From assembly GCA_000004985.1 (NCBI GenBank), contig GG738908.1: a stretch of DNA of 64,000 nt. One strand, 5' to 3'. The position numbers were made by a program, and so were the translations under genes. This DNA is from Naegleria gruberi. Taxonomy: Eukaryota. The number at the start of each line of letters is the position of its first letter. Within the stretch, counting starts at the first letter, position 1. This document shows, in pieces, positions 1-64,000 of this stretch. The notes under the pieces were generated by a model that was given only the letters and a program-made list of their open reading frames with translations, had not been told where the DNA came from and made no database searches.

Positions 1-3000
1 CTAGCAATAACAATCAACGATCAATAGCCAAACCTCGACTTGTACCAATTATTCCCATTCAAAATATACAAAATCATCATCGAGGTTACTCACCATCCTC
101 CTCCGATTCATCTTCTTCTTCCTCTGAAGAAGATTCAGGCTCCTCTGACTCTCCCAAAGTGAAAACAAGTATAACAACAACACCAACAGGAGACAAGGAA
201 CCATCCTTCTCTTCATCCTCTTCATCATCAGCATTGACTACTAATCAGTCAAATCTTCACCTGACAGAGTATCACAATCATAATAATCGTTTTCATAATC
301 GTACGCCTTCTTCACCCACTGCCAGATTAACTGACGATGTTAATACAATTAAATTATCAACCATTTCTCCAACATCACCTTCTTCACCTTCTGTTCTACC
401 TTGGTCTCCACATACACCACCAGTCAACAAACAACAACAACCACAACAACATGCTCATCTCTTGACTCCCCTTCCAATTCACAAAATTTCTAGTCCTATG
501 GATTCATCAGATGAGCCAGCAAGATTGACTGCTAGAACACAACAACCACTTTCACAATCATTTTCACAGGATGTTTTACCACTTTTTGATGATAATCATG
601 TGGATCAATTGGTTACACATCGTACGAGTTCACTTAATTTACAGGCAAGTTATAAAGGTGGTCATATCAATCATGGCCATTCTCACGATCATGCCATACC
701 TAAAATTCAACAACGTAGAGGTCAATATTTTCCTCACGATCAATTCAAGATTGTAATGACTGATTTCACAATACAAATCACTGAAAAGAACAATGAATCA
801 ATAATTATTGAAGAGTATACAGAATTGAAATCTCTAGGAACTGGTGGACAAGCTACTGTTTTTTCAGGTCTTGAAAAGACTACTGGTGAAAGAGTGGCTC
901 TGAAGGTTATTAATGCTGGAGGAAATTCAGCACAATTGTGGAATGAAGTAAGTTTCTTTAGCATCATTGATTCTAATGTAATTTTCAGTTTAATATTTTG
1001 AGAGTTTTAAAGCATTCTTCAATTATACCCGTATGGAAGTTGTACGAAACAAAGAATATTTTCAATTCAATGATTATGATTACAATGCCAGTGTATATTC
1101 ATGGCGACATGACAGCATTTATTACCAAATTTGCTCCTAAATATGACACAAATCCATTTACACCACACGTAAGTAATTAATACTCTTAATAACAATATCT
1201 AACAATATTTTAACAGTGTATTATAGACATGGTTCTTCAAATAACGGATGCAATTCAATATACACACTCTAAAGGCATTATTCACAGAGATTTGAAACCT
1301 GACAATATTTTCATTTCTTCATTGGAACTTGATAAGAAGAATAGAAAATTAATAACATCATGTAAAGTAACTTTGGGAGATTTTGGACTTTCTAAGAATA
1401 TACAACAATCTATGGCAGTTTCTGTTGTTGGTACACTTGGATGGATGAGTCCAGATCATTTGAATGGTAATTTTTCTCTCAAAACAGACATGTGGAGTCT
1501 GGGATGTATTATATATTATTTGATCAGCTTGGATGCTGCTCTTTTAAACACTAACGATATGATTAACGAGAATCATGCTGCACACAAAGTGAAAATGAGA
1601 GAGAATATGTACAAGGTTTGTATTAATAATTTACGAATGTGTTTGTTTTAACATTGCATTTAGAAAATGAATTCAACATTACCTTCAAAATTTGTGGAAT
1701 TAATAGATATTGTTGTTACTAAGTTATTGGAAAAGAATCCAGAGGAGAGATTATCTTCTCATGAATTCTTTTGGGATTATTTGATACCTTGGAGATTTAG
1801 AATTGATGAAACCGAGTTGACAGAAGTAGTCCCTGGAAAAGAAGGTCTTTATTCTTGGAATGGATCTACTGTAACATTAAGAAGGGTCACTAAAGATCAA
1901 TTTAAAACACTTATTCAACTCCGAGATATTCAATACATTACTAAAGTTCTAGGATACTTTACAACGTATGATGAATTAACAGATCAAGAGGAGATTTACA
2001 TCCTCCACAAACCTCAAGGTACCAATTTGAAGGCCTATCTTGTTCCATCGAATCCAAGATATGTCTCCCTTCATGACAAATTGGAAATTTTGCTCAAAAT
2101 TGCAACAGCCATCGAAGAAATTAATAGAACTACAGATATTAGATTTATTATCAAATTGGACGAATCTAAAATATATGTAAGTATTGTGTAAAGATTGCTA
2201 ATTCGAATACTAATTATTTAGATTGATGAACAAGGAGAAGTTACACTCTCAATTTTGGATGCCGTTCAAGTACAACAACAACCTATGGAAAAGGATAACA
2301 TTTATAATTTATATTTCTTTAGTTTGGATTTATTGGATGATTGTAGAGAAATTTATAACTATCCATTTGAGGAATCATATTCTATGGTTAGGAAAAAGAA
2401 TAGTTTGATTGATTTCCCAAGATTACTAGTTTTCGTCTTTAGTAATTCAATAGTAACTCATCCAAGCAAATATTCATCCATTTACGTCTCACAAAAGTTG
2501 TACACTCAACTCTATATGAATCACAAGTTCCCAGGGGATAAATATGCAGCCGAAAGAAAGGAAAGTGTTACCTCATATCCATCTATCCATTCCCCTAATT
2601 CTTTGAGTATGACTCCTCCAACAGAGAATCCACTTGGACAATCACCACCTCCTTCATCAAATATTGCCATCATTACCCAAACAATGGAAGCAGAGAAATT
2701 GACACCAGAAGAGCAGTTCCATTGTTCACACAAGAGAATTAAGGAAATGATTAGAGCCAACTCAATCAGGCACATTCTCAAATCTTATCATATTGGAAGA
2801 GATGGAAATGATAAAAAGTGGAGTAAAATAATTATTGAAGAAGAAGAGGAGGGTGAAGTTCAAGCTTATGAAGAATACAGTCACCTACAAAACTATCATC
2901 TCACCTCTAACGCTCATGGTACTGATTCTCCTGTGGAAATTTCAGGAAAAGCAAAGAAAAACCCTGAGCTAGTTCATGTTTCTATTGAATGTTTGAACTT

Positions 3001-6000
3001 CCAACCAATTCTATTCCGTGATTATTTCAATGGAAAACAACTAGAACCATTGTATTTATATTGGTACTTGATCGATATCAAACAAAAGAGAAGAATTTCA
3101 GAGACCTTCAGTTGTGATATCAACTCTAGAGAAATGAGAATCTTCCTGGGTGAAGACAATGAGGATGATGATCCACTTTCAGTCAAAAAGAGCAGATGTG
3201 CTGGCTATGAAGTTGATTCTAGTAACTCTGACATCATGGTTTTGTTTGTTGTGACAAAGACTCTACAAGGTTCTGACAGCATGGACGCCTACATTAAACC
3301 TGGTAAATCCAAGTTGTCAGAGGAAAAGTTCACCAAATCTGTCAATACTCTTTTCCCTACCTTAAAGAATTATCAACAAGTTGTTTCATGGGCTTGTGAA
3401 CCTCTCTTTGATTTTGAAGGAAATTTGATTTTACCTAAAGAAATTGAAACATTCTATTATATGGATGAGGTCAGAAATGAACATTCCTTCTATGAATTCT
3501 TTGAAAAGAGAGATGTCAAGAAAGAAAAGTTAGTTCCAATGACACTCAAACTTCACTGTGAGCTTACCAGAGCCTACGAAGCAACAACTGTCTCAAGCAA
3601 AGCAGCCGAAAGCCTTACCGATTTGAATGACCAATTTGCCACTTTGGATTTGAAATCTACTTCGTTTTACTTGAAGCAAACTAATGGCAATAACAATGGT
3701 TCCTACATGTGTAAAATGTTCACATTCGCTCCTAACTTTAGAAGCTCACTTACAGACAGTAACAATTTGTATATCTATCCACTTTCTACTGCTTTCAAAC
3801 GTCGTTTATTCTTGAAAGATATGAATGTTGGTATTATTGTGAAATTTAAGAGGAACGATAGAGATATTAGTGATGAAGGAGAACAAGTTTTCATCAAGAA
3901 GAATAACAAGACCTTCAAGGAAGGATTCAGCTCTGTTTCTTATCAATCTACCTCACCCCAATTCAATGATGAGCTCAAATTGCAACTACCAGAACAATTG
4001 GGCTCTGGTGACCATTTACTCTTTACTTTTGTCAATGTGGATTGTGCTGGAGACGAGAAGAATGTACAAGTTGTTGGTCACTCATACTACATGTTGTTGG
4101 GAAAGCATGGTCTGCTTGCCACCCATGGAAATCTTATTTTACCAATCTATAAGAGACTTACCCCAAAGAGCTACTTGCAGGCTAACGAAGATACAAAGAA
4201 GAATGGAGAGTTCAAGGTTGAATTCCAACCAATTTCAACACTTTACACCACTGATATTAACCTGTACGAATTCTTCTCTGCCAACGAAGTAGTCAAAGTC
4301 ATGAAAAGTATTTATGGAGAAAATTTGGCTGAAATTCAAAATAACATTTCTAAAAAGTTGAAGAATTTGGAAAAGGTTGTTGATTTTAGAAATCTCATCC
4401 AATACATGCCCCAAATTGTGGATGAATTGCTGTTAATGATCACACTAAAGCAATTCCCAAATGTTCAATCAGGAGCTTTTGGTCTACTCAACTCATATCT
4501 AGATAAGCTCAAAAAGACTGAAAGAAATACCAAACAATATATTGAAAGATATATCAAGGAAGCTTTTGTTAATCATCCAGATTCTACAGGTCTTCTTTTT
4601 GAACAACTGTTGAAGAGATATGTCAGAAATCTTGATGAGGAACAAAAGATGCGAGCTGAAAAAAAGGGTGAAAATTTCAATTTTTCAGTGTACAATTTTA
4701 TATCAGGTGGAGGATCACATGACGGATTCTTGATCAACATGCCAAATGATAGCATTACCATTGAAAATAGTTCTATCTACTTCCAACTTATTGAAAAGTC
4801 TTTAATTCTTTACATGAATAATCAAAAGTTACTCAATCAACAATATGGTGCTTATAGCCCTTTGAGGCATTTAAGTAAGAAGAAAGATGATGTTCCTGCA
4901 CCATTCTCTCAACTTTTGGATCTTCTTTCAGAGTTGAGAACACTAGTTGTGAAAGAATGCAAGTTTAGATATTCTACCTCCATGTCAGTTGCCAAGCTCC
5001 TTGTCTCATCTTATGCACAATTCTTGTGTGGATTGATGAATTTGATAGATAGAGGATTTATCATTACAGAAATTGAAATGTTCTTGGATGAATTCCTCCC
5101 ATCAAAAGATCAACAATTTGAACTCTTACAAGAACTGAAGAATATCTTCTTGAAACAAATTTCTTGCTATGACCACTTCCTGTCCATGTGTCTTGCATAC
5201 AGCACCTCAAGCTGCTTGCAATATGTGAAAAAGAATGGTAATTATATTGTTTATCACATGTGTGACACTCACTACTTGTCTGGCATTTTCATCAAGAGAT
5301 TCCTCCTCGACACTCTCCACAAACAACGCAAGGTCAGAGAGAAGGCAGCCATCACATTTAACTTTTTACTCTCCCGACACGAATACGATGCTCGATTCCA
5401 AAGTAAGGAAGAAAGACAAAAGATTGCTTCACTCTACTTCCCTTTCATTATTATAATTTGTGACTTGTGGAAAACTTATGAGGAGCTCACTAAAGCAGAT
5501 TCCAAATCACTGAAGGATACACCAGACAAACGTCCAGAAGCACAAACCATGCTCATCAACTTTTTACACATATTAATCAATACGAGAAAGAAGGTATTCA
5601 GACAGTGGTGGACTCAAGAAGCTGTGGAGAGAAAGAAGCAATTCATCAAGATTCTCTCATCAGTTCCAAAACTATTCAAATATGCCCACTCGAGAAATTC
5701 CAGTGCTGATGAAGATGAAGATCCCTATCATCAACATCAACATCCAATGGCAACTCCAAGAAGTAGCAGTCTCAAACCAGTATCCTCCAGAGAACAATCC
5801 GATGGTGCTCTCTCTCCAAGAGGTAAAAAGTCTGGCACTATGAAAGAAACAACTGGAAGAAAGAGTTTCATTTTCCCATTCGCTTCAAAGGACGATTCAT
5901 TCGATCCAAGGAAGGTTCCTCTTTCTAGATTTTCCTCACCAACTGTTAACAAGCTCTCTCACAGAACTTCTGTCAGCATCTTGAGAAGTCAACAATCCAG

Positions 6001-6841
6001 CTATTCTCAACTTTTCAGAGGTGATTCTAAGAAAAAGGCCAAAGAACAACAAAACAGATGGAGAAGAATTCTCTCAATTCAAGCCAGTATTGCTACTATG
6101 AGAATCATGTCTTGGATTTTCGAAGAGGAACTCTATCAACAACAGCAAAATGCAAGACCAAGTAGTCCTGATGATCTCACTTCGGATTTGTCCTATCTGA
6201 AAATCGTTTTGGAATTCTTCTTTTCACATTTGGAAGTTGAGCAATCCGAAACAACTTATCAATTGGTATTCCAATTACTTGCTCTCTTTGTGAAGAATTA
6301 CAAGATATACAGTTACTATTATTCACGTGAAGATTTAATTAGAAAGGTTAATGAATTTGCAACAAGATCAACCGTTGAATCTACCAAACTTACTGCACTT
6401 GCTTTCACAAAATGGGTCAAATTACAGCAGCAATTATTTGCATCCTTGTCTTTCTCTGCAAATTCTGTCAATAGACAATCCTCTTACAATATCAAACCAA
6501 TAGACAGAACCAAGTCATCAGGTGCTTCCAAATTTGATGGAATATTAAACATTTCTGACTTGTTGTGGAATATTAAAGTCAGATACAAGGAGAGACAATA
6601 CGTAGAACAGTTGAAGGGATGGCTCAACAGTCAACAACCAGATGTGATCACTGCTGTCGAATATTTGGAAAAGGAATTTGTCAAGTACATGTATCCAGAT
6701 GATTTCACACCAACTACAAATGTAAACAGTAAGGCAATGAGAGTTTCTGATAATGACAATGACGAAGAGGATCTTGAAAGTGTTCCTTCTGAAGAGGAAG
6801 GTGAAGAACTCTCGCTCTTCCAAGCACTACGACTAATGTAA
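1..6841 (+). CDS. 5'-partial multi-exon gene encoding, from N- to C-terminus: a low-complexity N-terminus, a Ser/Thr protein kinase domain, a degenerate kinase-like segment, and a ~1500-aa DOCK-like region (C2/DHR-1-like 'GDHLLFTFVNVDC' motif plus a helical DOCK mid-region)
   Basis: The reading frame is open from the window edge, so the gene starts upstream. The kinase carries GTGGQATVF, VALKV, HRDLKPDNIF, DFGLSK and GTLGWMSPD, and its subdomain XI follows a splice. The exon model is 3..947, 989..1168, 1217..1615, 1664..2176 and 2222..6841. All junctions are GTAAGT/GTTTGT...AG with phases conserved. The 45-nt intron at 2177..2221 contains an in-frame TAA and joins ...KLDESKIY to IDEQGEVTLSILDAVQ... 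in frame. The large exon contains HLLFTF and ASLYFPFIIIICD / QWWTQEAV motifs that resemble the DOCK DHR-1 and pre-DHR-2 regions. I recalled these motifs from memory and have not searched them. It ends ...LFQALRLM* at 6839..6841. Confidence 0.6.
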
Positions 6842-6985
6842 AGAATTTAAATAGCTATATAAATTTGAAAAATTTCCTTATTAGAGAATGAGATTAATTA
6901 ATGCTAAATATGTACTTGTAGATCAACCCAATTAGACAAACTTCCAAGTTTGAAAAGATTCCTGATTTTGCAGTGTTGTCCACCC

Positions 6986-6992
6986 TATAAAT
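6986..6992 (+). promoter_or_regulatory. TATAAAT box about 55 bp upstream of the Hsp20 ATG
   Basis: The sequence ccaccctataaattgg lies in the 205-bp interval between the upstream gene's stop and ATG 7047. Confidence 0.4.
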
Positions 6993-7046
6993 TGGACACG
7001 TTAAAAAACTATTTGCATTTCCAACACAAGAAAAACAAGAAGAAAA

Positions 7047-7523
7047 ATGTTAAGCCGTTGGATGGGAGATATTTTCGATGAACCATTTGGAATTACTACT
7101 TGGGATCCATTTCTCAGTAGTGGTGGTGGCACTAGCGATCGTAACAGAGGTGGCGTAGATTTCTATAGAAATCAACTTGGCTCCTTCACTCCTTCAACTG
7201 ATGTCTCTGAAACTGACAAGTGCATTTGTGTTAAATCCAATTTGCCAGGTTTGAAGAAGGAAGATGTCAGAATTGATGTTGATGATGAAAAGAGACTCTT
7301 AACCTTCTCAGGTGAAACCAAATCTGAAAAGACTGATGAGAATGAAATCTATCACAGATCTGAAAGATATTATGGTAAATTCAGTAGATCTATGAGATTG
7401 CCACAAAATGTTGACTTGAATGGAATTAAGGCAAATATGAATGAAGGAGTTTTGAATATTTCAATTCCAAAAGTTGAACAAAAGGAAAAACAAGTCAAGA
7501 CTCGTTCCATTGGAGTTGATTAA
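7047..7523 (+). CDS. Small heat-shock protein (alpha-crystallin / Hsp20 domain)
   Basis: A single 158-aa ORF. The C-terminal ~90 aa have the alpha-crystallin-domain pattern (...VKSNLPGLKKEDVRIDVDDEKRLLTFSGE...YGKFSRSMRLPQNVDLNGIKANMNEGVLNISIPK...). Confidence 0.85.
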   Translation: MLSRWMGDIFDEPFGITTWDPFLSSGGGTSDRNRGGVDFYRNQLGSFTPSTDVSETDKCICVKSNLPGLKKEDVRIDVDDEKRLLTFSGETKSEKTDENEIYHRSERYYGKFSRSMRLPQNVDLNGIKANMNEGVLNISIPKVEQKEKQVKTRSIGVD

Positions 7524-7581
7524 ACTTCGCAATAAAGTTGTGATTTGTGAGCAGATGATTTTGTATTAGAAACTTTAAAAA

Positions 7582-10290
7582 ATGAAACGAAACCATTCTT
7601 CCTTGTCGAGTGGTGAAACAGTGATACAACAAAATGAAGAATTGGAAAGGAAGAAAAAGAAAACACCATCTGCGTTTCTGGATTCCCTATTGGAAAGATA
7701 TGAAAAAGTCTTGTATTCCATTAAATCGGAACTTTCGAATAATACAACAACCATCAATTCCGATTTGAGAAAAGAACTCGACCATTGTCACTTTAGTCTG
7801 ATCAATCTAATGGATAATCCTATTTCAAATCAACCGAAAGAAGACTATTCATCCTACACTGAATATGTCGAACAAAGTATTAATGACGTTTTACCAGATC
7901 ATATTCTCTCACAAATATTCTCCTATTTGAGTTTTCATGATTTCCGAGAGGTTACTAGGACTTGTATGATGTGGAGGAGGATTTGCTTTACAATTCAGAG
8001 TGCTTTGAGCGCATTTGAGATTTCTGATGAGATGCCAGTCGAGTGTGCAATGAGTTTATTCACCAGATTTGTGGAATGGAGAATTGGAAGTATTAGAAAA
8101 GTGAATATTCATTCAATCAATGTGTTTACGAATTGTGGACACAAATTTACTGGTGTCAAGTTTCTGGAAGAAGCAAGTAGTATGGCATTGACTGGATTTC
8201 CAAATATTGAAAGGGTTAAAGAATTGGAAATTACATCAACCTTCTTTGGAGATATGTACAAATATCCTGGATTGGAATCAATCAAATTTTTGAAATTTAA
8301 GGATGCTGTAATTGATTTCTTTCATTGCTCATTGTTTGGATTGACTTTGGTAGAATCGCTTCTTCCATTAATTGATTTTGAAAAGGTTGACTCACTCAAA
8401 TTGGTAACTAATTCAAAATTACTGAATTCCTTAGCTTGTTATGCCAAAGAAAATATCCAATCAAAAGCAAATCTACTCTTTCAGAATATCAACTCTAAGA
8501 TTAAATATTTGAGAATCACTCTAGCTGAAGAATCAACTGAAGATGACGATTTTGAAGGAGAAGTTGACATTCCACTTTCCAATTTAGAGGAATTATATGT
8601 TGAATTCGCAACCGTACGAACGGTGAATATGCTCCATTTTGATCCAGAGAAATTGAAAAGATTACAGATTGGATCTTGGCACGGCAAACACACAATTGAA
8701 AATCCACTACAGCCAAGAGTTAGTTTTGAGTTGTTTCTCGTTTCAGAATTTCACCAATTGCTAAACAGATCGGCAAAAATTCAAACTCTAGTTTTGGATA
8801 ATGTCAAGCCATTATTTTACAGAACCTTTGCGTTTTCACAATTTAAAAACTTGACACATCTCCATGTTGCAGAAATGAGTAATTCTAATCTAACCCAACT
8901 TGCACCAAAGCTTCAAGTTCTCAAAGTTGGCACAATTACTGAATTTAATCCAGAGATTTTCAAATTATTTGGATCATTGAAGGAACTTGAAATGGATCCT
9001 AAATATGCTTCAAAGATTGACTTTAAAGACCTACCGAAACTTTCAAATATTACTTTACAATCATTTTCAGCTCATTACTCGATGGATATTAATTCAGATT
9101 CTTTGAAGAGTATTCGGGTTATGTCCCGAATAAGAACTCTCACCATCAATGCAATCAATCTTGAAACATTCGATTTGAAGGGAAATATTGACAAACTCTC
9201 TATCCGATCGAACCAATTAGAAGCATTAGGTGTGATGTCTTATAATCAAATAGGGGATTTGTCAATTCTTTCATTCCAAATTCCAAACCATGGATGTGAA
9301 AATGTGTCCCCTCTAAAGGAGTTAAATTTGGCTAATGTCTCAACTGTAAGACAATTGCATTGTCCTTATTTGAAAACAATTAAGGTTCAATCTATGGCAT
9401 CTATTTGCCAACTTGTAGATTTGGATCAAACTCCTCTTATTGAAATGATAATATTTGAAAAGGCGTTTATTGAACCAGATGCTTTCAAGACATGTTTGGA
9501 TTATTTTGAAAATCTCAAAACGATTGAATTTTTTGATTGTAATCTTGGATCCTCAGCAAATGAAATCATTGAATTCTCATCCACAATTGAAGTTATTGAA
9601 ATTTATGAGGGAAGTCCAGAATTGATCAGATTTTTAACTAGCTTATTCTCAGAATCACCAAGTATGAAAGCTATCTATTTAATGGACACGGAGGTTGAAG
9701 AAACCTTTATTGAATCCATTTCACAACCAAAAGCAGATCAGTGGAAGAATCTCGAATTAATATCCCTCCAGAATTGTGTCAACATTTCAGGAAAGGCAAT
9801 TTCAGACTTTTATTCAAATATCAAACATTATGCATCCCTCAAATCTCTCACTCTGGTCCTTTCACCAGGAAATGAAATTGTCTACGATGCAAGAATTCCA
9901 CAAACTTTGGAATCCTTTACTGGAATTTTCAATTCTGTGGAAATTATTCCAACCAGCACGGCAAGAAGCAATATGGTGAATTTAAAGACAATTACATTGG
10001 ATGGAAGAAATTCTACATTTTCAAATTTTGAGATTAATACATTTTTACAATCGATATTCGATTTGTTTGTGGATGATAAGGAAGAAATGGCTCCATTCAG
10101 GACAGAGTTATATTCGCTGTTAGCTTGTGAAAGGTTGATTGCAGATTCTGAAAGTGATCCTCCAGATTTCAAACTAATCAATAAGGTAGTTGCTGGAATT
10201 CCTTCTATTCGAATCGTTTCGAAACAGTTATTTACAGATGATCCAGTTTTATTGCTCAGTCAGCGGCCACATCTCAAATTGTGTGATTAA
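7582..10290 (+). CDS. F-box protein with long leucine-rich (LRR-like) C-terminal region
   Basis: A single 902-aa ORF. The F-box motif LPDHILSQIFSYLSFHDFREVTRTCMMWRRIC is followed by about 700 aa of L/I/N-rich repeats of the form L..L.L. Confidence 0.75.
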   Translation: MKRNHSSLSSGETVIQQNEELERKKKKTPSAFLDSLLERYEKVLYSIKSELSNNTTTINSDLRKELDHCHFSLINLMDNPISNQPKEDYSSYTEYVEQSINDVLPDHILSQIFSYLSFHDFREVTRTCMMWRRICFTIQSALSAFEISDEMPVECAMSLFTRFVEWRIGSIRKVNIHSINVFTNCGHKFTGVKFLEEASSMALTGFPNIERVKELEITSTFFGDMYKYPGLESIKFLKFKDAVIDFFHCSLFGLTLVESLLPLIDFEKVDSLKLVTNSKLLNSLACYAKENIQSKANLLFQNINSKIKYLRITLAEESTEDDDFEGEVDIPLSNLEELYVEFATVRTVNMLHFDPEKLKRLQIGSWHGKHTIENPLQPRVSFELFLVSEFHQLLNRSAKIQTLVLDNVKPLFYRTFAFSQFKNLTHLHVAEMSNSNLTQLAPKLQVLKVGTITEFNPEIFKLFGSLKELEMDPKYASKIDFKDLPKLSNITLQSFSAHYSMDINSDSLKSIRVMSRIRTLTINAINLETFDLKGNIDKLSIRSNQLEALGVMSYNQIGDLSILSFQIPNHGCENVSPLKELNLANVSTVRQLHCPYLKTIKVQSMASICQLVDLDQTPLIEMIIFEKAFIEPDAFKTCLDYFENLKTIEFFDCNLGSSANEIIEFSSTIEVIEIYEGSPELIRFLTSLFSESPSMKAIYLMDTEVEETFIESISQPKADQWKNLELISLQNCVNISGKAISDFYSNIKHYASLKSLTLVLSPGNEIVYDARIPQTLESFTGIFNSVEIIPTSTARSNMVNLKTITLDGRNSTFSNFEINTFLQSIFDLFVDDKEEMAPFRTELYSLLACERLIADSESDPPDFKLINKVVAGIPSIRIVSKQLFTDDPVLLLSQRPHLKLCD

Positions 10291-10300
10291 TAAAAGTGGT

Positions 10301-11636
10301 TTATTTTCTTAAAATTCGGCCTCTGAACAAATCACTATCCAAGAATCGAACATAAATATCCTGAAGTGAATCAGATTCGATATTCTTGATTAATTCAGTA
10401 AAGAGATGAGGGACAGATCCTTCATTCTTGTATCGTTGCATGATGGCTTCTCTCACATTGGAGGCTACATTGAGTTCAGTTGGTGAGTTTGAATTTAAAT
10501 AGGAATCTATAATCTTCTTTGCTAATGCCTTTCGTTTGGTTTCGTTTTGAACTTTCTGATAACAGTGAGCTTCTTCCCAAAACATTAAACTTTCAGCAGC
10601 GTAAATCTTTGTAGAAAATAACTTTAAAACCTTTCTATAATTCTTATCTGCCAAAATCTTTTGAAGTGGAAATTGCTGAGTTAAATCTTGATTTGAAATT
10701 TCTTCAATTTGAGCAGAAAAACAAGAATTTGATTTCTTCTTTGCAGTTTTGAGAATTGGTTCATAAATTGGCTTTACCTCTACAGCAATCTTTTGAAATT
10801 CTGAAATTGTCGTTTCAATATTTTCAGTTCTTGACATTTGACTTGACATTTCGGCAGAAGAATTTACATATTCTGATTGATCTTTCAATAAATCAAACAA
10901 ATCATCACTTCCTTTTCCTTCCAAGTCAAGTAAAACTTCCATAAAATCTGGAACTACATAAACCTTATCATTCAAATGTCTATTTACAATCTTTCCATTT
11001 GCAATTACGAAAGTTGCCGAAAGCTGACTTCTAGATGCTCGCTCAGCTACATAATTAGTCAATTTGTAACCTTGAGAAAGTGCCACTTTCACAGTTTCGA
11101 TGACAACTTTCAGATTATTTGACATGTCAGATGCATTACTGGTCTTGACACCAAATTGTTGGTAATAGTAATTTCCTTCAGGATCTGCAACTCGTAGGAA
11201 TTTACTCATCAATTCTCCTCGTTGGTTCACTTGATTCTTTGTTGAGTTCAGAGTTGGACGAATCTTGTGAAGTTTCGAATTGTTTGTTCGAAAGTGGTTT
11301 TGGCATTCCAGCCCGTGAAAAGAATTCATCTGCCTCTTGCTCACTTTCCTGATGTACAAAAACAGGTATACAGTTTAGTTTAATCAAGCTGGATAAACTA
11401 TTTACAATATCCACAATACTTCTCTGACAGAAAACACATCCAAAATATCGAAGAAACACCAACAAAACAACATGCTTCTTGGAAAGATCAGCAACACTAA
11501 CTCCAATGTTAGTTATCATGGTTTCTAATAAATGATGTGGAAGGCCATTAAGACCAGAAATGTTATTCGAAACTAAATGTTGGTTCTCCGAAGAATCTAT
11601 TGGAGTTGTGAAGGTTTGGATGTTATCTTGTGACAT
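10301..11636 (-). CDS. RGS-domain protein with N-terminal thioredoxin-like (PRXL2/AhpC-TSA-like, CxxC) half; the gene model has an internal frame discontinuity
   Basis: The minus-strand ORFs 11202..11636 and 10301..11359 overlap by 158 nt in different frames. The N-terminal part has VVLLVFLRYFGCVFCQ (CxxC) and IPVFVHQESEQEADEFF, as in PRXL2/AhpC-TSA-like proteins. The C-terminus has an RGS pattern (FWEEAHCYQKV...IIDSYLNSNSPTELNV...YVRFLDSDLF). No clean GT-AG intron longer than 40 nt reconciles the two frames. Confidence 0.6.
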
Positions 11637-11825
11637 TGTGTGTGGTTGTTTTTTTGTGTATGTTGTTGTTCTGAAAATAAGAACGGAGACAGATCGGTAA
11701 AAGTTATTCGAAAGTTCAAGCTGGATTTAATCCACACGTAGAAAAATAATATTTGCCTTAACTCCATACTTGAAGAATGTTTGCTTCAAATTGATGTAGT
11801 AGTATGAGCCAAATTCATAAGTGAA

Positions 11826-12095
11826 ATGAATCAATTAACATCACTTGATGTATACGATAATCAAATTGGTATAGAAGGATCCCAATTCATAAGTGAAATG
11901 ACACAATTAACATCACTTAATATATGTTACAATCAACTAGGTGATGAGGGAGCCAAAATCATAAGTAAAATGACACAACTAACATCACTTGATATATTTA
12001 GCAATGAAATTGGTGATGAGGGAGCCAAATCAATAAGTGAAATGAAACAATTAACATCACTTAATATTGCTGACAATCAGGTTGTTTTCTATTAG
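11826..12095 (+). CDS. Short ORF made of RNI-type leucine-rich repeats (ISEMTQLTSL.I..N.IGDEGAK); probably a gene fragment or relic
   Basis: An 89-aa ORF made of four copies of a ~28-aa repeat (QLTSLDVYDNQIGIEGSQFISEM...). The repeat continues upstream across stops, and no start or extended ORF is found. Confidence 0.3.
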   Translation: MNQLTSLDVYDNQIGIEGSQFISEMTQLTSLNICYNQLGDEGAKIISKMTQLTSLDIFSNEIGDEGAKSISEMKQLTSLNIADNQVVFY

Positions 12096-12282
12096 CGTTG
12101 AATAAAACATGAAAGTTTATTAATGTCTTTCTAAAATGAATTCTTGAGCTCGTGGCACAAACTCTTCTTCTGATCTTGTGTTCTGAGTGTTTAGTTACTC
12201 TTATTATCATTAAAAATTAACAAATTAAAAAAAATATTAAAAAAAAAATTCAATCAATTACACTTGAAACTCTTCCATCATC

Positions 12283-13005
12283 ATGAGTACCAACAACACA
12301 GCTGCAGCATCATCAAATCCAATCGGTAGTGATGAGGATTTATATCTCCGATCATTATTTGCTCACAATTCACCAGAGGCTTGTTCATCATTATTCCGAG
12401 CAGCCAATGAAGAGAAGAAATTAAAAGGAATTGAAGGAGGATTTCATACACTCTATGTTGGATGTTTATTAAAAGTATTGACAAAGGCTAAGGAACCACT
12501 TAATTATTGTTTACCTTCGTTTATTAAAAATCCAGGAACAACAGAAGATGATGAAGAAGCAACCTCTGTTATCAAAATGAAAAAGGTTAATGAATGTATC
12601 GGAATGGATGTAGAAACAACTACACATATTTTGGGAGAATTAGATAGAGTGGTTTCTAGAAAACCAGCTGAAGTTTTGGGACATTTAAATTCTATTAGTA
12701 GTAACTTGAATAGTAATGGCTTGCAAATTAATTCATCAGACTCTGTGGATATGATTAGAAATAAGGTCAAGAGTGCTGTTGAATCTAATTGTATGGATTG
12801 CTTTTCGGAAATTGATGGTTCTCAATCGATAGATTCACAAGCTTACTCCATGTTCAAGTCTCATTTGTGCTTGTTTGCATCTGTTTGTAAGAAACAATTT
12901 CAATCTTGTTTGACAAGCCATACTACACATAGAGGATTTTCAAAATGCTTAGAGGAAAGTGCACAAATGGAATGTTTTAAATTATACAAGGATGTTGAAT
13001 TTTAA
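12283..13005 (+). CDS. Hypothetical protein (240 aa), Cys-containing, no recognisable domain
   Basis: A clean single ORF with an ATG, sitting in an intergenic slot between flanking genes. Confidence 0.45.
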   Translation: MSTNNTAAASSNPIGSDEDLYLRSLFAHNSPEACSSLFRAANEEKKLKGIEGGFHTLYVGCLLKVLTKAKEPLNYCLPSFIKNPGTTEDDEEATSVIKMKKVNECIGMDVETTTHILGELDRVVSRKPAEVLGHLNSISSNLNSNGLQINSSDSVDMIRNKVKSAVESNCMDCFSEIDGSQSIDSQAYSMFKSHLCLFASVCKKQFQSCLTSHTTHRGFSKCLEESAQMECFKLYKDVEF

Positions 13006-13192
13006 AATTCATATCTAAAATTTTTTAAAGGATTATTTTACAATGAACTACTCAATTTTCTATTTTGGTAAATCATTTTACCAAAAGTAAATTCCGTCTT
13101 AATTAAGAATTAGAGATGCAATATGAATCAAATGTCAGCGCTGAACCGAGCATATTATTCGAATCTTGACCTAATTGTATTTTTTTACAACT

Positions 13193-14341
13193 TTAATGGT
13201 TTGGTTTGGCAGTGTTTGTGGATTGCTCGCTACTGGCATCACTGCACGACGCTGATTCGTTATCTGATGAAGTTGAATCATCTTGTTGCTTCTTTTCATC
13301 TGTTGTAGGCACAGGTTTCTTTCTTCCTCTTGGAATTGATCCAGGTTTTCTAGGTCTACCTCTAGGTCTCTTTGGCAAACTTTGTATTCTCAATTGTTCA
13401 GTTTTAAACGATTCCAAAGTATGCATAGAAAAGTTGCATGTCAATGCTGATTCTGGAGATGGTCTATGCCTTTCATGTTTCGAGCTCTTCTTAACGCCTC
13501 CTGATAATACAGGGATTGGAATTTCCTCTCGTTTTGAACTCGATGAAGATGCCCTGGATTGATGTTTTGAAATAACTGTAGAGGATTGGTTCACATGGTG
13601 GGACGAAACCAAATCAATTGCGTTGGATGCATGTTGTTGATTCATGGAAGGGAATGCTTCTTGATGAGATGTGAGAGCATTTAAATTATTCGAAAGGTTT
13701 AAACTGGTGGAAGCGTGTGTAGCTGAGAATAGAACATTACTACCTGCACTACTTTCATGTTGTTGCTGTTGATTATGTAAAGCATTTTGTAAGAGCTGCG
13801 ATACACTTTCATGAGAAAAATCATCTTCAATAGAGGATTTGTGTCCAATCGAAATTGTTTGCTTTAGTGGGTTGACCACCACATGTGTTGACTCATTGTT
13901 GATGTTCAGCTGTACAGAGGGTTGTTGATGATGTGAAGAAGGTATTGGTAACTTTTCCAAAACCATGTATAATTGAAATAATTGCTCTGGAGAAAGCTCT
14001 TTGAGTAACTTTTCTTGAATGTACTGTAAATTGTTATGTGTTGGAATTTGTTGTTGATGTATATTTGGGGAAGCAGATAATGAAGTGGAAAAGGAAACAT
14101 TGGAATAGGTATTATGGAGATAGTTCTCGGCTAAATGACTTGTAGGTTGTGAAAATTGGTGACTTGGTATAGTAACAGTGTTTTGTTGACTAATAGAAAG
14201 GTGTTGTTGCTGTAAGTTTAAATTAGGTGTTGTTGACTGTGTATTGTTGGCATTGAAGGTGTTAGTATTATTATTACTTGAAATTGGAAAGAGAGAATTA
14301 TTATGCTGAAGTTGATTATTGATGTTATCTCTGGGAATCAT
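13193..14341 (-). CDS. Low-complexity Asn/Gln/Ser-rich nuclear-type protein with C-terminal AT-hook-like basic motif (KRPRGRPRKPGSIPRGRKKP)
   Basis: A 382-aa ORF. The N-terminus MIPRDNINNQLQHNNSLFPISSNNNTNTFNANNTQS is shared with a paralog at 16659..17047. Confidence 0.6.
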   Translation of the reverse strand: MIPRDNINNQLQHNNSLFPISSNNNTNTFNANNTQSTTPNLNLQQQHLSISQQNTVTIPSHQFSQPTSHLAENYLHNTYSNVSFSTSLSASPNIHQQQIPTHNNLQYIQEKLLKELSPEQLFQLYMVLEKLPIPSSHHQQPSVQLNINNESTHVVVNPLKQTISIGHKSSIEDDFSHESVSQLLQNALHNQQQQHESSAGSNVLFSATHASTSLNLSNNLNALTSHQEAFPSMNQQHASNAIDLVSSHHVNQSSTVISKHQSRASSSSSKREEIPIPVLSGGVKKSSKHERHRPSPESALTCNFSMHTLESFKTEQLRIQSLPKRPRGRPRKPGSIPRGRKKPVPTTDEKKQQDDSTSSDNESASCSDASSEQSTNTAKPNH

Positions 14342-14399
14342 GTTTGATGAGATTAGTATTTTGAGAGAAAGAATAGTAATTATTAGACAACCTCTTTGA

Positions 14400-15543
14400 C
14401 GAACGAAACTAGAAGACTACTTGGGTAGTAGAAAGTTCAGTGCACTGCTTGATGTTGTTTCTCTTTTTTAAATTTTTGCAACACAAACAGATTGCAAAGG
14501 CAATATTGAGAGTGGTGATTAAATCCAGAAAAATACAAAGCGATGTTGGCTTTCTTGTCATAATACGACAAAGAAATCTGCAACCATGTCAGAACGCACT
14601 CCACACAGTTACCTCGATTGTCAGTCTCAATTTTCCTACTCATAAACCACATTGCCAAACAACAAGTTGTAGACTACCAATTACCAATACAGGTGTGGAA
14701 GTTACTCTTCAATCTTCTCATGCAAACAACCAAGAAGAAAAATACCTTTAATTCTTAACAATGCTAACATGGTGTCTATCTTCATTTTGTAAATTGTGGG
14801 CCAACCAGATCTTTTGATAACTATTGGAAGCTGGTAGACACTTAATTACGTGTGGGTTGCAATATAGCCAATTGGTTTTGGGGAGGGATTCTTTCATTGC
14901 CACACTTTAGTGTTACGGTTACTGGACTCAATAAATACATATATGTAAATATGTAGGAGGTCCATATTTACTGTTTAAGTTGGCAACACGTCAAGATATG
15001 TCACCGAAGCCCAATACCGCTTACCTGTTAGTATTTTCCAATCCAAGTTGTAGGATGTAAAACAAGTATGACTAAGGTTGACAGGAATCTCCTGCTCCTA
15101 CTACCGAGCTCATTTCGCATTTGCATTAACTTTAAACATCATCTAAGGCAACCTTCATTTCTAACGGCTGTATTCGAAAGCGATTCATTTCTCCCACTGA
15201 ACTTGCTCCCTTCCTTAAACTTCAACTACTTCTAATAATCGATTCAAATTACATCCAAATATGACTATGAAAGTTGGTTCAAGAATAATTTACTAGTTGA
15301 GTTTCCTTTTCAAACTTCTTTTCTCTTGTCTAAATTCTCAATATGGAGAAATTACTCATCAATTTTTATTCCCTACCTCAGGTATTATTAAGAATGTTGT
15401 AACATCAAAATGGCTTCATATGTTTAGAGTTTGGTTCAACAATATCTGAAGATGACCAAAAATTATCCATTAAACAACTCAAAGTTCCTAGCTCTGCAAT
15501 TTGAATATATAAGAAGAGATGCATCATAATTATATTGAGGAAT
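14400..15543. repeat. Copy 1 of a ~1.1-kb non-coding block (the upstream region of the AT-hook gene), duplicated at 17100..18358 and 18409..19330
   Basis: Blocks shared across copies include gggttttggggagggattctttcattg, ttggcaacacgtcaagatatgtcac, ctttaaacatcatctaaggcaacc, cttccttaaacttcaactacttctaataatc and catccaaatatgactatgaaagttggttc. These occur at ~75-85% identity with indels, and I judged this by eye. The last ~55 bp (15490..15543) match the 3' end of the 7TM gene at 19330..19385. Confidence 0.6.
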
Positions 15544-16658
15544 NNNNNNNNNNNNNNNNNNNNNNNNNNNNNNNNNNNNNNNNNNNNNNNNNNNNNNNNN
15601 NNNNNNNNNNNNNNNNNNNNNNNNNNNNNNNNNNNNNNNNNNNNNNNNNNNNNNNNNNNNNNNNNNNNNNNNNNNNNNNNNNNNNNNNNNNNNNNNNNNN
15701 NNNNNNNNNNNNNNNNNNNNNNNNNNNNNNNNNNNNNNNNNNNNNNNNNNNNNNNNNNNNNNNNNNNNNNNNNNNNNNNNNNNNNNNNNNNNNNNNNNNN
15801 NNNNNNNNNNNNNNNNNNNNNNNNNNNNNNNNNNNNNNNNNNNNNNNNNNNNNNNNNNNNNNNNNNNNNNNNNNNNNNNNNNNNNNNNNNNNNNNNNNNN
15901 NNNNNNNNNNNNNNNNNNNNNNNNNNNNNNNNNNNNNNNNNNNNNNNNNNNNNNNNNNNNNNNNNNNNNNNNNNNNNNNNNNNNNNNNNNNNNNNNNNNN
16001 NNNNNNNNNNNNNNNNNNNNNNNNNNNNNNNNNNNNNNNNNNNNNNNNNNNNNNNNNNNNNNNNNNNNNNNNNNNNNNNNNNNNNNNNNNNNNNNNNNNN
16101 NNNNNNNNNNNNNNNNNNNNNNNNNNNNNNNNNNNNNNNNNNNNNNNNNNNNNNNNNNNNNNNNNNNNNNNNNNNNNNNNNNNNNNNNNNNNNNNNNNNN
16201 NNNNNNNNNNNNNNNNNNNNNNNNNNNNNNNNNNNNNNNNNNNNNNNNNNNNNNNNNNNNNNNNNNNNNNNNNNNNNNNNNNNNNNNNNNNNNNNNNNNN
16301 NNNNNNNNNNNNNNNNNNNNNNNNNNNNNNNNNNNNNNNNNNNNNNNNNNNNNNNNNNNNNNNNNNNNNNNNNNNNNNNNNNNNNNNNNNNNNNNNNNNN
16401 NNNNNNNNNNNNNNNNNNNNNNNNNNNNNNNNNNNNNNNNNNNNNNNNNNNNNNNNNNNNNNNNNNNNNNNNNNNNNNNNNNNNNNNNNNNNNNNNNNNN
16501 NNNNNNNNNNNNNNNNNNNNNNNNNNNNNNNNNNNNNNNNNNNNNNNNNNNNNNNNNNNNNNNNNNNNNNNNNNNNNNNNNNNNNNNNNNNNNNNNNNNN
16601 NNNNNNNNNNNNNNNNNNNNNNNNNNNNNNNNNNNNNNNNNNNNNNNNNNNNNNNNNN
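15544..16658. other. Assembly gap (1115 N)
   Basis: A run of n. Both flanks carry partial paralogous genes, so the true size is probably underestimated. Confidence 0.99.
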
Positions 16659-17047
16659 GCTTGATGTTGTAGTAGGTTGTGTGCGCGATTTTGTGTAGTA
16701 ACAACGTTTTGTTGATTAATCGAAAGGTGTTGTTGCTGTAAGTTGTCTATAGTTGAGAACATGTTGCTATTCAACATGTGATGGAGAGGATTCTGTGAGG
16801 ATTGCATGAAACTGGACGAATCACTATTACTCGTTGAAGAACTATTTACACTATTTGTCAACTCTGACCGAATGTCAAATAAGGAGTTTAAACCTTGTGA
16901 TTGTATAAATGTTAAATTAGATGTTATTGACTGTGTATTATTGGCATTGAAGGAGTTTGGATTATTACTGCTTGAAATTGGAAAGAGAGAATTATTCTGC
17001 TGCTTATGTTGATTATTACTATTGATGTTGTTATCTCTGGGAAACAT
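16659..17047 (-). CDS. 5' portion of a paralog of the AT-hook low-complexity gene; the rest is lost in the gap
   Basis: MFPRDNNINSNNQHKQQNNSLFPISSSNNPNSFNANNTQSITSNL... aligns with the N-terminus of the 14341 gene. The ORF runs into the N-gap. Confidence 0.5.
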
Positions 17048-17099
17048 GTTTGATGAGATTACAGAAAGGTAGTAGGAAATCTGCTTTAAAAACTAAATT

Positions 17100-18358
17100 A
17101 CCTTCTCTCAACCTCTTGGAAGAACGAAACTAGAAGAAACACTCGAGTAGTAGAAAGAGTTCAGTGTTTGATGTTGTTTCTTTTTAATATTTTTGCACCA
17201 CAAACAAGATTGCAAAGGCAATCTGAGCGACGTCTTTTGATGAAATCCAGAAATATACAAAGCGATGGTGGCTTTAATTCCAAAGTAATCTCAACTTCCA
17301 ACCCTGTCATTACGCACTCCACATAGTTACCCCAATGGTCAGTCTCAATTTTCCAACTCAGAAACAAAAAATATAGCCAGAACAAGTTTAAGACAGGTTG
17401 ATGTTACTCGTCGATCTTTTCTCAAGCAAAACAACCGAGAAATAACTTTAATTCTTAACAATGCTGGTCTGTGCGAACATGATTTCTGTTTTATCCAAAT
17501 GAAAGAGATTGTGGGCCAACCAGCTCTCTCTATAACTATTGGAAGCAGTTAGAGTAAATTCAATTGGATTGGCAAGCTTTCATCTTTCATTAAAAATCTT
17601 AAGAGTCCGAGTTTCGTACATGTAAAATCAATGATGAACCTTTCTTAATTGTTCAGAGCAATCGTGGCTACGTAGTCACTGGGTTTTGGGGAGGGATTCT
17701 TTCATTGTCACATATAGTGCTACTGAAATATAGGAAAGTGGTCCTTATTTACTAATAAGTTGGCAATACGTCAGGACATGTCACAGAATCCTAATAACGC
17801 TTACCTGTTGGAATTTCCAGAAACTGTAGGGCGTAAAAAAGCATGACAATGGTTGACAAGGATTCTCCTCCTATTACTGAGCTTTCGTTTCGCAACACGA
17901 ATCAATAGCATTGACTTTAAACATCATCTAAGGCAACCCGCATATCTAACAGCTGAATTGGAATGTATTCCCTCCCACCACAGAACATACTACCTTCCTT
18001 AAACCTCAACTACTTCTAATAATCAAATAACATCCAAATATGACTATGAAAGTTGGTTCTGAATTGTTCAAGGAGAATCCAAGTTGAGTTACCTTTTTAA
18101 ACTTCTTTTCCTTCATTTTCATTCAGCAAATTGGGTATCACTGGAGAAAAGTTGTTTTGGTCTTGTCTCAATAATGGAGAAATTACTTTATTATTCCCAA
18201 ACTTCAGTTATTACCAAGATTGTTTAACGTCCTTATTACTTCAATTGTAATTCTTCGTTGGCTTGTCTAGCTTCCATCAATTGTTGTTTAACCATCATTA
18301 ATTGGATTTTGAACGGGAAATGGTGTCTCTTACGATTCTTTAATAGCCATCTCTTCTT
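17100..18358. repeat. Copy 2 of the ~1.1-kb upstream block
   Basis: Colinear with 14400..15543. Its distal ~900 bp (17461..18358) are ~97% identical to 18421..19278, judged by eye. Confidence 0.6.
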
Positions 18359-18408
18359 NNNNNNNNNNNNNNNNNNNNNNNNNNNNNNNNNNNNNNNNNN
18401 NNNNNNNN
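18359..18408. other. Assembly gap (50 N)
   Basis: A run of n flanked on both sides by the same ~900-bp sequence. Confidence 0.99.
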
Positions 18409-19330
18409 CAAGCAAAACAACTGAGAAATAACTTTATTCTTAACAATGCTGGTCTGTGCGAACATGATTTCTGTTTTATCCAAATGAAAGAGATTGTGGG
18501 CCAACCAGCTATCTCTATAACCTCATCATGATAACTATTGGAAGCAGTTAGAGTAAATTCAATTGGATTGGCAAGCTTTCACGTAGTCACTGGGTTTTGG
18601 GGAGGGATTCTTTCATTGTCACATATAGTGCTACTGAAATATAGGAAAGTGGTCCTTATTTACTAATAAGTTGGCAATACGTCAGGATATGTCACAGAAT
18701 CCTAATATCGCTTACCTGTTGGAATTTCCAGAAACTGTAGGACGTAAAAAAGCATGACAATGGTTGACAAGGATCCTCCTCCTATTACTGAGCTTTCGTT
18801 TCGCAACACGAATCAATAGCATTGACTTTAAACATCATCTAAGGCAACCTTCATATCTAACAGCTGAATTGGAATGTATTCCCTCCCACCACAGAACATG
18901 CTACCTTCCTTAAACCTCAACTACTTCTAATAATCAAATAACATCCAAATATGACTATGAAAGTTGGTTCTGAATTGTTCAAGGAGAATCCAAGTTGAGT
19001 TACCTTTTTAAACTTCTTTTCCTTCATTTTCATTCAGCAAATTGGGTATCACTGGAGAAAAGTTGTTTTGGTCTTGTCTCAATAATGGAGAAATTACTTT
19101 ATTACCAATTTTATTCCCAAACTTCAGTTATTACCAAGATTGTTTAACGTCCTTATTACTTCAATTGTAATTCTTCGTTGGCTTGTCTAGCTTCCATCAA
19201 TTGTTGTTTAACCATCATTAATTGGATTTTGAACGGGAAATGGTGTCTCTTACGATTCTTTAATAGCCATCTCTTCTTGTAATTCCTTGTATAAAACAAA
19301 AATTAAACAAACAGATTGTCCTAGAATTGC
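18409..19330. repeat. Copy 3 of the upstream block, nearly identical to 17461..18358
   Basis: Almost base-for-base identical to copy 2. The differences are a few SNPs and a 10-nt insertion near 18521..18531. Confidence 0.6.
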
Positions 19331-19357
19331 AATTTGATTAGAAGAGATGCATCATAA

Positions 19358-20678
19358 TTATATTGAGGAATTGATAGAATCATTGTGGTTGCTTAGTAGT
19401 GATGGAGAGGAGAGACCAAGATCATCTGCTGAGGGAGAAGTTGGTGAAACACAAACAATGGCATCTTGTCCATTAATTGGGCCATTAATCATTAATTCCT
19501 GTGGCTCGTCATGAGGTGAAGTGTCTGCGAACGAGGAAGCCAATGTGTTGCTATTTGCAATTTCCCTAGCTGTTTTTAAGGTTGTGGTCTTGTTATTATA
19601 GAAGGTCATTGTTTTGATTGCCTCTTCTGCATGGATAAACATTGGATAAAACATGGACATGCTCAGGGAGGAGCAGACGAGCACTGAAAAACTTGTTGAA
19701 ACTTGCCAAACAATTTTCACAACAGTATTTTCTGATCCACCAACAAGTGTGGCCACTCCTCCAGCAACTATATGGAGAAATACGCTCAATACCATGGCAC
19801 TAATCAGTAGAATAGTGATAAGAAATGGATTGACCTGTCTTTTTACAAATCCTTTCTGTTGTAAAGGTTCTATGTGTGCAATGGAGAGTCTGTGAGTATT
19901 TCTCTTAATTGCCTTAATGACGACAATACCAGACCAAAGGGTGAAAACAGCTTTGAATACTAACATGCAAGATACCACAGCGAATATAACACTATTCGAA
20001 ATTGTAATTGGTGTCTGAGGCAAAATGTCCATCAAGTGAAGGAAATGAAATAGAGAAACAACTGAAACAATAATGAACATGGAGAAGGAAAATAGCCCAG
20101 TGATCACGTACAATCCCTTCTTTAAATTATTGGCCAACTTGGCTGAAAGAGCTTTCGCCCGATATGAAGAATTCAAACTATTTCAATAATAAAATTGGAA
20201 ATGATTAGATGTTGTTAATAAATTACCTTCTCCTTACTTACAATATAGTCTGTACATAACTAATAATCACAAACAAGGTTACAAAACTCAACAACAAAAC
20301 ATAATCAGATGCAGTTGACAACAAGGCATAAACCACATACAGAGCTTTCGTAATATGAAACCCTTCCTCCATTTTCATTCTCAATTCAATCACTACAAAA
20401 TCTGAAACAATCCTCACCACAATATTCACCATCTGAATGCTCATAAATACCGAATTCAGAATGAAGAATTTCTTGGCATTCGTTGACAATCGAATCTTTT
20501 TTAAATGATTCAAGAGAGAAACCAATGCCACACAACAAGCAATGAAACTTGCCAGGAAACCAAATTCAATTCCAATGGAAATACCACTCACTCCAATCGG
20601 AGCAAAATGATCTAAAGAAGTTATATTGACAAAATTTCTTCCGAATTCATCTTTATAAAAGTTAATGTGCTCCGCCAT
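19358..20678 (-). CDS. Seven-transmembrane receptor-like protein (short N-terminus, 7 hydrophobic helices, ~100-aa Ser-rich C-terminal tail); 2 exons
   Basis: The exons are 20678..20242 and 20177..19358. The intron has a GTAAGTAAGG donor and a TTGAAATAG acceptor and is 64 nt. Total CDS is 1257 nt, or 419 codons. I see seven hydrophobic segments (IGVSGISIGIEFGFLASFIACCVALVSLL ... VSTSFSVLVCSSLSMSMFYPMF). Confidence 0.6.
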
Positions 20679-21035
20679 TATTATTTGATAATGATGGCTG
20701 TTCAGGTCTTTTTTGTTTTGTTCAGAGATGCAGAAATTACATGATTACCTTCTTGTTTACAATTTTACTTAATAATTGTTGTTGATTGGGAGAGAAAAGA
20801 AGAAGTTTGCTGGGTGTAATCGTTTTGCGCGCTTAAACCTGCCGTTAATCTTTTATTTCAAAAATAAAATTGATAAATAAAAAATATATTTATAAATCAA
20901 TCCCAAAGAAAACCTTCTTTCATGATGATGAGAGAAATATTTTCTCAAGACTGCTTTTTCTCTCCGAGAAAATTATCTTTCGCTCCAGCATGGAAAGTAG
21001 AAAGCCTTCAATCTCCAGGTTGAATTTCTTCCTTT

Positions 21036-22712
21036 ATGCTAACAATTGAATCAAAACTCAACAAAACAAAATACACAACAATATCATCCCTTTCAATGTC
21101 CTTTAATTCATCTTCATCATCAACATCATCATCATCATTGCAAAATAATTCCACAATTGTGTACACGAACATGAATCAATTAAATATTGATATTCTCGAG
21201 TATGTGTTTGAATTTATTCCGAGAGGAATGGACAGGAGGAGAATAACACTGGTCAACAAGGCTTTTCACGATTCCAGATACTTGCTGGAGAAACATGAAA
21301 TGGCTCGGATGTGGCACGATGAGAATACTTGTCTTTTAAATCCTCTCGTGGAAGAAGTGGTGAGTGAAGAAGAATTGGAGACGAAACAGGAAGAATTACA
21401 AATTGCCATACCTTTCCATTTGAAATGGTTTGTAACTGGCTTTACGAATGGTAGAAAGGCATGGTCTAATTCTGTTGTGCATGTTAGTAATTTGTTGGGA
21501 CCTGTCAAATCTTGGAAAATGGACACACAGAATGGTTATGTAGTGTTGGGAGTTGATACTCAATTCTCGAACATGTTAACATTGAGTAGGGATGGAAGGA
21601 TTAGAGTGAATAGAGACACGGTTGACTTTTTTGATTTTGTAACGATGGTAAATCGTCCATTGAATCCAGAATTTTACAATTTTGAAAAGTTTAAAGAAAG
21701 AGTGTACTTCCCCTTCTCAATGACTAAGGGATTTTATAGTATTTTGCCAGACAAGTACAAGTTTGTGGACAGGTTGACCATGCATGCTATTGAATTGGAT
21801 CCAAAATGTTATACTTATGTTCCAGATTATATCAAGAGGATGAAACATATTGCCAAGAAGGTGTTTATTAGAAATCCATCCTTGGGCAGATTAATTCCAA
21901 AAGAAATTTTGGAAGATACAGATTTTGTTATGGATATTTACAAATCATCACAATCAATTCTGTTTTATGCTTCTCCTAAAGGAAAATGGTGGAGTGATAG
22001 GGGTTTTATGATTGAGGCATTGAAGCGTGATGTATGTTTAATAAGAAACTGTTCTGAGGAAATACGGACTGATAGAGAAATTATTGACATGATTATTGAC
22101 ATTGATGCAGCAAGTTCTTTTCAATATATTGGAAAATTCAAGGAAGACGAAGATATTGTGAAAACGGCACTATTTAAATCAAACTTCAAGATTCTGCATT
22201 ATATCAATAGTGATTTTCTACTTAATAATAGAGAACTAGTTCTCACAATACTGAAAAGTAATGGAAAGTATATTAACGAAATGCCAGAGTCAATCAAAAA
22301 GGATAGAGAATGCTTTTTCCTAGCTGCAAGAACGCCTTATTTCACATACAAAGTTCAATCTCTTTACAAAATAATAGAGAGTGACAGAGAGGATTTCAAA
22401 TCAATTCTGCAATTTAATCCGGACCTTTTGGAGAAGACCATTTTCAAACACGACAGAGAGCTCCTTAAAGAGGCTCTTTCACACAGTGGATATTGTCTCA
22501 GATTTGCAAGTGAAGAATTCAAGGCAGATAAGGAACTTGTTTTGACAGCCGTAACAAACAATGGATCTGCCCTAATGTATGCTTCTCCAAAACTCAAAGA
22601 TTGTGAAGAGGTTGTCTTGGCAGCTGTAATGAATAATGGAAAAGCAATTCGCTTTGCTTCAAAGAGATTATCATCCAATCAGAAAATTATCAAATCAAGA
22701 AAGTTAAAGTAA
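21036..22712 (+). CDS. DUF4116-repeat protein (558 aa)
   Basis: A single ORF. The C-terminal half holds repeated ~35-aa units of the form ...LK.D.E.VL.AV..NG.AL.YAS..LK.D... (for example ELVLTAVTNNGSALMYASPKLKDCEEVVLAAVMNNGKAIRFASKRL). Confidence 0.65.
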   Translation: MLTIESKLNKTKYTTISSLSMSFNSSSSSTSSSSLQNNSTIVYTNMNQLNIDILEYVFEFIPRGMDRRRITLVNKAFHDSRYLLEKHEMARMWHDENTCLLNPLVEEVVSEEELETKQEELQIAIPFHLKWFVTGFTNGRKAWSNSVVHVSNLLGPVKSWKMDTQNGYVVLGVDTQFSNMLTLSRDGRIRVNRDTVDFFDFVTMVNRPLNPEFYNFEKFKERVYFPFSMTKGFYSILPDKYKFVDRLTMHAIELDPKCYTYVPDYIKRMKHIAKKVFIRNPSLGRLIPKEILEDTDFVMDIYKSSQSILFYASPKGKWWSDRGFMIEALKRDVCLIRNCSEEIRTDREIIDMIIDIDAASSFQYIGKFKEDEDIVKTALFKSNFKILHYINSDFLLNNRELVLTILKSNGKYINEMPESIKKDRECFFLAARTPYFTYKVQSLYKIIESDREDFKSILQFNPDLLEKTIFKHDRELLKEALSHSGYCLRFASEEFKADKELVLTAVTNNGSALMYASPKLKDCEEVVLAAVMNNGKAIRFASKRLSSNQKIIKSRKLK

Positions 22713-22768
22713 CTTATTCGGTTATGCGCATATTAACATTTATCTGGATTTCTGTCAATACCCATCTC

Positions 22769-25700
22769 NNNNNNNNNNNNNNNNNNNNNNNNNNNNNNNN
22801 NNNNNNNNNNNNNNNNNNNNNNNNNNNNNNNNNNNNNNNNNNNNNNNNNNNNNNNNNNNNNNNNNNNNNNNNNNNNNNNNNNNNNNNNNNNNNNNNNNNN
22901 NNNNNNNNNNNNNNNNNNNNNNNNNNNNNNNNNNNNNNNNNNNNNNNNNNNNNNNNNNNNNNNNNNNNNNNNNNNNNNNNNNNNNNNNNNNNNNNNNNNN
23001 NNNNNNNNNNNNNNNNNNNNNNNNNNNNNNNNNNNNNNNNNNNNNNNNNNNNNNNNNNNNNNNNNNNNNNNNNNNNNNNNNNNNNNNNNNNNNNNNNNNN
23101 NNNNNNNNNNNNNNNNNNNNNNNNNNNNNNNNNNNNNNNNNNNNNNNNNNNNNNNNNNNNNNNNNNNNNNNNNNNNNNNNNNNNNNNNNNNNNNNNNNNN
23201 NNNNNNNNNNNNNNNNNNNNNNNNNNNNNNNNNNNNNNNNNNNNNNNNNNNNNNNNNNNNNNNNNNNNNNNNNNNNNNNNNNNNNNNNNNNNNNNNNNNN
23301 NNNNNNNNNNNNNNNNNNNNNNNNNNNNNNNNNNNNNNNNNNNNNNNNNNNNNNNNNNNNNNNNNNNNNNNNNNNNNNNNNNNNNNNNNNNNNNNNNNNN
23401 NNNNNNNNNNNNNNNNNNNNNNNNNNNNNNNNNNNNNNNNNNNNNNNNNNNNNNNNNNNNNNNNNNNNNNNNNNNNNNNNNNNNNNNNNNNNNNNNNNNN
23501 NNNNNNNNNNNNNNNNNNNNNNNNNNNNNNNNNNNNNNNNNNNNNNNNNNNNNNNNNNNNNNNNNNNNNNNNNNNNNNNNNNNNNNNNNNNNNNNNNNNN
23601 NNNNNNNNNNNNNNNNNNNNNNNNNNNNNNNNNNNNNNNNNNNNNNNNNNNNNNNNNNNNNNNNNNNNNNNNNNNNNNNNNNNNNNNNNNNNNNNNNNNN
23701 NNNNNNNNNNNNNNNNNNNNNNNNNNNNNNNNNNNNNNNNNNNNNNNNNNNNNNNNNNNNNNNNNNNNNNNNNNNNNNNNNNNNNNNNNNNNNNNNNNNN
23801 NNNNNNNNNNNNNNNNNNNNNNNNNNNNNNNNNNNNNNNNNNNNNNNNNNNNNNNNNNNNNNNNNNNNNNNNNNNNNNNNNNNNNNNNNNNNNNNNNNNN
23901 NNNNNNNNNNNNNNNNNNNNNNNNNNNNNNNNNNNNNNNNNNNNNNNNNNNNNNNNNNNNNNNNNNNNNNNNNNNNNNNNNNNNNNNNNNNNNNNNNNNN
24001 NNNNNNNNNNNNNNNNNNNNNNNNNNNNNNNNNNNNNNNNNNNNNNNNNNNNNNNNNNNNNNNNNNNNNNNNNNNNNNNNNNNNNNNNNNNNNNNNNNNN
24101 NNNNNNNNNNNNNNNNNNNNNNNNNNNNNNNNNNNNNNNNNNNNNNNNNNNNNNNNNNNNNNNNNNNNNNNNNNNNNNNNNNNNNNNNNNNNNNNNNNNN
24201 NNNNNNNNNNNNNNNNNNNNNNNNNNNNNNNNNNNNNNNNNNNNNNNNNNNNNNNNNNNNNNNNNNNNNNNNNNNNNNNNNNNNNNNNNNNNNNNNNNNN
24301 NNNNNNNNNNNNNNNNNNNNNNNNNNNNNNNNNNNNNNNNNNNNNNNNNNNNNNNNNNNNNNNNNNNNNNNNNNNNNNNNNNNNNNNNNNNNNNNNNNNN
24401 NNNNNNNNNNNNNNNNNNNNNNNNNNNNNNNNNNNNNNNNNNNNNNNNNNNNNNNNNNNNNNNNNNNNNNNNNNNNNNNNNNNNNNNNNNNNNNNNNNNN
24501 NNNNNNNNNNNNNNNNNNNNNNNNNNNNNNNNNNNNNNNNNNNNNNNNNNNNNNNNNNNNNNNNNNNNNNNNNNNNNNNNNNNNNNNNNNNNNNNNNNNN
24601 NNNNNNNNNNNNNNNNNNNNNNNNNNNNNNNNNNNNNNNNNNNNNNNNNNNNNNNNNNNNNNNNNNNNNNNNNNNNNNNNNNNNNNNNNNNNNNNNNNNN
24701 NNNNNNNNNNNNNNNNNNNNNNNNNNNNNNNNNNNNNNNNNNNNNNNNNNNNNNNNNNNNNNNNNNNNNNNNNNNNNNNNNNNNNNNNNNNNNNNNNNNN
24801 NNNNNNNNNNNNNNNNNNNNNNNNNNNNNNNNNNNNNNNNNNNNNNNNNNNNNNNNNNNNNNNNNNNNNNNNNNNNNNNNNNNNNNNNNNNNNNNNNNNN
24901 NNNNNNNNNNNNNNNNNNNNNNNNNNNNNNNNNNNNNNNNNNNNNNNNNNNNNNNNNNNNNNNNNNNNNNNNNNNNNNNNNNNNNNNNNNNNNNNNNNNN
25001 NNNNNNNNNNNNNNNNNNNNNNNNNNNNNNNNNNNNNNNNNNNNNNNNNNNNNNNNNNNNNNNNNNNNNNNNNNNNNNNNNNNNNNNNNNNNNNNNNNNN
25101 NNNNNNNNNNNNNNNNNNNNNNNNNNNNNNNNNNNNNNNNNNNNNNNNNNNNNNNNNNNNNNNNNNNNNNNNNNNNNNNNNNNNNNNNNNNNNNNNNNNN
25201 NNNNNNNNNNNNNNNNNNNNNNNNNNNNNNNNNNNNNNNNNNNNNNNNNNNNNNNNNNNNNNNNNNNNNNNNNNNNNNNNNNNNNNNNNNNNNNNNNNNN
25301 NNNNNNNNNNNNNNNNNNNNNNNNNNNNNNNNNNNNNNNNNNNNNNNNNNNNNNNNNNNNNNNNNNNNNNNNNNNNNNNNNNNNNNNNNNNNNNNNNNNN
25401 NNNNNNNNNNNNNNNNNNNNNNNNNNNNNNNNNNNNNNNNNNNNNNNNNNNNNNNNNNNNNNNNNNNNNNNNNNNNNNNNNNNNNNNNNNNNNNNNNNNN
25501 NNNNNNNNNNNNNNNNNNNNNNNNNNNNNNNNNNNNNNNNNNNNNNNNNNNNNNNNNNNNNNNNNNNNNNNNNNNNNNNNNNNNNNNNNNNNNNNNNNNN
25601 NNNNNNNNNNNNNNNNNNNNNNNNNNNNNNNNNNNNNNNNNNNNNNNNNNNNNNNNNNNNNNNNNNNNNNNNNNNNNNNNNNNNNNNNNNNNNNNNNNNN

Positions 25701-25800
25701 NNNNNNNNNNNNNNNNNNNNNNNNNNNNNNNNNNNNNNNNNNNNNNNNNNNNNNNNNNNNNNNNNNNNNNNNNNNNNNNNNNNNNNNNNNNNNNNNNNNN
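22769..25800. other. Assembly gap (3032 N)
   Basis: A run of n. Confidence 0.99.
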
Positions 25801-26445
25801 GCTGAAGAATTATTAAGCCAAGAGTTTACTCCTCGTCTTTTTACAAAATTAAGCACGAAATATGATGTTGGTGTTGTGCCAAGTATGTGTACAGCATGTC
25901 GAGATGACAGAATCAACTGCTTTAAAGAAAGACCAATTTGTTCACATTGTCTTGAGAAAGGAATTCCTTGCATTTATCCCAAATTTCTTAGGTTAGCTCG
26001 TAAGTATTCCTATTACAAATGTATGTAATTTATTATTTGCAAAGCATGTGTTCCTTGTACGCAACACAGAAGCAAAGTCTGCAATAGACAAAAACCATCT
26101 TGTAACCGTTGTGCAAAAGGTGAATGTTTTTATTTCACTTCAGATACAGGTCTAATAATTGGTGATATGAAAATACGGGCAGCCAAAGAGCTCTATGCCA
26201 ATTTGGATGCAAAAGAACTAGAAGAGCCAAAAGAGAATGAACAAATGTCTGTTTCTCAGACTTTTGAAGGTTCAGATAGTGAGGATAACGATGAATCATC
26301 AATGTTGGAAATTGAGGAAAACAAAAAGAATGCATTAAAGCTTAAGGAGCAAATTCACAAGTGGAAAAAAATAGTGCAGGAAGAAAAGGAATTGAATAAC
26401 AAGAAATTGAACCAGTTGAATTATATTATTTCCGAGTTTAAATGA
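25801..26445 (+). CDS. 3' part of a gene encoding two Zn(II)2Cys6 (fungal-type binuclear cluster) motifs followed by an acidic/coiled-coil tail; the 5' end is in the gap
   Basis: The frame is open from the gap edge. Motif 1 is MCTACRDDRINCFKERPICSHCLEKGIPC (CX2CX6CX6CX2CX6C). A 45-nt intron follows at 26000..26044 with a gtaagt donor and a ttgcaaag acceptor. Motif 2 is CVPCTQHRSKVCNRQKPSCNRCAKGEC (CX2CX7CX6CX2CX4C). The ORF then runs to the stop at 26443..26445. Confidence 0.55.
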
Positions 26446-26559
26446 ATTATGATCATTTATTACCAATAGAAAGTATATTATTGACAAGGAAATAATATTC
26501 GAAGCGCTTCCTGATACAACCCTGATATCATTGGATTTGTGTGGTGATGGTACTAAGCT

Positions 26560-27600
26560 AGGTTGTGGTTTAACACTATAATACTGTGGAGTTGGGGAGT
26601 AGTAAGGTTTTGGAGATGGTTGTGGATTAATAGATGGCTGAGGAGTTGGGGGCTTTATGGAAGGTGGAGCTGGTGGATTGGTATCATTTGATGGGTTAGT
26701 ATCATTTAATATCATTTGCATTTGGTGGCAACAATCCAATTTCATCAAATGGAATTAATGTAAAATTAACACCATAGCTTGAGCTTACAATTGTAAAGCT
26801 CAAAGCAGTGATGTTGGCATAAATTGTTTTTGGAACATTGAAAGTATTGTTCGTGTAGGTACTGTACTGATAGACAGAAGAATCAATGGATGTTTATGCC
26901 TTTCCACTAATCAAATTGAATCTGATATCATTTCCCTTTGGAGCTCTTAAAGATTTCAAAAAGATTTAGTTGAAAAATATACAAGAAGTGCCACCAGCTC
27001 CTGGACCTTTAATTCTATAAACCAAGTTGTGCTTATCTTGTTGAGTGAAATAACATGATTAGCATTTGCCACTCCACAAGATAGCTACATGGTCAGCATT
27101 GTAGAGATAGTTTTGAGTGACAAGACCACCAACACCTTGTAAGTGAATGCCAGCTCTGTATGCTTTCCGATTCTTGAAAAAAAGACATTATTGTTAGAAA
27201 CATCAATAAAACTTGGAAGGAGAGTTCTTCTAACACCTCCATTAATACACCTTGTCCATTCTCATAAATGACATTATTGACAATTTTACTTCCACCATGA
27301 CATGCAGTAATCCAAATTGCATTGCTACCAGTATTTGATTTGATTGCTGTACCAGTTGTCATTTCCAATTCTATTCCTTACGTAGCAACTTTTGGTTTCA
27401 GTAGAACATTTGATTGAATGCTAACAATGTCTTCCACTGCCTCAGCCCAATCCCAATACAAATGTCCAGCAAGGAATGGCCACTTTTCTCTATTTTCACA
27501 TTTTGGATGAAGCATGTTGAAACCATTTGGATTATTCATGGATGTAACATTTTGCACACAAAGGAAGAGGAAAACCTCCTGTCACTTTCAATGACGGTCT
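26560..27600 (-). pseudogene. Disrupted ORF fragments (possible relic of a secreted beta-helix / CAZyme-like gene with Pro-rich tail)
   Basis: The minus-strand pieces are ...NPNGFNMLHPKCENREKWPFLAGHLYWDWAEAVEDIV...KPKVAT*, an in-frame TAA, then ...TGTAIKSNTGSNAIWITACHGGSKIVNNVIYENGQGV. After that the frame shifts into RAGIHLQGVGGLVTQNYLYNADHVAILWSGKC and VYRIKGPGAGGTSC, followed by a Pro-rich tract PPAPPSIKPPTPQPSINPQPSPKPYYSPTPQYY. No consistent GT-AG model joins these pieces. Confidence 0.3.
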
Positions 27601-27757
27601 CCAAATAGTTGGCGAATTGGTTTTTTTATGATTGTTTTATGTGAATTGTTACCTAATTAATGATTTTCGTTCTACGTTTGTTGAAAAACAAAATGAACAG
27701 TCAAACTTAACTGTAGATTTGGAACTAATTCAGAGCAATCAATGATATGATAGTATT

Positions 27758-28651
27758 TTACAAAGATTGGTGTCTTACTTCTTGAATGAAACTGCACTTG
27801 TCATAGGAACAGATTTCAAAGCATTTCATTTTCATTCTTCTATTATCGTACAGGATACTGACACAGGGTAAAATTGACTGGTTTTCATGTAATTTTTCAG
27901 CAATATTCGGAGCTACCACGTTCAAATAAATCTTTTCGAAAGTAATATCTGTGACATACTCCAAAGTTAAATTGTCAGTATCAATCAACAACCCAAGTAC
28001 CAATTGTTTGTACATTTTAATACCATACCCTGATTTCACACTCTTTCCTCCATAATAAATTGCTCCATCACTAAAGTAATAACCCACTGAATTCTTATCA
28101 GATCCAATATAACCTTCATTAGATTGATTTTCCAATACAATTCCAAAAAGAACGTTATCAGTCGAATCAATTTTATCCATAAACACACATTCGAAATAGT
28201 AACATCCAGTATTGATCTTGAGTGGTCTATTGATCGAGGCAATAGAGCTACCGACTGACTTTTTAAAAACAATCACATTATTTTTCAATAGTGATCGATC
28301 TTGAACAACTCTATAACTTTCCTTTCCTGCAATAACATTACAATTTCTGTAAAAGTTAATTTCCCACTTCAATTGATCAAACCAGAAATTATTCGATCCA
28401 TCTTCCTTCAATCCCTTGTTATTCCTCCACATAAACATCTTTTCATACATGAATTTGTAAAAGAAATTACCCTGTTCCGACATTCTCAACACGTGATAAA
28501 ACCTTTTGCAAACCATCGGCAAGTTAATCATAAAGAATAACCACTCTTCATTATTAGGAGGCTTGATCCATCGAAAAATCTCAACCCACAACTCATCAGG
28601 AATTTCCAAAATATGAGGATAAGTATTATTTGTTATTATTATTGATTGCAT
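27758..28651 (-). CDS. F-box-like / SPRY (B30.2) domain protein (297 aa)
   Basis: The N-terminus has IPDELWVEIFRWI (F-box-like). The C-terminus has a SPRY pattern (GCYYFECVF...LFGIVLENQSNEGYIGSDKNSVGYYFSDGAIYYGGKSVKSGYGIK...LVLGLLIDTDN). Confidence 0.7.
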   Translation of the reverse strand: MQSIIITNNTYPHILEIPDELWVEIFRWIKPPNNEEWLFFMINLPMVCKRFYHVLRMSEQGNFFYKFMYEKMFMWRNNKGLKEDGSNNFWFDQLKWEINFYRNCNVIAGKESYRVVQDRSLLKNNVIVFKKSVGSSIASINRPLKINTGCYYFECVFMDKIDSTDNVLFGIVLENQSNEGYIGSDKNSVGYYFSDGAIYYGGKSVKSGYGIKMYKQLVLGLLIDTDNLTLEYVTDITFEKIYLNVVAPNIAEKLHENQSILPCVSILYDNRRMKMKCFEICSYDKCSFIQEVRHQSL

Positions 28652-28923
28652 TTATTTCGTGTTATTCTTCACTACGATGGATAATTAGCAACCAACACTT
28701 GAAGGCTTTTTTTTGATTTTTTTGTAATGGGTTCAATCTGCCGCGCTTAAATTAAGGCTTTTTTTAATTATTAAAAAAAAATTTAGCGCCACGACTTGCC
28801 GTGCTTTTTTAGTATGAAGTTTAAAAGTCTCCGAACTGGAAAATATCTTTTGTTGAGACCTTTCGAAATTATAATGAAAGATGGAATGGTGGTAACCTAT
28901 GTGGGTGTTATCATTTCTAAAAA

Positions 28924-31900
28924 ATGGATTCCAATAACCAGCACCATCAGATTCTAATAATTTGGTTATTGTTGTTGGCAATTTTATTATTATTAACAAG
29001 TTTGCCTACTGTTGACTGCACAACATCAACTGCAAATTCATCATCATCACAAAATATTAATTATAATGAATTGGAAAACTCTCCCTCTTTTTCACTGTAT
29101 CAATTCGAACAATCACCTCCTGTAAATATTCAAGAACTTTCCGGAAAGAGAGAAATTCAAAACAACTTTATGAGTATTGCTACCATGCAAAACAAATTCT
29201 ACAGCTCTGCTTCACAGATAATTGTCCGTTTGATGATGAAAAACACATCAAATACAGAAGCAATTTGTTCGGAGAATGATCCTTGTTATAGTTTTAGTCA
29301 ACTGTTTGACAGTATGAAATTATTGATGGATAGAAATATTCAAGCGATGACTGCCAAAAATGTTACTGTTAATATTCTGTTTCTTGTAAATATTGATAGT
29401 GACCTATTGTTAAATACCTATGGGGATGTTAATTTACCATCAAATCCATTGATTTCTTACTTTTTCATGTTCCAAAGTTCTGACAAGAGAGTTTTGAATT
29501 TTCAAATTGAACCTACAATATATTTGGATTTGAAAAATAGATCTGATATTTCTTGGATGTTATTTAATAATCTTGAAATGGTAAACTTTGGCATTATGAC
29601 AACCTTTATCAATCTTGATATTGGATATGTGAATTGCAAATTGAAAACGTGTCAAATACAGCATATTTTCCAAGGTGATTACCAGGAAATGTCCACAACA
29701 ACAAATTTCCTAGTAGAGAGTACTGAAATATTCGATTCTTACATTGCTGTTGCCTCTTCCTTCCTAACCTTATTCAAAGATTGTAAATTTATTGGAAATG
29801 ATAACCTTGGGACCAATTTACTACTGAAATTATCCAATCAACTTGTTTTTGATAATATTGTGATGAGTAATGCTTATTTGTTGATATCAATTGATGAAAC
29901 CAATATTGTCATATTTAAGCAGGGACAATTTACAACTTCTCGATTAATTGTTTCTACTATTAATGTGAAGAAAGTCCACATTAGCTATGTGAATGCTATT
30001 GACTGTTCCAAAGATAATATTTTCTTTGCAATATTATTTTCTGATTCGTGCACAATAGTGAATTCATTCTTCCAGAGATCAGGTTCAATTCTGAATATAA
30101 GAGGTGTAAAGAACCTTAATATTGCAAACGTTGAATTCGATGAAAATGTTCAAACCGAGGCAGTTTCAAATGCTCAAACCTCACCAATTGAACTCAAAAT
30201 CATTGACAACTTGTTAATGATAAATGTCACTGTTCGAAATCAGTACAGCAACTATTTAAATACTGCCTACGCACTATATATTCAGGATGTTATCAGGTTG
30301 AAAATTGATGATTGTTATTTTGTGAATAACAGAATTGGAGCTCTGAGAATTCACAATCCAATTTTTTCTGAATCCTACAAGTATTCGGCTTCCATTACCA
30401 AGACACGTTTTGTTGCCAACAAATGTTCAACTGCTGGATGTGCAATGTCTTTGGAAATGATATTCTACTTGAATATTTCGGAATGCCAATTTAATGATAA
30501 TGATTCACCATCAGATGGAGGTGCGATTGTTGCTACTGCATTACAGAGATCTCTTATTTCTGATTGCACTTTTCAAAATAATATAGCTCAAGGAAATGGT
30601 GGTGCAATTGCTTTTGGAGGTATTATTGTTTATCCAAACGAGGTTTCAGGTTGTGTGTTTATTCGAAATAAGGCAAAAAAGGCAGGAGGTATTTATTTTG
30701 AGAAAAATAATTTAAAATCAATCAAAAATTCCAAATTTTTCGAGAATAGTGCTGATTATGCTGGTGCCATCTACTCATTAGGTAGCTTACCTCAATCATT
30801 TGTGAATTCATGTTCGTTCTCTAACAATCAAGCTTTCAAGTTTGGTGATAATTTTTTGGCACTAGCTGAAAGAGTTGCTCCCACACAAATATTGGAAGGA
30901 ATGAAACTTCTCAAGCCAGGACAAACCGTAAGCATCAATGTAACTGCATATTCATACGATGGCGAACCAATTCCTCTAGACTCAATGCCTTTCATATGGC
31001 CTAAACGATTTTTTGGTAAGAGACTTTTTGTTGATGTTGTGCAAGAAGCTTTCAAAATGAGCTTCACACCATATGTTGTGAACTATCCAGAGTTGGACGA
31101 AGAGTACTCAGTGATCATTTCTGTTGCGAATATTACCGCTGTATCAATAGTTGTTAGTAACTGTTCAGAAGGAGAACAACTGAAACCTTTTGCATTGGCC
31201 TCGGTAGCCAATATCTATTCTTGTGAACAGATTTCACAACTTTCATTCACACTATTTCTTGCTATTTTACTCCCTGTTTCACTTATTGTATTTGGTCTCG
31301 GTATTATTGTGACAATTTGTATAATGAAAGGGATAGTTCATATTCGAAAGAGACTTGTTTTATTAAGAGAGAAGGAACATGCTGAGAGATCAGTAGAAAA
31401 GAGAATAATAGATAAGAAAATTATTTTTGGAGATTCATATCAGCCATTAATTGATGAGAGTGAGAATAGTCTTGATAGCATGCGTTATGGACAGGAATTG
31501 AAAGCACGATCATTCATCATACCAATTTCTGAACTTACAATTGAAAGGAAATTAGCTGAGGGTGGTCAAGGAGTTGTATATGTGGGTAATTGGGGTTCTT
31601 CAACTGTTGCAATTAAATCTTTGAAATCAGATCAAAGTGAAGGTTTTGAAACTGAAGTCAGTTTACTAGCATCTCTTAGACATCCATGTATTTTGACATT
31701 CTATGGAATTTCCATAACAAATGACAGCAAATACATGATAACTGAATATTTGTCAGGTGGAAGTTTGGAGAAATTGATTTATTCAAGCAAGACAAAAACA
31801 ATTGCTTTGACATATATGGAAAAGATAAATATCCTTAAAGATATTGCAATAGGAATGAATTATTTGCATACATTGACACCTCCTATAATTCATAGGGATC

Positions 31901-32477
31901 TGGTAAGTTTTAAAATATTCACATTGTATTCATTGAAAATTATTAGAAACCTGGCAATGTATTGCTTGACAACAACAATAGATGTAAAATTGCTGATTTC
32001 GGCTTGAGCTTGCCTCTTTCGCAATCCAATACTACAATGACCAAAAATATTGGCACTTTTATTTACATGGGACCTGAATCTATCAGTTCAAACACAACAA
32101 GTAATTCAGGTGTTGACAAATCTCAAAGAGCTCCCAAAGTTGATGTGTACAGCTTTGCTATTATTATGTGGGAGCTATTCTTTGAGGTATCTCCATATTC
32201 TCAATCGGAGAAGGTTAATTATGTATTACAACATTCAATAGGTGATATAATTGCACGAGTTTTACAAGGAGAAAGACCAAGTATTCCATTTCAAAATGAA
32301 ATTGAGCTCGAGGAATGGTTACTATTGTATCCAGTACGTGAAAACCTATCAAAAGAAGCACTTGTGAAGAGTATTCTTAAGTATTGTAATATTGTCAGGC
32401 AGTGTTGGCATTCAAATCCAATGGAGAGGCCTTCGTTTTCACAAATAATTCAATTATTGAATGGTTTGACGAATTGA
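28924..32477 (+). CDS. Receptor-like protein kinase. It has a signal peptide, a ~740-aa ectodomain with parallel beta-helix (PbH1, 'GGAI') repeats, one transmembrane helix and a TKL-type kinase domain. 2 exons
   Basis: The exons are 28924..31902 and 31947..32477. The intron falls inside the kinase catalytic loop: HRDL|gtaagtttt...tattag|KPGNVLLDNNNRCKIADFGLS. The signal peptide is MDSNNQHHQILIIWLLLLAILLLLTSLPTVDC. The transmembrane helix is FTLFLAILLPVSLIVFGLGIIVTICIM. The kinase has GGQGVVYVGNW...VAIKSLK, DFG and (C)WHSNPMERPSF. Confidence 0.75.
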
Positions 32478-32743
32478 TTTATACCGTTACAAAATAAATA
32501 TTGTGAAAATTAAAAATCCACCGCAAAAAATAAAACAACAACATAACTTTGATGCAAGCCATTTCATCATCTTCTTTTATAATAACAGTTACTTGGCAAG
32601 AAGGAGATAAAAAGAAATAGAATTTGTAGTTCATATTCCATTGTAGTTTGAAAACCGCCTTTTTGAGAAGAGGTTTGGATTCATAGATATGATAACTACA
32701 ATCGCCATGAACCTCCAAATACTAATAAGAAAAATTATCGTAA

Positions 32744-33327
32744 ATGTCTCATGCAATTGGTGTATTGTTATTGTTCATTATTTGTATGATGGTAAGTAGA
32801 GTTGCAACCATAAATTAATTTATTCTTCGTGATGATAACAGAGTGTTTTGAGCAATGTTCTCGGCTCAGCCTCATCATCTTCATTATCGGGATGTGTAAC
32901 AGATGTCTATTCAATTCCCTATGAAATGTTTGCGAGTCGAATTATTGTTAATAAGGATCAAGATTTGCAATACAAAGTCAAGATTGTAAAGAAGGCTAGT
33001 AATACAAGGAGCAGTAATCTTCTCTCCTCTGATAATACATTGGTAGAGCTCAAGATTGCCTATGATGCTGGATTGAGCGGTGTTGGATCTGTTGGCTATT
33101 CTTTCAATGACACATTAGGATCCATCGTTTTAGAAATCAAATCCAATACTAATGATAATAGTAATAATAATAATAATAATACTGATATCAGCAATCCTAA
33201 CAATTCAACCATTTTCAATTCAACACAACCTGTAAATAATTCATCCAACAATAGTAATTCAACAACAACAACTAATCCTCAAACAAGTACAAATCCAACA
33301 AAACCTTCACCCACCATATTATGGTAA
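32744..33327 (+). CDS. Putative secreted Ser/Thr/Asn-rich protein (2 exons)
   Basis: Exon 1 is 32744..32791 (MSHAIGVLLLFIICMM, hydrophobic leader). The intron has a gtaagtag donor and an ataacag acceptor. Exon 2 is 32842..33327. The C-terminal third is a poly-N/S/T tract. Confidence 0.4.
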
Positions 33328-33770
33328 AACCGAAAAAGTCTTTGGTTGTTTCATGTGCATCATCGAATAGAGGATTTGTGGAGGGTGTCATTGTTAAATT
33401 GATGAAGAATGGTCTATTCCTTATCTATTCATCAGTTGCATTGTTGTTATTGGGTATTTTCAATTCCATTCATATTACCCAAACAAGAAATGGATTAATA
33501 TTCTCAATGATAGTGTTGGTAATTGCATTTATTGTAATGGGAGGTCAAGTATCACATGCAGTCACAGATCAAGTTTCAGAGATGAAAAGTGGTCTTTCTT
33601 GTGCCATTCCAACTATTACCATCACTGTTCCATCCACATTTGAAATAGATTTAAAACAGGAGGATCCTTCACTTTCACCTGAATTCAAAACAGAAGTGAA
33701 CTTTCTTCCAAAACAAATACAGCTTCATTTCAAAATGGAAGAAATGGATATCAAGGCGAAGAGGCTCTAA
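33321..33770 (+). CDS. ORF with two predicted TM helices; could be a separate small gene or an unresolved exon of a neighbouring gene
   Basis: A 149-aa ORF in a different frame from both neighbours. The TM segments are LFLIYSSVALLLLGIF and LIFSMIVLVIAFIVMGG. Confidence 0.25.
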   Translation: MVKPKKSLVVSCASSNRGFVEGVIVKLMKNGLFLIYSSVALLLLGIFNSIHITQTRNGLIFSMIVLVIAFIVMGGQVSHAVTDQVSEMKSGLSCAIPTITITVPSTFEIDLKQEDPSLSPEFKTEVNFLPKQIQLHFKMEEMDIKAKRL

Positions 33771-33781
33771 CCATCTCTACT

Positions 33782-36700
33782 ATGTATATTGACAACTGGA
33801 ATGAAATGAATGGACAAACATTCTATGAAGATGATGTTTTATTTGTTGGTTTCTCTGGAACCAGTTTCGAGGGAAGAACGTTAATGAGATTCAGCAACTT
33901 GCAAGGTAAATTACCAGTTGGTGCCTATATTAGCTCTGCATCATTGGATTTGACCTATGTAGCCTGGGTGAAAGGATGTAAGATTAGAGTCAATTATTTG
34001 AATAATACTTGGGTTGTGGCCAAGAAAACAGGTTGGAGATTTAGAAATTACGACCAGAAACTGGAATGGATTAGTGCAGGAGGAGATGTATTATCTAATT
34101 CTTATTCTGTTATGGAAAGTGGAATGAGTGATGATGGAAATCAAATCAAATCCATAGCTCTGGATCCTTATATTGTACAATCGTGGTTTGATGATAATTC
34201 AAAGAATAATGGCGTCATGATTAGCGAGGTTATAGGAACCACCATCAAACCAACAATCTTCGGAGGAAACTCTACTATTAGCTTCAGACCAAGATTAACA
34301 ATAACCTACCAATTACAACCAACCAAGCCTCCACAATACCCAATGGTTTTAGGCTTATTACCACTGAGAATATTTGTACAATCCAAGACTGTTAATTGCT
34401 CACAAATTGATTGTGGCGATGATGATACTGGATCTGGAGCTATCAATGCTCCTTTCAGATCCCTCGCGAAGGCCATCACATTTGCACAACCAAATGATAT
34501 TATTTTGTTGAGAGAGGGTGTTCATGCAGGTAATGTTCAAATTACAAGAAGAAATATTACCATTCAGTCCTACTCAAATGAGAAGGCAATCATTGCTAGC
34601 CCTGTGAATGACCCATCCATTGCAATAGCTCTCTATTTTAGAAGAGATTCTTCGTATTCTACTCTGAGAAATGTAGAACTTGTGGGAGGTTTTGATTATG
34701 CAATCAGATTAGAGTCCAGTATTGATTGGGGTGGAAATAACCTGAAATATGGAGCATCTAATATTGTTATTGAAAATTGTAAGATACACGGTAGTGGCTA
34801 TCACCTAATTAAGATTGACTCTCTTTGTGAGAATGTAAATATTAGAAATAATGAACTTTTTGATGCTGGTAAAAGAGTTAGAACTGGTGGAAGTGCTATT
34901 GTTTGCTATGATACTTTCATGACCAGAATCCAGGATAATTACATTCACCACACTATGGGCGCAGCAGTAATGATCAAGTCAGGTGCCAGAAATTCAATAA
35001 TTGAAAGAAATTATATTAACAAAATTTATGGAGCTGGTATTTTAGTTGGTTTTTATGAGACTGGAGAGTATTTTAGTGATCCAAGCCAGAATCCTCTCTA
35101 TTATCAAGCCGTTAATACCATTGTGAGAAACAATATTCTGAATGATATTTCTGGAGCTGGAATAGGACTTTATTCTGCAAAAAATACACTTATCCTATTC
35201 AACACTATTTGGAAAGCTGCAAAAGATAACCAGGCAGGTATTTTAATTAATGTTGTTCAAACATGGGTCAGTAACAGCTACTCGCCTATTGTACCTTGTA
35301 CCAATGTTACAATCATGAATAATATCATTGGTACAGCTACTGAAAGAATTATAGAGATTCGAACACTCACTAGCTATGTTGATGATTCAGTTGTTGGAGG
35401 ACTAGAGGGTAATATGAATGTATCTTTCAATATTTACTATTCCATGAAGAATGCTAATGGAGTGAATGGTCTCTTTTCTGATCAGAGAAATACTATTGGT
35501 TATGTTGGAGGATTCTCAGGATGGCAAACTAAATATCAGGATTATGGAAGTGTTGAAGGAAATCCTCTAATTGATCCAATAGCTTATTATCCCACCTCAA
35601 CTTCAAATGCTATCGGAAAAGGAATGTATATTCCCTCCACAATCTCAGATTACTTTGGAAGACCAATGAAATCCAAGTTGGTGACTATTGGTGCCTTACA
35701 GTTCCTCAATGATGGTTTCGAAGATGATCCAACCATGAAATATTCCATTACTAACATTATTTACAATCCTTCATTTAATGGAACTGTTCCACCAAAAGAT
35801 GTGCCAACTTGGGCACCTCCAACCACATACAGAACTATTTACGTATCTGCAACCAATGGTAACGACAATTCAGGAAATGGTACCATTGTCAATCCTTTTA
35901 AAACCATCAAAAAGGTTACTGATTCCTCTTTCGCAAAGGATAATGATATTGTAATTGTGAGAGGTGGTATTTATCAAGAAGGAGCCATTCGTATATCTTC
36001 AACCAATTATACTATCAAATCTTATGAGAATGAGATTGTCACGATTGTTAGTGATATTAACAATGGTAATATTTTATGGGGAATTAAAACCTTTTCCAAA
36101 TTTGTAACCATTGAAGGGTTGGAAATTGTTGGTTCATTCTACTATGGACTAATGATTGACTCTTCAGATGTTACCATAAGAAAGGTCAAGATTCATGATA
36201 CAGGTTCAGATTGTATTAAACTTTCTCCTTTCACCAAGAGAATTTCCATTCTCCAGAGCGAAATTTACCATTGTGGAAAGAGAAAAACCTATCAAGCAGG
36301 TAATCCAAATCAAGATTCAGCAAGTGGTGATGGCATTCGATGTGTTAATGTAGATGATGTATTCATTAGTAGAAATTACATTCACGATCTCACTGGAACA
36401 GCCATAAAAACTCAAGGAGGAGGTCTTAGGGCTATAATTGAGAGAAATCTCATTCTTAATATTGGAGGCTTAGGAATTACTTTAGGATTTTATGAAGAAA
36501 CTTCCTATATGGATCCAACACAGAATGTATACTACTATGAAGCTATTGAAGGATTAGTGAGGAATAATATTATAGTCAATGTGCAAGGATGTGGTGTAGG
36601 TCTCTATGCATCGAAAAATTCTAGAGTTTTACACAATACCATTGTGAGTTCAGCCCTTTCGATGCAAGTTCCTATTTTATTGGCTGCTAGTCCTCATACA

Positions 36701-39622
36701 ATCAATAGCGTAGAGATTGCAGGTCAGAGTAATCACAATCCAATGGTTAAGAATAATATTGTGCAAGTTTCAGAATCTGGTATAACTCAGACAATTTATG
36801 AAATCAGAGTTCAGGATGGAGATGCTTTGGATAACTCTAAACTAGATTCAAATTTCAATATTTATTACAGTAATTTCAATAATTACCATGGAAACTCTTT
36901 GGCGAATATCAATTTTATGGATAGAAGATTATCAAGCTACCTGTTTACTTCTGATTTTCATTTATGGAGAGCTCATATTCAATCTGATTACAACTCGTCT
37001 ATAACTGATCCAAAACTTGATTTCAATTTGAACATTGGAGAAGACAGTCCAGCTAGAAATACAGCACCTCTTCTTTCTGAAGTTTCTGAAGATTTCTATG
37101 GTAATTCAAGATCAGAAAACAATAATGACATTGGTGCCCTATTATTCACAACTGATTTGTCAAATTCTTCGTACTATCCTCCTGTAGTTGGAAGTTTATT
37201 ATTGAAGAGTGGTAAAAACGTATGCTCTGGAAATATGAGCTCGTTTGAAACTCCTAGAACCTACTATGTACATAATATTGAGGGTTCGGACACTGATTGT
37301 TTGGGAACTTTTGACATGCCCTTCAAAACTATTCAACAGGCACTCGCGGTAGCTTCTCCCTTCAGTAATATAACGATAAGGTACACTGGAGTGTCCTACA
37401 ATGAATCGTTATCTATCAAGACACCCTATTTGAGAATTTCAACATTTGAGAATGATCCATACGAGGCATTGATTCTTTCTTCAATTTATTCACCATCTAT
37501 TCTTCATACTTTGAGATTTGAATCAACTGCTTTCGGTTGTTCTCTTAGTAGATTACATCTTCAAGGAGGATATTTCTATACTCTTAAAGTAGATGCAGAT
37601 AATATTCAAGTAGATCGCTCAATTATTCACTATTGCGGTACTAAATGTGTGTTTGCCTTAAATGCTGATAATTTCACACTCACCAACAGCGAAGTGTATG
37701 ATTCTGGAATGAGAGATCCAAGCGAAGGTGAAGGAGTTCATGCGGTTGTTTCCCATAACTTTGAATGTAAGGACAACTATGTTCATGACATTACTGCCGA
37801 TGCTATCAAATTAGAAGGAGGGTCATCTCACGCAATAATTGCTGGTAATGCTATTTCTAATGCAGATAGAGGTATTCTAGTTGGTGGAAGAATTGATAAT
37901 TTGGATTTATTTGAAAAATCTAATACTCATCTTTATGAAACGTATAATTCTTCGGTTTATAATAATATTATTTCAAACACATTTGGAGTTGGAATTGCAA
38001 TGTATGGAGCTAAGCAATGTGAAATTTATTTCAATACCATTCTGAATACATGTATTACTAACACACAAGGAGCAGCCATTCATTTGGCTAGTACGAAACA
38101 TAGAAATTTAGTTATTACTCCAGTTGACTCCCTAGTTATTGTAAACAATATTGTTTATAATAGCGATCCAAGCAATGCAGGTGCCATGATTAGAATTGAT
38201 GAAGGTCTTGAGGGTTTTTCAGCATCCATCACTGGATCTGTCGTAATGAACAATAACCTGTATTATTCCAACAAATCATCCGTGTTTGTGGATGGAAGAA
38301 AGGCAACTAAATTTTCAGGAAACTTTAATATTTGGAAAACTCAAATCTCCAACTACTTTGGAAATGGAAACGAAGTCAACAGCTTGAACGTAGCTCCATT
38401 ATTAGATACTGATAATCTTTCTCCAAAGGGCTCTTCACCTGTGATATCTTCTGGACAAATTTCTTCAATAACTCAATCCATAACAAGCGATTTTTATGGC
38501 AATGTCAGAGATTCAATTAATTCTTCTGATATTGGTGCCATAGTGGGTGATGCTCTCATTGTTTCCAAATCAAAGCCAAGAACTATTCCACTGAATATTT
38601 CTAAGATTGCCCTCTCCAAAAGTTCAAACATTGTTAGATATCCTCCAAGCGGAAAGCAATCAACATGGTTTGTTCCTGGCTATACAACAGTTGACGATCC
38701 ATCCCTGTTTGATTTGTCCAATTGTTCTATCTATCCTTCTGATAATCCATGGAATCAAGATATTTCCAATCTACCTGTTCATCCTCGATCTGATGCCTTC
38801 ATTAATAATGTACCAAAGAAGTTTCTTCATGCAGACTTTGGAACGACATACGATGGTGCACTGAATGGTATTCCTTATGTAATTGTAACCAAAGATCAAG
38901 AAAAAGTTGGAATTACTCTGACTTCCTATGCTTCTGAATCTGATCCAGGTCCATATCCATTTCCAGAAGGAGCTCCTATTGAGGGAGGCCCTAATTCTAA
39001 TGGAGATCGACATATAATTGTATTGGAAAAGGATAGTTGTAAGCTGTACGAAACTTGGAGAACTTTCCCTATTTTGAAACAGTATCGTGAATCAGAGGGA
39101 GGAAACTTTTTCACAGCCGAATGTGGAGCTATTTTCGATTTGAAGTCAAACAATTTAAGACCACTTGGATATACTTCATCTGATGCGGCTGGTTTACCTG
39201 TTTATCCAGGACTTGTAAAGTATGACGAAATTGTTGTAAAGAAACAACTCAATCATGCTGTCAGATTCACAGTAATGACAAGTCAGAAAGCTTACATCTT
39301 ACCAGCTACTCACTTTGCCTCCTCAAATACGAATCCAAATATCATGCCAATGGGATTGAGATTGAGAATGAAGGCAACCTATGATTGTTCTCTCTTATCA
39401 GAGGAAATTCAAGTAATTTGCGCAGGATTGAAAAAGTTTGGCATGATTTTGGCAGACAATGGTGGAGATTTTTATGTTTCAGGATCTCCACATCCATTGT
39501 GGGATGATAATCACCTCAATGATATGAAGAAGATTCCATCTCTTGCCTTTGAAGTTGTCTACACTGGAAAGACATGTATTGATCCTAGTTGTAACACATG
39601 GAGAGATGAAATTATCAATTAA
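33782..39622 (+). CDS. Giant (1946 aa) protein with three tandem right-handed parallel beta-helix (pectin-lyase-fold) modules and a conserved ~330-aa C-terminal domain
   Basis: One uninterrupted ORF. Three modules each start with a NPFKTIKK / APFRSLAKA / MPFKTIQQAL ... (R)GG(I)Y motif. Each is followed by about 20 NxI/NNxI beta-helix rungs (IHHT/IHD motifs, FYE(E)T..Y.DP.QN..YY.A insertions). The C-terminal domain is GDRHIIVLEKDSCKLYETWRTFP...ICAGLKKFGMILADNGGDFYVSGSPHPLWDD. Confidence 0.8.
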   Translation: MYIDNWNEMNGQTFYEDDVLFVGFSGTSFEGRTLMRFSNLQGKLPVGAYISSASLDLTYVAWVKGCKIRVNYLNNTWVVAKKTGWRFRNYDQKLEWISAGGDVLSNSYSVMESGMSDDGNQIKSIALDPYIVQSWFDDNSKNNGVMISEVIGTTIKPTIFGGNSTISFRPRLTITYQLQPTKPPQYPMVLGLLPLRIFVQSKTVNCSQIDCGDDDTGSGAINAPFRSLAKAITFAQPNDIILLREGVHAGNVQITRRNITIQSYSNEKAIIASPVNDPSIAIALYFRRDSSYSTLRNVELVGGFDYAIRLESSIDWGGNNLKYGASNIVIENCKIHGSGYHLIKIDSLCENVNIRNNELFDAGKRVRTGGSAIVCYDTFMTRIQDNYIHHTMGAAVMIKSGARNSIIERNYINKIYGAGILVGFYETGEYFSDPSQNPLYYQAVNTIVRNNILNDISGAGIGLYSAKNTLILFNTIWKAAKDNQAGILINVVQTWVSNSYSPIVPCTNVTIMNNIIGTATERIIEIRTLTSYVDDSVVGGLEGNMNVSFNIYYSMKNANGVNGLFSDQRNTIGYVGGFSGWQTKYQDYGSVEGNPLIDPIAYYPTSTSNAIGKGMYIPSTISDYFGRPMKSKLVTIGALQFLNDGFEDDPTMKYSITNIIYNPSFNGTVPPKDVPTWAPPTTYRTIYVSATNGNDNSGNGTIVNPFKTIKKVTDSSFAKDNDIVIVRGGIYQEGAIRISSTNYTIKSYENEIVTIVSDINNGNILWGIKTFSKFVTIEGLEIVGSFYYGLMIDSSDVTIRKVKIHDTGSDCIKLSPFTKRISILQSEIYHCGKRKTYQAGNPNQDSASGDGIRCVNVDDVFISRNYIHDLTGTAIKTQGGGLRAIIERNLILNIGGLGITLGFYEETSYMDPTQNVYYYEAIEGLVRNNIIVNVQGCGVGLYASKNSRVLHNTIVSSALSMQVPILLAASPHTINSVEIAGQSNHNPMVKNNIVQVSESGITQTIYEIRVQDGDALDNSKLDSNFNIYYSNFNNYHGNSLANINFMDRRLSSYLFTSDFHLWRAHIQSDYNSSITDPKLDFNLNIGEDSPARNTAPLLSEVSEDFYGNSRSENNNDIGALLFTTDLSNSSYYPPVVGSLLLKSGKNVCSGNMSSFETPRTYYVHNIEGSDTDCLGTFDMPFKTIQQALAVASPFSNITIRYTGVSYNESLSIKTPYLRISTFENDPYEALILSSIYSPSILHTLRFESTAFGCSLSRLHLQGGYFYTLKVDADNIQVDRSIIHYCGTKCVFALNADNFTLTNSEVYDSGMRDPSEGEGVHAVVSHNFECKDNYVHDITADAIKLEGGSSHAIIAGNAISNADRGILVGGRIDNLDLFEKSNTHLYETYNSSVYNNIISNTFGVGIAMYGAKQCEIYFNTILNTCITNTQGAAIHLASTKHRNLVITPVDSLVIVNNIVYNSDPSNAGAMIRIDEGLEGFSASITGSVVMNNNLYYSNKSSVFVDGRKATKFSGNFNIWKTQISNYFGNGNEVNSLNVAPLLDTDNLSPKGSSPVISSGQISSITQSITSDFYGNVRDSINSSDIGAIVGDALIVSKSKPRTIPLNISKIALSKSSNIVRYPPSGKQSTWFVPGYTTVDDPSLFDLSNCSIYPSDNPWNQDISNLPVHPRSDAFINNVPKKFLHADFGTTYDGALNGIPYVIVTKDQEKVGITLTSYASESDPGPYPFPEGAPIEGGPNSNGDRHIIVLEKDSCKLYETWRTFPILKQYRESEGGNFFTAECGAIFDLKSNNLRPLGYTSSDAAGLPVYPGLVKYDEIVVKKQLNHAVRFTVMTSQKAYILPATHFASSNTNPNIMPMGLRLRMKATYDCSLLSEEIQVICAGLKKFGMILADNGGDFYVSGSPHPLWDDNHLNDMKKIPSLAFEVVYTGKTCIDPSCNTWRDEIIN

Positions 39623-40150
39623 AAGTTTCTTTTTAAGATGAAAAAAGGTGACAGAAGGATCAGGTCGATCTCTTTTCACAGCAATCCAATCTTCCTGACT
39701 TCTGCCACCCATATAGTATATTGGTATATTTCTTTTGCTGAATAGATTGCTGATAATCTTGTTGAAGCAAATGATTTACAATCATGACAACAACAGTAGA
39801 GATTGAACCATTTTGGTTTTCCTTTAATTTGTTTTTGAAAATATCCAAATTGAACTTTCATTAAGGTTGGTTTATAATCTTTCCAACCATTACAACAGGA
39901 TTCCTTGTCTGGTTCATCTTTTACATCCCAAATAAATTGACTTTGTGTTCATTACATTCCTGTAACATGAACAGGTTGCAATAGTTTCAAAGTTGTGTAA
40001 CAAATGAAACGTTGAGATTTTATTAAGGACCTTATTTCATTTCTAATTGAAAACTGATATTTGAGGAGATAAAATGGATCTTATTTGATGTTTCTTATCG
40101 GTGTTATTCTTTACAAAAATATAATACCATAAGAGCGATTATAGCGCAAC

Positions 40151-41791
40151 ATGAAACTAAAGGATCGAGATTCTAATAACCAATCGGACAACCAGGAGTG
40201 TGAAAAGAATGAATTCGAAAAAATGTCGCAAGAGAATGAAGAGGAGATTGTTATTGTTGGTAGTAGTAGCTTGGAGCAGGAGGAAAACGGCATGAAGAGA
40301 ATATTTAGTTGGATTTCGTCTCGTTTAAAATCTGAAAAAACTAACAATGGACCAAAACTTTATTCCAAACGATGGGGAATTTTATTAATTTATGGCTTGA
40401 CTTTATTAATTTCCATCATGTACCAATCCACATTTTCGTCCATAAGGTATTTAGTCAACTTTCTAATAGAAATTACAACTAACTGAATAATAATTAGCAC
40501 CATAGCAATGCAATATTACAAAATTCCAAACCAAAACTGGAAAATCAACATGATGACCCTCATTTACATGATCCTAAACATTCCCGCCTCAATCACAGGT
40601 TCCTTCCTCACCAAAAAGTTTGGCCTCAGATTTGGCATGATTCTCGTGGCGTGGTTAAATTTCATTGGTGGTTGCATTCGATGTTTAGGATACAAAAAGG
40701 GAAACGAAACATTCTTTTGGATTGCATTTGGTGGTCAGATTTTCTGTGCCCTAGCTCAACCATTGGCCTTAAATAGTGCAACACTTTTGGCATTTAATTG
40801 GTTTGGTGAGAAGGAGAGAACTGTTGTGTCTGTGGTTAGTGTATTGATGGCCATATTTGGAGGTGGTGCTTCTTTTGCAATTGGTCCAAGTTTACTAACT
40901 GCTGGATCGACGGATATGTCAGGTTCTGAATTTGGAATGTTGACTTTTTTGGGAGCTCAGGTTTTGATTGCCACGATGAATTTATTGTTGGTTGTAGTAT
41001 TTTTCAAAGCAAATCCTCCAACGCCACCTATTCTACTCAAGAGCTCAAAATCAGAAGAAACCATTGCTTCCATCAATAGTGAGCCAGCAATGGAGGACGA
41101 AAGTAGTCGAAAGAATGACGAAACTTTATCACTAATTGACATTGGCACAAAACAAACATTCTTTGAAGGTGTCAAATCAATCATCACAGACATTCATTTC
41201 ATCAACTTGGCTCTTGCCTTTACCTTTGTCAATTCTGTATTTAGCTCATTCGCCTCAATTCTAAATCAAGTAATTCAATCGAAAGGATACACACCATTCG
41301 ATGGTTCCAAATTCAACATAATCATGATGGTTTGCAGTGTGATTGGATCCATCGTCATGGGAATTCTCTTTGACAAGACGAAACGTTACAAACTCATTGC
41401 CATGATGAGCAGTTTATTAGCAACTTTTGGATTTGCATGTTTTGCAACTGTCATGATTTGGAATCGATCTGATTTTCTATTTGGAATGGGTTTATTTTCT
41501 CATTTGTTTATTGGGCTATTTGCCATTCCAACACTTCCTCTCATTGCACAAATGATTGCTGACGTGACCTTTCCAGTCTTACCTTCCACTTCGGCTGCTC
41601 TTGCTGGAGGTTTTGGAACTGTTTGTGCTGGAATTTATTTGATTATTATTAATTTTATTCAGGAATATGTTTCGAATGAAACTTCTTCGATTGTGATATT
41701 GTGGATGGATGTTGGAATGATGCTAATGTGTTTTATCATGTTGAGTTTATTTAGAGGAAAATTCAAAAGAACACTTTCAGAAAAATCCTAA
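40151..41791 (+). CDS. Major-facilitator-superfamily transporter (FLVCR/DIRC2-like), 2 exons
   Basis: Exon 1 is 40151..~40446 and exon 2 is ~40498..41791. The intron has a gtatttagtc donor and an aataattag acceptor and is ~51 nt. Exon 1 ends in frame on ...STFSSI and exon 2 begins STIAMQYYKIPNQNW.... There are about 12 TM helices, and the FGLRFG motif follows TM2. Confidence 0.7.
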
Positions 41792-41908
41792 TTCTTAATT
41801 TCCTAAAATAGTAATAGTTTCAAATTTATTGAAAATTGAACTAATTGTAAATTAATTGTAATATATTATAAATGGATGCTTGACCATCAATATTGCTAAA
41901 ATTGCGAA

Positions 41909-42205
41909 TTATTTCCTTATCTTCCTATTATATTCAATTATGAAATCTTGAATTTTAATGTAAATATTATCCTGAACTGCATAATCATGAACCTCTTCAA
42001 ATCCCTCAACATAATCTGATTCATCATATTTGCTGGGATTTACTTGAGAAAGACCCATTTCTTCGACTAGATCTTCAATTTGCTTTACAATGCAATTGAT
42101 TTTGTAAAATTCCAAGTCGAGTGGGAGAGAATTTCTCTCTGTCAGGTGATTTAAAACTTGGTTTAGAACCCTTTCGACTGCCTTGTCGCCGGCACTGCTG
42201 AACAT
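41909..42205 (-). CDS. Hypothetical small acidic protein (98 aa)
   Basis: A clean ORF between genes. I recognise no domain. Confidence 0.35.
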   Translation of the reverse strand: MFSSAGDKAVERVLNQVLNHLTERNSLPLDLEFYKINCIVKQIEDLVEEMGLSQVNPSKYDESDYVEGFEEVHDYAVQDNIYIKIQDFIIEYNRKIRK

Positions 42206-42465
42206 GGCGAAACATTTTTTTGAATCGTTTCAATTGTTGTTCTTCTTGATTAGTAGAAATTTATGGTAAAATTACAAATATGGATAATTTCTTTTTTAGA
42301 TATTTTCAAAAAACATAATTTAATAATAAATTGAACTAGTAGGAATGTAAATTATTGGTCATCTGAAATGATCTTGTTGATAAGATTTGATATTTATTTT
42401 GTGTTGAGATGTGAACTAATTCTCTCACATCGTGAAGTGAAATCAATAATTCTTTGATTGCTTCC

Positions 42466-45400
42466 TTATTGTCTCTTATATTTAATAATAAATTCAGGAT
42501 AACATTGACATTTATCATAGACAATGAATTCTCTATATGAATTAGTTGAAGTATTTGATTGACCAATAACACTATCATAAACTCTATTGTTACTTCCTGA
42601 AATTTCAGGTGGTCTTCTCTGATTATTCATCACTTGTTTTGTGAAATGAATTTGTCTTCCCATTACAACTCTACATAATAATAGAGTATATTCATTGGAA
42701 TGATCAGGTGTACAATATTGATCACTCTTTGAACAATATTCTGCAAAATAAATACCTGCTCCAAATAATCCATTTAAATTTGCAACTCTTTCATCAAATC
42801 CATGTTCTGCAATTGTATTCACAAATTCAGGTTTTGTTCCATGCCATAAATATTTTTCATTCATATTAGAATTTAATCCAATTGTTTTCATCCATTCAAA
42901 TGATTTTGATGTTTTTGAAATATTTTCAGTTTGAACTTGAAGTGAATTAATTGAATCTTGATATGAAATTAAATGATTCATTCTTGATTTGAATGAAGTG
43001 AAAAGTGTTGAATTTTCAATTCTTGAAACACTTGAAACAATTAATTTAGAATAATTAATTCTTGATAATTGATCTCTTCCAGATCCAAGTGTTGCAGAAT
43101 TACACGATACATTCATAATTTCTTGCATTGTATCTTTTAAATATTGTGTAACATCAACAGTGTAATATCTTTTCGAATAAGTTTGGAATGTGTTTCTTTT
43201 CCAATAACTTGGAAGTGAAATTGTTAATTGTTTGGATTTTGATTCTTTAATTTCCTTTTCCATCTTCTCAATTTCAATTTCTTTTTGTTTCAAATTTTGT
43301 AATTTCTTTGAAATTTCTTCACTTTTCTTTGACTTTGAATTTGAAAATTGTTTCTTTTCCTTTTCTAGATTTAAAATTTCAATTTTCAAATTTTCATGAT
43401 TTTTTTTCATTTTCAATTCAAATTCATTCAATTGATTCTGATAATCTTTCAATTCCTTTGATTGATTTTCCATTAATTGAACATGTTTCTGAATTTTAAC
43501 TTCATCTAATAATGTTCCTTTCAAAAAGAATTCATTTGCAAGTGCATCAGATGCAAATGGTCTCAAATTTACATCTGAATTCAAACATTCATCACATAAA
43601 TTATTCAATGATTTGAATTGTTTCAATTCTTGTTCTTTCATACAATTTTTAATTGTTTTACCAAATGCAAACATGTCAGATTTAAATGTTGCTGATGTTT
43701 TTCCATTCACTAATTCAGGTGCTAAATAATCCAATGTACCAGCAATTCCACTTGTTCTTGTGAATAAATTCATTGTTCTACTTGTTATATCTAAACTAAT
43801 ATCAAAATCACCTAAAATAATTGGATAATATTCTGTGATCATNNNNNNNNNNNNNNNNNNNNNNNNNNNNNNNNNNNNNNNNNNNNNNNNNNNNNNNNNN
43901 NNNNNNNNNNNNNNNNNNNNNNNNNNNNNNNNNNNNNNNNNNNNNNNNNNNNNNNNNNNNNNNNNNNNNNNNNNNNNNNNNNNNNNNNNNNNNNNNNNNN
44001 NNNNNNNNNNNNNNNNNNNNNNNNNNNNNNNNNNNNNNNNNNNNNNNNNNNNNNNNNNNNNNNNNNNNNNNNNNNNNNNNNNNNNNNNNNNNNNNNNNNN
44101 NNNNNNNNNNNNNNNNNNNNNNNNNNNNNNNNNNNNNNNNNNNNNNNNNNNNNNNNNNNNNNNNNNNNNNNNNNNNNNNNNNNNNNNNNNNNNNNNNNNN
44201 NNNNNNNNNNNNNNNNNNNNNNNNNNNNNNNNNNNNNNNNNNNNNNNNNNNNNNNNNNNNNNNNNNNNNNNNNNNNNNNNNNNNNNNNNNNNNNNNNNNN
44301 NNNNNNNNNNNNNNNNNNNNNNNNNNNNNNNNNNNNNNNNNNNNNNNNNNNNNNNTGTTATCACTTTCAGTGTAAATTCCTTCAATTTCAATAATATTTG
44401 AATGTTTTAACTTGTTTGTAATTNTCAATTCCTTTTCTAAACCTTCAATTGATTTCTTATCTTTTAAATTATATTGTTTAATTATATGTTTTTTATCATT
44501 TAAATCAATTCCAATAAAAACATTATGATTTCCATTCCAATTTTGAATTGGTTTAATTTCTTTAAACATTTCAGGTGTCATTTCATTAATATTTAAATTA
44601 GATAATAAATCACTTGCCATGTTTGATTTAATATCAAATCCAATTGTCGTTAATTGAAGAAATTTCATTTTAATTTCATTTAATTTTTGAATATTTTCCT
44701 TCAAATTAGATTTTAATTCAATTAAATTAAATTCTTTAATTTGAATTTCATCTTTAATATCATTCATTTCATCTTCATTATTAACATGTTTCAATTCATC
44801 TTTTAATCCTTCAATATCTAGATTTAACATATTTAAATTTCTTGTAATTCTTGTTTTTTGTCTTTGAATGGTTTTAAATTGTTCAGATAAATTTGAATAA
44901 TTATTCATAATATTTATAATATTTTGTAACATTTCATATTTTTCAATTATATATGGAATTGTTTCTTGAATTAATAATTTACAATTTAATTCTTGTTTTT
45001 GATAATAATTATATAATTCTAAAATATTCATTTGATCATTGTCTGAAATTAATACTTTACAATTTGATAATATATTATTTAAATATAATTCTTCTTGTTC
45101 TGATAATTCCATTGCTTTTTGTAAATTATTTGAAAATTGTGTCAAATCAATTTCATTACAATAATTGATAGAGTTTACAATATTTGATAATTGTTTTGTA
45201 ACTTGTTGTAATATTGTTTTAGTTTCATTTCCAAATTTATTATGAGTTGGAACTATATTAATACTGTTTATATTCTTAATAGATTGTTCACTCATTTCAA
45301 TACTGTCAAATAATTCTTGTTTAATAAATTGAGAATTAAATTCATTAAATAATTCTAATTTTTCACTTAATACTTCTAAATAAGATTGTAATTTAAATAA

Positions 45401-46954
45401 ATATTTTTGATTATTAATAAATTCCAATATAGTTCTAATATTATTCATTAAATTATTAATAGTTAATAAATGTTCATTATTTTCAATATTATAATTATTA
45501 CTTGTTAATCTTTCAATTAAATTACAACAATTATTTAAATTATTACAAATTGTTAAATATTCATCTTGAAATTCTTTCTTAATTTGAATAGAAGAAGAAA
45601 ATGATTGAATCGATTCAAATTGTTTTTCAACTTTTCTTCTATTATTATCAACTTGTTGGTTGAGTGAACATAATTTTGAAAATGTTTCAGATGTGATTAT
45701 GAATGATTGTTTTTTCTCTAATTCTTTTCTTTCTCTTTCTATTTTTAGTAAACATTCTTTTTCAATTCTTTCCTTTTCAATTCTTTCCATTTCTAATTTT
45801 TTAATTCTTTCTCTTTCTAATCTTTCCATTTCTAGTTGGTTAAATTTTAATTGTTCCGATTGTTCTTTTAATAGTTGTTGTTCTTTTTCCATGTCACTTT
45901 TAATTGTTTGAATATTAATTCCATTCACTGACCATGTGTAATTTATGTTAATATTTGGATGTTGAAGTAATTGTTTAACAATTTCTAAATGCCCATTTTG
46001 GCAAGCAGTGTATAATGGTGGCTAATATATAAAAATAAAAATTAAATTAAATATTAAATACTTACAAACTAATATTATAAATATAAAAATTAAATTAAAT
46101 ATTAAAATACTTACTTTCTAATATTATAAATAAAATTAAATTAAATATTAAAATACTTACACGCTAATATTATAAATATAAATATAAATTAAATATTAAA
46201 ATACTTACACCCAAATTAACATCAATTGTTTTACATGATAATAATAATTTAACAATTTCTAAATAACCATTTTGGCAAGCAGTGTATAATGGTGTCTAAT
46301 ATTATAAATATAAAATTAAATTAAATATTAAAATACTTACATCCTAATATTATAAATAATATTAAATTAAATATTAAAATACTTACAAACTAATATTATA
46401 AATATAAAATTAAATTAAATATTAAAATACTTACATCCTAATATTATAAATATAAACTAAAATTAAATATTAAAATACTTACAACCTAATATTATAAATA
46501 ATATTAAATTAAATATTAAATTACTTACATCCTAATATTATAAATAATATTAAATTAAATATTAAAATACTTACAAACTAATATTATAAATATAAAATTA
46601 AATTAAATATTAAAATACTTACAACCTAATATTATAAATAATATTAAATTAAATATTAAAATACTTACATCCTAATATTATAAATAATATTAAATTAAAT
46701 ATTAAAATACTTACAAACTAATATTATAAATATAAATTAAATATTAAAATACTTACACCCAAATTAACATCAATTGTTTTACATGATAATAATAATTTAA
46801 CAATTTCTAAATGTCCTTTTTGGCAAGCAATAATTAACATGGTACAACCTTCTGATTTATTATTAACATCTTGTTCATTAAAATAATTATTAAATTCATC
46901 AATTTTGCCGTCTCTCGCAGCATCAAGCGCCTTCTGAAAATCTCGTGTGGCCAT
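42466..46954 (-). CDS. Multi-domain protein with 3 ankyrin repeats, a long E/K-rich coiled coil, a protein kinase domain (interrupted by a gap), a second coiled coil and a PARP catalytic domain; at least 3 exons
   Basis: Exon 1 is 46954..46757 (MATRDFQKALDAARDG...GCTMLIIACQKGHLEIVKLLLSCKTIDVNLG). Exon 2 is 46295..46209 (TPLYTACQNGYLEIVKLLLSCKTIDVNLG, exactly one ANK repeat). Exon 3 runs from 46021 (PPLYTACQNGHLEIVKQLLQHPN...) through the N gap 43843..44355 to the stop at 42466. The kinase N-lobe is ...VFIGIDLNDKKHIIKQYNLK...HSNIIEIEGIYTESDN, then the gap, then the C-lobe ...IILGDFDIS...GTLDYLAPE. The PARP has YLWHGT (H), GIYFAEY (Y) and YREFIVYD (E). The frame across the gap cannot be checked. 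Confidence 0.65.
43843..44355. other. Assembly gap (513 N) inside the kinase domain; also a single n at 44424
   Basis: A run of n. Confidence 0.99.
46022..46208 (-). repeat. Intron 2 of the ANK-kinase-PARP gene, built from ~4 tandem copies of a ~47-bp mini-intron-like unit
   Basis: On the minus strand each unit reads (N2-3)GTAAGTATTTTAATATTTAATTTAAT(T)ATATTTATAATATTAG. Confidence 0.7.
46296..46756 (-). repeat. Intron 1 of the same gene, built from ~10 tandem copies of the same 47-bp GTAAGT...TATTAG unit
   Basis: The ~47-nt period and unit variants cctaatattataaataatattaaattaaatattaaaatacttaca(t/aa/ac) are visible directly. Confidence 0.7.
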
Positions 46955-47560
46955 TTTTTTAAATTTGTTTTTGTCTACACGTCAAAGGAGAAATGACGAG
47001 TGACTTGACTGAACAATAAATTTGACAGCTCGATCAATGTCAACAATGAAGATCTGTTGGTGATAGAACGAACATAAGACCACTCCACACTGCTAAAACC
47101 CACGAGGGCAATCATTCAGCATGATTAAACAGGAAGATTGGCAACTTCAACAATTGTTGCCATCATTTACTCACAAAAATCTAATAAAAGCGTGAATTCT
47201 TCTCCTTCAATCGCAACAACAATACCACAATATTTAAAAACTCGTGCAATATTCATCAATTTCATTCAATTAAATATTTATATAGTATCGAATCCTTGCG
47301 AGAGAAGACCTTTCTACTACTATTGAATCTTACAACAATCTGATTCAACACTTTAAAACCTTGCTTAAATAAACATAATTTTTTAATAAGATTAAATGGT
47401 GATGGGATTATTTTACACAGTTATTGTGAAGAATTATTTTAGGAGAGTTGTCTCTGTGAAAAGAGATAAAGGTAGAGTAAATTATTGTAAATGATGTCAG
47501 ACGTAACAAGACGAATAAGTGGTGGTGGTGGTGAACAAGTAAGGATTCTCTCATTGTAAA

Positions 47561-49061
47561 TTACAACATGTTCATATCTTTCATATAATCTACGATAATA
47601 CTGTTTTTGACATCATCCAAAACTTTTTTCATTGTACCTGTATCTGTGGCACAAGTTATGTGATGATAAAGTTGACGTCCTGTCTTTGAACTTTGAGATT
47701 TGGCAGCTCCAGCTCGAGAAATGAATTGATCCATAATGTAAGTTCTGGCCTTACCAACATCTCGTCCACCTGTATATTCAGGGAAACACTTGTCCAAATC
47801 CTTAACTTTGATTTTCTCTTCAAACAAGTCATTCTTATTGAAGAAAATAATAAGTGGAGTTGTTTTAAAGTAACGAGATTGACAAATTTCAGTAAAAAGA
47901 GTCAATGATTCAATCATACGATTCATATCCTTATCTTCAAATAAAACTTGATCGTATTCACTCAATGCAGCAACGAAAATAATTGCTGTAACATCATCAA
48001 AACAGTGAATCCTTTTTAAAATAACATCAATTGACATTAATTAACAATGATGATGAATGGTAAATAAACAGTTTTCACACAAGTGACAATAACCATCAAT
48101 AACAATATAGATCAAAGATTTAGCCAAATAGTATGTTAATTAACAAGACACAATAACAAAAACTAACCATTTTCTTCTTTCGTTTCTTTGACCACCAACG
48201 TCAATCATCTTGAATTTGTATCCTTCAATACTAAAATCTGCTTCTACGATACCAACTGTCTTGACTCTTGAACGGAGAACATCTTGTTGGGTTGGTTGAT
48301 AATTGTTACTTGTCAATCTTTCAATATCTCTCAAATAACTATTACAAAATAACATAAAAACATTATATTCGAAACACATTCGAAACCAATAGAAACTTAC
48401 TATTCAGCAGAATCATTCAATTGATATTCACTTCTTCTCCTATAAGCTTCTTGAATACCAGCATCAGACCACAGTAATTTAATATCCTTTCCGAGTTCAG
48501 GTGAAATTATACTTCCAGCATTGAGAATAATTTGTTGTTCTGGAATTCTGGTAAACTTTTCTGCACGTTCGATATTTGATGAATTTGAAAATGAAATTTG
48601 TGGATTCAGAGTTTGCATTGCTTCGATCAAAACTCTGATGGATTGTAAAGTATTTCCATAGATAACATCTTTGAAACGTATACATTCTTCTGGTGTGTAG
48701 CCTTTGTGGTGAATAATTTTCATTTGTTTAAAGATGGTGGATTTCCCTGATTCACCTATTGTTGTTGATATTTAGATTAGTTTCGTCATGTTTAGTTTTG
48801 TTGTTGTTGTTGTTGATATTTAGATATTATACGATAAATAATCATTGGTATTATTCAATTATTGGTATTGTTATTCACAATCGTTCACAAAAAGTATGGA
48901 CGAAACACTTAAGAATATATCACACGAAACTAAACTAAACTTACCAGCTCCTAGTAACAAAAGTTTCAACTCTGACTTTTGTTTTTGATTATCCCTAGTC
49001 AATTTAGCATTAATTTCCTTGTTTTTGGTGGATTCTGCTGATTGTTCTTTAAAGCAAGGCA
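47561..49061 (-). CDS. Heterotrimeric G-protein alpha subunit, 4 exons (367 aa)
   Basis: The exons are 49061..48945, 48755..48401, 48338..48168 and 48021..47561. All introns are GTAAGT/GTTAGT...AG. Total CDS is 1104 nt, or 368 codons. The exons encode in turn MPCFKEQ...[24 protein letters not shown]...[14 protein letters not shown]...[19 protein letters not shown]...[14 protein letters not shown], and [26 protein letters not shown]...[12 protein letters not shown]...TCATDT.... Confidence 0.9.
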
Positions 49062-49838
49062 TCGTTTGATGTGTTAAAAATTTTAGTCTAGATTCGAATA
49101 GTAATAAATTGTTGTTGTAGTAATATTTGATGAGAGATAAAATATTCTTGTTGTTGAGACTGTTGTGGACGTTTTGATTTTTTTTTCTTTCTGCTTGTTC
49201 ACAAGTCACCTGACAGCTGTCAAGGCGAGAAAATTAAACGGGAAAGAGGCAAACAGTCTATCGGCATTCCTGCTGAAAAATATTGCCAATAATTACCCAG
49301 CATGAGATTTACTTTGGAATAATTGTAACGAATTTTTGAATATCTCTCATCTTCTCAGTTGACTAATTTAAATATATTTAAAAAATATTTAATATTTAAA
49401 AATTGGCAAATTGATGATGGTTGGTAATCAAGTGGCAACAAGAGTAAAGGTTGAAAGGTTTCAACAACTATTCTAATTGATAATACTAAACTGAAAATCA
49501 TTTCCTTATTCAAAACCTTCCGCATAGTTTCCATAAATGGGACTTGTTACAATGAGCAAAGAATTATTCCAATAACTGCATTATTCAAGATTCAAAGATG
49601 AAGCTGAAATGTTGAATGTTCTTGTCATTTCCCGCCAAATTACTACAATTCAAAATGAAAAAAAGCAAACAACAACAAGGCTTTGAGTGTTTGATGGTTT
49701 GTTGTCATTAGCCCTTGAGATTTAGATATTGAGACGAAAATCCGCAAAGAAAATAATTATCTAGTTAATTAATTAGTAAAATTGAAAAATTACAAAAATG
49801 TGTGTTTTATATTGGAAGAAGTATTTGTTCAGTGAAAT

Positions 49839-50858
49839 TTAGAAAATTCTGAATTGTAAATTGGTGCTATTAGTCTTTTTGTTGTTGTTATTATTATTAT
49901 TGTTATTGTTATTGTTGTTTGGCAATGGTACGAATTTCATAACAATAGCAAAGATGCAACCACCCAAGATGGCCAAAGCAACTAACAAACACAAAACAGC
50001 ACAACACTTATCAGTTTGAATTCTCCTCATGAAACTGGTAATTTCCTTTTGAGCTCTTTTCACATTGCTTCCGAGAGCATCCATTTCTTCATCAATTCTC
50101 CTCAATTGGTCTCTTTGTTGTCTCAGTAAATCAGCAGAATCAGTTGCCAAAGCAATAGTTTCCTCTGATTTCTTATTCAAACGATCGATAATGTCCAAAC
50201 ATTCCTTCTGAGTTGAAAATACTTCAGAAAATAATTCCTTTTCAATTTCATCGTGCCTTTGACGTTGTTCCTGTGTCAGATTGGCATTTCCCTTGTACAT
50301 ATTTGTCACATCAGCATCACTGTTTCTCTTAACTTCCACAACATCATCTTCTTCAATGGCATTGGATGAATTCTTTCCTTCATTCAATTTGTTTGCAAAT
50401 GTAAAGAAACCTTCCTTTTTACGAACACCACCACTATTTGTTGCTGATGATGATGAATTTGATGTTAAATTGGAATTTGTTGATTCTAAAGCAGAGTTAT
50501 TTGATGATTTACCATCATTCAACCCCTTTGCTTTAGTTTCAATAAATGTTTTTGATTGTTTGTAACTTGCTCTCAACTTGGCAATAATTTCCTTGTGTTT
50601 CTTCTTGGTATCGGATACTTGATTTTCAACGGATGGATCATTCTTTGTCAAGTTATTAATCTTGTTATATAATTTCCTACATTTTTCCAATAATTCTTCA
50701 ATAGTTTCGGATAGTGTGGAAATTTGTGAGGAAATAAAATTTGGATCCGATTGATTGGTAATGTTTAGACGACGAAGAGTGGTGATGTTTTCTTCAATCT
50801 TTGACTCGACACTTTCCAACTCGTGTGTGTAGGTTGAAAGTTTTTCGAGACTGCTCAT
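49839..50858 (-). CDS. Syntaxin-like Q-SNARE (t-SNARE coiled-coil homology domain plus C-terminal TM), with a poly-Asn tail after the TM
   Basis: A 339-aa ORF. The SNARE motif is LRQQRDQLRRIDEEMDALGSNVKRAQKEITSFMRRI. The TM is CCAVLCLLVALAILGGCIFAIVM. A 14xN tract follows, encoded by an (AAT/AAC)n repeat at 49878..49925. Confidence 0.7.
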   Translation of the reverse strand: MSSLEKLSTYTHELESVESKIEENITTLRRLNITNQSDPNFISSQISTLSETIEELLEKCRKLYNKINNLTKNDPSVENQVSDTKKKHKEIIAKLRASYKQSKTFIETKAKGLNDGKSSNNSALESTNSNLTSNSSSSATNSGGVRKKEGFFTFANKLNEGKNSSNAIEEDDVVEVKRNSDADVTNMYKGNANLTQEQRQRHDEIEKELFSEVFSTQKECLDIIDRLNKKSEETIALATDSADLLRQQRDQLRRIDEEMDALGSNVKRAQKEITSFMRRIQTDKCCAVLCLLVALAILGGCIFAIVMKFVPLPNNNNNNNNNNNNNKKTNSTNLQFRIF

Positions 50859-51036
50859 TTTTTGTTGATTTTTTTGACTGGGATGACAGATGACTTGAAG
50901 CCAAATTTCGAATTGATTTCGAATGAATTATTAGAATTTTAATTATTAAATAAATTATTCTCTACATGGAATTGAAACTTGAAAAATTCAGCTTTGTAAG
51001 AAGGATTGTTAATAATTCTTGTTTTAGTAAAATGAA

Positions 51037-51155
51037 TGGCTACGGCCATATCACGATGAATGCACCTCATCCCGTCCGATTTGAGAAGTTAAGCATCGTC
51101 GAGCCACATCAGTACTGAGGTTGGAGACAACTTGGGAACCTGTGGTGCTGTAGTC
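51037..51155 (+). rRNA. 5S ribosomal RNA gene
   Basis: GGCTACGGCCATATCACGATGAATGCACCTCATCCCGTCCGATTTGAGAAGTTAAGCATCGTCGAGCCACATCAGTACTGAGGTTGGAGACAACTTGGGAACCTGTGGTGCTGTAGTC matches the 5S consensus blocks ACGGCCATA, CCCGTCCGAT, GAAGTTAAGC, AGTACT, TGGGAGACC-like and GGTGCTGTA. The 5' GGCUAC pairs with the 3' GUAGUC. Confidence 0.8.
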
Positions 51156-51158
51156 TTT
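51154..51158 (+). terminator. Pol III T-run terminator at the 3' end of the 5S gene
   Basis: TTTTT immediately follows the 5S 3' stem. Confidence 0.55.
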
Positions 51159-52472
51159 TTCATGCTTCATATCTTTGAATCTCTTTATCTCTTACAGAAT
51201 GGATAAATTGCAGCATTTCTAACGGTGCCAATTAAGGCACTGAAAAAGAGCAAAAATAAAAAAACGAAAAAAAAAGCAAACAATAAGTTGAAGCGATATT
51301 AAGCTGCAACAATAGCGGAGGGAATTTCTTACTGCTTATTATTGTAGGCTATTTTGTTATGGATGGTTTTCCGTTCATGTTTTGAATCATGAAGAAGAAT
51401 ATTTTGTAATAGGTTTTTAAGTGGAACAAGAACAATAATAATGGAGAGACTCGGATGAAGGTTAATGCTGGAGACTCGGATCCAATTCTCTCATCATCGA
51501 TGTTGATTGATTCCCTCCCTATTAATAATAACAATCAATCGTGTTGGGGTAGAGTAATTATTTCAAAATTGTAGAATTGTTGTTGTTCGGAGAAGGAGAG
51601 GGAACATTTGGGTGCAACAATTAAGGACAAGGGATTCTATTGGATTTGGTAAATTTGGAAATCCGAGAAGAGGAAATTTGTTCAGATTGGATTTAGAGAA
51701 GGGCATATATGGATTTTTCAGACAATTCAATTCTTCAATGTGTAAACAACATGGATGTGAGATATTTTCACATACTCGTATGTATATAAAGCTTACAACA
51801 GATTTGGAGTTAATACAAACACAAAAGAGATGGATAGGTGCCACCAAATTACATTTCATTGGGTGGAAGAAATGGAGTATTATTAATGAGCAACTCTATT
51901 AAGTGAATGAAAAACAATACATATGGAATTAGATTTTATTTGGGAATTGAGGAGACAGATAGGGAGGATTATTTTACCTGAACCTTTTTCAAGGGTTCAC
52001 TTCTTTGGAATTGGGGGAAAAACTCATCACAATCTACAAGGGTCCAAGCAATTTCGGAACGTTTGGTTTTCCTATGAAAAATTATTCTTGCAGCTGTTTA
52101 ATGATAGAATGACTTAGAAGACTATTTCAGATTTACAAAATGTGACAGATAGTCTCCAATATCAAAACTCCTTGCAAATTATGCACAGCAATAGCATAAA
52201 AATGAAATTAGCTTGATATTCTCGTTTCAAGATTGGTCTTCAACCATTATTCTAAAAGGTTTCTGCAAACGAATTTCAGAACTTTGTACTTCTCTCGAAC
52301 AAACAACTGCAAATTCTGTGGACCAGAGAAAATGAGCAATCTTCGTGGAACAGTTTCGTAATTTTGTTGTGACCATGTCTGAAAGTGGAGTAGTGCAAAG
52401 ATGTTAGACAAGATTTTGGATTGAACAGAGATTTGAAATGGAAGAGAGAAAAACTGAAACATGTTCGATTTA

Positions 52473-55400
52473 TTAAGCAGTATTTTGAGTTCTTTGATTT
52501 GTTTTCTTGTGGAATAAAACTGTTCCGTAGTGTTGATTACCCATTACAATATTGCCATGATCCATTGGTATTTCATCTTTTCCAGTAAGTGTGGGCACAA
52601 TACTAACCATGCTTGGTATTGTTCTGTGTTTATCACCCCAACCTTTCTTCAGCTTGGTACCTATGTAAAATAAGACAAATATTGCCACCAATATAATCAC
52701 CAAAACAACCACAACAGAAATAACTGCTCCTATGATAATGGAGGCAAATTGAGCGTTTGCATCCACAACAGAACAATCAGATCCCAAAAATCCTGATAAA
52801 CATTGACATACACCATCCAAACAAATTCCATTCAAACTGCAATGATTTGGACAGGTAACATTTGCACAGGAAGCTGGGTTGGATTCACATGCATCAGCAG
52901 CAACTGCATTAGCACTAGCCATTGCAAAGGAAGTGTCACCAGTTGAAATTACATCGAACAAACAAGTCTGATAGAAAGTTCCAGTTAAACCAAGATTTGT
53001 GCAAATCTTTTTAGCAAGTTCGTTCAAGGTTTGATTTTCGGATGTGGCAGAAATAGCTGGTTCAAAATCGACAATGTTAATTGAGTTGTACGTTTCATCT
53101 GCTGTATAAATGAAATAGGATTCGCTTTGTGGCACTCTCCAGCTCTCTCCAAATCGTTTATGAATATCTGTGGCAGATGGATCATTCAATACAAGACCAT
53201 TCCTCAAAGTAAATTCATTGGATGCATTACCATCTAGTGTTCCATATAAACCTCCCTTTTCAGTTCCTGTAAAGTTAGTGTCCTTTGCAGGTGAGAAGGA
53301 GACACTAAGCCACTTGATTCCATCATTTTTCAATCTGAGCTGGCCTGAAAAGATTCCAGAAAACTTGATTAAAATTACTTTGAATGGAATGGAAGTGTCG
53401 TTCACCTTGTAAGAATTCACTGGATCCTTCTCTTCAACAATAGTAGCACCTCCATTCAATACATAGACTGGTTGTGAAGGTGGTTTGTAAGCGAGAGCAG
53501 TTTGTTGAATTTGTGGAATTTCATTAGTATCAGGATCTCTTTGATATTTGATTTGATCATAAAAGTTTTGTAAATCTTTTGGTATTTCAAGTGTTGCATT
53601 ATTTTCCACTGCTTGAACATTAACAACAGTTTCCTTGAGGTCTACAACTTGTCCATTGACATATACTACCACATCATTCGTTCCATCTGAAGAAACTTCA
53701 ACTGTATCAGTTCCACTTTGGAATGAAATAGCTTTCATGCAAGAGGTCTTGGAGTCCTTAGTACATTTAAGCAATCTTCCTTGCATGGTAAATTCAGTTA
53801 GATTTGTACAAGTAAAACTCTCCCAATGAATTGAAAGAGTACAACAGACCATCCACAGTTCTCAAGTGGATATCCCCAAAGGCAAGTACTCTGTTGAAAA
53901 GTTCAAACTCTTCAATCTTGTTGCACTTTGCTCCTGCAAAACCTGGGAAGCAACTGCAGATATTTGGGCCAACACAGGTTCCGTGCTCTGAACACCAGTC
54001 TTTATGAGCACAATGGAATTTAGAACAGTCATCGCCCATCCAGCCCCATCTACAAACACAATCATTCAATCCAACACATTTTCCTCTCTTTGCTCCTCCA
54101 CAATTTGAATAATTTGCACACAGTGAGTTGTCAAAAGTAATACAATCCAACTCTGGTGGAACATATGTAGCATCTTGGACGAAGATTGTTGAATACGAGT
54201 CAACTTTCAAGTACACCATGTTTGATTTGCAATCATACGATGTTTCTCCATCAGTTCTATTGGATGGGGATAGAATATATTCCTTATTTGGGCTAACAAT
54301 GTTAATAGAGATAGGGCCCCATGCACTGAACTTGAATCCCAAACTTATACCATATTTTCCTAACCAAGATATTTCAATCTTCTCTGGGGTACCAACAACT
54401 CCTAGCCATTCAACAGTATAACTGTTTGTGATATTATCCAAATATAGAGCTCTGTACTGCCATTCTCCTCCAGTTGTTAATTCTCCCAACAAATTTTCAG
54501 TTTGAAGATTTGATGTAGAGTTAATTCTTGTTTGATCGACAGAGTTTGTAATAGCTGGTGAGACAAACTCCAACTTGGACCAATTTACAGTCTCGTCACA
54601 CATGTATGCATTCCATGCTGAAACGTAAAAGCACTTATCAAAATCTACCATAATATTGTTTGCTGGAATGACTCTAGAATTGACTCTATTGAATCCGGCA
54701 GGAACAGTAATGTTATAGGATAAGCAACCATCTAGATCGATAATAATAGAGTGTTTGTAATTATCGTGTAGACCATTACTCTTACCAACCAATAGATATA
54801 TGACGTTAGAGTTGTGGAACTTTAAATTCTTGACGAGGTAATCGCCTTGAACCATTCTTGCCATCTTATCATTCTTAATACTAATAGCATTTGCTTTTCT
54901 GTTGCAATTATCAACAAAATTGAAAAACTCAATTCCGTCCAAAGTCATTGGTTTTCCGTCTCTGTGAAATTCTACACCAACAATTGGTTGGGTTCTGTAA
55001 TTTGCATAGGATCTGTGATAGGTAGAATTTGGATTTTTGTAATTACCACAAGAATAACAACCATAAGCACAACTACCAGTATTTCCCTTATTTCCAGACT
55101 CTCCAATGAAAATGCAGTCTTTGGCTGTGAACTTGTCTTGGTTGATCACATTGAAAGTATAACCAATAGGATTATCTGCATAGATACTATCCTTCATGGC
55201 TATTTCTCCTTGCACATAGGCAAATTGTCCTTGTACCTTATTTCTATAAGAGACGAGTTTTGTAAATTCGGCTACGGCCCAAGGATTTTCGGCACTACCA
55301 CACCTAATCTTTTGGAAGATTTCTAATCTAGGATCGGTACAAACAAAGAAATCGTGCCATAAATTGAGACCATGCTGTCTATTACTATGAACTGTGTTGT

Positions 55401-57868
55401 TGTAAAATTTTCCCCAATACCATCTGCTGGGTTGGATGTAAGGAGACATACTTGGACCTAAACTGTAAGGTTCTAATTGATACCAAATTCCATGACCTTC
55501 ACTACCAGCAGCTCTATTGTTGATAAGAGTATTGTGAGGATTAGTCATCCAGAATGTTGCTGGGGAAGCATCATGATTGGTAGGACTTAGAATAGCTCTC
55601 GAGTCTGGGATGGCTTTTGTTACAAGTCCCAAACAATTCTCAATAATATTTCCCTCTTCAACTGCATCTTCCAAAAAGAAAGTATGTCCAAAAACATTGT
55701 AAGCAACAATACCCTCAGCGTGTAAGTTATTCACGCCGTGGAATGTAATTCCTCTCTGATAGGTGTCGTGGATTGATAACTTTTTAACATAGGAAGTTGA
55801 AGCATTGTTAAACAAGTGGAAGTGAACTGGATATCTGAAAAATGTGTAAATAAATTGAATTCAATTTTTGAATAACTTACCTTCCCAAAGTTCCTGCCTG
55901 ACCACATCTCCTAAATTCTGCATTATTCAATCTGATGTACTTGGCTGTTCTCATGTAAATAGTGTGACATCCGAACAAGCTGTTATCACTACTTTCATCT
56001 CCTTGCACCTTAATGTTGTGTGTCAATAAGGCGACTTCAGCTCTCTGGTCAAACTCTACAACCGTACCATCTGCTTTTGTGTAGTATTCAGTTTCAGCGT
56101 AGTGACCATAAACAAGTGGTGAGTGCAATTCAAAAGCTGTTCCACTAATTCTTCTGGTGATAAATCTTCTCTCGGCCTGATACAAGTCATAATCTGTCGA
56201 TGCAATCACAATCTCATCACCCACATCCCACAATGTCTCTTGAGCGAGGTAAATGATGTTATCTCCAACTTTTGATGATTGTTTCAATAAAGTCCAAGTT
56301 ACCTCATGTCTCTTTCCATGCAAACTCAAGACGCCTCCACTCATCACAGCAATATTCTTGTTACCAACACCCTTATCACTCAATGGTGTCTTCTCTCCAT
56401 ACAGAGTGATTGTTGCTTTGTGTTGATATGGTGTTGACTCGTTACCGATTTGGAGAGAACCAGTAACAACCATACTGTTCATTTGTAATTGAAGATCAAG
56501 AGTTTCATTTCCGTAATCATTATTATCAAATATGAGACATCCATAAACCATGACTGTATCCAATTTAGGTGGGCTGACATCTAGAATAATTGTCTTGTCA
56601 GATGGAATTGTCACAAATGAAGCAGATGCAAGAGTTTTACAGGTTGTGTTCTTATAACTTGTTTTACATATTGGATTGTTTTCAACATAGTAGGTTGTTG
56701 AACAATTTTCAGACATTGAATCATTGGAACAATAAACGAAAGAGAAGGAACATGAAGGCATTGTAAAACTTGTAGTATTAAGCCCATTTAGCCCCATCTC
56801 ACATAATGAACAATTTGTTCCACTATCTGTAAAATTGCAAATGTCAGTTAAATTCATAGCCACTCTTTCTGTACAATTTACCTCAGTGTCATTAAATGAA
56901 TCACAAATGGTAAGGGAATAGCTACTTTCGCATTCGACAATTTGCTGAGTTGAAGGACATTTTACAGTTTCATTTGATACGGTGCTATAATTCGAATAGG
57001 TAGAGTTCACTAATTCTGGGAAATATTCTGACCATTTCACAGTCTCTGAAGGACAATTATCACCAATTCCAGTTCCATAAGGATCTGTTGTGGTTTTGGT
57101 AAAAATTATTGCTTGTTTTCCAACTCCATAAGCATTATATCCTTTAAATTTGTTATAGGGAAGAACTCTGAAACTGTATGTTACATTCTGATCCAAATTA
57201 AATCTAGTGTATGTTTCAGCTTGGTGAGTCTTGTACATTACAGTTACATATCCCAAAGAATTGAGAGTTGACATTTGTATTTGATAGTAACAAATAACAT
57301 TTGTCGTATCATTTGATAATTTCCACCTCAGCTCAATACTAAAATAAGTTGGTATTGCCACAAAATTTTCAACAATTGAAATGTTGGCAGCTGTTGAAAA
57401 TCTATTAGTAATATTTCCATCAGATGGATCTGACAAATCCGAGAGTAAATACCTCCTTGGAGCTCCCTGTCCAATCGACCAATAACAACAAGGGTCTCCT
57501 AGTTCATCACCATTTGTTAGACCATCTCCATCTGAGTCCATCAAGCAAAATGTTTCATCCCAAACATACTTATTCTTTGCAAAGTCCTTTGCAAACTTGG
57601 TCATTGTCCCATTCTTGAAGAAGATATTAGTAAAGAGTTGTGAGTCAGGATAGATTGCACCATTTGGTAGTTTTGTGATATCAAAATCTGCATATAAACT
57701 CGATAAGGGTTTTGAATACGTCGAAGGCAATTGGCTCACCAATAGAAGAATATATACAATGATAGAAGAACAATACAAAAACCATGATATCTTATCATAT
57801 CGGCTTGTTCTTATTGAGGAGTAAGATGATGAATAGTCCGAGTAGGACCTCTGTTCTCTCCTCATCAT
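52473..57868 (-). CDS. Large type-I membrane glycoprotein. It has a signal/anchor, a TSP3-like Ca-binding DxDxDG motif, an FN3-like segment, a G8-type domain, a PbH1/beta-helix region (CEMIP/TMEM2/fibrocystin-like), EGF-like Cys modules, a TM and a short tail. 3 exons (1759 aa)
   Basis: Exons are 57868..55881, 55834..53850 and 53779..52473. Intron 1 runs GTAAGTTATTC...TTTTTCAG (46 nt). It splits ...RCGQAGTLG|R from YPVHFHLFNNASTSY. Intron 2 (70 nt) has a GTCTGT donor and a CATGCAAG acceptor. Total CDS is 5280 nt, or 1760 codons. The TM is IIIGAVISVVVVLVIILVAIFVLFYI. The EGF-like part is CPNHCSLNGICLDGVCQCLSGFLGSDC. The family call rests on the 'GRYPVHFH' junction and the GG / G8-like glycine pattern, which I recalled rather than searched. 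Confidence 0.65.
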
Positions 57869-58209
57869 ATTTTGTTTTTCAATGATAGTTAGTATTATAT
57901 ATTTACTAGATAATTAACAAGTAACAATTTCTCGCGAGCAATAGTTTTCTCTTATTACCCAATGAACAAGATAATCCCTTCCTAGTACTTTTTTTTAATA
58001 ATGTCTATTCATTAATAACCGGCAATTTACGGTTTTTTGATTCTTGTTGATGGTATCTCTTCTAATCATCTGATAAATAGTAATAGATGCAATTGATGAA
58101 ATGAAAAAAATATTCATTGAGCGGGAAGATTGGTTTGAGGCTTTCTGATGAACAGCTTCGGGATGATAATATTTAATTTTTATCAGTTGAATTTGCTGTT
58201 CATTATTTA

Positions 58210-60814
58210 TTAAGCAATATTGATGGAGGATATTTCGATTTTATCGTTCAGATGAGAAATTCCTTTAAGGGATTTTTGAAGAGTGGTATGATAATTGTGG
58301 AGAGCCTGAGCCAAGTTTTGACTCTTCTGATTGGTGAGAGTATCAAGAATAGTAAGCAAACGATTCGTAATAATTTGATCCTCTGGATACTTATTCAAAT
58401 GATCTTGAAGAATATTGACCGATTCTTGGATTCGGTCCAGAACTTGAGAATCAGACATCGAAGAAACAGTCTTTGGATCAAAGATTGCAAAGGCAGCTTC
58501 AAAATCTTTGAACTTTTTGTTTGCTTTTTGCTGTTCCAGTTCATACATCCATTCTGATAGGTATCAATTTGTAATGAATTGAATTAGTGAAATTATTAAT
58601 TACTAACAAACTTACCATCTTTTTCATAACTATTCTCCTTAATGACTTCATAGACAACTGTTGGAGTTTTGCCTTCGCTATTCTCCAAAACAAATCTTTC
58701 GACAGGTCTCACAACAAATGCAGAAGTGGCCTCAGTGCAAACACTCTCACTATCTGCAAGGATCTTACAACCAAGTGAACAACCTAGAATGGAGAGGTTC
58801 TTTGAATTGGTAACCATTGGACCGACGATTGAGTAATATCTCAAATTGTTTGTTCCCAAATTACCCACATTGGCCATTCCAGAGCTAATACCGATAGAAT
58901 AACTTGATAATTTACCAAGGTTGTCCAAAACTTTGGAAACCTTGAGAGCACTTTCCATAGCTGCCAAGTTTTGTTTCTTCTTACAATCAGCAAATGAGAG
59001 TTGGAATTCTTCAACTGATAGGATTTGCAAATCAGCTTGCAAACTCTTTGCCAAAACACTCAATCCTGATGCTACCTTTGCAAATAAATTCGTTACTTCC
59101 AAAGGATTTAACTTTCCAAATTCATTCAAATGAATGTAGACGATACTGACTGGCTTGATGGAAAGACCCAATTTGAATAATCCACCACCAGATTTCAAGT
59201 CATGTTTGGAAGATTTCAGAGAGCTGTGGGCTGAGCTTCTATTAGAGAGTGAATGTCTGCTCTCTTTCATGCTTTCATTATTCTTATCCGTTTGTGATTG
59301 CTCCTGTTCAGCCTTCTCCATATTTCTCAACTGATTGAAAATTGTCTCTGGTAAGAAACTCTTAAATTCATTCAACCAATTCACCATTTCGTGTAAGTCT
59401 TCATAAATTCTATTGACTTCCCTAAATTTACTTGAAATAAAGTTGACATTCTCCAAATCAAACTTCTTAATGAGGAAGAATTGACTTTCCAAATATCTCA
59501 ATGGTTGAGTTATTAAATATCCGATACCAATACTGAGAATCAAACCAACAATCACCACTGCTACTGCCACACCAACAGATATACCAGTGTTAATATTGGT
59601 AGTCTTGGCAATATCACTCTTGTAAACAACAAGGAAAACATTCCATCTGATATTTTCTAAAGAGAAGGATAATCTGGAAATTAGATAATCGACTCCCTTA
59701 CTAGTGAATTCAAAATCTGAGGGAGAAGATGTCAGATTTGAGTACTTGGCAGCTATTCCTGACATGAGAGCTCCAGAATCTTTGGCAATTAGATCAAATA
59801 TCTTGACACGAGACTTGCTGTCAGCTGCTGTGGTGTTAATCGAGCCTCCAATGACGAAGTCATTCGTTTCTGAAACGAGTACATAACCGTCTCCAATTAG
59901 AGTTAATGTTTTAAGGAACTTTTCAATATTCAACAATGACAAGTTGACCTTTGAAATACCAATTGTCTTTTTTGTTCCGTTCAATGCCAGCAAGTATGGA
60001 TCATACAATTTTACAGAATAATAAATACAAGTTGTTGAATTGACAACAGTGTAAGGCAATCCATAAACCCTATCCGTTTGATACAAATCAAAAAAGTTGA
60101 AACTTGTAACCCAATATGCCAATGAAGTAATTACAAAAGGAGTTGTCTGATTGACCACCAAATTAATAAAAGATCCATCAGTTTCATTTGCATACCATTG
60201 TTCAACTCCAATATATCCCTTCGGTTTGACATAATAAGTGAACGATTGTTTTGGTTTTCCATCGGGAAAGATTGTCAAATTGAAATAGGTATTCACCTCA
60301 TCTGGAAAGAACAACCCAACAGCTGATGGATAGAATATCTGATTCTTGGAAAATAAGTAACTCAAATCAGGTTTTCTTCCAATGAGTCCTCTATTGAAAT
60401 CTTCAGCCAAAACTCGAGCCAAGTGAGCTGAAGGAGAAATTTCTCCCTTCAAGAAGGCCATTACATTCTCTCCAACTTTATGGATTAAATCAGTAGAAAG
60501 TGAGTCCAATGCTTGAGTGGAACCAATATACGAAGCTAACCAAATGAAGAAGGAACAGGTAATGAGGAGAATGATCATAATGATAATGATGGTCAATCGC
60601 ATGGAGAACCAACCTTCCATTTTGGTTGGAATTTTTGGTTTGACCTTTTGTCCAGAGACGAGTTCTTCATTTTCATGATTGAGGCCAGCAGAAGAACCCT
60701 ATTGTTGATTTCAGTTTCGAATAGTGCAATTTGTAGTGCATTTAGTCAGTTGCTTTGAAATGTATTGTTACTTACAGAAAACTCTGAAGGTGATGCAGGT
60801 GCAATTTTAGACAT
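58210..60814 (-). CDS. Two-TM receptor with ~310-aa extracellular sensor-like domain and intracellular cyclase-homology-like domain that looks catalytically degenerate; 3 exons (821 aa)
   Basis: Exons are 60814..60776 (MSKIAPASPSEFS), 60698..58616 and 58553..58210. The terminal-exon splice ...SYEKD|gtaagtttg...cctatcag|EWMYELEQQ... keeps the frame. Total CDS is 2466 nt. The topology is a cytosolic N-terminus, TM1 (LTIIIIMIILLITCSFFIWLASYI), an ectodomain, TM2 (ISVGVAVAVVIVGLILSIGIGYLI), then a class-III cyclase fold signature (SIGISSGMANVGNLGTNNLRYYSIVGPMVTNSKNLSILG). The metal-binding Asp residues are absent (SIVYIHLNEFGKL in place of the F.D..GFT motif). Confidence 0.6.
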
Positions 60815-61443
60815 TTCTTTGATATTGAATCTCTAAGACATTAGAACTAAACTTCATCTGCCAAATTGTTAAGTGACAGCAATCACTAACCATCAATACA
60901 GAGATACTTCTCTTACATCATTCAAAATTGCCTTGAACAGTAGTGACAATTTTTGGCGCCAATTCGAATGGCCATTTTCGTTTTGCATCTCGAAATAATG
61001 TGAAGTGAAGTGATGGGAAATATTTACAACTAAGGTTCACCCGCGTCGATACAATCAATATTCGCCTTAGTATGGAGATGAATACATTTTGTTATTGAAT
61101 TGGAGCTCTGGATAAATTGTTTTGTGGGTTACTATTAACATATTTTAATTATTTGTTATTCAATAGTTTCGCGCCAAGCTAAAACCGTTACATAAATGAA
61201 AATCTTTAGATAAAATATTTTGAAAATAAATAAATTTATTATTAAAAGAATAAAAAATAGCATCACAGGACGGACTTAGGCCTTCCTTCGTGAAAGAGGC
61301 AACTCCACGTATGTTTTTGATAACAACAAGACTTTAACATTTCCTTTAACACAACCAATATTCACAATTGGGGAATTTTTATTGTTTAAATTATAGACTA
61401 CTTGATGATGGACTATTTACATGGAAGATATACACTAGGAAAT

Positions 61444-61764
61444 TTAAGGAATGGTGGTGATTGTTGGCTGTCCTATTGATGTCGTATGAATATGATCAAT
61501 TGGATCCTTGGTAAATGAGGATGATTTTCTCATCATGATTGCCAATATCAACATTCCAGCAATACCACTCAAACATACCAGAAAACTACCAATGGCAAAG
61601 ACAATCTCTGCAGCTCCAACATTGTATGAAACTTGAGAGTTTGGTGAATTGGTAATGGTAATCAAACCAAATATCATCAAGCAAATGAAGGCTAAACAAG
61701 TGAGTGATGAAGTTACTCCAAAAGCAATCATCATTAATTTACTACGTTCTGCGTCGAGGGCCAT
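61444..61764 (-). CDS. Hypothetical small membrane protein (106 aa, 2 TM)
   Basis: A clean ORF with two hydrophobic helices and no recognisable family. Confidence 0.35.
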   Translation of the reverse strand: MALDAERSKLMMIAFGVTSSLTCLAFICLMIFGLITITNSPNSQVSYNVGAAEIVFAIGSFLVCLSGIAGMLILAIMMRKSSSFTKDPIDHIHTTSIGQPTITTIP

Positions 61765-61931
61765 TTTTTAATATTGGGTTTGAAGGATATTTCATTGAGG
61801 ATGTAGTTGGATTTATCCAAAATTGCATTGTTGCAATTTGGAAAGTATCCATTTATTGATTCTTCTCATTTCTGTGGATGTCACGAAATCGTCATCTGGT
61901 AAATTTCCAATTTTGGTACATGATTTTCAAG

Positions 61932-63817
61932 TTATTGATCTTTCACATAGGCGACCCAATTGGTGTTGTAATCGTTCCAATTAGATTTGTTGTTATGTTT
62001 TCTTATTAATCTGCCATATGCTCTATCATACATGTCCCACAAAACTTCATGCTTTTTGGCATCCAACTTGTCATAATTCATAGATTTGATAAATTCCTCA
62101 AATTCAATCTTTCCCACACGGTAATATTTTGGTTTGAGTCCCAATTTGAATAGCAAGTATCTGGACAACTTCATTTCACCAATGGCAGTACACAACTTAC
62201 AAGGCGACTTGATGACATTGGCCAAGTGAAATTTGAGCGACATATCCTGAATACCCTTCTTGGTTTCATCTGACATTCTCTGTTTGAAATATTCGTTAAA
62301 CTTTTGATCGTCATCACAATAAGGTTTGATATGTTGTGCCATCTCTGTTGGTGATTTAAAATCATGAATGCTAATGAAACTATCTTTTGGAAAACCATAC
62401 TCATTGATATTGGGAGCACCTCGATAGATTGACACTAGCTTTCCACCCAATCCCAAAGGAGTGAAACCTTCAAAGAACTTTTCAGTAATGTAATCATCCA
62501 ACATGCTATTTTCAAATGCTAGATAGAATTTGCAACTTCTTGCCAATTCTGCAACCTTTCCTCCTTGTTCATGAGCATTTCTTCCACATCCTTTCCAAAA
62601 CAGCAGAATATTAGCACTTGATTCAGGTATTTGAAAATCAAAGTCAACTTACCACCATATTGTCTAACTGGAAGGACATTGCTAATTTCCTTCACAACAT
62701 CCATTCTCTCCTTGACACAATTACTGATGAATGCACAAATGCAATGTGGAGGAATTCTAGAACTATCTCTAAATTCAAAATCCATTTTCGTATAGAAATA
62801 GGTTGTCCAAATACTACACTGTGCACTCCAACACATTGTCATGTCCATGTGAGATTGGTCATTTCTGGCATGTGGTTCAATTTCTCTAAGAGCATTAGGT
62901 TCGTTACAGAGAAATACATTGATTGGTCGCATGGCCAACCAAGTTTTCAAAGCAAATTCCTTATCAAATTGTTGTGACAATTCAACACTTGACAAATCTG
63001 AATTTGATTTTACAAAATTGTCAATTTCCTCTTGGACTTTTCTTTCCTCCTCAACTTTTTCCAATCCAAGACCTCTATCTCTATATTCCAAATGTTCAAT
63101 ATTGGCATCGAGACTAATTCCTTCTGCCTTTCCACTTGTGAAATAACTTCTCGAGTCTTCATATGGAAAAACTTGACATGCAGTTTGTTTACAGTGAGCT
63201 TGATTGTACTTTCTAAAGAAACCAAACCAATTCGGTCTCGTAGTCTGCTCCTCACCGAAACCATATTGAATTAACTGGGTTTTTACACTTGGATCGAATT
63301 TGTAGCCACCTATGGATTGAGTATTGGTCAACTTGTCCAAATACCAACCATAGGTTCCTTCCTTTGACTGTTCATAGGACAACATGTTTTGTGCCAATCT
63401 AAAGAATGGAGAATGGCTCTCTAGTAGTGGATTCTCACTTAACTCTTCTAATTCAGTTATTTTCAATGAAGGTTGTTGTTCGAGTGAAACTTTCTCTGGA
63501 TGAATCGAAGTCGAATCCACTCTACTCTTTCTACTCAATATGAATACGATGAAAACAACGTAGAAAGATGAAAAGATGAATAGAGAGGCTTTCCAAGGTG
63601 TAATTTTCATTTTTTTGTTTCGATAAGTGATAAGGTTAATGTTCCAACCTCCATGGAGGATTGTAAACAGTTGAAAATAGGGAATGTTATTCTGGATTTT
63701 TGACTTTTGTTCTATGGAGGATACATGGTCAGAAACAGACTCGTCTATTGAGAGTTTGGATTCCAAAGAGGTCTTGGAAAGTTTTGGTAAGTTCTTATTC
63801 GAGTTGAGTTCTGTCAT
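61932..63817 (-). CDS. Glycosyltransferase family 10 (alpha-1,3/4-fucosyltransferase), type-II membrane topology, 2 exons
   Basis: Exons are 63817..62653 and 62590..61932. The intron has a GTAAGTTGAC donor and a TTTTGGAAAG acceptor and is 62 nt. Total CDS is 1824 nt. The signal-anchor is ASLFIFSSFYVVFIVFIL. The catalytic motifs are AFISNC...R....L......V..YGxC and CKFYLAFENSMLDDYITEKFF, the GT10 signature. Confidence 0.8.
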
Positions 63818-64000
63818 TTGAACAAACAATCAAAATAAACTTTGTGCGAAACAATTCAACAAAAAATCAAGATGAGTGATTCTAATCCTTCACACTTTAA
63901 GTTTTGGGGAACAGATTGGGGAATTTGCTTTAAAGTTCTTAGAGGTCAAACAGATGATACGAATATTAATCCTGAAGATAAACTTTACAAAATATAAGCT

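What the first reader, a model, noticed from the sequence alone, without database searches (positions are those of the whole stretch)
58210..60814. Receptor with extracellular sensor domain and a cyclase-homology domain lacking the catalytic aspartates (probable pseudo-cyclase); the small downstream ORF is its last exon
ORF 58210..58548 joins the 674-aa ORF in frame through a GTAAGT...CAG intron. A 39-nt first exon adds a cytosolic N-terminus. The product has the two-TM, extracellular-sensor topology of the germination-type adenylyl cyclase ACG of Dictyostelium discoideum. Its intracellular domain keeps the class-III cyclase beta-sheet signature (IGISSGMANVGNLG...YSIVGPMVTNSKNL). However, the metal-binding F-x-D-x-x-G-F-T motif is replaced by YIHLNEFGKL. 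It therefore looks like a catalytically inactive cyclase-homology receptor, possibly a regulatory or heterodimerising partner. Whether the ectodomain is CHASE or Cache type cannot be decided by eye.
Basis: partly seen in the sequence, partly recalled or inferred. Interest (0 to 1): 0.55.

Follow-up and report, generated by a model that had tools for sequence, protein, structure and literature searches.

The report
Naegleria dCache receptor with dead cyclase domain
This is a three-exon gene of the amoeba Naegleria gruberi for a membrane receptor with a bacterial-type outside sensor (double Cache) and an inside domain that has the fold of a cAMP/cGMP-making enzyme but has lost almost every catalytic residue; it belongs to a large, conserved and undescribed family of such "dead cyclase" receptors in Naegleria and related protists.

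Summary
On the minus strand, exons 60814-60776, 60698-58616 and 58553-58210 join in frame into an 821-aa protein. Both introns are GTAAGT...AG (77 and 62 nt). The last junction (..KD|EWMYE..) lies at the same position in three homologous genes of N. lovaniensis and N. fowleri.

The window is Naegleria gruberi. The deposited gene model wrongly fuses this gene to the upstream fucosyltransferase.

The protein reads: short N-terminus, TM1, 314-aa ectodomain, TM2, a very conserved juxtamembrane helical segment, a disordered Ser-rich linker, a cyclase-homology domain (CHD), and a 113-aa C-terminal domain encoded by the last exon.
- The ectodomain is dCache, not CHASE (top 50 Foldseek hits).
- The CHD fold is class III cyclase (best match CyaB, E 7e-11).
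- Catalytic positions: metal Asp1 is His536, Asp2 is Glu576, substrate Lys is Ile572, Asn is Thr643 and Arg is Asn647.

So it can supply neither half of an active site. It is very probably not a cyclase, and could only poison an active partner.

The family is large. Asp1 is absent from all 150 best relatives (Naegleria, Willaertia, prokinetoplastids). A sister orthologue pair shows purifying selection on the CHD (omega 0.14). The actual output is unknown.

The parts
60776..60814 (-). Exon 1: ATG plus 12 codons (MSKIAPASPSEFS), followed by a GTAAGT donor
   Evidence: The peptide matches homologue N-termini of the form M-[STPA]-K-[IV]-x-P. No RNA evidence.
60699..60775 (-). Intron 1, 77 nt, GTAAGT...TAG
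   Evidence: An in-frame TAG sits at 60701-60699 directly before exon 2, and the conserved coding stretch 60698-60621 has no ATG.
58616..60698 (-). Exon 2 (aa 14 to the first base of codon 708), which contains the 674-aa ORF
58554..58615 (-). Intron 2, 62 nt, GTAAGT...CAG, phase 1
   Evidence: The same position and phase are seen in the N. lovaniensis and N. fowleri homologue loci L001, L002 and L003. The deposited model P0001 uses it.
58210..58553 (-).
60528..60599 (-). TM1 (aa 47-70), preceded by the Lys-rich stretch KVKPKIPTK
   Evidence: Hydropathy scan. It forms a continuous helix with the dCache stalk in the AF2 model.
59586..60527 (-). Extracellular dCache sensor domain (aa 71-384), with 8 N-glycosylation sequons
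   Evidence: AF2 model with pLDDT 80 and pTM 0.72. The Foldseek PDB top 50 are all dCache ligand-binding domains, at E 6e-11 to 9e-8. Pfam dCache_1 hits 8 of 14 family members, best 3e-6; the target itself scores only E 0.44. Sequon count.
59511..59585 (-). TM2 (aa 385-409)
59328..59510 (-). Juxtamembrane helix-loop-helix segment (aa 410-470; ITQPLRYL...KFDL...EV..IY.DLHEMV.WLNEFKSFLPE..FNQL). It is the most conserved part of the family and is HAMP-like in position and register, but not proven to be HAMP.
   Evidence: Mean column identity is 76%, with 22 invariant columns. There is no HAMP hit in Pfam or the PDB. hhalign against five HAMPs is in register but weak (E 0.016, probability 2.8%).
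59181..59327 (-). Ser/Lys/Glu-rich linker of variable length (aa 471-519), predicted disordered
   Evidence: pLDDT 31-48. It is gapped and length-variable in the family alignment.
58617..59180 (-). Degenerate class III cyclase-homology domain (aa 520-707). Key positions are H536 (metal Asp 1), I572 (substrate Lys), E576 (metal Asp 2), S636 (specificity Asp/Thr), T643 (Asn) and N647 (Arg). The conserved motif is G625-N-L-G628 ... R633.
58213..58551 (-). C-terminal domain of about 113 aa (aa 709-821) that opens with the invariant EWMYELEQQK.N..FKDFE.AF. Its fold was not determined.
   Evidence: It is conserved in the family. There are no significant Pfam or PDB hits. Second-tier relatives show only sub-threshold TPR-like hits.

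Best explanation
The locus encodes an 821-aa type-III-topology receptor of Naegleria gruberi (N-in, two TM segments, C-in).

**Shown**
- The extracellular loop folds as a double-Cache (dCache) ligand-binding domain.
- The cytosolic part consists of a highly conserved helix-loop-helix juxtamembrane segment, a disordered linker, a class III cyclase-homology domain and a C-terminal domain encoded by the last exon.
- The CHD keeps the fold and the G-N-L-G...R core typical of CyaB/Cya2-like bacterial cyclases.
- It has lost five of the six canonical catalytic or substrate residues. The sixth, the second metal Asp, is Glu.

**Inferred**
- The protein does not make cAMP or cGMP.
- Class III sites are built across a dimer. 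The Asp pair comes from one chain and Lys, Asn and Arg come from the other. This protein lacks both halves, so it can neither form an active homodimer nor complete a site with an active partner.
- It most likely works as a receptor pseudoenzyme. Ligand binding to the dCache dimer repositions TM2 and the juxtamembrane helices. The CHD dimer together with the C-terminal domain then acts as a ligand-regulated docking, nucleotide-binding or allosteric module rather than as a catalyst.
- Purifying selection on the degenerate CHD in sister genes, and the breadth of the family, argue that this non-catalytic role is real and old.
For: - **Gene model:**
- **Organism:** 100% identity to an N. gruberi protein.
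- **Topology:**
- **dCache fold:**, with Pfam dCache_1 in 8 of 14 members.
- **CHD homology:** the family profile hits only class III cyclases in the PDB (6sir, 3r5g and 5oyh at about 2e-5). The CHD part of the AF2 model has pLDDT 85-93. All top 50 Foldseek hits are cyclases, best E 7e-11 with TM 0.77. The second-tier relative P0076 passes the Pfam Guanylate_cyc cut-off (40.7 bits against 21.9).
- **Residue mapping:** direct alignment to CyaB and transitive alignment through P0076 give H536, I572, E576, T643 and N647.
- **Family-wide degeneracy:** among the 150 best of 4786 relatives, the Asp1 column is never Asp, Asn is kept in 17 and Arg in 8. By contrast G-N-x-G is kept in at least 128 of 145 and R/K633 in 141 of 145.
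- **Selection:** N. fowleri P0006 against N. lovaniensis P0007 gives omega 0.165 overall, 0.143 in the CHD, 0.075 in the ectodomain and 0.108 in the juxtamembrane segment.
Against: - No activity, expression or interaction data exist for this protein, so inactivity is inferred from residues only.
- Glu576, and Asp in most paralogues, keeps one acidic metal ligand.
- The conserved GNLG...R core could still bind nucleotide, so some chemistry is not excluded.
- The target itself gives no Pfam Guanylate_cyc hit even at E<=10. The CHD assignment therefore rests on profile and fold evidence.
- The disordered 50-aa linker between the juxtamembrane segment and the CHD makes rigid transmembrane coupling to the CHD doubtful.
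- The dN/dS test used a paralogous orthologue pair rather than the target, and dS is about 1, which is near saturation.
- The output partner is unknown.
Confidence: 0.6

Rival explanations
1. It is a dominant-negative or regulatory subunit. The dead CHD heterodimerises with one of Naegleria's many active class III cyclases and silences or tunes it in response to the dCache ligand.
For: Class III CHDs act as dimers, and the dimer-forming fold is kept. Naegleria encodes at least 81 cyclases that could serve as partners (PMC9928731). Precedents exist in heterodimeric cyclases that carry one degenerate site, namely mammalian AC C1/C2 and sGC alpha/beta (general knowledge).
Against: The target lacks both half-sites, so it can only inhibit and never complete a site. 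No active cyclase with the same architecture appeared among the 150 nearest relatives. A family this large, with its own conserved ectodomain and juxtamembrane segment, looks like a set of autonomous receptors.
Confidence: 0.2
2. It is still an enzyme. The CHD uses relocated or non-canonical residues (Glu576, His536, Glu539, Lys646) to make a cyclic nucleotide or another product.
For: An acidic residue is kept at the Asp2 position in 77 of 137 aligned relatives. The GNLG...R nucleotide-binding core is strongly conserved. Residue 'migration' is known in some pseudoenzymes (PMC10211241, abstract listed).
Against: The Asp1 column is never Asp, and it varies across R, K, N, H, T, Q and E. The neighbouring +3 column is not conserved either. 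Lys, Asn and Arg are all lost. No set of alternative catalytic residues is conserved across the family.
Confidence: 0.07
3. It is a decaying relic, a recently inactivated cyclase gene on its way to becoming a pseudogene, with no function.
For: Catalytic residues are lost, and the target itself has no Pfam CHD hit.
Against: The 821 codons and both canonical splice sites are intact. The same substitution pattern is shared by Naegleria, Willaertia and prokinetoplastid relatives. Omega is 0.14-0.17 in sister genes.
Confidence: 0.03
4. The deposited 1272-aa model is right: a fucosyltransferase-receptor fusion protein that lacks TM1.
For: The deposited protein P0001 has that structure.
Against: - It needs a 1.66-kb intron, whereas the family's introns are 60-170 nt.
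- Its donor is a cryptic GTAAGT inside the GT10 ORF, which otherwise runs 88 more codons to its own stop at 61932.
- It deletes the conserved N-terminus and TM1 present in the full-length homologue models.
- It skips another ORF.
- The N. lovaniensis homologue has no fucosyltransferase neighbour.
Confidence: 0.03

Closest known systems
Bacterial dCache-containing class III adenylate cyclases, for example M. tuberculosis Rv2435c, and the single 'bacterial-type adenylate cyclase' with a Cache domain reported for Naegleria (Upadhyay et al. 2016, PMC4822843)
   Same: The domain order is the same: TM, dCache, TM, juxtamembrane helices, CHD. The ectodomain has the dCache fold.
   Different: The CHD here lacks Asp1, Lys, Asn and Arg. 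A disordered linker separates the juxtamembrane segment from the CHD. There is an extra conserved C-terminal domain. The Cache domain is too divergent for the Pfam threshold (10.5 bits against 45). That paper counted one Naegleria Cache protein. The family here shows several N. gruberi genes with this ectodomain.
P. aeruginosa CyaB (3r5g) and Synechocystis Cya2 (2w01) catalytic domains
   Same: They are the best sequence-profile and fold matches. They share the V-G-N-[FI]-G...R..Y..(I/V)G core.
   Different: Those enzymes keep FSDIRGFT/SDLRGFT, the GD in the beta2-beta3 hairpin, and VNLASR or its equivalent. The target has H536, E576, T643 and N647.
Dictyostelium discoideum ACG
   Same: A sensor domain outside the membrane sits ahead of a C-terminal class III CHD.
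   Different: ACG's sensor is CHASE and its CHD is active (general knowledge; ACG as an osmosensor is cited in PMC9928731). Here the sensor is dCache and the CHD is degenerate.
Degenerate half-sites of heterodimeric cyclases (mammalian AC C1/C2; sGC alpha1/beta1)
   Same: These are CHDs that have lost part of the catalytic set but keep the fold and the ability to dimerise. sGC chains are among the fold hits (3uvj).
   Different: In those proteins each chain keeps one complementary half, so the heterodimer has one active site. The target has lost both halves.
Receptor pseudokinases such as HER3 and ROR (functional analogy only; PMC13259870, listed)
   Same: A transmembrane receptor whose enzyme-fold cytosolic domain lacks catalytic residues yet is conserved.
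   Different: The fold and ancestry are unrelated, and no signalling partner is known here.

Membership tests
Class III nucleotidyl cyclase homology domain (Pfam PF00211 Guanylate_cyc) | CHD fold (beta-alpha-beta-beta-alpha-beta core) | tested here: met
   The CHD part of the AF2 model has pLDDT 85-93. The Foldseek PDB top 50 are all class III cyclases, best 3r5g_B at E 7e-11 with TM 0.77.
Class III nucleotidyl cyclase homology domain (Pfam PF00211 Guanylate_cyc) | Sequence-profile membership | tested here: inconclusive
   The target has no PF00211 hit at E<=10. Six of 14 family members have weak hits, best 4.5e-4. The family profile against the PDB returns only cyclases, at about 2e-5. Second-tier relatives pass the Pfam cut-off, for example P0076 at 40.7 bits against 21.9.
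Catalytically competent class III cyclase | Two metal-binding Asp (beta1 F-x-D-x-x-G-F-T; beta2-beta3 G-D) | tested here: not met
   Asp1 is His536 and Asp2 is Glu576. The Asp1 column is never Asp in 150 relatives.
Catalytically competent class III cyclase | Substrate-specifying pair (Lys plus Asp/Thr for ATP; Glu plus Cys for GTP) | tested here: not met
   The Lys position is Ile572, and the second position is Ser636.
Catalytically competent class III cyclase | Transition-state Asn and Arg (V-N-x-A-x-R) | tested here: not met
   Thr643 and Asn647. In the family, Asn is kept in 17 of 150 and Arg in 8 of 150.
Catalytically competent class III cyclase | cAMP or cGMP synthesis in vitro | not testable with these tools
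   This needs a biochemical assay.
dCache_1 extracellular sensor | A long stalk helix plus two tandem PAS-like alpha/beta modules between two TM helices | tested here: met
   AF2 model with pLDDT 80 and pTM 0.72. The Foldseek top 50 are all dCache ligand-binding domains, for example 6ior_A with TM 0.71.
dCache_1 extracellular sensor | Pfam PF02743 gathering score | tested here: not met
   The target scores 10.5 bits against a cut-off of 45 (E 0.44). Eight of 14 members are hit, best E 3e-6.
dCache_1 extracellular sensor | A defined ligand-binding motif (for example the amino-acid-sensing motif) | not tested
   No reliable residue-level alignment to solved dCache domains was obtained.
CHASE-domain cyclase (Dictyostelium ACG type) | CHASE ectodomain | tested here: not met
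   No CHASE family appears in the Pfam scans. The fold search gives dCache only.
HAMP domain | A helix, a connector of about 14 residues and a second helix after TM2, with profile similarity to HAMP | tested here: inconclusive
   The topology fits: helices at aa 382-424 and 439-459. There is no Pfam or PDB profile hit.

The most novel reading that the evidence does not exclude
The degenerate CHD is not dead but repurposed. The conserved G-N-L-G...R core and the acidic residue at position 576 would bind a nucleotide and carry out, or sense, a reaction other than canonical two-metal cyclisation. On that reading, this Discoba-wide family of dCache receptors would be a new enzymatic or nucleotide-sensing output class. 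A more likely and less radical version, at about 0.4, is that the family is an old class of receptor pseudo-cyclases that signal purely through protein-protein contacts.
Probability: 0.07. Interest if true: 0.8.

Novelty: new variant of a known kind. Interest (0 to 1): 0.42.

Why it matters
Naegleria is known for a very large cyclase repertoire that is usually counted as sensing capacity. If a sizeable, conserved part of that repertoire cannot make cyclic nucleotides, those counts overstate cAMP/cGMP signalling. They would also hide a separate receptor class. That class has this target and several further N. gruberi members, with relatives in Willaertia and free-living prokinetoplastids.

The result also shows that dCache sensors are more common in this eukaryote than the single case reported from Pfam-level searches. 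It gives a clean natural test case for what a fully degenerate cyclase-homology domain does. Finally, it corrects a fused gene model in the reference annotation.

Tried and rejected
- **Single-sequence searches.** Pfam and PDB searches with the target alone gave nothing for the CHD. Family profiles and fold prediction were needed.
- **Word-indexed homologue searches.** The single-sequence and profile versions returned the same 14 Naegleria proteins. Only the exhaustive representative search revealed the wider family.
- **HAMP.** There is no Pfam or PDB profile support, and hhalign is weak. I left it as 'HAMP-like, unproven'.
- **C-terminal domain.** The PDB profile search gave only chance-level hits (calmodulin and designed helical repeats, E >= 0.02). 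The TPR-like hits in second-tier relatives are below threshold.
- **CHASE.** Rejected.
- **Synteny test of the fused annotation.** The N. lovaniensis homologue sits in a different neighbourhood, so this was uninformative except that no fucosyltransferase lies beside it.
- **A complementary active paralogue.** None of the 150 nearest representatives has F.D..GFT or G..VN.A.R.
- **Literature.** Searches for pseudo-cyclase or degenerate CHD families in protists found nothing specific.
- **Long overlapping ORFs elsewhere in the window.** They are artefacts of assembly gaps.
Full report
**Identity and gene model**

The window is Naegleria gruberi. The spliced product is 100% identical over 92% of its length to a deposited N. 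gruberi protein, P0001.

On the minus strand, the segments 60814-60776, 60698-58616 and 58553-58210 join into a 2466-nt open frame of 821 codons. Both introns begin GTAAGT and end AG, at 77 and 62 nt.

The last junction (..SYEKD|EWMYELEQQK..) has three lines of support:
- The deposited model uses it.
- The residues around it are invariant in the family.
- An intron lies at the same codon and phase in the N. lovaniensis P0003 locus (GATG|GTAAGT...ATAG|AATGG) and in the N. fowleri P0006 and N. lovaniensis P0007 loci.

Some automatic models of homologues read through this intron or stop just inside it (P0008 'DGKFSIRIVFYLCK', P0012 '..RDGK'). This again marks the site.

The 39-nt first exon rests on comparative evidence:
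- An in-frame TAG lies immediately upstream of exon 2.
- The 26 codons between the acceptor and the first ATG are conserved with homologues but hold no start codon.
- MSKIAPAS resembles homologue N-termini such as MTKVVPTS and MPKISPET.

I could not consult RNA data.

**The deposited model is probably a fusion artefact**

P0001 (1272 aa) joins the upstream GT10 fucosyltransferase to this gene. It uses a 1.66-kb intron from a GTAAGT inside the fucosyltransferase ORF (about 62199) to 60536.

Four points argue against it:
- The fucosyltransferase ORF runs 88 further codons to its own stop at 61932.
- The Pfam GT10 match extends past the cryptic donor.
- The jump deletes the conserved N-terminus and TM1.
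- The family's real introns are 60-170 nt.

**Architecture**

| Segment | Residues | Evidence |
|---|---|---|
| TM1 | 47-70 | hydropathy |
| Ectodomain | 71-384 | 8 N-x-S/T sequons, against 3 in 412 cytosolic residues |
| TM2 | 385-409 | hydropathy |
| Juxtamembrane segment | 410-470 | 76% mean column identity, 22 invariant columns |
| Linker | 471-519 | variable Ser-rich, pLDDT about 31 |
| CHD | 520-707 | see below |
| C-terminal domain | 709-821 | conserved, no significant match |

*Ectodomain.* The AF2 model of aa 40-415 has pLDDT 80 and pTM 0.72. It shows a long stalk helix followed by two alpha/beta modules. Its 50 best Foldseek matches in the PDB are all dCache ligand-binding domains of chemoreceptors and histidine kinases, at E 6e-11 to 9e-8. 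Pfam dCache_1 hits 8 of 14 family members, best 3e-6. The target scores only E 0.44.

*Juxtamembrane segment.* This is the most conserved part of the family. It has HAMP-like topology and register, but no significant HAMP similarity.

It opens with the invariant motif EWMYELEQQK.N and has no significant match to anything known.

**The cyclase-homology domain**

Alone, the target gives no Pfam Guanylate_cyc hit. The homology is nevertheless solid:
- The family profile retrieves only class III cyclases from the PDB (6sir, 3r5g and 5oyh at about 2e-5; 22 hits, all cyclases).
- The CHD part of the AF2 model has pLDDT 85-93.
- Its 50 best structural matches are all class III cyclases, led by P. aeruginosa CyaB (E 7e-11, TM 0.77).
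- More distant relatives of the family pass Pfam's own threshold (P0076 at 40.7 bits against 21.9).

The catalytic positions were mapped in two ways. One was direct profile alignment to CyaB. The other was a transitive alignment through P0076, which aligns to CyaB, Cya2 and a rhodopsin-guanylyl cyclase across strand beta1.

| Canonical role | CyaB context | Target residue |
|---|---|---|
| Metal Asp 1 | FFSDIRGFT | His536 |
| Substrate Lys | IDKFVGD | Ile572 |
| Metal Asp 2 | IDKFVGD | Glu576 |
| Specificity Asp/Thr | | Ser636 |
| Transition-state Asn | VNLASR | Thr643 |
| Transition-state Arg | VNLASR | Asn647 |

What is kept is the core V-G-N-L-G-T..L-R-Y-Y-S-I-V-G. CyaB (VGNFG) and Cya2 (VGNIG) share it.

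**What this implies**

In class III cyclases each active site is built across the dimer. The Asp pair comes from one chain, and the Lys, Asn and Arg come from the other (established knowledge of the family). The target has lost both sets.

It therefore cannot form an active homodimer. It also cannot complete a site with an active partner. If it heterodimerises at all, it can only inhibit. It overstates the second, which is a conservative Glu here and Asp in most paralogues. It understates the overall degeneracy.

**Family and selection**

The word-indexed searches found only 14 proteins. Twelve are from named Naegleria species, one from a JGI metagenome and one from a Logan assembly.

The exhaustive profile search found 4786 representatives at E<=1e-3, with 1105 at <=1e-10 and 98 at <=1e-30. 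Roughly the first 50 align over the full length. The ones I looked up come from these sources:
- further N. gruberi paralogues (D2VSW7, D2VLN0, D2W0Y1, D2V8E7)
- N. fowleri
- Willaertia magna
- metagenomes

Weaker full-length relatives come from the prokinetoplastids Apiculatamorpha spiralis and Papus ankaliazontas, and from an MMETSP transcript.

A second tier shares only TM2, the juxtamembrane segment and the CHD. Some of these proteins carry N-terminal ankyrin repeats.

None of the 150 best has a canonical F.D..GFT or G..VN.A.R motif. The column counts are as follows:
- Asp1 is never Asp. It is R, K, N, H, T, Q or E.
- Asp2 is D in 56, E in 21 and N in 18.
- Asn is kept in 17 and Arg in 8.
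- G-N-x-G is kept in at least 128 of 145, and the following R/K in 141 of 145.

For an orthologous pair of a sister gene (N. fowleri P0006 and N. lovaniensis P0007, 78% identical), Nei-Gojobori analysis gives the values below.

| Region | omega |
|---|---|
| Whole protein | 0.165 |
| Ectodomain | 0.075 |
| Juxtamembrane segment | 0.108 |
| CHD | 0.143 |
| C-terminal domain | 0.272 |

With dS near 1, these numbers are rough. They still clearly indicate constraint on the degenerate CHD. This argues against a decaying relic.

**Mechanism, and how sure**

*Shown.* The gene structure, the topology, the dCache fold, the CHD fold, the residue substitutions, the family-wide pattern and the selection in sister genes.

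*Inferred.* The protein does not synthesise cAMP or cGMP. It acts as a receptor pseudoenzyme in which ligand binding at the dCache dimer is relayed through TM2 and the juxtamembrane helices. The CHD dimer plus the C-terminal domain then serves as a regulated docking, nucleotide-binding or allosteric module.

*Weak point.* The disordered linker does not suggest rigid coupling between the juxtamembrane segment and the CHD. The juxtamembrane segment may itself be the main output.

*Rivals.* A dominant-negative partner of active cyclases (0.2), non-canonical catalysis (0.07), a relic (0.03), and the deposited fusion being real (0.03).

**Comparison with what is known**

Naegleria's large cyclase complement is known, with at least 81 cyclases reported in PMC9928731. 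Upadhyay et al. [quoted passage not shown] The same paper identified a dCache domain in the M. tuberculosis adenylate cyclase Rv2435c.

Partly degenerate CHDs are textbook cases (AC C1/C2, sGC alpha/beta). My searches of the held library found no description of a fully degenerate, receptor-type CHD family in protists. That is absence of evidence only.

UniRef already labels the N. fowleri and N. lovaniensis homologues 'Guanylate cyclase domain-containing protein', so the domain itself is not new.

I rate this a new variant of a known kind. The interest is moderate for the single gene and higher for the family.

Noticed in passing
window 60536-63817 (minus strand): The deposited N. gruberi protein P0001 (1272 aa, named 'Fucosyltransferase' by UniRef) fuses the GT10 fucosyltransferase gene to the receptor. 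It does so through a 1.66-kb intron from a cryptic GTAAGT at about 62199. The fucosyltransferase ORF actually continues 88 codons to its own stop at 61932-61934. The model is probably an annotation artefact.
   Followed up: yes
window 61444-61764 (minus strand): A 106-aa ORF with hydrophobic stretches (MALDAERSKLMMIAFGVTSSLTCLAFICLMIFGLITI...) lies between the fucosyltransferase and the receptor. It has no Pfam hit, and the fused model skips it. It may be a small membrane protein gene or may be noise.
   Followed up: partly
window 52473-57868 (minus strand): Three consecutive long ORFs directly downstream carry Temptin_C, fn3, G8, CEMIP beta-helix, EGF, VWD and RGM_C domains. They are probably one multi-exon gene for a CEMIP/TMEM2-like secreted or surface protein.
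   Followed up: partly
window 15544-16658, 18359-18408, 22769-25800, 43843-44355: These are runs of N (assembly gaps; 4711 N in total). They produce spurious long overlapping 'ORFs' on both strands, for example 22724-25816 (+) and 22755-25973 (-).
   Followed up: yes
window 59328-59510 (aa 410-470) and the same segment in relatives P0002-P0158: The juxtamembrane segment (..ITQPLRYL..IKKFDL...F.SS.F.E....Y.DLHEMV.WLNEFKSFLPE..FNQL) is more conserved than either the sensor or the CHD, at 76% mean column identity. It marks the start of the module shared with the second-tier relatives. No known domain matches it significantly.
   Followed up: partly
relatives P0053, P0117 and P0133 (JGI metagenome contigs of 25-45 kb): These relatives have several N-terminal ankyrin repeats ahead of a Cache or PDC-like sensor region and the degenerate CHD region. 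IMG names them 'ankyrin repeat protein/class 3 adenylate cyclase'. The source organism is unknown.
   Followed up: partly
relative P0038 (N. gruberi D2W0Y1, 890 aa): This family member is named 'N-terminal Ras-GEF domain-containing protein' by UniRef. It aligns to the family only from profile position 231 onward. It may be another fused gene model or a genuine RasGEF-N fusion.
   Followed up: no
window 2255-6841, 7582-10290, 28924-32007, 33782-39622, 49839-50858: Other large ORFs in the window carry ordinary eukaryotic domains: DOCK-C2, F-box-like, a protein kinase with Chlamydia-PMP-type repeats, a right-handed beta-helix protein of 1946 aa, and a SNARE.
   Followed up: partly
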